Source: Sphyrna mokarran (Eukaryota). Taken from it: a stretch of DNA of 64,000 bases. The notes beneath the pieces were generated by a model. The model made no database searches. It was not told the DNA's origin and saw only the letters and a program-made list of their open reading frames with translations. Shown piece by piece: positions 1 to 64,000 of the stretch; positions within the stretch are counted from its first letter, which is position 1; each line of letters opens with the position of its first letter. The position numbers were made by a program, and so were the translations under genes. The DNA lies in NCBI GenBank assembly GCA_024679065.1, contig JAGIQG010000009.1, positions 95,790,001-95,854,000 of the forward strand, in the 5' to 3' direction.

Positions 1-3000
1 AACACAGTTCACACACTGAGAGAGACAGTATCAGTACAGGACGCAGCTCACACACTGAGAGGGACAGTATCAGTACAGGACACAGCTCCACACTGAGGGG
101 GACAGTATCAGTACAGGACACAGCTCACACACTGAGAGGGACAGTATCAGTACAGGACACAGCTCACACAGTGAAAGGGACAGTATCAGTACAGGACACA
201 GTTCACACACTGAGAGAGACAGTATCAGTACAGGACACAGCTCACACACTGAGAGGGACAGTATCAGTACAGGACACAGTTCACACACTGAGAGAGACAG
301 TATCAGTTCAGGACACAGCTCACACACTGAGAGGGACAGTATCAGTACAGGACACAGTTCACACACTGAGAGGGACAGTATCAGTACAGGACACAGCTCA
401 GACACTGAGAGGGACAGTATCAGTACAGGACACAGTTCACACACTGATAGGGACAGTATCAGTAGAGGACACAGTTCACACACTGATAGGGACAGTATCA
501 GTGTAGAACACAGTTCACATACTGAGAGGGACAGTATCAGCGTAGGAGACAGTTCACATACTGAGAGGGACAGTATCAGTACAGGACACAGTTCACACAC
601 TGAGAGGGACAGTATCAGTACAGGACACAGTTCACACACTGAGAGGGACAGTATCAGTATAGGACACAGTTCACACACTGAGAGGGACAGTATCAGTACA
701 GGACACAGTTCACACACTGAGAGGGACAGTATCAGTACAGGACACAGCTCACACACTGAGAGGGACAGTATCAGTACAGGACACAGTTCACACACTGAGA
801 GGGACAGTATCAGTACAGGACACAGTTCACACACTGAGAGGGACAGTATCAGCGTAGGACACAGTTCACACACTGAGAGGGACAGTATCAGTACAGGACA
901 CAGCTCACACACTGAGAGGGACAGTATCAGTACAGGACACAGCTCACACACTGAGAGGGACAGTATCAGTACAGGACACAGTTCACACACTGAGAGGGAC
1001 AGTATCAGTACAGGACACAGTTCACACACTGAGAGGGACAGTATCAGTACAGGACACAGTTCACACACTGAGAGGGACAGTATCAGTACAGGACACAGTT
1101 CACACACTGAGAGGGACAGTATCAGTACAGGACACAGTTCACACACTGAGAGAGACAGTATCAGTACAGGACACAGTTCACACACTGAGAGGGACAGTAT
1201 CAGTACAGGACACAGTTCACACACTGAGAGGGACAGTATCAGTACAGGACACAGTTCACACACTGAGAGGGACAGTATCAGTACAGGACACAGTTCACAC
1301 ACTGAGAGGGACAGTATCAGTACAGGACACAGTTCACATACTGAGAGAGACAGTATCAGTACAGGACACAGTTCACACACTGAGAGGACAGTATCAGCGT
1401 GGGACAAAGTTCACACACTGAGAGGGACAGTATCAGTACAGGACACAGTCACATGCTGAGACGGACAGTATCAGTACAGGACACAGTTCACACACTGAGA
1501 GAGACAGTATCAGTTCAGGACACAGCTCACACACTGAGAGGGACAGTATCAGTACAGGACACAGTTCACACACTGAGAGGGACAGTATCAGTACAGGACA
1601 CAGCTCACACACTGAGAGGGACAGTATCCGTTCATGACACAGTTCACACACTTACAGGGACAGTATCAGTAGAGGACACAGTTCACACACTGAAAGGGAC
1701 AGTATCAGTGTAGAACACAGTTCACTTACTGAGAGGGACAGTATCAGTACAGGACACAGTTCACACAGTGAGAGGGACAGTATCAGTACAGGGCACAGCT
1801 CACACACTGAAAGGGACAGTATCAGTAAAGGACACAGTTCACATACTGAGAGGGACAGTATCAGTACAGGACACAGCTCACACACTGAGGGGGACAGTAT
1901 CAGTACAGGACACAGCTCACACAGTGAAAGGGACAGTATCAGTACAGGACACAGCTCACACACTGAGAGGGACAGTATCAGTAGAGAACACAGTTCACAC
2001 ACTGAGAGAGACAGTATCAGTACAGGACGCAGCTCACACACTGAGAGGGACAGTATCAGTACAGGACACAGCTCCACACTGAGGGGGACAGTATCAGTAC
2101 AGGACACAGCTCACACACTGAGAGGGACAGTATCAGTACAGGACACAGCTCACACAGTGAAAGGGACAGTATCAGTACAGGACACAGTTCACACACTGAG
2201 AGAGACAGTATCAGTACAGGACGCAGCTCACACACTGAGAGGGACAGTATCAGTACAGGACACAGTTCACACACTGAGAGAGACAGTATCAGTTCAGGAC
2301 ACAGCTCACACACTGAGTGGGACAGTATCAGTACAGGACACATTTCACACACTGAGAGGGACAGTATCAGTACAGGACACAGCTCAGACACTGAGAGGGA
2401 CAGTATTAGTACAGGACACAGTTCACACACTGATAGGGACAGTATAAGTAGAGGACACAGTTCACACACTGATAGGGACTGTATCAGTGTAGAACACAGT
2501 TCACATACTGAGAGGGACAGTATCAGCGTAGGAGACAGTTCACATACTGAGAGGGACAGTATCAGTACAGGACACAGTTCACACACTGAGAGGGCAGTAT
2601 CAGTACAGGACACAGTTCACACACTGAGAGAGACAGTATCAGCGTAGGACACAGTTCACACACTGAGAGGGACAGTATCAGTACAGGACACAGTTCACAC
2701 ACTGAGAGGGACAGTATCAGTACAGGACGCAGTTCACACACTGAGAGAGACAGTATCAGCGTAGGACACCGTTCACACACTGAGAGGGACAGTATCAGTA
2801 CAGGACACAGCTCACACACTGAGAGGGACAGTATCAGTACACGACACAGTTCACACACTGAGAGGGACAGTATCAGTACAGGACACAATTCACGCACTGA
2901 GAGGGACAGTATCAGTACAGGACACAGTTCACACACTGAGAGGGACAGTATCAGTACAGGACACAGTTCACACACTGAGAGGTACAGTATCAGTACAGGA

Positions 3001-6000
3001 CACAGTTCCCACACTGAGAGAGACAGTATCAGCGTAGGACACAGTTCACACACTGAGAGGGACAGTATCAGTATAGGACACAGCTTACACACTGTGAGAG
3101 ACAGTATCAGTACAGGACACAGCTCACACACTGAGAGAGACAGTATCAGTACACGACACAGTTCACATACTGAGAGAGACAGTGTGGGTTTTGGGGGTAT
3201 CAGTACAGGACACAGCTCACACCCTGAGAGAGACAGTGTGAGTACAGGACACAGCTCACACACTGAGAGGGACAGTATCAGTACAGGACACAGTTCACAC
3301 ACTGAGAGGGACAGTATCAGTACAGGACACAGCTCAGAAACTGAGAGAGACAGTATCAGTACAGGACACAGCTCAGACACTGAGAGGGACAGTATCGATA
3401 CAGGACACAGCTCACACACTGAGAGGGACAGTATCAGTACAGGACCTAGCTCACACACTGAGAGGGACATTATCAGTACAGGACACAGGTCACACACTGA
3501 GAGGGACAGTATCAGTACAGGACACAGTTCATATACTGAGAGGGACAGTATCAGCGTAGGACACAGTTCACAAACTGAGAGAGACAGTATCATTACAGGA
3601 CACATCTCACACACTAAGAGAGACAGTATGAGTACAGGACACAGCTCACAGACTGAGAGGGACAGTATCAGTACAAGACACAGTTCACACACTGAGAGGG
3701 ACAGTATTAGTACAGGACACAGTTCACACACTGATAGAGAGTATCAGCGTAGGACACAGTTCACAGACTGAGAGGGACAGTATCAGTACAGGACACAGCT
3801 CAAACACTGAGAGGGACAGTATCAGTACGGGACACAGCTCACACACTGAGAGGGACTGTATCAGTACAGGACACAGTTCACACACTGAGAGGGACAGTAT
3901 CAGTACAGGACACAGTTCACACAGTGAGAGGGACAGTATCAGTACAGGACACAGTTCACACACTGAGAGAGACCGTATTAGCGTAGGACACAGTTCACAC
4001 ACTGAGACGGACAGTATCAGTACAGGACACAGCTCACACACTGAGAGAGAAAGTATCAGTTCGGGACACAGCTCAGACACTGAGAGGGACAGTATCAGTA
4101 CAGGACACAGTTCACACACTGAGAGGGACAGTATCAGTACAGGACACAGTTCACACACTGAGAGAGACAGTATCAGCGTGGGACAAAGTTCACACACTGA
4201 GAGGGACAGTATCAGTACAGGACACAGCTCACACACTTAGAGGGACAGTATCAGTACGGGACACAGCTCACACGCTGAGAGGGACTGTATCAGTACAGGA
4301 CACAGTTCACACACTGAGAGAGACCGTATCAGCGTAGGACACAGTTCACACAGTGAGTGGGACAGTATCAGTACAGGACACAGTTCACACACTGAGAGAG
4401 ACCGTATCAGCGTAGGACACAGTTCACACACTGAGACGGACAGTATCAGTACAGGACACAGCTCACACACTGAGAAGGACAGTATCAGTACAGGATACAG
4501 CTCACACACTGAGAGGGACAGTATCAGTTCATGACACAGTTCACATACTGACAGGGACAGTATCAGTAGAGGACACAGTTCACACACTGATAGGGACAGT
4601 ATCAGTGTAGAACACAGTTCACTTACTGAGAGGGACAGTATCAGTACAGGACACAGTTCACACACTGAGAGGGACAGTATCAGTACAGGGCACAGCTCAC
4701 ACACTGAAAGGGACAGTATCAGTAAAGGACACAGTTCACATACTGAGAGGGACAGTATCAGTACAGGACACAGCTCCACACTGAGGGGGACAGTATCACT
4801 ACAGGACACAGCTCACACACTGAGGGGGACAGTATCAGTACAGGACACAGCTCACAAAGTGAAAGGGACAGTATCAGTACAGGACACAGCTCACACACTG
4901 AGAGGGACAGTATCAGTAGAGAACACAGTTCACACACTGAGAGAGACAGTATCAGTACAGGACGCAGCTCACACACTGAGAGGGACAGTATCAGTACAGG
5001 ACACAGTTCACACACTGAGAGAGACAGTATCAGTTCAGGACACAGCTCACACACTGAGAGGGACAGTATCAGTACAGGACACATTTCACAAACTGAGAGG
5101 GACAGTATCAATACAGGACACAGCTCAGACACTCAGAGGGCCAGTATTAGTACAGGACACAGTTCACACACTGATAGGGACAGTATCAGTAGAGGACACA
5201 GTTCACACACTGATAGGGACAGTATCAGTGTAGAACACAGTTCACATACTGAGAGGGACAGTATGAGTACAGGACACAGTTCACATACTGAGAGGGACAG
5301 TATCAGCGTAGGACACAGTTCACATACTGAGAGGGACAGTATCAGTACAGGACACAGTTCACACACTGAGAGGGACAGTATCGATACAGGACACAGCTCA
5401 CACACTGAGAGGGACAGTATCAGTACAGGACCTAGCTCACACACTGAGAGGGACAGTATCAGTACAGGACACAGGTCACACACTGAGAGGGACAGTATCA
5501 GTACAGGACACAGTTCATATACTGAGAGGGACTGTATCAGCGTAGGACACAGTTCACATACTGAGAGAGACAGTATCATTACAGGACACAGCTCACACAC
5601 TAAGAGAGACAGTATGAGTACAGGACACAGCTCACAGACTGAGAGGGACAGTATCAGTACAAGACACAGTTCACACACTGAGAGGGACAGTATTAGTACA
5701 GGACACAGTTCACACACTGAGAGAGAGTATCAGCGTAGGACACAGTTCACAGACTGAGAGGGACAGTATCAGTACAGGACACAGCTCACACACTGAGAGG
5801 GACAGCATCAGTACGGGACACAGCTCACACACTGAGAGGGACTGTATCAGTACAGGACACAGTTCACACACTGAGAGGGACAGTATCAGTACAGGACACA
5901 GTTCACACACTGAGAGGGACAGTATCAGTACAGGTATAGAGGACACAGTCAACACTGGAGGACGATAGTACAGGACACAGTACACTGAGGCAGTATCAGT

Positions 6001-8166
6001 CAGGACAAGACACAGTTCACACACTGAGAGGGACAGTATCAGTACAGGACACAGTTCACATACTGAGAGGGACAGTATCAGCGTAGGACACAGTTCACAT
6101 ACTGTGAGGGTCAGTATCAGTGCAAGACACAGTTCACATACGGAGAGAGACAGTATCAGTACAGGACATTGTTCACATACTGAGAGAGACAGTATCAGTA
6201 CAGGACACAGTTCACACACTGAGAGGGACAGTATCAGTACAGGACACAGCTCACACACTGAGAGGGACAGTATCAGTACAGGACACAGCTCACACACTGA
6301 GAGGGACAGTATCAGTACGGGACACAGTTCACACACTGAGAGGGACAGTATCAGTAGAGGACACAGTTCACACACTGAGAGGGACAGTATCAGTGTAGGA
6401 CACAGTTCAACACTGAGAGGGACAGTATCAGTACAGGACACAGTTCACATAGTGAGAGGGACAGTATCAGTACAGGACACAGCTCACACACTGAGAGGGA
6501 CAGTATCAGTAAAGGACACAGTTCACATACTGAGAGGGACAGTATCAGTACAGGACCACAGCTCACAACTGAGGGGGACAGTATCAGTACAGGACACAGT
6601 TCACATACTGAGAGAGACAGTATCAGTACAGGACACAGCTCACACACTGAGAGGGACAGTATCAGTACAGGACACAGTTCACACACTGAGAGGGACAGTA
6701 TCAGTACAGGACACAGTTCACACACTGAGAGAGACAGTATCAGCGTGGGACAAAGTTCACATTCTGAGGGGACAGTATCAGTACAGGACACAGCTCACAC
6801 ACTGAGAGGGACTGTATCAGTACAGGACACAGTTCACACACTGAGAGAGACCGTATCAGTACAGGACGCAGCTCACACACTGAGAGGGACAGTATCAGTA
6901 CAGGACACAGTTCACACACTGAGAGAGACAGTATCAGTACAGGACGCAGCTCACACACTGAGAGGGACAGTATCAGTACAGGACACAGTTCACACACTGA
7001 GAGAGACAGTATCAGTTCAGGACACAGCTCACACACTGAGTGGGACAGTATCAGTACAGGACACATTTCACACACTGAGAGGGACAGTATCAGTACAGGA
7101 CACAGCTCAGACACTGAGAGGGACAGTATTAGTACAGGACACAGTTCACACACTGATAGGGACAGTATAAGTAGAGGACACAGTTCACACACTGATAGGG
7201 ACTGTATCAGTGTAGAACACAGTTCACATACTGAGAGGGACAGTATCAGCGTAGGAGACAGTTCACATACTGAGAGGGACAGTATCAGTACAGGACACAG
7301 TTCACACACTGAGAGGGCAGTATCAGTACAGGACACAGTTCACACACTGAGAGAGACAGTATCAGCGTAGGACACAGTTCACACACTGAGAGGGACAGTA
7401 TCAGTACAGGACACAGTTCACACACTGAGAGGGACAGTATCAGTACAGGACGCAGTTCACACACTGAGAGAGACAGTATCAGCGTAGGACACCGTTCACA
7501 CACTGAGAGGGACAGTATCAGTACAGGACACAGCTCACACACTGAGAGGGACAGTATCAGTACACGACACAGTTCACACACTGAGAGGGACAGTATCAGT
7601 ACAGGACACAATTCACGCACTGAGAGGGACAGTATCAGTACAGGACACAGTTCACACACTGAGAGGGACAGTATCAGTACAGGACACAGTTCACACACTG
7701 AGAGGTACAGTATCAGTACAGGACACAGTTCCCACACTGAGAGAGACAGTATCAGCGTAGGACACAGTTCACACACTGAGAGGGACAGTATCAGTATAGG
7801 ACACAGCTTACACACTGTGAGAGACAGTATCAGTACAGGACACAGCTCACACACTGAGAGAGACAGTATCAGTACACGACACAGTTCACATACTGAGAGA
7901 GACAGTATCAGTACAGGACACAGCTCACACCCTGAGAGAGACAGTGTGAGTACAGGACACAGCTCACACACTGAGAGGGACAGTATCAGTACAGGACACA
8001 GTTCACACACTGAGAGGGACAGTATCAGTACAGGACACAGCTCAGAAACTGAGAGAGACAGTATCAGTACAGGACACAGCTCAGACACTGAGAGGGACAG
8101 TATCGATACAGGACACAGCTCACACACTGAGAGGGACAGTATCAGTACAGGACCTAGCTCACACAC
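1..8166. repeat. 39-bp satellite array 1 (about 210 monomers; truncated by the window start and a gap)
   Basis: Consensus CAGTATCAGTACAGGACACAG(T/C)TCACACACTGAGAGGGA repeats head-to-tail; the ORF translations show 13-aa periodicity (LSVCELCPVLILS). Confidence 0.98.
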
Positions 8167-8266
8167 NNNNNNNNNNNNNNNNNNNNNNNNNNNNNNNNNN
8201 NNNNNNNNNNNNNNNNNNNNNNNNNNNNNNNNNNNNNNNNNNNNNNNNNNNNNNNNNNNNNNNNNN
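8167..8266. other. Assembly gap (100 N)
   Basis: Run of exactly 100 N, typical of an unknown-size scaffold gap. Confidence 0.99.
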
Positions 8267-8361
8267 AAACTGGACACCGTCCACATATCCGACACCCACA
8301 AACTCCGGGAGACCCGGGATCGGAGTCATTCCCGTGAGGAAATACCGGAGAGAGTGAGAGG
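8267..8361 (-). CDS. MHC class I gene C, exon 2 (alpha1), truncated by the gap
   Basis: Minus strand after a tttcag acceptor reads (A)SHSLRYFLTGMTPIPGLPEFVGVGYVDGVQF; 94/95 nt identical to gene B exon 2. Confidence 0.92.
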
Positions 8362-8519
8362 CTGAAATAGAGAGAGAGAGAGAATTCAGGATATACATCC
8401 TAAAAACACCAACACCCTCACACACACAGATCAGGGCATGAACCCCAAATACTGATTCCAAACCGAGAGCAAAACCTCCACCCAGCCTGGCATTGCCCCT
8501 CTCAAACCCCATCACTCAC

Positions 8520-8568
8520 CTGCAGACACCTCTCCACACAGAAGGACCAGCACTATCAGTCCAATCAT
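8520..8568 (-). CDS. MHC class I gene C, exon 1 (signal peptide MIGLIVLVLLCGEVSA)
   Basis: ATG at 8568 on the minus strand, hydrophobic leader, phase-1 GTGAGT donor; homologous to exon 1 of genes A and B. Confidence 0.92.
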
Positions 8569-8674
8569 TGATGCTTCTCTCGTGTTGGGGAAACATTTGG
8601 AGGAAACTCTTTTTCAAAGAGACACCATTTTCTCAACTCATTCCTTCCGTCTTTCCCGGTTCACACTGAGCCTC

Positions 8675-8750
8675 AATCTGATTGGTTCAGTCCTATTTTG
8701 TGTCCAATCAGAATAAAGTGATTCAGTGAGTCATCAGTCTCCGGCAGAAT
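8675..8750 (-). promoter_or_regulatory. Gene C promoter: X1-X2-like box, Y box and a second CCAAT
   Basis: Minus strand reads CCGGAGACTGATGACTCA, then CTGATTGG, then CCAAT; resembles the vertebrate MHC X1/X2/Y module and is conserved in position across the paralogs. Confidence 0.65.
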
Positions 8751-8812
8751 AGAAACAAACAGGTTGAGGAACTGCGTCAATGTTGAGAATTTGATAAATA
8801 TAGTTGCTTTCT

Positions 8813-9127
8813 CACAGTGGGACCGTGGTTAGCACTGCTTCCTCACTGTGCCACGGACTTCGGGTCAATTCCAACCTCGGGTCACTGCCTGTGTGGAGGT
8901 TGCACATTCTCCATGCGGCTTTCTTTTGGGTGCCCCAGTTTGCTCCCACACTCCAAAATGGGTGGGTTCCTTCAATAAGTCATTACCAAATTACCCTTTA
9001 GTGTCCCAAGATGTATGCATCAGGGGATTACCCATGGTAAACACGTAGAGCTGCAGTGGTAGGACCAGGGTGAAGGTGCTCTGCCTGAGATTGGTGTCGA
9101 CTCCATGGGCTCCTTCCATGATTCTAA
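8813..9127 (+). mobile_element. HE1-like V-SINE
   Basis: tRNA-like head GTGGTTAGCACTGC...; V-core GTGTGGAGGTTGCACATTCTCC; CATGATTCT tail. Confidence 0.75.
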
Positions 9128-10051
9128 CTTGATCACTGACCAGAGTGAATGAGCTGAAATGAGTTTGATACAGGGACAGAAGGAAGGACATTTGAGCTAA
9201 CCACTCGATTCGATCATCACTGATCTGAACTCCAGTTTCTGACAATAACCCATATCCTTAAATATCATTAGCCAATAAAAATCTAACATTCTTACATTTT
9301 AAAGTTCCAATTGTTTGCAATTTTTGGTAGAGAGACTGGATGTGGATTCCAGAATACTGAATCATTTTAACATCATAGAAAGATCTCCCCTCCAAATACT
9401 AAAGGAATGAAAATCAAGTTGATGCAACCCTTCAAACTTTATCCTTCGGATTAAAAACCCTAAACTCTAAAGGCTGGATTGAGTTGGAAAATCAGCTGTG
9501 ATCATAATGAATGGTGGAGCAGGTTTGATGGGCTGAATGGCCTGTTCCTGTTCCTATTTTCTTGGTTTCTATGAAATGCAAACCATGTGGAGGATTAGAG
9601 AGCTGCAAAGAGATTTGGACAAGTTAAGCAAATGGGCTGCAAGATGGCAGATGGAGTGTAAGGGGGGTCATTGTGGGGTTTCACTGTGTCTCCTGCCAGC
9701 ACAATATGGCCTTCTGCAGATTCACACTGGCCCATACAGATTTCACTCTGAATAACCCAGCCTACCAGAAGGTCTTTAAATTGAAGCATATCCATCCTTC
9801 AGTAACAGCATCCCACTTTGTTAATAGTGTACAAGGGAGTAATAATGAGAGGGTGGAGTGAGAGACAGAGTCAGAGTAAGTTGTGTCGGTGAGGCACAGG
9901 TTTAAAATAAAGTTCCAGAAAACCTTGCAAAGACTGTTTTTCACTTAAAAATGTTCTATCGAAGAGGCAGAAGATGTAATCTGATCTCTTGTTGATTTTG
10001 GAGACAAGCACAGTATTAATCTAAGGTAAAGTTAAAGTTTATTTATTTATA

Positions 10052-11254
10052 GTGACTAAAGAGGTGGATGGGGGTAAGGCAGTTGATGTGGTATATATGG
10101 ACTTTAGTAAGGCGTTTGATAAGGTGGCCCATGGAAGACTTCTGCAGAAAATGCAGATGTATGGGATAGAGGGTTATTTAGCTAATTGGATTAGGAATTG
10201 GCTAGCAGATAGAAGACAGAGGGTGGTGGTTGATGGGAGATATTCATCTTGGAGTTCGGTGACCAGTGGTGTACCTCAGGGGTCTGTTTTGGGGCCCCTG
10301 CTGTTTGTAATTTTTATAAATGATCTGGATGAGGGTATTGAGGATGGATTAGTAAATTTGCAGATGACACTAAAGTCGGTGGAGTGGTAGATAGTGAAGA
10401 GGGGTGTTATAGTTTGCAGAGGGACTTGGACAAGTTGCAGAGCTGGGCCGAGAGGTGGCAAATGGAGTTTAATGTGTAAAAGTGTGAGGTAATGCACTAT
10501 GGCAGAAATAATAAATGTGTAGAGTATAGGGCCAATGGTAGGATTCTTAGTAGTCTTGATGAACAGAGGGATCTTGGTGTGTATGTGCATAGATCCCTGA
10601 AAGTAGGCAGTCAAGTCGAGAAGTTTGTTAAGAAGGCATATGGAGTCTTAGCTTTTATTGGTAGGGGGATTGAATTTCGGAGCCGCAACGTCATGTTGCA
10701 ACTGTACAAAACTCTAGTGTGGCCGCACTTGGAGTATTGTGTGCCGTTCTGGTCCCCACATTATAAGAAAGATGTGGAGGCATTGGAGAGGGTACAGAGG
10801 AGGTTTACCAGGATGTTGCCTGGTATGAAGGGCAGGTCTTATGAAGAGAGGCTGAGGGATTTGAGGTTGTTTTCGTTATAAAGGAGGCGGCTAAGAGGGG
10901 ACCTAATCGAAACATATAAGATGATTAGAGGTTTAGATAGGGTGGACAGTGATAGCCTTTTTCCTAGGATGGAGAAAGCTAGCACGAGGGGACACAGCTT
11001 TAAATTGAGGGGTGATAGTTATAGGACGGATATCAGAGGTAGGTTCTTTACCCAAAGGGTGTTTCGGGAGTGGAATGCCCTGCCTGCAGCAGTTGTAGAT
11101 GCGCCAAGTTTGGTGGCGTTTAAGAGGTTAGTTGATAAGTATATGGAAGTGAAGGGAATGGTTTAGTATGGAGGGGCATTGCGTTTTATATTGGTCGGCG
11201 CAACATCGAAAAGGCCGAAGGGCCTGTTCTGTGCTGTAATGTTCTATGTTCTAT
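10052..11254 (+). mobile_element. CR1/HER1-type LINE, 5'-truncated and relatively young (RT C-terminal part plus 3' UTR)
   Basis: ORFs contain [23 protein letters not shown] and LEYC.FWSPHYKKD; tail GTTCTATGTTCT. Confidence 0.92.
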
Positions 11255-11533
11255 TTATTGTCAAAAGTATGCTTACATTCACACTGCAATGAAGTTACTA
11301 TGAAAGTTCCCCAGTTGCCACACTCCCGTGCCTGTTTGGGTACACTGAGAGAGAATTAGCATGACCAATGCACCTAACCAGCATGTCTTTTTGGCTGTAG
11401 GAGGAAACCAGAGCATCTGGAGGAATCCCACGCAGATATGAGGAGAACATGCAAACTCCACACAGACACACCCAAGGTGGGAATCAAACCCAGGTCCCTG
11501 GCACTGTGAGGCAGCAGTGCTAACCACTGTGCC
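11255..11533 (-). mobile_element. HE1-like V-SINE
   Basis: Minus strand reads GGCACAGTGGTTAGCACTGCTGCCTCACAGTGCCAGGGACC...GGAGTTTGCATGTTCTCC. Confidence 0.8.
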
Positions 11534-11956
11534 TTATTCTTCCTTAATTTCACACTCAGCCTCTCTAACCTATTGTAATTTCTGCAGGGTTCAGACAGAA
11601 ATGCTTTTTGAAATGAATGATTGTGTCTAAGGATATTTCTGAGAACAGGACACACTTATTTACTTATTAATTCAGATGTAATGAAGTGAGACAGTTTTAT
11701 CTGTGGGCCCAATGAATGCACATTGCACAACACTTTTGTCTTTGAGCTGAAATATTGCTTCCTATTTCATATGATTAGAAATCACAAGGACTATTCGTAT
11801 GTGACAGAGAACAGTTACTGGGAGAGGTGGGGGGGTGTAGTTGTGTGTGACAGGGAGAGGGGCCAGGGGAGCGCGGGGGAGTGGTGCTATTCAATTTTGC
11901 TAGCACAGTTTGAAAATTTAGAGACCTGTATGTACTCCACAAGGAACACACAAATT

Positions 11957-12540
11957 AGAACATAGAACATTACAGCGCAGAACAGGCCCTTCGGCCTTCG
12001 ATGTTGCGCCGAACAATTAAGAAAAAGCAATGACTCTCTAACCTAAACCATTCCCTTTTTATCCATAAACTTATCTACTAACTTTTTAAACGCCACCAAA
12101 CTTGGCGCATCTACAACTGCAGCAGGCAGGGCATTCCATACCCTTACCACCCTCTGGGTAAAGAACCTACATCTGACATCTGTCCTATAACTACCACCCC
12201 TTAATTTAAAGCTATGTCCCCTCGTGCTAGCTTTCTCCATCCTAGGAAAAAGGCTATCACTGTCCACCCTATCTAAACCTCTAATCATCTTATATGTTTC
12301 AATAAGGTCTCCTCTTAGCCGCCTTCTTTCTAACGAAAACAACCTCAAATCCCTCAGCCTCTCTTCATAAGACCTGCCCTCCATACCAGGCAACATCCTG
12401 GTAAACCTCCTCTGTACCCTCTCCAATGCCTCCACATCTTTCTTATAATGTGGGGACCAGAACTGCACACAATACTCCAAGTGCGGCCGCACTAGAGTTT
12501 TGTACAGTTGCAACATGACGTTGCGGCTCCGAAATTCAAT
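11957..12540 (-). mobile_element. CR1/HER1-type LINE 3' part (same subfamily as 10052-11254)
   Basis: ORF 12043-12516 reads MLQLYKTLVRPHLEYCVQFWSPHYKKD; AGAACATAGAACAT tail; cut by the gap. Confidence 0.92.
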
Positions 12541-12640
12541 NNNNNNNNNNNNNNNNNNNNNNNNNNNNNNNNNNNNNNNNNNNNNNNNNNNNNNNNNNNN
12601 NNNNNNNNNNNNNNNNNNNNNNNNNNNNNNNNNNNNNNNN
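12541..12640. other. Assembly gap (100 N)
   Basis: Run of 100 N. Confidence 0.99.
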
Positions 12641-12849
12641 GGAGTGAGGGTCTGTGGTCAGGGGTGGAGTGAGGGTCTGTGGTCAGGGCTGGAGTGAGGG
12701 TCTGTGGTCAGGGCTGGAGTGAGGTTCTGTGGTCAGGTCTGGAGTGAGGTTCTGTGGTCAGGTCTGGAGTGAGGTTCTGTGGTCAGGTCTGGAGTGAGGG
12801 TCTATGGTCAGGGCTGGAGTGAGGGTCTATGGTCAAGGCTGGAGTGAGG
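12641..12849. repeat. 25-bp minisatellite (at least 8 copies)
   Basis: GGAGTGAGGGTCTGTGGTCAGGGCT units start at 12641, 12666, 12691 and onward. Confidence 0.95.
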
Positions 12850-12974
12850 AGCTTAGATTGTGAAGGGAGTGAAGAGTTCAGCATTCTGTTGAAGGAACCC
12901 AGAATATGCAGAGTTGATCCTTCTAATGTGGATATTCTGGCTGGATTTAACTGTATAATCTGGTGGATGGGATA

Positions 12975-13286
12975 TAGAACATAGAACATAGAACAATACA
13001 GCACAGAACAGGCCCTTCGGCCTTCGATGTTGTGCCGACCAAAATAAAAAGCAATGCCCCTCCTAACTAAACCATTCCCTCTCATCCATATACTTATCAA
13101 CTAACCTCTTAAACGCCACCAAACTTGGCGCATCTACAACAGCTGCAGGCAGGGCATTCCACTCCCTAATCACTCTTTGAGTAAAGAACATACCTCTGAT
13201 ATCCGTCCTATAACTCATACCCCTTAATTTAAAGTTGTGTCCCCTCGTGCTAGCTTTTTCCATCCTAGGAAAAAGGCTATCACTGT
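12975..13286 (-). mobile_element. Short CR1/HER1 3' fragment inserted in the fragment D 3' UTR
   Basis: Minus strand encodes DSLFPRMEKASTRGH; (CATAGAA)n tail; interrupts UTR sequence that is contiguous in A and B. Confidence 0.9.
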
Positions 13287-13595
13287 GACTGTCTCTCACT
13301 GTATAGTCACTAAAGAGCAGCTCATCCAATCCAACACTGAGCTTTGAGACTGGCCTTCTGGAAGCTCCTGTACAGTCTGAGGGTGGAGAGATTGTGGGTA
13401 TTGAGACATCCAGAAACATCTCACTCTGGACAGCTGCTGCCAGTTTCTCAATTTCCTGTAGGAAATTGGCATTCCAAACAGTTTTCCCTGAAATTGGTCA
13501 CTGAGCTGTGTCATTCCCGCAGAATTTAACATCAGTTATGTCATGCAATATCTCTGATCTTTATCTGGATGTCTGGAGTGCAGAGTGGATCTGAC

Positions 13596-13800
13596 GGGTT
13601 TAGCTGGTGTTTGGGGCTCTGATGGGTTTAGCTGGTGTTTGGGGCTCTGATGGATTTATATGATGTTTGGGGATGTGATGGGTTTAGCTGGTGTTTGGGG
13701 CTCTGATGGTTTAGCTGGTGTTTGGGGCTCTGATGGGTTTAGCTGGTGTTTGGGAGTCTGATGGGTTTAGCTGGTGTTTAGGGCTCTGATGGGTTTAGCT
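13596..13800. repeat. 28-bp 3' UTR minisatellite (about 7 copies)
   Basis: GATGGGTTTAGCTGGTGTTTGGGGCTCT units. Confidence 0.9.
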
Positions 13801-14756
13801 TACAGATGCTGCATGTGATTTCATTAAGGTGACAGTGAGTGACAGATTCAAGCTCTAGATAAGGAAATCTGCAAATAGAACTGGGATGTTTTATCAGAGA
13901 TTGCTCTTTTTGCTGCTGAAAGTTTTAATCTCTTCTAATCTGTTCTGTTTACTCTGTGTTGAGTTAGGAATCCATTAACTCACTGCTGATTCATTGCTTT
14001 CTCTGTGCGATGACTGGACTGTGGAATGAGGGGATTCACTCCCTGGGACAATCCCTGAGGTTCACAAGGGTACCGAGAAAGTGGGACGGAGCTGTTGTAC
14101 TGAACCCACAGGCTGGGATTGGGAGGAATGAACTGTTAGGACTCAGGGAGTCTGTGTCTCAGAGACATTTTGATGCTGTGAGAATGTTTGGTTTCTGTTT
14201 TTCAAACCCGAATCTGCTCCAGCAAAATTTAACTTTGTTCTAGTTTCTACAATAAATGAGATTTATTTTTCACCTCCTGCCTCTGTAAAGTCTCCAGTAC
14301 AAAATTAATGCCACAGGGATAGAGCAACACCACTGTGGTGAAGGACATTTTAAGACGTAATAGAATGACACTCATTCAATCACACTTGCATTAGTATCCC
14401 AGTATCATTTCACAGTAACTTCATTGCAGTCTTAATTTAAGCTTACTTGTGATACTACTGCATAAACTTAAAATTTAAATTCCTCCACAAAATTCTCAGC
14501 CTATGTCCCACTCTAATAGCTATAGTGTTTATATAGTTGGTCCAGGTCAGTGTCTGGTCAATGGCAATCCCCAGGATGTTCATAGTGGGGGATTCAGTAA
14601 TAGTAATGCCATTGAATCACAGATAATTAAATGTTTAAAAGGCGCTAAACCACAATGTCCATTTGCAGAGCCAGTGCAAATAAAATAGGTGAAATAGCTT
14701 CCTTCTGCACCATAACAATTCTGGGATTCGAAATGTCAATTGAAATGTCAATTCTC

Positions 14757-16087
14757 GGAGGCTATTTCCCATGGCTGAAATGGTCACTACGAGAGGACAC
14801 GGGTTTAAGATACTGGGGGGCAAGGACAGAGGAGATGTTAAGGGTAAGATTTTCACTCAGAGGGTGGTGAGTGAATGGAATCGGCTGCCGTCAGTGGTGG
14901 TAGAGGCGAACTCGCTGGGGTCTTTTAAGAGACTTCTGGATGAGTACACGGGATTTAATGGGATTGGGAGTTACAGATAGTTCTATGGCCTGGTAGGTAC
15001 TGATATGATTGGCACAACTTATGGGCTGAAGGGTCTGTTTGTGCTGTAGTGTTCTATGTTAAAGTGAGTCAGGTTCAAAACTAATAGACAACTCTTCCTC
15101 AAGTACCGCACGGATCAGTTCTTGGCTCGCAATTGTTCCCTGTTTATACTGATAACATAGATGAAGGAACAGGATGTAAGGTTTCCAAATTTGCTGTTGA
15201 TATTGAGATTGGTGGAAGGCAGGGATATGATGAGTTCATTGTGATTCTGCAATGGGATAAGGATAGATTGGGTGACTGGGCAAAAATCTATCAAATGGGG
15301 TTTAATGGGGAAATTGTGAGATCATGCACTTTGGCAGAAGTAATATAGATTATTATCTAAATGGAGAGAGAGAGACTGCAGGTGAGTGAAGTATAGAGGG
15401 ATTTAGTTTTTTTAGTGCATGAATCACAAAAAGCTATCAGGTAGGTCCAACAGGGAGTTAAGAAAGCAGACAGCATTTTGGTCTTTGTTGCAAAGAAATT
15501 AGAATTTAAAAATGGGGAGATTTTGTTGCAATTGCATCGGGTATTGGTGAGGCCTCATCTGAAATATCTCATACAGTTTTGGTCCTCTTACCAACAAAGT
15601 ATATAGTATCCGTGGAGGCAGTCCATTCTTCACCTGGCTAATTTCTGGAACGACAGGGTTCACCTATCAAGGCAGAGTAAATAGTGTGGGTCTGTATTCC
15701 TTGGAGTTTAGAAGAGTGAGTGGTGACTCATTCAAACATATAAGATCTGTGGGAGCTTGACAGGGTGAGATGTTTTCACTCTGGGGAGAATCTCAAATAT
15801 GGGGATATAGCTGCAAGATAAAGAGCTGGTCATTTAAAACTGAGATGTGTAGAAATTTCTTCTCACAGAGTGTGGTGAATCTTTGGAATTCTCTGCCCCA
15901 AATGGTGATGGAGGTTGAATTATTTGTAGTATTTAAAGTGGAGATGGATGAATCTTTGATAGATCGAAGAATGGGCTGCTGGCTATGAGAAAAGAAGCTG
16001 AGGCAGACATAGATCAGCCATGATCATGTTGAGTGGTGGGGCAGGCTTGAAGGGCTTAGTGGCCTATTCCTGCTTCTTGTGTTCATG
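14757..16087 (+). mobile_element. Degenerate CR1-type LINE fragments (two adjacent pieces)
   Basis: ORFs contain TRGHGFKI, KVSKFAVD and RNFFSQSVVNLWNSLP. Confidence 0.8.
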
Positions 16088-16377
16088 TGATTTAGCAGTG
16101 TAGAATACACATCCACTCTCTGCTCCAAAAAAATGTCAATGTCTGTACAATTGGAGTTTCTAAGACTGATAGATATCATTGCTCCATAAATACTAAGGTA
16201 TGGGTTAGTCAGAAACGGGAGTTCAGTTGGCAGTGATCTAATTGGTGTGATGGGCAAGGCTGGCAGGATTAAGGAACACTGAGTGACTGGAGATATTGAG
16301 GCTCTGGCAATTAAAAAGGAAGTTGTCAGGTATAGGCAACTGGATTCAAGTGAATCCCTTGGAGAGTATGGGGGTGA

Positions 16378-16745
16378 TGCAACAAAAACTTCCTATTTTT
16401 AAATTCTAATTTCTTTGCAACAAAGACCAAAATGCTGTCTGCTTTCTTGACTCCCTATTGGACCTACCTGATAGCTTTTTGTGATTCATGCACTAAAAAA
16501 CTAAATCCCTCTATACTTCACTCACCTGCAGTCTCTCTCTCTCCATTTAGATAATAATCTATATTACTTCTGCCAAAGTGCATGACCTCACAATTTCCCC
16601 ATTAAACCCCATTTGACAGGTTTTTGCCCAGTCACCCAATCTATCCTTATCCCATTGCAGAATCACAATAAACTCATCATATCCCTGCCTTCCACCAATC
16701 TCAATATCAACAGCAAATTTGGAAACCTTACATCCTGTTCCTTCA
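16378..16745 (-). repeat. Inverted near-identical copy of 15162-15530
   Basis: The reverse complement matches over about 370 bp with few mismatches. Confidence 0.9.
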
Positions 16746-16949
16746 CCCTTTCCTTAAAAGGGAAATCAGGAGGGCCAAAAAGGGACATGTGACAGCTTTG
16801 GCAGAGAGGGCAAAAGAGTAACTAGGGAGACAATAGGGTCCCTTAAGAATGAAGGAGTTCTTCGAAACACGGCAGACTGCAGTAAGTTGGATCACGTGGG
16901 ATCCAGGGACAACTAACCAATTAGATATGAAATTGGCTTGCCAGTGGGG

Positions 16950-17070
16950 CCAGTAAGAAGTCTCACAACACTAGGTTTATTTGGAATCACAAGCTTTCAG
17001 AACACTGCTCCTTCTTCAGGTGAGTATTATTGTGTCCACCCCAGTCCAACACTGGTATCTCCACATCATG
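16950..17070 (-). mobile_element. Short Penelope-derived repeat containing a minimal hammerhead-like motif (16985-17025)
   Basis: Minus strand reads ACTCAC-CTGAAGA-A-GGAGCAGTGTTCT-GAAA-GC-TT-GTGA; shares termini with the Penelope copy at 49844. Confidence 0.65.
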
Positions 17071-17662
17071 GCTTGCTGGTAGGAGATGGTGGGTGGTGGT
17101 AGAGGGTTGTTTTTCAGACTGGGGGCATGTGACCACTGGTGTGCCACAGGGATTGGTGCTGGGTCCACTCTTATTTGTCATTTGTATAAATGAGTTGAAT
17201 GAGAATAAAAGAAGGCATACTTAGTAAGTTTATGGACGGCACCAAAATTGGTGGTGCAGTGGACATTGAAGAAGGTTTCTTTCCCTGAAGCGTAGGAGGA
17301 TGTGATGACCTTATAGAGGTTTATAAAATCATGAGGAACATAGAAAAGATAAAGAGACAAGGTCTTTTCTCCAGGGTAGACGCGTCTAAAACTAAAGGCT
17401 ATAGGTTAAAAAATGAGAAGAAAAAGTATAAAAAGGGACGAAAGGGGGCGATTTTTTTCACACAAGTGGTGGTGCGTAAATGGAACGAGATGCCAGAAGA
17501 GGTGGTTGACGTGGGTACAATTACAACATTTAAAATCAATATGGACAGGAATAGATGGGAAAGGTTGAGAGGAATATGGGCTGATTGCAGGCAAGTGTGA
17601 CTGGTTCAGGAAAGAAAACCTGGTGGACGTGTACGAGTTGGGCCGAAAATCTCTACGACTCT
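17071..17662 (+). mobile_element. Degenerate CR1 LINE
   Basis: TTGVPQGLVLGPLLF and FFTQVVVRKWNEMP. Confidence 0.8.
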
Positions 17663-17777
17663 AAGTGAACAGTTCGCTCAGACCTGCTCCCGTTCTTCAT
17701 GTCCTTCCCTCTATCACTGGATCGAACTCCTTTCAGCTCATCCTATCCGACAACTGACGTCAGCAGCTGTATTTACT

Positions 17778-17905
17778 TGATTGGACAATTCTCAACATTG
17801 AGACAGTTTCTAGCCGTGTTTGTGTCTATTCTGCCAGAGACTGATGACTCGGTCAATCTCTTTACTTTGATTGATTCAGTCCTTTTGCGTCAAATCAGAT
17901 TGAGG
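17778..17905 (+). promoter_or_regulatory. Gene A promoter: X1-X2-like box with a degenerate Y box
   Basis: CCAGAGACTGATGACTCG at 17834-17851; the Y position reads TTGATTGA instead of CTGATTGG; an extra TGATTGG lies at about 17778. Confidence 0.6.
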
Positions 17906-17992
17906 CTCAGTGTGAACAGGAAAAGACAGAAGGAGTGAGTTGTGGAAATGGTCTTTCTTTGAAAAAGAGTTTCCTCCAAATGTTTCCGCACC

Positions 17993-18056
17993 ATGAGGGA
18001 AGTAGCAGTGATTGGACTGATAGTGCTGGTCCTTCTGTGTGGAGAGGTGTCTGCAG
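17993..18056 (+). CDS. Gene A exon 1, leader MREVAVIGLIVLVLLCGEVSA
   Basis: ATG in a GCACCATGA context; GTGAGT donor. Confidence 0.88.
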
Positions 18057-21000
18057 GTGAGTGATGGGGTGTGAGAGGGGCAATGCCAGGCAGGGTACTG
18101 GGGTATTAACCCTTGGTTAGTGAGTGATGGGGTGTGAGAGGGGCAATGCCAGGCTGGGTGGAGGTTTTGCTCTTGGTTTGGAATCAGTGTTTTGGGGCTC
18201 ATGCTATAATCTGTATGTGTGTGTGTGAGAGAGAGAGGGTGTTGGTGTTTTTAGGATGTAATCCTGAATTCTCTCTATTTCAGGCTCTCACTCTCTCCAG
18301 CAATTCTTCACGGGAATGACTCCGATCCCAGGTTTCCCAGAATTTGTCGTTGTCGGTAATGTGGATGGTGTCCAGTTTGTTACGTACAACAGTGATCGGA
18401 GGGAGCTGATCCCCCGGGAACAGTGGATGGTGGACAGCGAGGGTCCGGCAGCCTGGGAGAGGAAGAAGAGCTTCGTACGGGAGCAGGAGATGCATTTTAA
18501 ACGTTGGATTCCGCTCCTCATGTCCCGCAGCAATCAGACAGGAGGTGAGTGCTCACTCTCCCAGCACCCGGGGATCCCGGTGGGAATGAGGAGAAACCCA
18601 GAGTGGATCAGGAACGGGGAGCCCGAGGCTGATTGGCTGCGATTGGAGATGTGACAGGAAATGTGATTGGCTATGAATGTGTGGAGGCATTGAGACTGGC
18701 TCTGATTGGCTGTGTGTGTGTGGGAGAGGGGGCAGAGTAGTTGGTGTTGATTGGCTGTGCAGGTGGGAATCACCCATTGGGACTGTCTCTGATTGGCTGT
18801 TTGTGTTTCTAATCTACAGGGATCCATGTCTACCAGCTGATGACTGGCTGTGACCTGAGGAATGATGGGACTTCGAGTGCATTCATCCAGTTTGGGTGGG
18901 ACGGACATGATTTTCTCAGCTTCGACCAAGATCACATGATATGGGAGACCCAGGTGCCCTGGGGGGAGAGCACCAAAAACAGGTGCGACCGGCTGACTGA
19001 CAACAACCAGCGATGGAAAGATTACCTGAAGGTGGAGTGTATCGAGTGGCTGAGAAAATACGTGGAGTATGGACAGGGAGAATTGAGAATCGGTGAGTGA
19101 GGAGGGAGTGAGTCAATGAGGAGAGTGAGTGAGAGTGGGTGAGTGAGGGGGGTAAGTGGAGTGGGGTGAGTGAGGGGGGTAGTGAGAGTGGGTGAGTGAG
19201 GGGGGTAGTGAGAGTCAGTGAGTGAGGGGGGAGTGAGAGTCGGTGAGTGAGGGGGGGAGTGAGAGTTGATGAAGTGGGTGATGCCGGGACTCTCTGTCTC
19301 AAGGTTCGTGTACTGACTCCTCTTTCTTTCTCTCTCAGTTGCCCCCGTCGTGTCCTTTACCCGTCTGGGTGATTCTAACCGGCTATCCTGTGCCGTCACC
19401 GGGTTTTACCCTCAAGCCATTGAGGTGAATCTGTGGAGAGACGGAGTGATGATTGGTGAGACTCTGTCCACTGGGATCTTACCCAATCATGACAGCACCT
19501 ACCAGATCCGGAAATGGATCGAGTTTGATCCAGTGGACCAGGCCGAGTATTCCTGTCGGGTGGAACACAGCGGGATGAAGGAGACATTGGTGGTGATTTA
19601 TGGTAAGACTGTTTCTCACTGTTAGAGAGGATCCAACCTCAGACCAGGATCACAGGAGGGAGGATCAGTGCTGATCTGTCAGCCCAGGACAGCCTGAGGC
19701 CCAGGACACAGAGAGAGGGAAATAAATATCATTCAATATCATACATTATGGTTTCACAGTACAACATGATACAGTGTATCATTGGATATTGTGATTGCAT
19801 TGGGCCTGGTGTAACATTGGACATGAGAGTAGGTCTTGACCTGGAGTGTTCTGGGATATTACAGTTGGTGATGCCCAGTGTATCGGGGATATTGCAGTAG
19901 CACAGATTGTGGTGTATCCTGGGATATTCCCGAAGGGCAAATACCAGTGTTTCTGGGATATTTTAGCTTCTCGTGACCTGGTGTATCCCGTGCTATTGCG
20001 GGGATAGGACACCGTGAAATATCAGAGAATGGAGAGAGCCTAGTATATCCAAGAGCAATGCTTTTCACTGTATACCAACACGTGTCAACAATAAATCGTA
20101 TCAAATATTACTGTAGGACCGGGCCTCAGTGCATCCTGGAAGTTTACTTCAGTCAGATTAAGATCAGTATTCAGAAAAGTAATGGAATTCCTTCCATTGG
20201 AGACAATTCATGAAAATCTAGAATCAAATTCTCTAATAATGAACAGTCAGCATGGATTTTGAACTGGAAAATGTTGTTTTACTCCACTTAGTGGAATTTT
20301 TGAGGATGTAACAAAAATAATAGACAATGGAAATGTAATAGATGTACTATATAATTTTTCAAATGTAATAGAAATCGGTCATGATGGACTGATTGACAAG
20401 GTCAAAGTAAGCAGAGTTATGGGATGAGTGACAGAATGGATTACTCACTGACTTTGGGACAGAAAGCAGAGAGTGTGAGTAAAGGGAGTTTCAGAGTTAC
20501 AAAAGGGGTAAATGATCCACAAGGTTCGGTGCTGGGATCACCGCTGTTCACAACTTACACTCCATAACTTGGATATTGGAATCAAAAACACCATTTCTTA
20601 GTTTGCAGATAACATCAAATTGGGGGAATTATTTGATTTTGAGGAGAACTAGAAGAAATTAATAGGACATGAATAAATTTCAGCAAATAGTCGGTGAATA
20701 AAGTTCAGCACAGATAAATGTGAGGTATTTTTCAGTTAATGATGAATAGTGTTGAGAAACAAAGGATCTTGGTGTACAAATACACCAATCAGTAAATGTA
20801 CAGTTACAAGTTAGGCAATAAACAAAATACAATCAAAAATCAGGTTTTACTTCTCAAGGAATAGAATTGTAAAGCAGGGATGTTATTGCCAAACCTTCGT
20901 TAGGCCACATTTAAAGACTGTGTGCAGTTCCGATCACCATTTCATACAAAGGATATAGAGTCAGGGGAGAGAATGTAGAGAAGATTTACAGAGATGATTC

Positions 21001-22624
21001 CAGAAATGGTGGATGGACATCTCAGAAAAGGATTGACTGGCTGGGTCTCCGCTCTTGGTAAAACAGAAGATTGAGGGTTGATCTAACTGAGAACTTTAAA
21101 ATTATGAAAGATGTTTTATAGACAGACACCCTCTTGTGCAAAGAGCATATCCAGTACCCATCAGTACCCCATGGGGAATTCATAAGAAACCTCTTCACCC
21201 AAAGAGTGATGAGAATGTGGAGCTCGCTGCCACAGGGAGTGGCTGAACTGAACATTATAGTTTAAGGGGAAGATAGACAAGCAAATGAAGGAGAAGGGAA
21301 TAGAGTTAAAATGGTTGAATTAGATGAGGAAAGATGGAAGGAGGCTCAAGTGGAACATAAATACCAGCAGCATGGGTGGAAAGGCCATTTCCTATGTTGT
21401 ATTTCCTGTGTTTCCTGACTCTCTCTTTATGATTCACTCTCACATTTCTGTTTCTTTCTCCCTGATTCACTCTCTCATTCTGTCTCCCTAATCTTACTCT
21501 ATCTCTCATTCTCTCTCTTAGTTGATTGTCCTCTCTCTCATTCTCTCCCATTCTCTCACATTCTATTTCACTCTGATTCTCACTTTTCCCACTCACTGAT
21601 TCACTCAGTCGCTCTGACTCTCTCTCTAACAGAACCAAAGTCTCGCTCCCAAGTTGCTGTTACTGTCGGGATTGTGGTCGGGGTCCTCGTGCTCATCATT
21701 CTCATCATTGTGGCTGTCGTCCTCTATAAGAAGAAAGGTAGGAATTGGAGGGCAAAGAGCGGTAGGTGAACTATAGTGCATCCAGGCAGTCTGGGAGCCT
21801 GGAATTGCCATGACTAGACTTTTGAATCAATTCACAATAATGAATGTCAGAGACAGTGGATAATAGTTCACTGGGGGCAGGGATTCTGGGAGAGTATTCC
21901 AGAGTAACGTTGGCTGAAGCTGTGGGTCTCCGGTTGGTGTGGTGGCGGGAAGGGGGTTGGTGAGTGAGTGGAAGAGCTGCAGGGTTGGGATAGGGTCAGT
22001 AAGGGGCTCATGGTAAAGGGGGAGTGTCTGAGAATTGTGGGAAGGGTCTCAAATTGGATGAGGAGTTCAGAGTATCAGTGAGGGCTCAGGTAAGAGTGAG
22101 GGTCCAACGACAGGATGGGAGGGAGGATCCAGGGTCAGGTAGGAGCGAGGGTCTCAGATTGTGGTGTGAGTGAAGGTTCAGAATTCAGTTGTAGGGGCTC
22201 AGTATGAGTGAGAGTTCCAGCCTCTGTCTCTGATTTTCTCTCAGTCTCATCACTCACTGAACATTCCTTGTTTTACAGGCAAAGGGAAGAACGACTACAA
22301 TCCTGCAAATAGTAAGCTGATCATCAAACACTGTCCTTATGCAAATGTGTACATCATTGTTCATTCTGTTTCAAACATTGTGTGTGTGTGTGCGTGTGCA
22401 TCTGTCATGCGTTTGTGTGTGAGTGTGTGGGCTTCTCTGTGTCATTGTCAGTATTGATGTGTGAGAATCTTTTTTTTTCTCTGTCTCTTTGTCTCTCTCA
22501 TATTCTCTTGATCACATCCATTGTCTCTGTCTCTCTGATAATGAACAAATTTTTGACACTTCTTCTTCCTTTAACAGCTTCTGATGGTGGGGATTCCTCA
22601 TCCAGATCCTCCACAAGTAGCTGA
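17993..22624 (+). CDS. MHC class I heavy chain gene A (non-classical type), complete, 348 aa; join(17993-18056,18284-18544,18820-19092,19339-19602,21633-21737,22279-22311,22578-22624)
   Basis: All introns are GT-AG and phase 1; the exons sum to 1047 nt with an open frame; leader, GSHSL alpha1 with NQT, C101/C164 alpha2, Ig-C1 alpha3, TM and a YNPA/Ser-rich tail. Confidence 0.95.
18284..18544 (+). CDS. Gene A exon 2, alpha1 domain
   Basis: GSHSLQQFFTGMTPIPGFPEF...VDGVQFVTYNSD...QWM...W...MSRSNQTG. Confidence 0.95.
18820..19092 (+). CDS. Gene A exon 3, alpha2 domain
   Basis: GIHVYQLMTGCDL...GWDGHDFLSFD...YLKVECIEWLRKYVEYG. Confidence 0.95.
19093..19275. repeat. G-rich minisatellite (about 25-bp unit) in gene A intron 3
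   Basis: Repeats of GTGAGTGAGGGGG(G/T)AGTGAGAGT; gene B has only about one unit. Confidence 0.8.
19339..19602 (+). CDS. Gene A exon 4, alpha3 Ig-C1 domain
   Basis: LSCAVTGFYP...LPNHDSTYQ...YSCRVEHSGM. Confidence 0.95.
20205..21412 (+). mobile_element. Old CR1 LINE remnant in gene A intron 4 (shared with gene B 56917-57830)
   Basis: Degenerate CR1 RT and 3' motifs; collinear with gene B intron 4. Confidence 0.7.
21633..21737 (+). CDS. Gene A exon 5, connecting peptide and transmembrane helix
   Basis: EPKSRSQVAVTVGIVVGVLVLIILIIVAVVLYKKK; preceded by a long CT-rich tract and an aacag acceptor. Confidence 0.92.
22279..22311 (+). CDS. Gene A exon 6, cytoplasmic (GKGKNDYNPAN)
   Basis: tttacag acceptor and gtaag donor; YxxA motif typical of class I exon 6. 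Confidence 0.85.
22578..22624 (+). CDS. Gene A exon 7, cytoplasmic (TSDGGDSSSRSSTSS*)
   Basis: ttaacag acceptor, Ser-rich tail, TGA at 22622-22624. Confidence 0.85.
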
Positions 22625-23052
22625 GGTATGAACTGTGTTGATAAACATTGGGAGTTGATCCTTCTAACTGGGATATTCCCACTGGATTTAACTGTACAAT
22701 CTGCTGGGTGGGATGTGAGCTCAATGTCTGTCTCTTGCTGTATAGTGACTAAAGAACAGCTCATCCATTCCGATACTGAGCTTTGAGACTGGCCTTCTGG
22801 AGACGGCTGCTCCTGTACAGTCTGAGAGTGGAGAGATTGTGGATATTGAGGTGTTGAAACATCCGGAAACATCACAGCCTCACCAACCTCTGCTAAGTTA
22901 CTCAATTTCCTGAAGGAATTTGTAACTCCCACACATTTCATTGAAGTTGGTCATTGAGGTATACCGCTCCCACAGGATTTAATATTTGTCGTGTTTTGAG
23001 ATGAGTCTGATCATTTGCTGAATGTTTGGGTTGTGGAGTAGAATTTAGGAGT

Positions 23053-23143
23053 TAAGCTGGTGTTTGAGGATCTGATGGGTTTAGCTTGTGTTTGGGGTCT
23101 GATGGGTTTAGCTGCTGTTTGGGGTTCTGATGGGTTTAGGTGG
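23053..23143. repeat. 3' UTR minisatellite of gene A (3-4 degenerate copies)
   Basis: GATGGGTTTAGCT..TGTTTGGGG units. Confidence 0.8.
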
Positions 23144-23169
23144 TGGTGTGTGGATGGAATGTTCAATCG

Positions 23170-23760
23170 TTGAAAATTTATGATTGAGACCAAGGCCATT
23201 CAGCCCATCGTAATCCTGACTGTTAAATGAAGAACTTTCCAGCCTAATCTTACCTTCCTATGCTCGGTCTGTAGCTCTGTGGATCAAAGCGCTTCAACTG
23301 GACATCCAAGAATTAATTTAATGTGGTAAGAGTTTTTACCTCTATCATCCTTTCAGACAGTGAACCCTGGATTCCTACCACCCTCTGGGTGAAAAACTCC
23401 TTCCTCATTGCTCCCCCCACCACCCTCCTTCCCCATCTTTCCAACGATGACTTTAAATCTGTGCCCCTGGTTTTTGACCCTCTGCTAAGGTAAATGTGTC
23501 ATCTCTATTTACCATGGTTCCTCATAATTATATCCACCTTGATGACCTTGTCCACATCATTTTTAAAATCCCTTTTGACCACATCTACCCCACTGCCCTC
23601 ATCAACCCTCCTTCTCACCTCTTCCAAATTTTAATTTAGTTTAGCCTAAATGAAGGTTTGTACCGTTCTTCAAAATTGATTCCAATAATTCTTCCAACAC
23701 CAAAATTACACTGACTGGTGTATAATTACTCAGATTACCTTTTCTTCTCTTTTCAATCCG
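23170..23760 (-). mobile_element. Degenerate CR1 fragments
   Basis: Reverse-strand CR1 3' motifs (ACCCTCTGGGTGAAAAA, GGCCATTCAGCCCATC). Confidence 0.55.
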
Positions 23761-24761
23761 TGATGTAATGTTGGCAGTCCTTTAATCTCCTTCCTGTATC
23801 CCAGGATGGGTGATTCTGATGATCAGATCGTCTTGAATATCCTCCCTTGCTTCTTTTAACCAGGATGTTTATCTACTTTCAAAACTCTAATATCTGTTAA
23901 TACATCCTCTGTTACAATGTTTATCGGATGCAGTAATTCTCACTCTTCTTCCTTAACAGGAATATCGGGATTGCTTCCTGTTTCCCAAAGACAGTGACAA
24001 TGTATTTATTCACAATCTCACCACATTCTCCACCCTGTCACACAGACTATCTTATTGGTCTGCAACAGACCGTACCCTTTCCTTCTCCTTTTCTTTTCAT
24101 GTACTTAGAGGACATTCTTTGAGGTTTCTTGATATTTTCATGCGCTCACTTTACTTTCCTGATTTCCTTTTTAATTTCACTCCTACACTCCCTGTACTAT
24201 TCCAAGTTTCTGCAGAATGAGGTGTTAAGGGTCTGATAGATTTTGCTTCTGGTATATATGAGAGTTGGATGGACCTGGTGGGTTCTGTTGGGGGTGTTCC
24301 AGCTCTGCTGGGTTTGCCTCACTCTATAGCGATGTATTTCTTTCTCATCCTCAGTGTCCCTTTTGTAATCTAGGGATACCAGTCCCACGATCAACAGCAG
24401 AGTGGATGCAAGAATCTGGGAAGATTTGATTGAAATGACAGCGATGGACTGATTTAAACACTGTATATGTGACTCTCTGTGAATGGAACTGTGGCAATAG
24501 TTTATCAGGAATTGCTCCATCTGGAGCTGCACTTTTGAAGCTGTTCTGATCTGACCTGTTTATTCTGCACAGGTTCTGGAGTATGAAGTCTCACAACACT
24601 CAGTTGAAATCCAAGAGGTTTATTTGGAATCACCAACATTTGTAGTACTGCTCCTTCATCAGACAATTCATTATTTACCCTGCACTGATTCTAAAGGATA
24701 TAGGTTGTCAGGCATTGCTCTATCAGGATCTACACTGTTTAAGCTATTCTGATCTGCCCTG

Positions 24762-25938
24762 TGTTGTGGGGCTTTTTGGAAATCAGGCTTTTCAAGTTGT
24801 CACAATATTTTTCCCTTGATGTAGCCAAACTAAGTCTCATGTCCAGCTATGTAGCAAGGATCCCAGAAAGCCAGCCAGAGTATGGAATTCAGAATTGCAC
24901 AAGCAGTTATACTTTTGGGCATGATTACAATTAATTAACATACCAATCAAGCGTTGGGAGTTAATACTATCCACTCACAACTATTGATTAATGTTACAAC
25001 ATGCATATGATACAAATGTTAAATACCAATCACCATCATTACATGTCTGTTTAATTAAGTGACACTATTATATTTTTAAGAAATGGATTATTTAAATCAT
25101 CTCTCTGCAGTTTGTAAGCAGCTTTTTTTTTGTTGTTGTTGTCAACTTTTGAGGTTAGGTGTCATTTTGTTGCTGTTTAAATGGTTCAAATGGTGTTTTG
25201 TTTATTTTTAATCTGGGTCTATTGTGATGTCCTGGAGCTTTATGAATTTACAATGTTTTTCAATTGTTAGAGGGAAGAATGACTGATAGGTCAGATGACG
25301 AGAGTAATTTCACTTTTGGTTTGGGCTGCTGGCTGCTTTTTTAGTTAGAAGATGTTTGGACTTCAAACTGAAAAGCAGTATTTCCGTGCCTCTGTCCTTG
25401 TTATTAGAAATTCTGCTATGTTGGAAGCAGTTTTTCTTGCCTTCCTGGAATGAAAACTTTGCTGTCAGTACTTTGCTGGTTAATAGCTAGATGTCAGCAG
25501 TGGCTTTATCTCTACCTCAGTGTCTGCTGGAAGTTACAAGGATGATATGGCAGAGTTTCAATTCTATCCAGTAATTCACATCAGGCATTGCTGAGCTGCA
25601 AACCACGCGGATATTCTTATTTTCTGTGCTAAACGTGAGGTGGATGTAGATTTTTAAAGATGCTTATTATATTGATGGGTGTATTTAATTGTTAAGATTT
25701 ATATACTATCATGGTTGTGTTTTTCTTGTCTGTACTAGGAAAGATTATGGGTAATTTTCATTCTTTTTGTTAACTGTATTCTTAAATAAATTTTTATTGA
25801 GAAAAGCTCCCTAGTGGGTCATTTAAATCATAGCTGAAGTGAAACACTTCATGCTTTTTCTAGCCAAATTCAAAGTATAAAACATGGTTCAAGCTGACTT
25901 CATAAAATACCTTAGAGTTTCTGACCTGAGTTATAACA
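24762..25938. mobile_element. Possible solo LTR
   Basis: Begins TGTTGT and ends ATAACA, with AATAAA about 150 bp before the end; no matching target-site duplication seen. Confidence 0.3.
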
Positions 25939-26019
25939 ATTATAATATCCAATTAGCATGAAAATTTAATCATATAAGCTATTCTAATAGAGGCGGCATA
26001 ATGGGGCAGCATCGTGGCA

Positions 26020-26340
26020 CAGTCGGACAACCTGGTGGCACAGTGGTTATCATTGCTTCCTCACAGCACCAAAGACCAGGGTTCAATTCCAGCTAGACAC
26101 TTGTCCGTGTGGAGTTTGCACATTCTCCTAGTGGCCGTGTGGTCTTCGTCCAGGTGCTCCGGTTTCCACCCACAGTCCAAAGATGTGCATGTTAGGTTGA
26201 TTGGCCATGATAAATTGACCCTAGTGACAGGGACATTAGCAGCGTAAACATGTGGGTTACAAGAATAGGATCTGAGTGGGATTGTGGTCAGTCCAGACTC
26301 GATGGACCGAAAGGCATTCTTCCTGTAAGGATTCTATGAA
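26020..26340 (+). mobile_element. HE1-like V-SINE
   Basis: GGTGGCACAGTGGTTATCATTGC...GTGTGGAGTTTGCACATTCTCC...GGATTCTATGA. Confidence 0.8.
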
Positions 26341-27764
26341 TTCATGTTGTTACAAGTCATCTATAGCACTCTAGCTTTAGTCTGGGGTTTGTATATATCA
26401 AATACCTCTCCCATGTCCAGATGTCTAATTTAGTGAACTCTTTCAGTTTAGTAGTCTTTGTTAATAAATGAACCTCTATTCTAGGCTTACCTTCCAAGTG
26501 CTGAGGCCTTGACGTTTACCTGGGTAAGCTTTAACAGAGACAGTGGTTTCTCTAATAGCAGCTTATGTATGATTATTAACACTTTCACTCTGTTCATCCT
26601 GTCCAGGGAGGTGATTTTACCTTTGTGCCCACTGGCTGATTGGCAGGGTGAGCTGGTGATATGGTGAGCAAGTTGAGAAATCAGGTTCACACCCAATTTC
26701 TCCCCTTTCACAATCTTTCCCACACCAAACATCCGGCAAGATCAGCCTCACATCCATTTCCAGTGCAAGGCTGAATAAATCATTTAAATAAAATTGTCAT
26801 ACTTTTTGTATTGAATTCACAAGCCTGGGGCATTATCGTTTGGGTTCTCTTGCCTCTGTGGCCTCACCAGGAGAGATTCTCTCCAGTGAGAATCACAACT
26901 GGCCCCATCAATGTGGAACTAGATGTAATGGCCTCGCTGGTAGAAAAAGAGGTCTTGTGGATCCCTGCAGGGGTAACTGGCAGGGAAAGTGCTCCTTGGG
27001 CAGTACCAATCTCGCACCCTAGCACTGCCAATTGGGTATCAGGCCATGTTAAGAAGGTGGGGCTGAGGAGGCAGGCCTATTGGGGAGGGGTCAGACTGGG
27101 GCAGCCGATTGGTGCTGGTGGACAGGTGGGAAACACTGTGCACTGTACGACAGTAATCAGTGTGGGAGGGAGGGTCATGCTCTGGGCTGGCCATGGAGGG
27201 GAGGGGGTATTTGGGCTGGATTTTTTGGTGAGACGGGGTGTCGCGAAGATGATCTATCTAGCAGGTAGGAGGTGGAGCAAGTGGCGAGCGTAGATCAGCA
27301 CAAGCAGGCAAGAGGGTCACAGTAGGCCACAGGTCCCCCACAGTAGCTGGGAGCGGGGTGGTGTGTTTAGGCCAGAGAGGCTGGCTGAGAACAGCAGAGG
27401 CTGAATGACAGTCCTCTCTGCTCCCACAGCAGAGAGACCTTTGCAAGGTCAGAAATACACATCAAGAGATGTTAACAGATGGTGATGGGAATATTTTGTA
27501 GACATATGTATATGGACTTCTGAAAAAAAAATACCACTTGGGATTATTAGTGAAGATGAAATCGATTCTTTGCATATCTCTTTAGCTAGATCACAATGAT
27601 CTTTTACCATTCCAGCCTGTCATTCCAGATTAAGATTTGGAAGATGAAGGAAGGTGACCTTTGTGTTCCTATCCAGTTCCACTTCCCCAAGCAGTGGTTC
27701 CTGATTTTGACAACCCATCACATGTCATGATATGGTGTGACCATATCATGTGGAGTTTGGGCTG

Positions 27765-28045
27765 CTAGCAGTGTTGAGGTATTGTCACTGGATAGGAATC
27801 CAAAGACACAGGACGAAGCCCCAGGAACCTGGATTGAATCCCATTATGGGAGAGGATGGAAATTGAACTCAATAAAAAATAAAGTCTAATGATGACCATG
27901 AAGCCATTGCTGACTATTGTAAAAACCCATCTAGTTCACTAATGTCCTTGAAGGAAGAATTCTGACATCCTTACCTGATCTGTCCAACATGTGACTCCAA
28001 ACCCACAGCAATGTGATTGTCTCTTAAATGTCTTCGGAAATGACC
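27765..28045 (+). mobile_element. Degenerate SINE-like repeat
   Basis: AAAACCCATCTAGTTCACTAATGTCCTT...CCACAGCAATGTG core recalled from elasmobranch repeats; family not assigned. Confidence 0.45.
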
Positions 28046-28214
28046 CAGCAGGATTAGAGGTGAAGAATGTGCAATGTGCATGTACACATTTCATCTGAAT
28101 CACTGTAACCTTGTCCCACTGCTGCATCCTTTTCAACAGAGCTGCCGTGGATTTGTACATGGCTGAAGTGAGGGACGATGGGGGAATGGAGTAAAGGGTG
28201 CTAAACAAAAATTA

Positions 28215-28495
28215 AAGTTTCCAGTTTATTTATTAGTGTCACAAGTGGACTTATGTTAACGTTGCAAGGAAGCTTACTGTGAAAACTCTCTGGTGTCTGT
28301 TCAGTCTCAGTGAGGGAGGATGTAGCATTTCCAGTGCACCTCGACAGTACAACTTTCAAAAGGTGGGAGGAAACGTGAGCATCAGGAGAAAACCCACACT
28401 GACACAGGAATAACATGCAAACTCAACACAGGCAGTTGCCCAAATCAGGAATCCAGGTTCCTGGCGCTGTGAGACAGGAGTGCTAACCACTGTGA
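28215..28495 (-). mobile_element. HE1-like V-SINE
   Basis: Minus strand reads CACAGTGGTTAGCACTCCTGTCTCACAGCGCCAGGAACC; AATAAATAAACT tail. Confidence 0.75.
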
Positions 28496-29039
28496 CTATA
28501 CACTCTCCTCTATACAAGCGCACAAACATCAGCAAGAGTAAGTCAGCAAATTACCAATCTAAACTATTTTACTTTCTGTGAAGTATACCGCAATACCAGA
28601 TTACACCCATGATGATGCTAATATGTGTGCAGTGTGTATGTTTCTTAACACTACATTTCTCTCTCAGTCACTGTCCTTGGACAAACATCCCATTATTTTC
28701 CATTCTATCTCAACTGGGAGCCCTGGATAATATTGGCAATCAAATATAATCTTTTGACATTGAATTTGATTTCTGACACTGTCATGTTTGCTCCTTAGGT
28801 AACCTATCATTATTTAAGCAGAAGATTAAATGATACTTGCATATTTCAAATCATCTCAAATTGAGACAGCCTCATGTATAGTTTACTTCAGAACATTCAC
28901 AGAAAAGAGATAAAATGTATTTTAACTCCCAGCAAATTTCTCTTTAAGCATTTTAAAATATTAATTCACATATAATGAATTTGTGAATTCCAAATTCTTC
29001 TGCCCTGTTTTCATGTTTCTTTAAGTGATACTATAGGGC

Positions 29040-29280
29040 AGCACCAAGGACCCAGATTCAATTCCCGGCTTGGGTCACTGCCTGTGTGGAGAATGCACAT
29101 TCTGCCCGTGTCTGTGTAGGTTTCCTCCCACAGTCCAAAAGATGTGCTGGTTAGGTGGATTAACCATGCTAAATTCTCCCTCAGCAGAACGTGCATGAGT
29201 GTGGCGATGAAGAGATTCCACAGTAAATTAATTGCAGTGTTAATGTCAGCCGACTTGTGACACTGATAAAATACTTAAAC
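29040..29280 (+). mobile_element. HE1-like V-SINE
   Basis: GGACCCAGATTCAATTCCCGGCTTGGGTCACTG core. Confidence 0.7.
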
Positions 29281-31142
29281 AAAAAGTCCATTGGAATGTG
29301 TGCTCAAGTCAAGATCTCCCATTCCCAAGCACACTGGCTTGGCAAATCACAAATATCTTTGAAATATCAAAGCCTTTCTACAAATTGGTAGCTGCAGGCG
29401 AGTTTCCAATTCTTGTAGTTGTTGGAAATATTGTTACACTTTGCAGTATTGGACACAACTGTTATCTGTGCGGATGTGTGAGAGTTTATAAAACAGAAAA
29501 AGATCATCCTGCTCAGAGCTGAATGGGTTAATTTAAATTAAAACATGTTTGGTGAAGGAATTTATGTCTCTGTGATTTCAGAGACTGAGTTACAATGTTC
29601 TTAGAGTAATGGCGGTTTTAGCTGAACAAAAATACTTCTTCAAGTCTTGTGGATTCACCAATTCAAACTGAATATTTCCGAATAAAGATCTTGGAACACA
29701 ATGGATTAGAAGATAAATTCTTAATTGTTCCCCAGGGTGACTTCTATGAAGATTTTAAACACAAGAATAATCCACCAACAATCACCTTAAATTCAACTCC
29801 TTATTTCGAAATTGCACTGTCAAAATTGAAGAAACGACTCCACTCTGACAGATGTGGATTTGTATCTGAATTAGAAATCCACATGTTTCACCCGTTTCAA
29901 TAGAGTTTCATTGTTGCGGTAACAAGTTTTCAGTTTCAAAACTTTTAAATTGTTCTCCCCCTTTAGACTTAACCATTTTCAGGAAAACACATCAGAATTG
30001 GAGCCGGTCTGAAGGAACAGCAATGCAGAGCATTCACACAGCCTTTCCTCATTCACTAACAGGACATTTACACACACACATCTGGACACACAATTCTTTC
30101 TCACATCACTTCAAGTTTCACTCTGGATCTTTTCAACATTAAAAAGGTGTCCTTTAAAGGAGATAAAATAAATTCCATCACATTTTCTTTCTTCACTAAT
30201 GTCTGTTATTGAAGTGAAGGGAAAACCGCGTTTCACAAATAACAGTAAAGGAAACATTGAAGATTGTTCCATTGAAACAGCAGAGGGCGGAGTTTCTAAC
30301 AGAGTGTGTTTCAATTCCAAAACTTCTACAAACTTCTTCAACTTAAAAAGTAAAACTTGTTTTATTTTCTCAATTCTGGGGACACAATTGAAATTCCTTG
30401 CACTCTAATTTCTATTTCACTGCAATTTTCCTGTTTATTTTCTCCCACCCGGAAGCCGAGGATCCGCTTCAGTCCCGGTTTCGATTTGAAATTTATTTTA
30501 ACTTTCTCTCTTTCCGACAACAGTCAATCCGGCAGCTCATTTTCCATCATCTCAATGGCATTGCCCCAGTCTGTCTCCCCGCGGTTACAATCCGGACAAC
30601 AGCATCAAACCGCCTCAGTTCACCCAGAATTTTCCAACTTCAACACGGAATTCACAAAACATCAACAACCTTCCCCTCCCCTCCTCCTCTTTTCAGTTGT
30701 TGTCTGAATAAACTCAACCATCGATCAACCATCGAATCCTTGCAGTACAGAAGGAGGACATTCGGCCCCTCGAGTCTGCACCGAATAGCATTTTGCCCAA
30801 GAGCTGAGTTTCTCTCCACCAAATTCCCAGCCTCTGATCCACTCTTGCGGCGACAATGTTTCATTTCTTTTTTCGAACCTGCTTCTGATATTCCACCAAC
30901 CAGACATCAACAGCCCATTCCTGAAAAACAGCGAGATCCATTTCTTCATCCTGATTCAATAATCTAATCTTTGGTCTCACATCTCCGTGATCTCTCACTA
31001 TTTGTTTCTTCCTGTCGACTTTCTCCCAATCATTCCAATTTCCCTGCTCTGATCCAAGCATCCAATCTGCAAATACTGTTTCTTTATGCACCATTTTACC
31101 TTTCATTTTAACTCTTGACTGACCAGCTATTCACTTTTTCAA

Positions 31143-34100
31143 ATCAAGTACAGCACAGAGCTCATATAGTGGGAGAGACAGTATCAGTACAGGACACAGT
31201 TCACACACTGAGAGGGAGAGTATCAATACAGGACACAGTGCACATAATGGGAGAGACAGTATCAGTACAGGACACAGTTCACATACTGAGAGGGACAGTA
31301 TCAGTACAGGACACAGTTCACACACTGAGAGGGACAGTATCAGTACAGGACACAGCGCACATACTGGGAGAGACAGTATCAGTACAGGACACAGCGCACA
31401 CACTGAGAGGGACAGTATCAGTACAGGACACAGCTCACACACTGAGAGGGACAGTATCAGTACAGGACACAGCTCAAACACTGAGAGGGACAGTATCAGT
31501 ACAGGACACAGTTCACATACTGAGAGAGACAGTATCAGTACAGGACACAGCTCACACACTGAGAGGGGCAGTATCAGTACAGGACACAGTTCACACACTG
31601 AGAGGGACAGTATCAGTACAGGACACAGTTCACATACTGAGAGAGACAGTATCAGTACAGGACACAGCACACACACTGAGAGGGACAGTATCAGTACAGG
31701 ACACAGTTCACACACTGAGAGGGACAGTATCAGTACAGGACACAGTTCACACACTGAGAGAGACAGTATTAGCGTAGGACACAGTTCACACACTGAGAGG
31801 GACAGTATCAGTTCAGGACACAGCTCACACACTGAGAGGGACAGTATTAGCGTAGGACACAGTTCACACACTGAGAGGACAGTATCAGTACAGGACACAG
31901 TTCATACACTCAGAGGGACAGTATCAGTACAAGACACAGCTCACACACTGAGAGGGACAGTATCAGTACAGGACACAATTCACACACTGAGAGGGACAGT
32001 ATCAGCGTACGACACAGTTCACATACTGAGAGGGACAGTATCAGTACAAGACACAGTTCACATACTGAGAGGGACAGTATCAGCGTAGGACACAGTTCAC
32101 ATACTGAGAGGGACAGTATCAGTACAAGACACAATTCACATACTGAGAGGGACAGTATCACCGTAGGACACAGTTCACATACTGAGAGGGACAGTATCAG
32201 TACAGGACACAGCTCACACACTGAGAGGGACAGTATCAGTACAGGACACAGTTCACACACTGAGAGGGACAGTATCAGTACAGGACATAGCTCACACACT
32301 GAGAGGGACGGTATCAGTACAGGACACAGTTCACACACTGAGAGGGACAGTATCAGTACAGGACACAGTTCACATACCGAGAGGGACAGTATCAGTACAG
32401 GACACAGTTCACACACTGAGAGGGACAGTGTCAGTACAGGACACAGCTCACACACTGAGAGGGACAGTATCAGTACAGGACACAGTTCACACACTGAGAG
32501 GGACAGTATCAGTACAGGCACAGTTCACACACTGAGAGGGACAGTATCAGCGTAGGACACAGTTCACACACTGAGAGGGACAGTATCAGTACAGGACACA
32601 GCTCACACACCGAGAGGGACAGTATCAGTACAGAACACAGTTCACACACTGAGAGAGACCGTATCGGTACAGGAGACAGTTCACATACTGAGAGGGACAG
32701 TATCAGTACAAGACACAGTTCACATACTGAGAGGGACAGTATCAGCGTAGGACACAGTTCACATACTGAGAGGGACAGTATCAGTACAGGACACAGCTCA
32801 CACACTGAGAGGGACAGTATCAGTACAGGACACAGCTCACACACTGAGAGAGACAGTATCAGTACAGGACACAGTTCACATACTGAGAGAGACAGTATCA
32901 GTACAGGACACAGCTCACACCCTGAGAGAGACAGTGTGAGTACAGGACACAGCTCACACACTGAGAGGGACAGTATCAGTACAGGACACAGTTCACACAC
33001 TGAGAGGGACAGTATCAGTACAGGACACAGCTCAGAAACTGAGAGAGACAGTATCAGTACAGGACACAGCTCAGACACTGAGAGGGACAGTATCGATACA
33101 GGACACAGCTCACACACTGAGAGGGACAGTATCAGTACAGGACCTAGCTCACACACTGAGAGGGACAGTATCAGTACAGGACACAGTTCATATACTGAGA
33201 GGGACAGTATCAGCGTAGGACACAGTTCACATACTGAGAGAGACAGTATCATTGCAGGACACAGCTCACACACTAAGAGAGACAGTATGAGTACAGGACA
33301 CAGCTCACAGACTGAGAGGGACAGTATCATTACAAGACACAGTTCACACACTGAGTGGGACAATATTAGTACAGGACACAGTTCACACACTGAGAGAGAG
33401 TATCAGCGTAGGACACAGTTCACAGACTGAGGGACAGTATCAGTACAGGACACAGCTCACACACTGAGAGGGACAGTATCAGTACGGGACACAGCTCACA
33501 CAGAGGGCTGTATCAGTACAGGACACAGTTCACACACTGAGAGGGACAGCATCAGTACAGGACACAGTTCACACAGTGAGAGGGGCAGTATCAGTACAGG
33601 ACACAATTCACACACTGAGAGAGACCGTATTAGCGTAGGACACAGTTCACACACTGAGACGGACAGTATCAGTACAGGACACAGCTCACACACTGAGAGA
33701 GACGGTATCAGTACAGGACACAGCTCAGACACTGAGAGGGACAGTATCAGTACAGGACACAGTTCACACACTTAGAGGGACAGTATCAGTACAGGACACA
33801 GTTCACACACTGAGAGGGACAGTATCAGTACAGGACACAGTTCACATACTGAGAGGGACAGTATCAGCGTAGGACACAGTTCACATACTGAGAGGGTCAA
33901 TATCAGTACAAGACACAGTTCACATACGGAGAGAGACAGTATCAGTACAGGACATTGTTCACATACTGAGAGGGACAGCATCAGTACAGGACACAGTTCA
34001 CACAGTGAGAGGGGCAGTATCAGTACAGGACACAGTTCACACACTGAGAGAGACCGTATTAGCGTAGGACACAGTTCACACACTGAGACGGACAGTATCA

Positions 34101-37100
34101 GTACAGGACACAGCTCACACACTGAGAGAGACGGTATCAGTACAGGACACAGCTCAGACACTGAGAGGGACAGTATCAGTACAGGACACAGTTCACACAC
34201 TGAGAGGGACAGTATCAGTACAGGACACAGTTCACACACTGAGAGGGACAGTATCAGTACAGGACACAGTTCACATACTGAGAGGGACAGTATCAGCGTA
34301 GGACACAGTTCACATACTGAGAGGGTCAATATCAGTACAAGACACAGTTCACATACGGAGAGAGACAGTATCAGTACAGGACATTGTTCACATACTGAGA
34401 GAGACAGTATCAGTACAGGACACAGTTCACACACTGAGAGGGACAGTATCAGCGTGGGACAAAGTTCACACACTGAGAGGGACAATATCAGTACAGGACA
34501 CAGCTCACACACTGAGAGGGACAGTATCAGTACGGGACACAGCTCACACGCTGAGAGGGACTGTATCAGTACAGGACACAGTTCACACACTGAGAGAGAC
34601 CGTATCAGCGTAGGACACAGTTCACACAGTGAGAGGGACAGTATCAGTACAGGACACAATTCACACACTGAGAGAGACCGTATCAGCGTAGGACACAGTT
34701 CACACACTGAGACGGACAGTATCAGTACAGGACACAGCTCACACACTGAGAGGGACAGTATCAGTACAGGACACAGCTCACACACTGAGAGGGACAGTAT
34801 CAGTTCATGACACAGTTCACACACTGACAGGGACAGTATCAGTAGAGGACACAGTTCACACACTGATAGGGACAGTATCAGTGTAGAACACAGTTCACTT
34901 ACTGAGAGGGACAGTATCAGTACAGGACACAGTTCACACACTGAGAGGGACAGTATCAGTACAGGGCACAGCTCACACACTGAAAGGGACAGTATCAGTA
35001 AAGGACACAGTTCACATACTGAGAGGGACAGTATCAGTACAGGACACAGCTCCACACTGAGGGGGACAGTATCACTACAGGACACAGCTCACACACTGAG
35101 GGGGACAGTATCAGTACAGGACACAGCTCACACAGTGAAAGGGACAGTATCAGTACAGGAGACAGCTCACACACTGAGAGGGACAGTATCAGTAGAGAAC
35201 ACAGTTCACACACTGAGAGAGACAGTATCAGTACAGGACGCAGCTCACACACTGAGAGGGACAGTATCAGTACAGGACACAGCTCCACACTGAGGGGGAC
35301 AGTATCAGTACAGGACACAGCTCACACACTGAGAGGGACAGTATCAGTACAGGACACAGCTCACACAGTGAAAGGGACAGTATCAGTACAGGACACAGTT
35401 CACACACTGAGAGAGACAGTATCAGTACAGGACACAGCTCACACACTGAGAGGGACAGTATCAGTACAGGACACAGTTCACACACTGAGAGAGACAGTAT
35501 CAGTTCAGGACACAGTTCACACACTGAGTGGGACAGTATCAGTACAGGACACATTTCACACACTGAGAGGGACAGTATCAGTACAGGACACAGTTCACAC
35601 ACTGAGAGGGACAGTATAGTACAGGACACAGTTCACACACTAGGGGACAGTATCAGTACAGGACACAGTTCACACACTGAGAGGGACAGTATCAGTACAG
35701 GACACAGCTCACACACTGAGGGGGACAGTATCAGTACAGGACACAGTTCACACACTGAGAGGGACAGTATCAGTACAGGACACAGTTCACACACTGAGAG
35801 GGACAGTATCAGTAGAGGACACAGTTCACACACTGAGAGAGACAGTATCAGTACAGGACACAGCTCACACACTGAGAGGGACAGTATCAGTACAGGACAC
35901 AGTTCACACACTGAGGGGACAGTATCAGTACAGGACACAGCTCACACACTGAGGGGGACAGTATCAGTACAGGACACAGCTCACACAGTGAAAGGGACAG
36001 TATCAGTACAGGACACAGCTCACACACTGAGAGGGACAGTATCAGTACAGGACACAGTTCACACACTGAGAGAGACAGTATCAGTACAGGACGCAGCTCA
36101 CACACTGAGAGGGACAGTATCAGTACAGGACACAGTTCACACACTGAGAGAGACAGTATCAGTTCAGGACACAGCTCACACACTGAGTGGGACAGTATCA
36201 GTACAGGACACATTTCACACACTGAGAGGGACAGTATCAGTACAGGACACAGCTCAGACACTGAGAGGGACAGTATTAGTACAGGACACAGTTCACACAC
36301 TGATAGGGACAGTATCAGTAGAGGACACAGTTCACACACTGATAGGGACTGTATCAGTGTAGAACACAGTTCACATACTGAGAGGGACAGTATCAGCGTA
36401 GGAGACAGTTCACATACTGAGAGGGACAGTATCAGTACAGGACACAGTTCACACACTGAGAGGGCAGTATCAGTACAGGACACAGTTCACACACTGAGAG
36501 AGACAGTATCAGCGTAGGACACAGTTCACACACTGAGAGGGACAGTATCAGTACAGGACACAGTTCACACACTGAGAGGGACAGTATCAGTACAGGACGC
36601 AGTTCACACACTGAGAGAGACAGTATCAGCGTAGGACACCGTTCACACACTGAGAGGGACAGTATCAGTACAGGACACAGCTCACACACTGAGAGGGACA
36701 GTATCAGTACACGACACAGTTCACACACTGAGAGGGACAGTATCAGTACAGGACACAATTCACGCACTGAGAGGGACAGTATCAGTACAGGACACAGTTC
36801 ACACACTGAGAGGGACAGTATCAGTACAGGACACAGTTCACACACTGAGAGGTACAGTATCAGTACAGGACACAGTTCCCACACTGAGAGAGACAGTATC
36901 AGCGTAGGACACAGTTCACACACTGAGAGGGACAGTATCAGTATAGGACACAGCTTACACACTGTGAGAGACAGTATCAGTACAGGACACAGCTCACACA
37001 CTGAGAGAGACAGTATCAGTACACGACACAGTTCACATACTGAGAGAGACAGAATCAGTACAGGACACAGTTCACATACTGAGAGAGACAGTATCAGTAC

Positions 37101-40100
37101 AGGACACAGCTCACACCCTGAGAGAGACAGTGTGAGTACAGGACACAGCTCACACACTGAGAGGGACAGTATCAGTACAGGACACAGTTCACACACTGAG
37201 AGGGACAGTATCAGTACAGGACACAGCTCAGAAACTGAGAGAGACAGTATCAGTACAGGACACAGCTCAGACACTGAGAGGGACAGTATCGATACAGGAC
37301 ACAGCTCACACACTGAGAGGGACAGTATCAGTACAGGACCTAGCTCACACACTGAGAGGGACATTATCAGTACAGGACACAGGTCACACACTGAGAGGGA
37401 CAGTATCAGTACAGGACACAGTTCATATACTGAGAGGGACAGTATCAGCGTAGGACACAGTTCACATACTGAGAGAGACAGTATCATTACAGGACACATC
37501 TCACACACTAAGAGAGACAGTATGAGTACAGGACACAGCTCACAGACTGAGAGGGACAGTATCAGTACAAGACACAGTTCACACACTGAGAGGGACAGTA
37601 TTAGTACAGGACACAGTTCACACACTGATAGAGAGTATCAGCGTAGGACACAGTTCACAGACTGAGAGGGACAGTATCAGTACAGGACACAGCTCAAACA
37701 CTGAGAGGGACAGTATCAGTACGGGACACAGCTCACACACTGAGAGGGACTGTATCAGTACAGGACACAGTTCACACACTGAGAGGGACAGTATCAGTAC
37801 AGGACACAGTTCACACAGTGAGAGGGACAGTATCAGTACAGGACACAGTTCACACACTGAGAGAGACCGTATTGCGTAGGACACAGTTCACACACTGAAG
37901 GACAGTATCAGTACAGGACACAGTTCACACACTGAGAGGGACAGTATCAGTACAGGACACAGTTCACGCACTGAGAGGGACAGTATCAGTACAGGACACA
38001 GTTCACACACTGAGAGGGACAGTATCAGTACAGGACACAGTTCACACACTGAGAGGGACAGTATCAGCGTGGGACAAAGTTCACACACTGAGAGGGACAG
38101 TATCAGTACAGGACACAGCTCACACACTGAGAGGGACAGTATCAGTACGGGACACAGCTCACACGCTGAGAGGGACTGTATCAGTACAGGACACAGTTCA
38201 CACACTGAGAGAGACCGTATCAGCGTAGGACACAGTTCACACAGTGAGTGGGACAGTATCAGTACAGGACACAGTTCACACACTGAGAGAGACCGTATCA
38301 GCGTAGGACACAGTTCACACACTGAGACGGACAGTATCAGTACAGGACACAGCTCACACACTGAGAAGGACAGTATCAGTACAGGATACAGCTCACACAC
38401 TGAGAGGGACAGTATCAGTTCATGACACAGTTCACATACTGACAGGGACAGTATCAGTAGAGGACACAGTTCACACACTGATAGGGACAGTATCAGTGTA
38501 GAACACAGTTCACTTACTGAGAGGGACAGTATCAGTACAGGACACAGTTCACACACTGAGAGGGACAGTATCAGTACAGGGCACAGCTCACACACTGAAA
38601 GGGACAGTATCAGTAAAGGACACAGTTCACATACTGAGAGGGACAGTATCAGTACAGGACACAGCTCCACACTGAGGGGGACAGTATCACTACAGGACAC
38701 AGCTCACACACTGAGGGGGACAGTATCAGTACAGGACACAGCTCACAAAGTGAAAGGGACAGTATCAGTACAGGACACAGCTCACACACTGAGAGGGACA
38801 GTATCAGTAGAGAACACAGTTCACACACTGAGAGAGACAGTTTCAGTACAGGACGCAGCTCACACACTGAGAGGGACAGTATCAGTACAGGACACAGTTC
38901 ACACACTGAGAGAGACAGTATCAGTTCAGGACACAGCTCACACACTGAGAGGGACAGTATCAGTACAGGACACATTTCACAAACTGAGAGGGACAGTATC
39001 AATACAGGACACAGCTCAGACACTCAGAGGGCCAGTATTAGTACAGGACACAGTTCACACACTGATAGGGACAGTATCAGTAGAGGACACAGTTCACACA
39101 CTGATAGGGACAGTATCAGTGTAGAACACAGTTCACATACTGAGAGGGACAGTATGAGTACAGGACACAGTTCACATACTGAGAGGGACAGTATCAGCGT
39201 AGGACACAGTTCACATACTGAGAGGGACAGTATCAGTACAGGACACAGTTCACACACTGAGAGGGACAGTATCGATACAGGACACAGCTCACACACTGAG
39301 AGGGACAGTATCAGTACAGGACCTAGCTCACACACTGAGAGGGACAGTATCAGTACAGGACACAGGTCACACACTGAGAGGGACAGTATCAGTACAGGAC
39401 ACAGTTCATATACTGAGAGGGACTGTATCAGCGTAGGACACAGTTCACATACTGAGAGAGACAGTATCATTACAGGACACAGCTCACACACTAAGAGAGA
39501 CAGTATGAGTACAGGACACAGCTCACAGACTGAGAGGGACAGTATCAGTACAAGACACAGTTCACACACTGAGAGGGACAGTATTAGTACAGGACACAGT
39601 TCACACACTGAGAGAGAGTATCAGCGTAGGACACAGTTCACAGACTGAGAGGGACAGTATCAGTACAGGACACAGCTCACACACTGAGAGGGACAGCATC
39701 AGTACGGGACACAGCTCACACACTGAGAGGGACTGTATCAGTACAGGACACAGTTCACACACTGAGAGGGACAGTATCAGTACAGGACACAGTTCACACA
39801 CTGAGAGGGACAGTATCAGTACAGGACACAGTTCACACACTGAGAGGGACAGTATCAGTACAGGACACAGTTCACATACTGAGAGGGACAGTATCAGCGT
39901 AGGACACAGTTCACATACTGTGAGGGTCAGTATCAGTGCAGGACACAGTTCACATACTGAGAGAGACAGTATCAGTACAGGACACAGTTCACACACTGAG
40001 AGGGACAGTATCAGTACAGGACACAGCTCACACACTGAGAGGGACAGCATCAGTACGGGACACAGCTCACACACTGAGAGGGACAGTATCAGTACAGGAC

Positions 40101-43100
40101 ACAGCTCACACACTGAGAGGGACAGTATCAGTACAGGACACAGTTCACACACTGAGAGGGACAGTATCAGTACAGGACACAGTTCACACACTGAGAGGGA
40201 CAGTATCAGTACAGGACACAGTTCACATACTGAGAGGGACAGTATCAGCGTAGGACACAGTTCACATACTGAGAGGGTCAGTATCAGTACAAGACACAGT
40301 TCACATACGGAGAGAGACAGTATCAGTACAGGACATTGTTCACATACTGAGAGAGACAGTATCAGTACAGGACACAGTTCACACACTGAGAGGGACAGTA
40401 TCAGTACAGGACACAGTTCACACACTGAGAGAGACAGTATCAGCGTGGGACAAAGTTCACACACTGAGAGGGACAGTATCAGTACAGGACACAGCTCACA
40501 CACTGAGAGGGACTGTATCAGTACAGGACACAGTTCACACACTGAGAGAGACCGTATCAGCGTAGGACACAGTTCACACAGTGAGAGGGACAGTATCAGT
40601 ACAGGACACAGTTCACACACTGAGAGAGACCGTATCAGCGTAGGACACAGTTCACACACTGAGACGGACAGTATCAGTACAGGACACAGCTCACACACTG
40701 AGAGGGACAGTATCAGTACAGGACACAGCTCACACACTGAGAGGGACAGTATCAGTTCATGACACAGTTCACACACTGACAGGGACAGTATCAGTAGAGG
40801 ACACAGTTCACACACTGATAGGGACAGTATCAGTGTAGAACACAGTTCACTTACTGAGAGGGACAGTATCAGTACAGGACACAGTTCACACACTGAGAGG
40901 GACAGTATCAGTACAGGGCACAGCTCACACACTGAAAGGGACAGTATCAGTAAAGGACACAGTTCACATACTGAGAGGGACAGTATCAGTACAGGACACA
41001 GCTCCACACTGAGGGGGACAGTATCAGTACAGGACACAGCTCACACACTGAGGGGGACAGTATCAGTACAGGACACAGCTCACACAGTGAAAGGGACAGT
41101 ATCAGTACAGGACACAGTTCACACACTGAGAGGGACAGTATCAGTAGAGAACACAGTTCACACACTGAGAGAGACAGTATCAGTACAGGACGCAGCTCAC
41201 ACACTGAGAGGGACAGTATCAGTACAGGACACAGTTCACACACTGAGAGGGACAGTATCAGTTCAGGACACAGCTCACACACTGAGAGGGACAGTATCAG
41301 TACAGGACACATTTCACACACTGTGAGGGACAGTATCAGTACAGGACACAGCTCAGACACTGAGAGGGACAGTATCAGTACAGGACACAGTTCACACACT
41401 GAGAGGGACAGTATCAGTAGAGGACACAGTTCACACACTGAGAGGACAGTATCAGGTGACAAGTTCACACTGAGAGGGGTTGGGGTGGGTTGTACAGACA
41501 CAGTTCACACACTGAGAGAGACCGTATCAGCGTAGGACACAGTTCACACACTGAGAGGGACAGTATCAGTACAGGACACAGTTCACACACTGAGAGGGAC
41601 AGTATCAGTACAGGACACAGCTCACACACTGAGAGGGACAGTATCAGTTCATGACACAGTTCACAACTGAAGGGACAGTTAGTAGAGGAAAGTCACACAC
41701 TGATAGGGACAGTATCAGTGTAGAACACAGTTCACATACTGAGAGGGACAGTATCAGTACAGGACACAGTTCACATACTGAGAGGGACAGTATCAGTACA
41801 GGGCACAGTCACACACTGAAGGGCGTATCAGTAAGGACACAGTTCACATACTGAGAGGGACGTATCAGCTCCACACTGAGGGGGACAGTATCATACAGGA
41901 CACAGCTCACACACTGAGGGGGACAGTATCAGTACAGGACACAGCTCACAAGTGAAAGGGACAGTATCAGTACAGGACACAGCTCACACACTGAGAGGGA
42001 CAGTATCAGTAGAGAACACAGTTCACACACTGAGAGAGACAGTATCAGTACAGGACGCAGTCACACACTGAGAGGGGTTGTGGGTCACACTGAGGGACAG
42101 TATCAGTTCAGGACACAGCTCCACACTGAGGGACAGTATCAGTACAGGACACATTTCACACTTTGAGGGAAGTATCAGTACAGGACACAGCTCAGACACT
42201 GAGGGCAGTAGAGAAGGACCAGTTCACACACGAAGGGACAGTATCAGTAGAGGACACAGTTCACACACTGATGGACAGTATCAGTGTAGAACACAGTTCA
42301 CAATGAGAGGGACAGTATCAGTACAGGACACAGTTCACATACTGAGAGGGACAGTATCAGCGTAGGACACAGTTCACATACTGAGAGGGACAGTATCAGT
42401 ACAGGACACAGTTCACACACTGAGAGGGGCAGTATCAGTACAGGACACAGTTCACACACTGAGAGGGACAGTATCAGTACAGGACGCAGTTCACACACTG
42501 AGAGAGACAGTATCAGCGTAGGACACAGTTCACACACTGAGAGGGACAGTATCAGTACAGGACACAGCTCACACACTGAGAGGGACAGTATCAGTACACG
42601 ACACAGTTCACACACTGAGAGGGACAGTATTAGTACAGGACACAGTTCACGCACTGAGAGGGATAGTATCAGTACAGGACACAGTTCACACACAGAGGGA
42701 CAGTATCAGTACAGGACACAGTTCACACACTGAGAGGGACAGTATCAGTACAGGACACAGTTCACACACTGAGAGAGACAGTATCAGTACAGGACACAGT
42801 TCACACACTGAGAGGGACAGTATCAGTACAGGACACAGCTTACACACTGTGAGAGACAGTATCAGTACAGGACACAGCTCACACACTGAGAGGGACAGTA
42901 TCAGTACACGACACAGTTCACACACTGAGAGGGACAGTATCAGTACACGACACAGTTCACACACTGAGAGGGACAGTATCAGCGTTGCACACAGTTCACA
43001 TAGTGAGCGGGACAGTATCAGCGTAGGACACAGTTCACATACTGAGAGGGACAGTATCAGTACAAGACACAGTTCACACACTGAGAGAGATAGTATCAGT

Positions 43101-45348
43101 ACAGGACGCAGCTCACACACTGAGAGGGACAGTATCAGTACAGGACACAGTTCACACACTGAGAGAGACAGTCTCAGTTCAGGACACAGCTCACACACTG
43201 AGAGGGACAGTATCAGTACAGGACACAGTTCACACACTGAGAGGGATAGTATCAGTACAGGACACAGCTCAGACACTGCGAGGGACAGTATTAGTACAGG
43301 ACACAGCTCACACACTGAGTTGGACAGTATCAGTACAGGACATAGCTCACACACTGAGAGGGACAGTATCAGTACAGGACACAGTTCACACACTGAGAGG
43401 GACAGTATCAGTATAGGACACAGCTCACATACTGAGAGGGACAGTATCAGCGTAGGACAGTGTTCACAGACTGAGAGGGACAGTATCAGCGTAGGACACA
43501 GCTCACACACTGAGAGGGACAGTATCAGTACTGGACACAGCTCACATACTGAGAGGGACAGTATCAGTACAGGACACAGCTCACACACTGAGAGGGACAG
43601 TATCAGTACAGGACACAGCTCACACACTGAGAGGGACAGTATCAGTACAGGACACAGCTCACACACTGAGAGGGACAGTATCAGTACAGGACACAGTTCA
43701 CACACTGAGAGGGACAGTATCAGTATAGGAACAGCTCACATACTGAGAGGGACAGTATCAGCGTAGGACAGTGTTCACAGACTGAGAGGGACAGTATCAG
43801 CGGCACAGTCACACACTGAGAGGGACAGTATCAGTACAGGACACAGCTCACATACTGAGAGGGACAGTATCAGTACAGGACACAGCTCACACACTGAGAG
43901 GGACAGTATCAGTACAGGACACAGCTCACACACTGAGAGGGACAGTATCAGTACAGGACACAGTTCACACACTGAGAGGGACAGTATCAGTACAGGACAC
44001 AGTTCACACACTGAGAGAGACAGTATCAGTACAGGACACAGTTCACACACTGAGAGAGACAGTATCAGTACAGGACACAGCTCACACACTGAGAGGGACA
44101 GTATCAGTACAGGACACAGTTCACACACTGAGAGTGACAGTATCAGTACAGGACACAGTTCACACACTGAGAGGGACAGTATCAGCGTAGGACACAGCTC
44201 ACACACTGAGAGGGACAGTGTCAGTACAGGACACAGCTCACATACTGAGAGGGACAGTATCAGTACAGGACACAGCTCACACACTGAGAGGGACAGTATC
44301 AGTACAGGACACAGCTCACACACTGAGAGGGACAGTATCAGTACAGGACACAGCTCACACACTGAGAGGGACAGTATCAGTACAGGACACAGTTCACACA
44401 CTGAGAGGGACAGTATCAGTACAGGACACAGTTCACACACTGAGAGAGACAGTATCAGTACAGGACACAGTTCACACACTGAGAGAGACAGTATCTGTAC
44501 AGGACACAGCTCACACACTGAGAGGGACAGTATCAGTACAGAACACAGTTCACACACTGTGAGTGACAGTATCAGTACAGGACACAGTTCACACACTGAG
44601 AGGGACAGTATCAGCGTAGGACACAGCTCACACACTGAGAGGGACAGTGTCAGTACAGGACACAGCTCACATACTGAGAGGGACAGTATCAGTACAGGCC
44701 ACAGCTCACACACTGAGAGGGACAGTATCAGTACAGGCCACAGCTCACACACTGAGAGGGACAGTATCAGTACAGGACACAGCTCACACACTGAGAGGGA
44801 CAGTATCAGTACAGGACACAGTTCACACACTGAGAGGGACCGTATCAGTACAGGACACAGTTCACACACTGAGAGGGACAGTATCATTACAGGACACAGT
44901 TCACACACTGAGAGAGACAGTATCAGTACAGGACACAGTTCACACACTGAGAGAGACAGTATCTGTACAGGACACAGCTCACACATTGAGAGGGACAGTA
45001 TCAGTACAGGGCACAGTTCACACACTGTGAGTGACAGTATCAGTACAGGACACAGTTCACACACTGAGAGGGACAGTATCAGTACAGGACACAGTTCACA
45101 CGCTGAGAGAGACAGTATCAGTACAGGACACAGTTCACACACTGAGAGAGACAGTATCAGTACAGGACACAGTTCACACACTGAGAGAGACAGTATCTGT
45201 ACAGGACACAGTTCACACACTGAGAGAAGCAGTATCAGTACAGGATACAGTTCACACACTGAGACGGACAGTATCAGTACAGGACACAGCTCAGACACTG
45301 AGAGAGACAGTATCAGTACAGGACACAGCTCAGACACTGAGAGGGACA
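31143..45348. repeat. 39-bp satellite array 2 (about 360 monomers, both ends present)
   Basis: Same monomer and orientation as array 1; degenerate first units at about 31143; ends at GAGGGACAATG. Confidence 0.98.
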
Positions 45349-45359
45349 ATGTCACACAG

Positions 45360-45411
45360 GTACTGATAGTGCTGGTCCCTCTGTGTGCAGTGATTTCTGT
45401 GGGTGGTGAGT
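45360..45411 (+). pseudogene. Orphan MHC class I leader exon (VLIVLVPLCAVISVG plus a phase-1 GTGAGT donor)
   Basis: 45362-45387 is 25/26 identical to the gene A leader (ACTGATAGTGCTGGTCCyTCTGTGTG); donor at 45406; the ATG at 45349 is out of frame. Confidence 0.7.
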
Positions 45412-45844
45412 TTTGACTTGGAAGTGCCAGGTTTACATATTAATCCTAAGTAATAAAGAACATGAGAGCTAACAGAAGGAATAATCCCTTCATCCTCGTG
45501 TTCCTGTCCCATCATCCAATACAATCATAGTTGATTTTCTACCTCATCTCCATTTTCATTCCTACTCTCTGTAAAACGCCTTTCACTGAGACACCACAAA
45601 TCTCTCTATCTTCAATATATTCAGTAATGATGCATCCACAATACGCTGGATAGAGAATCCCAAAGACTCACAATCCTTTCAGTGAAGAAATTTCTCCTCA
45701 TGTTAACGAATTCACCTCTTACCTTGTGGCTTTACCCTCATGTTTTATTGCTCACCAACAGAAAGAATATTTCAGTATCAGCCCTAAGAATCACTATCAG
45801 AATAGAATCATTCAGTGAGGTTACCTGAAAATTACCAATTCCCA

Positions 45845-46105
45845 GCTTGGCTCACTGTGCGTGTGGAGTTTGCACATTTTCCTCGTATCTGCATGGGTTT
45901 TCTCTGGGTATTCCAGTTACCTCCCACAATCCAAAGATGTGCAGGTTAGTTTGATTGGTCACACTAAATTGACCATAGGTGCATCGGTTAGAAGATTAGG
46001 GGGTAAAATATGTACGGATATGGGGATAGGGCCTGGGTGGGAATGCGGTTGTTGCAAACTTGGTGGGCCGAAGGGCCTCCTTCTGTACTGTAGACTTTCT
46101 ATGAC
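45845..46105 (+). mobile_element. HE1-like V-SINE (5'-truncated)
   Basis: GTGTGGAGTTTGCACATTTTCC core; GGGCCGAAGGGCCT...TTCTATGA tail. Confidence 0.75.
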
Positions 46106-46344
46106 CTAATTTTTCTAAACTCCATTGAATAAATCCCAACCTGCTCAACTTTCTCTCATTAGAAAATCCCGATGTTTCCAAGATTTAGAGAAAGAAACGT
46201 CCTCTGTACGTCTGGCTGGAAAACATCTACACAGGTGTGTTGTTAATAATTGCCTTTACCTTTGTGACAAGAATTCTTTCTCCTGTTCTCCAATCTCTTT
46301 GCAACATCAAGGTACCATTTGCTTTCCTGATTGCATATTGAACG

Positions 46345-46668
46345 GTGGGCGCTTTGGCACAGTGGTTAGCATTGCTGCCCCCCACAGTGCCAGGGACCAG
46401 GGTTCAACTCTAGCCAAGGGTGACTATCTGTGTGGAGTTTTCACATTCTCCCCATGTCCGTGTGGGTTTCGTCCGGGTGATCCAGTTTCGTCCCACTGGT
46501 TAGGATTGGCCATTCTAAATTGCTTCTTAGTGTCCCAAGATGTATTGGTTTGGGGAATTAGCCATGTAAATATGTGGGGTTACAGGTATAGGGATTGGGT
46601 AAAATGCTCTGTTGGAGAATCAGTGGGCTGAATGATCTCTTTCTGCACTGCAGAGATTCTGATTCTAT
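46345..46668 (+). mobile_element. HE1-like V-SINE
   Basis: GGCACAGTGGTTAGCATTGCTG head; GATTCT tail. Confidence 0.78.
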
Positions 46669-47067
46669 CTGCAAGAATTTGTTTGTTTCTTGTGGAGTAC
46701 GCATGGGTCTCTAATTTTTAATAAGTGTTCTACTTTTCAATCCATGTCAACAAAGTTTAATAGCACTACTTCCCGCCCCCCTCCCCCCACACCAACCCTT
46801 CCCCCCAACCATCAGCAACTCTGTTCTATGCCGCGTATGAGCAGTTCTAGTGATTTCTAATCATGTGATATATGAAGCAACATTTCAGCTCAAAAACAGA
46901 AGTGCTGTGCAATGTGCGTTCACTGGGTCTACAGATAAATCTGTCTCACTTCATTACATCTGAATTAATAAGTAAATAAATGTGTCCTGTTCTCAGAAAT
47001 ATCCTTACACATAACATTCATTTCAAAAAGCATTTCTGTCTGAAACCTGCAGATGTTACAATAGTTA

Positions 47068-47299
47068 TGATATGGAGATGCCAGCGTTGGACTGGGGTAA
47101 ATACAACAAGAATTCTTACAACACCAGCTTGAAGTCCAACAGGTTTATTTGTTAGTAAAACGCACAAGCTTTTGGAATGCTGTATCTTCATCAGGTGAGT
47201 GGACACAACTTTGTCAGGTGAGTCTCCACTGACCTGACAATGGAACCGCATTCTGAAAGCTTGGAGATTTTACTACCAAATAAACCTGTTGGACTTTAG
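47068..47299. mobile_element. Non-autonomous Penelope-derived element with inverted halves and two decayed hammerhead-like motifs
   Basis: GGAGATGCCAGCGTTGGACTGGGG start; AAGTCCAACAGGTTTATTTG and its reverse complement CAAATAAACCTGTTGGACTT. Confidence 0.6.
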
Positions 47300-47545
47300 A
47301 TTCCCAGCTTGGGTCACTGTCTGTGTGAAGTTCTCCCAGTGTCTGCAAGGGTTTCCTCCAGGTGCTCTGGTTTCCTCCTACAGTCCAAAAGACATGCTTA
47401 GTTCGGTGAGGTGTATTGGCCATGCTGAATTCTCCCTCAGTGTACCCGAACAGGCGCCGGAGTGTGGTGACTGTGGGATTTTTACAGTGACTTCATTACA
47501 GTGTTAATATAAGCCCACTTGTGACTAATAAATAAACTTTAACTT
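47300..47545 (+). mobile_element. HE1-like SINE 3' part (homolog of 11255-11533)
   Basis: GCTTGGGTCACTGTCTGTGTG...AATAAATAAACTTT. Confidence 0.7.
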
Positions 47546-47989
47546 CACTTTAGATTAATACTGTGCTTGTTTCCAATATCATCAAGAGAATGAAATTACA
47601 TCTACTGCCTCTTCAATAGAACATCTCTCAGTAAAAAACAGACTTTGCAAGGTTTCCTGAAACCAATACTATATTTTATAACATGTATCTCAAAGCCACA
47701 GCTTACTCTGACTCAGTCTCTCACTCCACCCTCTTGTTATTACTTGCTTGTACAGTATAACAAAATGAGATGTTATTACTGAAGGATGGACATGCTTCAA
47801 TTTAAAGACCTTCTGGCAGGCTGGGTAATCAGAGCAATGTCTGTGTGGGCCAGTATGAATGTGCAGAAGACCATATTATGCTGACAGGAGACACAGACCC
47901 CCATTACACTCCATCTGCCATCTTGCAGCCCATTTGCTTAATTTGCCCAAATCTCTTTGCAGCTCTCTAATCCTCCACATAGTTTACAT

Positions 47990-49300
47990 TTCATAGAAAC
48001 TCAGAAAACAGGAACAGGAACAGGCCATTCAGCCCATCAAACCTGCTCTGCCATTCATTATGATCATGGCTGATTTTCCAACTCAATCCAGCCTTTCCAC
48101 ATATTCTTTGATCTGCTTCACCCCAAATGCAATATGTAACTGCTTCTTGAAAATATACGTTTTTTCCCCAACTGCTGCCTGCAATAGTGAATTCCATAGG
48201 CTTACCAATATCTGGATGAAGAAATTTCTCCTCATCTCAGTTCTCAATGGTTTACCTTGCATCCTCAATGACAACCCCTGATTCTGGACTCCTCCATCAT
48301 TGGGAACATCCTTCCTGGATCTACCTTGCAGAGGCCTCTTTGAATTTTATAAGTTTCTGTGCGATCCACCTCATTCTTCTAGACCCCAATGAATACAATC
48401 CTAACAACTTAATCCTTCCTCATTTCCACCTAGCTTTGTAGCTGCTGCAAGTTTAGATACACTACACCCGTCTTCTTGGCCTGAGTCATGAATGTAGATT
48501 GTAAATGGCTGATTGTTCGACCACTGATCCTAGTGACACTCCACTAACCAGAGTTGGCCAATTTGAAAATGGCCCATTTATGCCAAATCAATGTTTTCTG
48601 TCTATTTGACATCTGGATGTAAATTACCCCATTGGGTAGATGCAGCATGAGTTCATGAAGGGCAGGTCATGTTCAACTAATTTGATGGAATTATCTGAGG
48701 ACACCACATGCGCAGTGAGCAATGGGGAATCTGTGGATGTGGTGGATCTTGATTTCCAGAATGCATTTGACAAGGTGCCACAAAAAAGGCTGTTGCATAA
48801 GGTAAAGGTGCACAACGTTATGAATAATGTATTGGCATGGATAGAGAATTGGTTAACTATTGAAAATAAAGAATGGGGGTAAATGGCCTCAAAATGAGAT
48901 GGAACAGATTTAGGACCGAGTTGAAGAGGAACTTCTTCATCCAAAAGGTTGTGAATATGTGGAATTCTCTGTTCAGTGAAGCAAGTTGCAGTTACCTCAT
49001 TGAATTTTAAGACAAGGATAGATAAATTTTTGAACAGTAAAGGAATTAAGAGTTCTGGTTCCAAATGAGAAAACACTGGAAAATCTCAGTAGGTCTGGCA
49101 GCATCTGTAATGAGAGAAAAAAGCGTTGATATTTCAAGTTCAGATGAGCCTTTGTCAAAGCCCTTTGTCAAAGAGTTGTGGTGATCACGTCGGTAAGTGG
49201 AGCTGAGTCCAGAAAAACAGCAGCCATAATCTTATTGAATGGCAGAGCAGGCTGGCGGGGCCAGGTGACCTATTCCTGCTCTTTGTTCTTATGTTCTTAT
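47990..49300. mobile_element. Mixed-orientation CR1 fragments
   Basis: RRNFFIQILVSLWNSL on the minus strand; QHEFMKGRSCSTNL...DFQNAFDKVP on the plus strand. Confidence 0.75.
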
Positions 49301-49843
49301 TAACTAATCCACTACTCATGCAAAAATATTACCCCCAACTCTCCAACACTGACAATGGACAATAAAGGTTCTCTATGTAGAGATGCACTTTAGAGGATTA
49401 GGGTTTTTAAACTAAAGAATAAAGTTTGAGGGTTATATCAACTTGTTTTTCATTCTAGAGAGTTTAGAATTTTGAGGGGAGATCTTTTGATAATGTTAAA
49501 ATGATTCCGTAATCTGGAATCCACATTCAGTTGCTCCACCAAAAATTGTGAACAACTGGAGCTTTAAAATGTAAGAGTGATAGATTTTTATTGGGTAATG
49601 ATATCTAAGGATATGGGTTATTGTCAGAAACTGGGGTTCAGACCAGTGGTGATCTAATTGAATGGTTGGCTCAAATGTCCTTCCCTCTGTCCCAGTATCA
49701 AACTCCTTTCAGCTTATTCACTCTGGTCAGTGATGAAGTCAGAATCATAGAATAAGCCCATTCAGCCCACTATAAGACAAAGCACCTTCACCCTGGCTCT
49801 AACAGTGTAGCCTGACGTGTTTACCACGGCTAATCCCCTGATG

Positions 49844-50801
49844 ATGTAGAGATGCCAGCGTTGGACTGGGGTAAACTTAGTAAGAGGTCTTGCAATACCA
49901 ATTTTAAATCCAACCGATTTATTTGATAGGAAACCTGCTAGCTTTTGGCATTTGTGCCTTCGTCAGGTGAATGAGGTGTTCTGGTCTCCAAAAGCACACA
50001 TATCAGCACAGACAGTTTACAGATTGCTGATTAGAATCGAATCCTTACACCTAACCTACTATTCAAGTCTTAAAGTGGCTAACAATCTGAATGGAAGGAA
50101 CACTGAGCACTGAGGTTAGAGAGATGTGTATTGTTTCCAGACAGCACAGTGAGGTTTTTTGCTAACCTAGGCAAGTCATGGGGGTTACAGATAGTGTGGC
50201 ATGAAGCCAAGATCCCTGTTAAGACCGTCCTCATGTGTGCAGAACTTGGCTATCAGTCTCTGCTCAGCGGCTCTGTGCTGTCGTGTGTCGTGAAGGCCCC
50301 CTTGAAGAACATTTACCCGAAGGTCGGAGGCCGAATGCCCATGACCGCTGAAGTGTTCACCCACAGGAAGGGAACTATTTTGCCTGGTGGTTGTCGAGCG
50401 ATGTTCATTCATCCGCTGTCGTAGTGTTTGCATGGTCTCCCCAATGCACCATGCTTCGGGACATCCTTTCTTGCAACGTATTAGGTAGATGGCCAACGTT
50501 GCCCGGGTTACCAAAAACCTCACTTACTGTGCTGTCTGGAGACAATACACATCTCTCTAACCTCAGTGCTCAGTGTTCCTTCCACTCACATTGTTAGCCA
50601 CTTTAAGACTTGAATAGCAGGTTAGGTGTAAGGATTCACATTCTAATCAGCAATCTGTAAACTGTCTGTGCTGATATACGTGCTTTTGGAGACCAGAACA
50701 CCTCATTCGCCTGACGAAGACACAAATGCCGAAAGCTAGCAGGTTTACTATCAAATAAATCGGTTTGATTTAAAATCGTTGTTGCCAGACCTCTTACTGA
50801 G
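49844..50801 (-). mobile_element. Penelope-like element: GIY-YIG endonuclease fragment between about 285-bp inverted arms, with a 13-bp target-site duplication
   Basis: ORF 50185-50523 reads IYLIRC...WCIGET.QTLRQRMNEHR...VGEHF...EQRLI...GLN; arms 49875-50160 and 50513-50802; flanks TAATCCCCTGATG and TAATCCCCCGATG. Confidence 0.88.
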
Positions 50802-51065
50802 TAATCCCCCGATGCACATGAATTGGGACACTGAAGAGCAATTTGCTAATCCACGTATTTTTGGAGTGTGGGAGGAAACTGGGGCACCCAGAAGAAAACC
50901 ACATGGAGAATGTGCAACCTCCACACAGACAGTGACCCAAGGCTAGAACTAAACCCGAGTCCTTGGCACTTGTGAAACAGCAGGGCTAACGTGAGATAAG
51001 CAACAATATTTAGCCGATCGGATGATTCTCAACATTGAGGAAGTTCGTCAACCTTTTTGTCTATT

Positions 51066-51140
51066 CTGCCGGAGACTGATGACTCAGTGAATCTCTTTAC
51101 TCTGATTGGACGCAAAATAGGTCTGAACCGGTCAGATTGA
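51066..51140 (+). promoter_or_regulatory. Gene B promoter: X1-X2-like box and Y box
   Basis: CCGGAGACTGATGACTCA at 51069-51086 and CTGATTGG at 51102-51109. Confidence 0.68.
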
Positions 51141-51237
51141 GGCTCACAGTGTGAACAGGGAAAAAAAAGTTGAGAAAATGGCCTTTCTTTGAAAAAGAGT
51201 TTCCTCCAAATGTTTCCCCAAAATAAGGGAAGCATCA

Positions 51238-51286
51238 ATGATTGGACTGATAGTGCTGGTCCTTCTGTATGGAGAGGTGTCTGCAG
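51238..51286 (+). CDS. Gene B exon 1, leader MIGLIVLVLLYGEVSA
   Basis: ATG, hydrophobic core, GTGAGT donor. Confidence 0.92.
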
Positions 51287-54200
51287 GTGAGTGATGGGGT
51301 TTGAGAGGGGCAATGCCAGGCTGGGTGGAGGTTTTGGTCTCGGTTTGGAATCAGTGTTTTGGGGTTCATGCCCTGATCTGTGTGTGTGAGGGTGTTGGTG
51401 TTTTTCGGGTGTATATCATGAATTCTCTCTCTCTCTATTTCAGCCTCTCACTCTCTCCGGTATTTCCTCACGGGAATGACTCCGATCCCGGGTCTCCCGG
51501 AGTTTGTGGGTGTCGGTTATGTGGACGGTGTCCAGTTTGTTGTGTACGACAGTGATCGGGTGGAGCTGATCCCCCGGGAGCAGTGGATGGTGGAGAGCGA
51601 GGGTCCGGCAGCCTGGGCGAGGAAGAAGATCCTCGCACGGGAGCAGGAGATGCACGCCAAACCTACTATTCCGCTCCTCATGTCCCGGAGCAACCAGACA
51701 GGAGGTGAGCGCTCACTCTCCCAACACCCGGGGATCCAGGCGGGAACGAGGAGAAACCCAGAGTGGATCAGGAACCGGGAGCCAGAGGCTGATTGGCTGC
51801 GATTGGAGATGTGACAGGAAATGTGATTGGCTGTGAATGTGTGGAGGGATTGAGGCTGGCTCTGATTGGCTGTGTGAGTGGGGGCGGGGGGAGGTGGCCG
51901 TCTAGTTAATGTTGATTGGCCATTTGGATGTGATTGCCCCGTGAGACTGGTTCTGATTGGCTGTGTGTGAGTGGGACTGTCTCTGATTGGCTGTTTGTGT
52001 TTCTGATCCACAGGGATCCATGTCTACCAGCTCATGACTGGCTGTGACCTGAGGGATGATGGAACCACGAGTGGATTCACCCAGTACGGGTGGGACGGAC
52101 GTGATTTGATCAGCTTCAACAAGAATCACATGGTGTGGGTGACCCCAGTGCCCTGGGGGGAGATCATCAAAAACAGCTGGGACCAGCAGACTGATGACAT
52201 TCAGGATTGGAAATACTACCTGGAGGTGGAGTGTATCGAGTGGCTGAGAAAATACCTGGAGTACGGACAGGGAGAATTGAGAGTCGGTGAGTGAGGGGGG
52301 AGTGAGAGTCGGTGAAGGGGGTGATGCCGGGACTCTCTATCTCGAGGTTCCTGTACTGACTCCTCTTTCTTTCTCTCTCAGTTGCCCCCGTCGTGTCCTT
52401 TACCCGTCTGGGTGATTCTAACCGGCTGTCCTGTGCCGTCACCGGGTTTTACCCTCAAGCCATCGAGGTGACCGTATGCAGAGACGGAGTGGTGATTGGT
52501 GAGACTCTGTCCACTGGGATCCTACCCAATCACGACAGCACCTACCAGATCCGGAAGTGGATCGAGTTTGATCCAGAGGACCGGGCCGAGTATTCCTGTC
52601 GGGTGGAACACAGCGGGATGAAGGAGACACTGGTGGTGATTTATGGTAAGACTGTTTCTCACTGTTAGAGAGGACCCAGCCTCAGACCAGGATCACAGGA
52701 GGGAGGATCAGTACTGAACTGTCAGCCCAGGACAGCCTGAGGCCTGGGTATAGAGAGAGGGAAATAAATATTAATCTTCAATGTGTTATATAATATGGCA
52801 CCACCTTTAGAGGGAAATAATTGTGTGTCTAATTTGATATAAAACATACTCCACTGTATCTTGCTGTATTATAGTGCAACAGGATCCAGTATGTTGTGGA
52901 ATATTACAGCATGGATACGGCCTGGTGTATCTTGGGATATTACAGCATGACAGGGAAATAACTGGGTTACAGGACCCATTGTGTTATTGGATATTACAGT
53001 GGGACAGGCTTCTGTGTAAAATGAGATCTTTTAGTTGGTCAGGGCCCAGTATATCCTGGGATATTCCAGTAGGGACAAAACCAAGTGTATCCTCGGATGT
53101 TACTGTGCACAAGGACCTGGTTTACTTGGGATATTAGAGTATACAGAGCCCAATGTGTCCAGGGATATTTTTGTACAACCATTTTAGAATGTTATTGTGG
53201 CACAGGTAGTAGTGGATCCTGGGATTACAATATGACAGAACCCAAAATATCATGGGATATTAATGTATATTAATGAGTATCTGGGATATTAGTGTAACAG
53301 AGCCTGGTGTATCCTGGGATGTTACAGTATAACACAGCCTAGTGTATCTGGGATATTATAGTGGAACATGATATAGTGTATCAGGAGGTATTACAATAGC
53401 ACAGAGTCTGACGAATCATTGGATATTAGAGTAAGTCTGGATTTGGGGTGTTCTAGAATATTACAGTATGGTGGGGCCCAGTGTATCTGGGATATTGCAG
53501 CCTGACAGGACCTAATGTATCCTGGGATACTGCACTAATATGGAATGCAGTGTATCCTGGCATATTGTAATAGGTCAAATCCTAATGTATTCTGGAATAT
53601 TGCAGCCTTACAGGGTCTGGTGTATCCTGGCATGTTACTGTATGTGATGACACAGAGTATCATAGGATATTACAGGAAGTTAGGGCCCAATGTCCTTGGG
53701 ATATTAGAGAGTAGACAGGGCCTGTTTTATCCTGGCATATTACAGAAGGTAGGGCCTGGTGTGCCTGGGGTATCAAGGCCCAGGATATCCTAGGAACAAT
53801 ACTTTTTACTGTGTACCAATACGTGACAATAATAAATCAAATATTACAGTACAACAGGACCCAATGCATTCTGGAAACTTACTTCAGTCAGATTAAGATC
53901 AGTATTCAGAAAAATAATGGAATTCCTTCTATTGTAGACAATTCATGAAAATCATTGCGTGTATGCCCCTTGTTAGACAACAAGGTGGACCAAAGCACCT
54001 GTCAGATAAAAACAAGTACATCAATTTCATCGTCTATTTACACACTTCCCAGGGACTCTCAAGGCTCATGATCCCTATGTTAAATCAGTTTTCTATATCC
54101 CTCCATTCCCATTCTGTTCATGTGTCCATCTAAATATCTCTTAAATAAGTCCAGAGTGCCTGCATCCGCCATTTTACTTGGCAGAACATTCCATACCCCC

Positions 54201-57200
54201 ACCACCTTCTGTGTGAAAAAACTCCCTCTAGCATCCAAATTATACCTTACTCCCCTCACCCTGAGCCCGTGACCCCTCATGCTATTCAAGTCCATCCTAG
54301 GAAAAAGCTTAACCCTGTTTACTCTATGTATACCCTCATAATCTTGTACACCTCTATTAGATCTCCTCTAAGTCTATGTCTTTCTAAGGAAAATAGCCCC
54401 ATTTTACCGAACCTCTCCTCATAACTCAGACCTTCCATACCAGGCAGCATCCTGGTAAACCTCCTCTGCACTCTCTCCAGAGTTTCCCATGCTTCCGGTA
54501 GTAAGGCGACCAGAACTGGATGCAGTATTCCAAATGATGTCTAACTAAAGTTTTATACAACTGTAACATTAAAGGCCAGCTCTTGTACTCTATATCCCTT
54601 CCTAAAAAGGCTAGCATACCATATGCTTTCTTCACAACTTTCTCCACTTGCTCTGCCACCTTCAGAGACTTGTGCACCTGCACCCCCACGTCCCTCTGCA
54701 TTTCTATACTCTTAATAGGTCTACCCTTTATCATATACTTCCCCCTTACATTCTTTCTGCCAAAATGCATCACCTCGCATTTATCAGGATTGAATTACAT
54801 CTGCCATCTGTCTGCCCAAGCTACCAGCCTATCTATATCCTACTGCATCGCCTGACAATGGTCCTCACTATCTGCAAGTCCAGCCATCTTTGTATCGTCT
54901 GCAAACTTGCTGATCACTCCACTTACTCCCTCTTCCAAGTCATTTATATGTATTACAAATAGAAGAGGTCCCAGTACTGAGCCCTGCGGCACACCACTAG
55001 TGACCGACCTCCAGCTAGAAAAACACCCTTCCACTATTACTCTCTGTGTCCTATTACTAAGCCAGTTACTTATCCATCTAGCTACCTGTCCTGTATCCCA
55101 TGAGCCTTGGCCTTTTCAACTAACCCCCCGTGAGGGACTTTGTCAAATGCCTTACTGAAATCCACATAGACGACATCAACTGCTCGCCCTTCATCGACCT
55201 CCCCTTAACGAAGCCATGCTGTGTATCCCTAATCAGATGGCAATGCTCTAAGTGCCTATACACCCTATCTCTAAGACCAGTATTTATTGCCCATCCCTAG
55301 ATGCCCTTGAGAAGGGGGTGGTGACAATGCTGTTAGGGAGGGAATTCTTAGATTTTGACCCAGTGACCTCAAAGGAACAGTGATACATTTCCAAATCAGG
55401 ATGGTGAGTGACTTGGAGAGGAACTTGCAGGTGGTGATCTTCCCATTTATCTGCTATCCTTGTCCTTCTAGATGGAAGTGGTTGTGTATTTGGAAGGTGC
55501 TGTCTAAGGATCTTCAGTGAAGTGCTGCAGTGCATCTTGTAGATAATGCGCACTGCTGCAACTGAGTGTCTATGGTACGTTGATTGAATGTTTGTAGATG
55601 TGGTGTCTGTCAAGTGGGCTGCTTTATCCTGGATGGTGTCAAGCTTTTTGAGTATTGTTGGAGGTGCACCCATCCAGGCAACTGGGGAGTATTGCATCAG
55701 GCTCCTGACTTGTGCTTTGTAGATGGTGAATAGGCTCTGGAGAGCTAGGAGGTGAGTATTTGCCACAGTATTTCTAGCCTCTGACCTGTCCTGCAGCCAC
55801 TATGTTTATGTGATGAGTCCAGTTGAGTTTCTGGTTAATGGTAACCCCAAGAATGTTTTCAGAGGTGGATTCAGTGCTGGTTACGCCATTGAATGTTAAG
55901 GGGAGGTGGTTAGAGTGTCTTTTATTGATGATGGTCATTGCCTGGCATTTGTGTGGCGCAAATGTTATTTACCACTTGTCAGCCCAAGCTTGGATATTGA
56001 CCAGACCTTATTGCATTTGAACATGGACTGCTTCAGTATCTGAGAAGTCGTGAGTGGTGCTGAACATTGTGCGATTATCGACGAACATCCCCACTTGCGA
56101 TCTTATGATGGAGGGAAGGTCATTGTGAAGCAGCTGAAGATTTTTGGGCCTCGGACACTACCCTGAGGGACTCCTGCAGAGATGTTGTGGAGCTGAGGTG
56201 ACTGACCCTGCACAACCACAACCATCTTCCTATGTACCAGGTCTGACTCCAACCAGCAGAGAGTTTGCTCCTCCTGATTCCAGTTTTGCTCGGGCTCCTT
56301 GATGCCTCAGTCGGTCAAATGTGGTCTTGATTTCAGGAGCTGTCACTCTCGTCTCACCTCTGGAATTCAGCTCTTTTGTCCATGTTTGAACCGAGGCTGT
56401 AATGAGGTCAGGAGCTGAGTGACTCTGGCAAAACCCAAACTGGGCATTGCTGAGCAGGTGCTGCATGATAACACTGTTGATAACCCCTTCCATCACTTTA
56501 CTGTGATCGATAGTAGACTGATTGGGCGAGAATTGGCTGGGTTGGGTTTATCCTGCTTTTTATGTCCAGGCCATACCTGGGCAATTTTCCACATTTTCCA
56601 CATTACACATGCCAGTGTCGTAACTGTACTGGAAGAGCTTGGCTTGGGGAGCAGCAAGTCCTGGAGCACAAGCCTTCAGTACTATTGGTGGAATGTTATC
56701 AAGGCCCATTGCCTTTGCAGTATCCAGTGCATCCAATCGTTTCTTGATATCACGTGAAGTGAATCGAATTACCTGGAGATTGATATCTGAGACGCTGGGG
56801 ACCACTGGAGGACGCTGAGATGGATCATCCACTCGGCACTTCAGGCTGAAGATTGCTGTGAAGACTTCGACTTTATCTTCTGCACTGATGTGTTGAGCTC
56901 CTCCATCATTCCACAATGATCAGTGTTGGGATCACTGTTATTCACAACTTACACTCCATAACTTGGATATTGGAATCAACAACATCATTTCTTAATTTAC
57001 AGTTAACACCAAATTGGGGGAAATATTTGATTTTGAGGAAAACGGGGATAAATTAAAAGGCCGGGAATAAATTTCATCAAATTGTTGATGAATGAAGTTC
57101 AGCACAGATATAAGTGAGGTATTTTTCAGTTAATGATGAATAGGGAGGTTTGATTAATAAAAGATCTTGGTGTACAAATATACCAATCAGTAAACATACA

Positions 57201-59409
57201 GTTACAGATTAGGCAAGAAACAAAATACAATCAAAAACCAGGTTTTATTTCTCGAGGAATAGAATTGTAAAGCAGGGATGTTATTTGCCAAACCTTGACG
57301 AGACCACATTTAAAGACCTGCTGTTCGGGTCACCATTTCATACAAAAGATATAGAGTCAGGAGAGAGATGTAGAGAAGATTTACAGAGATGATTCCAGAA
57401 ATGAGTGGGTGGACATCTCAGGAAAGGATTGACTGGCTGGGTCTCTGCTGTTGAGAAAACAGAAGGCTAAGGGTTGATCTAATTGAGGAGTTTAAAATTA
57501 TGAAGGGTTTTTTATAGAGCGGACACATTGAGAATGTTCCTGTTGTGAGAAGAGCATATCCAGTGGCCATCAATACAAGAAACCCAATGGGGAATTCATG
57601 AGAAACCTCTTCACCCAAAGAGTGATGAGAATGTGGAGCTCCCTGTCACAGGGAGTGACTGAACTGATCAGTATAGTGTAAGGGGAAGATAGACAAGCAA
57701 ATGAGGGAGAAGGGAATAAAATCATTGAATTAGACAAGGAAAGATGGGAGGAGCCTCAAGTGGAACATAAATACCAGCATCAACTGGTTGGGTTGAAAGG
57801 CCGTTTTCTAAGTCATATATCCTGTGTTTCCTGATTCAGTCCCTCTCTCTGATTTACTCTCACATTTTTCTTTCTTCTTCGCTCATTCTTACTCTCATAT
57901 TCTCTCTCTCTGTACTTTCTCTACCTCTCATTCACTCCCGCGTTCATTCTTAGATGCTAGCCCTCTCTCTCTCTCTCTCTCTCATTCTCTTTCTCTCTGA
58001 TTCTCACTTTTCCCTTTCTCTGATCCACTCAGTCTCTCTGATTTTCTCTCTCTCTAACAGAACCAAAGTCTCGCTCCCAGGTTGCTGTTACCGTCGGGAT
58101 TGTGGTCGGGGTCCTCGTGCTCATCGCTGTTGTCATCATTGTGGGGGTCGTCATCAACAACAAGAAAGGTAGGAATTGGAGGGAAAATAGCAGCTCCTCA
58201 CTGGGGGGAGGGATTCTGGGAGAGTATTCCAGAGTGGGAGTGGCTCAGGCTATGAGCCTGAGGTTGGTGTGGGGAGGCACAGAGTGGGTGGAAGAGCCCC
58301 AGAGTTGGGATAGGGAGGATAAGGGGCTCATGATAAGGGGGGCGTATCTGATTTATAGGAAGGGTCTCAGATTGCAAATGGAGTTCAGAGTATCAGTGAG
58401 GGTGTCAGGTCAGATTAAGGGTCCAAGGTGAAGCTGGTAATGAGGGTCTCAGGTCATGAGAGTTCAGAATTGTGTTGTAGGCGTTCAGTGCGACTGAGAG
58501 TTCCATTCTCTGTCTCTGATTTTCTTTCAGTCACTGAACATTCCTTGTTTTACAGGCAGAGGGAAGAGTGAGGCAATCCTGCAAAGAGTAAACTGATCAT
58601 CAAACACTGTGAGTGTGTGTGTATGTGAGTATGCATGTGTGTGTCACTGTCAATATATGTGTGAGAACCCCTTTCTTTCTCTGAGTCTCTCTCTCTCTCT
58701 CTGTCTCTCTTTGTCTCATAGGGATCATGAGCCTTGGGAGTCGTTGGGAAGTGTGTAAATAGATGATGATATTGATGTACTTGTTTTTATCCTATAGGTA
58801 CTTTGGTCCACCTTATTGTCTAACAAAGGGCATACACGCGACGGGTCATGAGGGGGCTAATCTTGGATTTTTTTCAAGAGTATCCTAGTGCTTCACATCG
58901 TTAGTGTACGCTTGATCTGGACCATTTGATGAGCAACACGACAGCTCAGTGACTATCGCTGATACATTTGCAGATACATGGATTTGGGTCTGTGTCTGTG
59001 GGAGTTTGCGCATTCTCCCCGTGCTTACGTGGGTTTTCTCCGGGTGCTCCGGTTTCCTCCCACATCCCAAAAATGTGCTCTTAGGCTAATTGGCAAAACA
59101 ATTTCTCCCTAAATTGTCTCAAATTTGGTTTTTAATCCATAGATCTATAAACATAGACAGAGATCACGGGTAGAGGTGGGAACATCGGGGTGGCGGCGTG
59201 GGCTCATTGGGCCGAAGGGCCTGTTTCCCATGCTGTTTTGTTCTTTGTTCTTTGTGCATTCTCTCTTTATCATGTCCACAGTCTCTGTCTCTGTGAAAAT
59301 GAAAAGTTTTTAATACCTCTTGTTCCTTTAACAGGTTCTGATGGTAGGATTCCTCTTCCAGATCTTCAAAGAAATCTTCGTCGCATTTCTGAGGGATGAA
59401 CAGTGTTGA
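51238..59409 (+). CDS. MHC class I heavy chain gene B (non-classical type); join(51238-51286,51444-51704,52014-52286,52382-52645,58061-58168,58556-58587,59335-59409); cytoplasmic tail frameshifted
   Basis: Exons 1-5 are open with canonical GT-AG phase-1 introns; exon 6 is 32 nt (33 in A) and exon 7 has another 1-nt deletion, so the C-terminus is uncertain. Confidence 0.88.
51444..51704 (+). CDS. Gene B exon 2, alpha1
   Basis: ASHSLRYFLTGMTPIPGLPEFVGVGYVDGVQFVVYDSD...MSRSNQTG. Confidence 0.95.
52014..52286 (+). CDS. Gene B exon 3, alpha2
   Basis: GIHVYQLMTGCDLRDDG...YGWDGRD...YLEVECIEWLRKYLEYG. Confidence 0.95.
52382..52645 (+). CDS. Gene B exon 4, alpha3
   Basis: LSCAVTGFYPQAIEVTVCRDG...YSCRVEHSGM. 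Confidence 0.95.
52850..53795. repeat. Degenerate tandem repeat (about 35-38-bp unit) in gene B intron 4
   Basis: Recurring GTGTATCCTGGGATATTACAG core; a shorter version lies in gene A at 19770-20055. Confidence 0.75.
54080..55275 (-). mobile_element. CR1 LINE insertion in gene B intron 4
   Basis: [32 protein letters not shown] and FFTQKVVGVWN on the minus strand. Confidence 0.9.
55278..56915 (-). mobile_element. Second LINE (CR1-group, different family), decayed RT
   Basis: LDTAKAMGLDNIP, KLFQYSYDTG, QFGF...SAPDLIT and IYKAQVRSLMQY on the minus strand. Confidence 0.8.
56917..57830 (+). mobile_element. Old CR1 remnant shared with gene A intron 4
   Basis: Collinear with 20523-21412. Confidence 0.7.
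58061..58168 (+). CDS. Gene B exon 5, transmembrane
   Basis: EPKSRSQVAVTVGIVVGVLVLIAVVIIVGVVINNKK. Confidence 0.92.
58556..58587 (+). CDS. Gene B exon 6 (1-nt deletion; YxxA motif lost)
   Basis: GCAGAGGGAAGAGTGAGG-CAATCCTGCAAAGA versus gene A GCAAAGGGAAGAACGACTACAATCCTGCAAATA; weaker GTAAAC donor. Confidence 0.7.
58717..59255 (+). mobile_element. Composite repeat: unassigned 5' part plus V-SINE core, in gene B intron 6
   Basis: V-SINE core GGAGTTTGCGCATTCTCCCCGTG...CCGGGTGCTCCGGTTTCCTCCCAC; the first 123 bp recur inverted at 53957-54079. Confidence 0.65.
59335..59409 (+). CDS. Gene B exon 7 (frame depends on splicing)
   Basis: ttaacag acceptor, homologous to A exon 7 with a 1-nt deletion; stop at 59399 or 59409 depending on phase. 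Confidence 0.6.
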   Translation, partial: VLMVGFLFQIFKEIFVAFLRDEQC

Positions 59410-59809
59410 TAAATATTGGGAACTGATCCTTCTAATCGGGACATTCTCGCTGAATTTAACTGTACAATCTGGTAGATGGGATATGAGTTAAGTGTTTGTC
59501 TCTCGCTATATAATCTAAAGAGCAGATCATTCAATCCAACACTGAGCTTTAAGACTGACCTTCTGGAGATGGCTGGTCCTGTTCAGTCTGAAGGTGGAGA
59601 AATTGTATTGAGGTGTTGAGACATCCAGAAGCATTCACCCTGGACAGCCTTTGCGAAGCTGTTCGATTTCCTAAAGAAAGTCAGAATTCCCAGAGTTTTC
59701 TCTGAAGTTGGCCACTGGAGTCTATCACTCCCACAGGATTTAACATCAGTTGTGTTTTATGATGAGTCTGATCATTTGCTGAATGTTTGGGGTGTGGAGT
59801 AGACTCAGG

Positions 59810-60268
59810 AGTTTAGTTGGTGTTTGGGGCTGTGATGGGTTTAGCTAGTGTTTGTTCATTTAATGGGTTAGCTGGTGTTTGGGGGCTCTGATGGGTTTAG
59901 CTGGTGTTTGGGGGCTCTGATGGGTTTAGCTGGTGTTTGGGGGCTCTGATGGGTTTAGCTGGTGTTTGGGGGCTCTGATGGGTTTAGCTGGTGTTTGGGG
60001 GCTCTGATGGGTTTAGTTGGTGTTTGGGGGCTCTGATGGGTTTAGCTGGTGTTTGGGGGCTCTGATGGGTTTAGCTGGTGTTTGGGGGCTCTGATGGGTT
60101 TAGCTGGTGTTTGCTGGTGTTTGGGGGCTCTGATGGGTTTAGCTGGTGTTTGGGGGCTCTGATGGGTTTAGTTGGTGTTTGGGGGCTCTGATGGGTTTAG
60201 CTGGTGTTTGGGGGCTCTGATGGGTTTAGCTGGTGTTTGGGGGCTCTGATGGGTTTAGCTGGTGTTTG
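59810..60268. repeat. 29-bp 3' UTR minisatellite of gene B (about 16 copies)
   Basis: GATGGGTTTAGCTGGTGTTTGGGGGCTCT near-perfect tandem units. Confidence 0.95.
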
Positions 60269-61595
60269 AGAGTAAGGTGATAAAACCATTACTGTGGAGA
60301 TGGAATAGATCATTTGACCCGTAAGCCTCGCTCCGCCATTCAATGAGAACATTACTGATCTCTTATCATAATCCAAAGTCCGCTTAATTCCCTTGTCCCC
60401 ATAACCGTTGATTCCCTTGCTATAAAAAGTTAAAACTACAGACAAATGTTGGAATTTTCAAGTTTTTTCATTCTGCATTTTATTTCATTTGTAACTTGTT
60501 CTCTGCTTGAAATAGCTGAATTATAACTATCACAGTAAAATTTAAGTATCTTTCCCATCTCAGCCTCAAACATATTGAAAAAGCCTACATCTACAGCCCT
60601 TTGTGGTAGTGGCTTCTACACATTCACTGTCCTCTGAAGGAAAATATTGTTACATATGTGACCCTTAACATCGAAAACTAATAATTCATGTAAACAACAG
60701 AAAGCAAAGGAGCAAGTGCCAAGCATTGTACAACCCACAATGGTGCCTACCATTTCCTCTCAGAAGTTCATTCCATTTTCTGAGCTGCCTTTAACAACCA
60801 CATGTTAATCTCCTTGGTTAATCTGTACCATTGTAACTGAAGGTTTGTATTGTTCCTCAAAATTGATACCAATAATTTTCCCACAACTTCTGCAATTGCT
60901 TTCCACCACTCCTGTAGCCAGGGAGGATTGATAAATGATGGAGTTTCCTGCAATTTCCATCCTTGGTTCTTTTAACATCCCAGTGCTTTACAAACTTTTT
61001 ACAAAACCTATTCACCAAAATGTCAAACCTATTATTCGTTTCTTTTTGCACTGTTTACCCCATTCCATCATTCACACACATCTCCCTGAACTACATCATT
61101 GTATTACCATCAGCTCCCTGTTTTCTGAAGTCAGTTTTGAATTATTCGTTCAGAACCTTCCCACATTCTCTCTAATCCTCACACAAGTTAGTATTTTGGT
61201 CTCCAGTGGTCCCCACTCTTTTCTTTGAGTCCGTCTTGCTCTTTATATATTCAAAAGACATTGTTGGATGTTCCTGAATTTTACGTGCAAGTACTTTTTC
61301 CATGCTCCCTCTTTGAGTTCCCAATTTCTATTTTAATTTCACCTATCCACCTTCTGAACTCCTCCAGCTTTCTGCAGTTTTAGGTATCAGGGATCTGATG
61401 GGTTTTGTTGGGAGTGTTCTGTGTCTTCTGGGTTTTCCCTCTTTCTGTAACAATGAATTTGTTTCTCTTCCTCAATGTTCTTCCATTTCCCAAACGGTGA
61501 TCCAGGAATGTCCCTGGAGAGAATGCATGAAGAAATCAGGATATTTAGTTCAAGGATTTGACAATGGAAAAGTCAAAAATGATCTATATATATCA

Positions 61596-61785
61596 GGGCG
61601 ACACAATGGTTAGTACTGCTACCTCACAGCGCCAGGGACCCAGGTTCGATTCCCAGGTTGGGTCACTGTGTGGGGAGTTTGCATGTTGTCCCCGTGTTTG
61701 TGTGGGTTTCCTCCAGGTGCTCTGATTTCTGCCCACAGTACAAAGATGTGCGGGTTAGGTGCATTAGCCATGCTAAATTGCACTG
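61596..61785 (+). mobile_element. HE1-like V-SINE (3'-truncated)
   Basis: GGTTAGTACTGCTACCTCACAGCGCCAGGGACCCAGGTTCGATTCC. Confidence 0.8.
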
Positions 61786-62467
61786 GATTTTTTTTAGTCT
61801 GCGCTGATTTGCTTTATTAAACCTGTACAGACCAAGGAATCCAAATTACCCACTGCTAGTTCACTCAGTGCTTTCATGTGAGGTGGAGTGAGCCGACAGT
61901 CAACAAGACAAGAAAGTATTATGTTTTTCTTTTGGTAATATGATTGTTGTATTTTTCATGCAGGAGAAAAGGTGACTGCGAGAATCTAAACCAAAACTAA
62001 GAAGCGATTTTGATATATATGTTAATGAAATTCCATTATGCTTCAATCAGCATTTTACATAAGTTACAGCAGGATTAATGGTGAATGGGTTATTTTAGTT
62101 CAAGGGCGATATATGCAAGTTGTAAAATATGTGTAACTAAGTAAAGCAGAGGTGGAGTAAGCTTACTTTTTTAAAAATCCTAAGACCTTTTGGAGACAAT
62201 AAAACTATAAGACCATAAGACTTTGTAAGGCCACTTTGTTACTGGAATTGTGGTGCTACTTAGTGCTTGATTTGACATAAACCTCAAATCCAACATTATC
62301 TCCATAACCCTTGATTCCTTTACTGATTAGAAATATGCCTATCTCAGCCTTGAATATATTTAATGACCCAATCTCTACAGCAGGAAAGAATTCCACAGAT
62401 TCTGCATCTTCTGAGAGAAGAAATCCCTCCTCATCTCTATTTTATGTGGACAACATGTTTACTGTCA

Positions 62468-64000
62468 CTCTTCTTCTTCGGCCGTCCATCGATTTCAATG
62501 TTGACTGTGTTGGAAGTTTAGATTCTGCAGGCACGTTGGTGTGTTATAAGGCCTGCATTAGATCGGCATTGTCTCCCACTTCGGTGGCAACTGTGATTTG
62601 TCTGATTTGTAACAAAATGTCTGTGTTCATGGTCTGCTTCATATTTTTCCTGCCTTTTTTTCCTCAATGAGTGGGATTGTCTTCTTGACAATGCATTGCC
62701 AACTTCTTCTGTCCAAAGCATCCTTCTCCCAGGTGTTGACGTCCACGTTAGTGTTCTTCATATGGCGCTTGAGCACATCTTTGTAACGCAGCTTCTGTCC
62801 ACCATGTTTTCTATTTCCTTCATGTAGCTCGCCATAGAAGACGGCTTTGGGCAAACGATCGTCGCTCATTCTTATGACATGGCCAGTCTACCGCAACTGA
62901 GAGGCTGTGACGAGCGATTCTGCGCTGACCGTTCCAGCTCGTTTGAATACCTCCACATCAGGAACCATCTCTTGCCAATTGATGTTTAATATTTGTTGCA
63001 AGTGTCTGAGTTGTATCTTGGTTAGTTTCTTGATATGCTTCCAGTACAATGTCATCGTTTCTGTTGAATAAAGTAGAGATGGTAGAACGGCTGTATTATA
63101 CACTTTGACCTTGGTTGACATTTTAATGTCATGGCGGGACCAGAGTCGCTTCTGCAAGACACCAAAAGCTTTTGTTGCTGATTGAATCCTCCTTTCTATT
63201 TCCAGGTCCGATAAGTTGGTGCTGGTTACAGCGCTTCCTAAGTAAGTGAAGGACTCAGTGTTTTTCAGCGCTAGCCCACTTATCTTTATGACTGGTGATT
63301 GGGTTTCATTACACAGAGGCGGAGGTTGGTACAGGAGTTCGGTTTTGGAGGCATTGATTCTTAGGCCAAAAAGAATGGCAGCAGATGAGAAGTTGTCTAC
63401 AATTTCTTGAATCACATTTGGATCAGTGGCAACGAGGGCTAAATCATCTGCATACAGAAGTTCTCTGACACATATCTTTCTCATCTTGGTTGAGGCTTTG
63501 AGTCTTGAGAGGTTGAACAATTTTCCATCTGAGCAAGTCCTAATGTACACACCTTTGTCCAGATTTTGGCCCCTTGTTTCCAATACTGCAGCAAGATATA
63601 GCGTGAACAAAGTTGGAGCAAGTACGCATCCCTGCTTTACCCCGTGGTTGATGCTGAAGGCTTCGCTGATATCTCCTTCAATAGTTACTTTGCCATACAT
63701 ATTCTCATGAAATAGTTTGATCATCTTGAGCAGTCTATCTGGACATCCATAAATTTTGAGCACTCTCCAGAGGGTTTCTCTATCCACCGTATCGAATGCT
63801 TGTGAAAAATCGACAAAGGCAATGTACAATGGTTGTTGCTGTTCTGCTGCCTTCTCCTGGAGTTGCCTCAAGGTAAAAATCATATCTGTAGTTGCTCTTC
63901 CAATCCTAAAGCCACATTGGCTCTCAGGGAGAACATTTTCTGAAATAATTTTGAGTCGATTGAGCAGGATCTTCGCCATAATCTTGCCAGCTACGGAAAG
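62468..64000 (-). mobile_element. RTE-clade LINE, RT region plus 3' end; runs off the window
   Basis: ORF 62888-63979 contains LPESQCGFR, FVDFSQAFDTV, GVKQGCVLAP.LF, LYADD and FTYLGS; a stop replaces W in QLR*TGHV; (GAA)n tail at about 62470. Confidence 0.93.

Follow-up and report, generated by a model that had tools for sequence, protein, structure and literature searches.

A class I locus with a 39-bp satellite array

The window analysed here, the whole stretch of 64,000 nt of Sphyrna mokarran DNA whose positions are given below, carries two MHC class I genes (gene A and gene B) and, between them, a long tandem array that ends beside a fragment of a class I leader exon. The features of the locus are as follows.

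2-8166 (+): end of a sister array of the same 39-bp unit, which measures 17.4 kb and 447.6 copies in the genome and runs into an assembly gap
17993-18056 (+): exon 1 of gene A, the reference leader, MREVAVIGLIVLVLLCGEVSA
29300-31146 (+): left flank of the duplicated module ("pre-satellite"), with 77-99% identity to other copies by blastn over 354 kb
31147-45348 (+): cluster-private 39-bp tandem array, 365.9 copies with 88% matches, probably amplified from the 5' UTR of a class I exon 1
43767-45404 (+): frame of 546 codons, open from the satellite into the leader relic and without an ATG
45349-45361 (+): junction remnant with an out-of-frame ATG; sister copies have ATA or lack the stretch
45362-45402 (+): class I leader-exon relic, 13 codons plus one base, with the start codon and most of the 5' UTR deleted
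45403-45411 (+): decayed inherited donor at 45403 (GTGGTG) and secondary GTGAGT at 45406, both phase 1
45412-45450 (+): remnant of the start of class I intron 1, by local alignment to gene A intron 1
45451-46355 (+): right flank of the module, repeat-derived and without alpha1, common in whole or part to five other module copies
50999-51286 (+): gene B promoter with the boxes TGATGACTCA and ATTGG, then its intact exon 1 (start codon 51238, MIGLIVLVLLYGEVSA)
51444-51704 (+): gene B alpha1 exon, with a phase-1 acceptor and a 17/21 pyrimidine tract

The satellite of about 14 kb that the initial annotation had placed before the leader is thus borne out. Gene B has an open frame through leader, alpha1, alpha2 and alpha3. 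Its own exon 1 (51238-51286), which the initial annotation had overlooked, follows a promoter at 50999-51237 and ends in a CAG/GTGAGT donor at 51287, leaving an intron of 157 nt; with this promoter and intact first exon, gene B needs no other. Among 39 matches, its alpha1 domain was closest to class I of Mustelus asterias (at most 82%), with horn shark O19480 at 78% and nurse shark O19479 at 67%, while the best match of its alpha2 domain was the shark class I structure 6LUP. In gene A, the usual start codon reads GTG (window 17993-18010), and an in-frame ATG five codons upstream gives a protein beginning MREVAVIG, comparable with the MREAAMIG start of Mustelus proteins.

The 354 kb around the window contain 12 alpha3 exons, 14 copies of a real-type exon 1 and eight arrays of the 39-bp unit. 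In an alpha1-alpha2 tree of 37 sequences (midpoint root; one homologue skipped and partial genes left out), the cluster genes grouped with O19479, O19480 and the M. asterias proteins on the 29-row side of a branch with 100/92 support; the class I genes found elsewhere on this contig (85.8, 89.6 and 93.3 Mb) fell outside that group. We take O19479 and O19480 to be the founding UBA sequences. A thioester-domain (TED) gene lies at 96.36 Mb, 0.5 Mb from the cluster, and a nuclear-receptor domain at 94.29 Mb, 1.3 Mb away on its other side. According to the available part of the account by Verissimo et al. (2023, PMC10751288), elasmobranchs have a multicopy UBA cluster flanked by c4 and rxrb, of which the TED gene and the nuclear-receptor domain are candidate counterparts; as there, class I is multicopy here, with 12 genes at a distance from the contig's other class I loci. 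UBA is described, in the text available of a second study, as an expanded nonclassical family, the identification being credited to Bartl 1997 and given without accessions (PMC12562908). We call the present cluster UBA-like.

The leader at the right end of the array is a decayed fragment

The class I leader match reported at 45362-45387 was upheld, with identity to gene A at 25/26 nt, to gene B at 24/26 and to an inverted class I fragment (8535-8560) at 25/26; over 44 nt, the matches numbered 37, 36 and 37, respectively. A leader pattern was found four times in the window versus 0.00 expected from 100 shuffles. The segment encodes VLIVLVPLCAVISVG, as described, and thus combines homology to class I leaders with a hydrophobic signal core. 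A weak homology to intron 1 runs for about 45 nt past it. The leader had been said to abut the last monomer directly, but its homology begins only 13 nt past that monomer. All of the differences from real leaders that fall in codons are non-synonymous (synonymous to non-synonymous 0:6 and 0:5, that is 5-6 of 5-6), in a stretch that is short.

Four properties of a functional first exon are missing from this segment: a start codon, promoter boxes, the inherited CAG/GTGAGT donor and an alpha1 exon of its own downstream. No methionine occurs in the 546 codons of its open frame, and the adjacent ATG at 45349 is out of frame, as had been stated. The 300 nt upstream contain none of the ATTGG, CCAAT, CRE-like or TATA motifs, boxes of a kind that genes A and B have. 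The GTGAGT annotated as a phase-1 donor at 45406 is indeed present; however, it is a secondary site, since counting codons from the shared anchor places the inherited donor 3 nt upstream at 45403, which reads GTGGTG. Neither tblastn with 40 class I proteins nor blastn with class I exons found an alpha1 remnant in 45417-50998, in agreement with the earlier statement that no alpha1 exon follows. These results support the proposal that the segment is the relic of a class I gene.

The inverted fragment just mentioned (window 8267-8790, minus strand) holds a promoter and exon 1 followed by 95 nt from the start of alpha1. Compared with gene B, identity is 98.9% in alpha1 and about 85% in the upstream DNA. 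The fragment sits on a 4.3-kb piece between two assembly gaps, at 8167-8266 and 12541-12640, and is possibly misplaced or misoriented.

The relic and the array are copied together through the cluster

The initial annotation had wondered whether other arrays also end in leader exons. They do: the junction is present at five of the eight arrays, so that of the window is not unique, while two arrays have lost the relic and one ends in a gap. All eight adjoin the left flank in whole or part. Array sizes, in listed order, are 4.2, 12, 19.7, 2.4, 29.1, 3.5, 447.6 and 365.9 units. We refer to the relic copies as O1 (the window), O2 (95636705), O3 (95664048), O4 (95691198) and O5 (95737128); a degenerate relic pattern matched O1-O4 only in the entire genome.

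All five relic cores keep 13 hydrophobic codons without a stop or frameshift. An in-frame ATG before the leader start is missing from all of them, and two have a methionine inside the leader. The junction ATG is private to O1 (1/5), GTGAGT occurs in 2/5 and the canonical inherited donor in 0/5. O1 and O2, the two with GTGAGT, have identical cores (41/41 nt), as against 140/159 flank positions (Fisher p 0.015 in one of six tests). Three other informative pairs had no excess of core over flank identity, and the p of 0.03 for O1-O5 is uninformative because the O5 flank is unrelated. Contigs from two large sequencing runs of other organisms also bridge the junction, and in counts summed over paralogous contigs other letters dominate there at 45349 (54/98 and 40/75), with other letters at 45351 in 62/98 and 69/75 and at 45406 in 52/65 and 15/23. 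The share of gene B words among the 24 comparison runs was 0.27 at best and 0.20 in the best RNA-like run, so none reached one half. Two of the 18 RNA or RNA-guessed runs and two of the six others were compared over 45300-45870; both of the former gave no coverage at 45340-45639, and one gave low coverage in two satellite bins, which, in contigs of other organisms, carries no weight for or against transcription.

In an exon-1 tree, from which O5 was left out as too short, O1-O4 grouped as a single clade (100/99), with a long branch separating them from the 14 real exon 1s; the relic joined the exon of another lineage weakly, in what was flagged as a long-branch join. The flanks of O1 and O4 are identical at 111/147 positions, whereas the cores of real exon 1s match gene B at 35-40 of 41, which makes the relic old by comparison. 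A partial gene with inactivating losses, repeated together with its flanks among intact genes, is what a fragment pseudogene looks like, and the best reading of these sequences is that the relic represents an old 5'-fragment pseudogene of class I that would have spread with a duplication block.

Several other class I pieces of the cluster are unusual. Spare copies of promoter plus exon 1 lie at C1548:95661376-95661683 (-) and 95588168-95588476 (-), each some 4 kb upstream of a gene already provided with an exon 1; the former keeps an intact ATG and CAG/GTGAGT, which makes it a much stronger candidate than the relic for an alternative first exon, and the latter has lost the GT. The gene at C1548:95632633-95636705 (-) no longer has a promoter or exon 1 and lacks the initial 90 nt of alpha1, and the nearest leader-like sequence is O2, 1.2 kb upstream. 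Another class I gene (C1548:95678769-95683794, -), with a long tree branch, has an alpha1 54% identical to that of gene B, a diverged alpha2 and alpha3 DNA that is 95% identical; it lies downstream of O4, which may once have been its first exon.

Gene A together with the second array (window 12641-45348) has a twin 40.4 kb upstream (C1548:95762302-95798166), 99.3% identical over 18.5 kb. The twin arrays, of at least 17.4 and at least 14.2 kb, are in register, with 599-600 of 600 positions identical in eight of the first nine blocks and 94-97% in the last five. This identity, the shared register and the gaps at both ends of the first copy mean that the pair may be two alleles; it may otherwise be a recent tandem duplication.

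An inert relic leaves room for the array itself to act, as a recombination substrate or chromatin element that alters class I copy number or expression. We consider such a role unlikely, and it would be compatible with our preferred explanation. Each array's right end is rearranged differently, sizes differ 180-fold, and the youngest duplication (the 99.3% pair) includes an array. However, arrays of 2-30 units were duplicated too, so large arrays are not required, and the ends of that youngest duplication fall at assembly gaps, where breakpoints are unplaceable and two alleles were possibly assembled side by side.

The relic is likely not an alternative first exon of gene B

The initial annotation had offered an alternative first exon of gene B as one of two readings. 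In the form considered here, transcripts that begin in or before the array would splice from 45405 to the gene B alpha1 exon, making the relic a minor or cryptic first exon that is non-coding, non-AUG or competing. The phase-compatible GTGAGT and the open frame speak for this possibility, as do the first introns of 3.5-4.7 kb that exist in the cluster and O2, whose core and GTGAGT are the same and which precedes a gene without its own exon 1. Against it, the complete exon 1 of gene B intervenes; the relic is without a promoter motif, an in-frame ATG or a usable acceptor, the AG before it following only 8/21 pyrimidines versus 17/21 at the gene B alpha1 acceptor; and ATG and donor are not kept in the sisters, the donor being missing in three of five copies and mostly missing in the contigs of the two other organisms. 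The claim therefore has little in its favour, and we judge even the cryptic form very unlikely. Given that the next gene owns a complete first exon, the relic, lacking start codon and promoter, is likely inert. Both the ATG (45349) and the GTGAGT (45406), like the open frame, are read as chance by-products.

The leader does continue, as had been claimed, a long stop-free satellite frame. Reshuffled pieces of the array attained its length in 4.2% of 2000 trials, the real frame being longer than the other 95.8%. The minus strand is open for 542 codons, and two of the three plus-strand frames of the consensus unit are open. Upstream of the relic in the four sister copies, open runs extend for only 7-57 codons. 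We considered selection on the frame and set it aside, given the missing ATG, the similar run on the minus strand and the short runs of the sisters; the frame is treated as a by-product of a 39-nt unit with open frames. A search with its last 120 codons against proteins of 211-2000 residues found no annotated satellite-class I fusion, which is weak evidence, and the single match among 3064 candidates was an unrelated bean protein (E 7e-4).

The satellite likely arose in the 5' UTR of the relic

Exact 36-nt and 23-nt satellite patterns matched 128 and 384 times in the 2.77-Gb genome, every time within the 354-kb cluster, although diverged relatives escape patterns of this kind. Arrays at many unlinked loci, as expected of a dispersed or centromeric satellite, are thus not what the exact core matches (384/384 in 354 kb) reveal.

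The most divergent copy, O4, is the least rearranged and contains, in order, a promoter-box remnant, 2.4 repeats, 5' UTR and leader. Class I 5' UTRs align with the roughly 75 nt that separate its 2.4 units from the leader, and a decayed version of a Y-box-like remnant stands just left of the array. O5 has a 20/23 match to the ATTGG box of a real promoter in the same place (p 0.003, one of six comparisons). The 1.1 kb left of the 2.4-unit array had no other notable match in the cluster or in three other class I regions. Since class I sequence flanks the repeat of O4, with the promoter box to its left and the leader to its right, we infer that it grew there.

A whale-shark protein model of the UBA-like clade (P0029) has an extension of 56 residues before the leader, which we read as translated 5' region. 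Searched against the cluster in six frames, this extension had its best match in O4 (C1548:95691392-95691226) as two colinear pieces, one of 11/16 residues covering the left flank and first unit and one of 12/23 covering the last unit and UTR, with an E value of 1.2e-6 compared with 4.4e-4 for the best of 200 shuffles; the comparison is at the protein level, covers about half of the monomer and involves one automatic model marked as low quality. The best single segment scored 32.4 bits versus 31.2 in the shuffles, so the significance rests on the two colinear pieces. In the leader frame, the UTR of O4 scored 48 against the extension and nine real exon 1s scored 4-9, a contrast inflated by frame shifts in their UTRs. 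The whale-shark 5' region accordingly has one copy of the motif, a part of the unit in the same register.

The monomer motif ACAGCTC, with a background of 8e-5 per position, also occurs 76 and 67 nt before the ATG in two of three class I genes of other lineages. It is absent from the 150 nt upstream of all 14 real exon 1s of the cluster, so an origin in the UTR requires that these have lost it. Taken together, the sequence comparisons suggest that the satellite likely grew from the relic's own 5' UTR rather than invading it.

A fold-back origin, in which the monomer would be an inverted copy of the leader exon that was amplified to leave satellite and leader head to head, appears highly improbable. 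Most of the monomer does align when the relic and real leaders are reverse-complemented (p 0.004-0.18 in 12 tests of 1000 shuffles each), and real leaders are among the top of 25,478 windows scanned. Other CA/GA-rich windows score higher, however, the similarity is missing in O4 (p 0.42-0.99), and there is none of the flank continuity that the forward-strand origin has. The remaining proposal of the initial annotation, that an unrelated satellite inserted into or spread over a class I 5' region whose gene was then deleted, can draw on the lack of recognisable class I sequence left of the array in the window copy and of the motif in the 14 real exon 1s, but is scarcely credible: the 2.77 Gb contain no exact core match beyond the cluster, the 2.4-unit repeat is bordered left and right by class I sequence, between promoter-box remnant and remaining 5' UTR, and the whale-shark 5' region has part of the unit in register.

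Tandem repeats of other units accompany class I genes on this contig as well. A minisatellite with a 28-29 bp unit lies in class I 3' regions (window 13590-13800, 23051-23145 and 59811-60268), and arrays of 38 bp and 30 bp surround the class I gene at 85.79 Mb (C1548:85792447-85806615).

A proposed history of the module

Our preferred explanation, which we hold with good though not full confidence, is that the relic is a shark class I 5' remnant present at five places and likely non-functional, and that the satellite is an amplified 39-bp piece of its own 5' UTR. An old UBA-like class I gene would have lost everything past the start of intron 1, with its start codon and donor decaying; the decay is observed, and the order is the one we infer. 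A motif about 70-75 nt upstream of the start codon would then have become a short tandem repeat, judging from the 2.4-unit copy. The module of flank, repeat, relic and flank would have been copied with neighbouring genes in block duplications, which have left the eight arrays and 12 genes observed. In the lineage of O1, the alignment suggests that deletions of the promoter box, to the left of the repeat, and of about 75 nt of UTR, to its right, brought it up against the leader. Finally, the repeat would have grown to the hundreds of units seen, presumably by slippage and unequal crossing-over, an established route of repeat expansion.

The relic itself is ordinary debris of the birth and death of genes in an MHC class I cluster. 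It is less common that a source can be proposed, to the position in a gene's 5' UTR, for a satellite of 14-17 kb, and paralogous modules with 2.4 to 448 units make a compact case for satellite birth. The module of relic and repeat could also mark the order in which the shark UBA-like cluster was duplicated. A correlation of array length with class I copy number or expression, if there is one, would bear on the diversification of nonclassical class I in sharks. More speculatively, an ancient repeat-prone motif of the class I 5' UTR may have given rise to variable tandem repeats more than once (in horn shark and in the present cluster, with 1-448 units in one locus), and large arrays, with or without splicing of the relic into gene B, may help to set nonclassical class I copy number or expression; we regard this combined idea as distinctly unlikely.

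Comparison with known systems

We found no literature account of the repeat or the relic, in a coverage that mostly leaves out subscription papers, including the primary ones of the UBA era. The available text of the elasmobranch UBA account (PMC10751288) covers gene order; exon-1 relics and repeats are the feature added here. The primate MHC-V, as far as the accessible part of its description goes (PMC12674619), is, like the shark relic, an old 5' fragment that trees place outside the intact genes and that block duplication, in that case of the alpha block, has interspersed among them. MHC-V keeps exons 1-3 in the same description, whereas the shark relic keeps only part of exon 1 and has a repeat of 2-448 units.

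The characiform satellite CharSat01-52 is reported to form small clusters in most genomes and to have been amplified in one (PMC8210747). The likeness lies in one monomer forming both tiny and large arrays. Unlike that described for CharSat01-52, the size series here is found among paralogous modules of one locus, without spread to other loci, and the 5' UTR of a gene can be proposed as its source.

A parallel in position comes from three horn-shark protein models (P0033, P0048 and P0052), which have a tandem repeat before the class I leader in the same register. The repeat, of 18 residues, stands at the start of the models and continues in frame into the leader; its motif is present in 6, 3 and 4 copies, respectively, and has DTAH in common with one frame of the satellite. 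Compared with the satellite alone, it is not significantly similar (tblastn E 0.19 or worse). The horn-shark repeat differs in that its unit is of 18 codons and in that it belongs to intact genes of another class I lineage.
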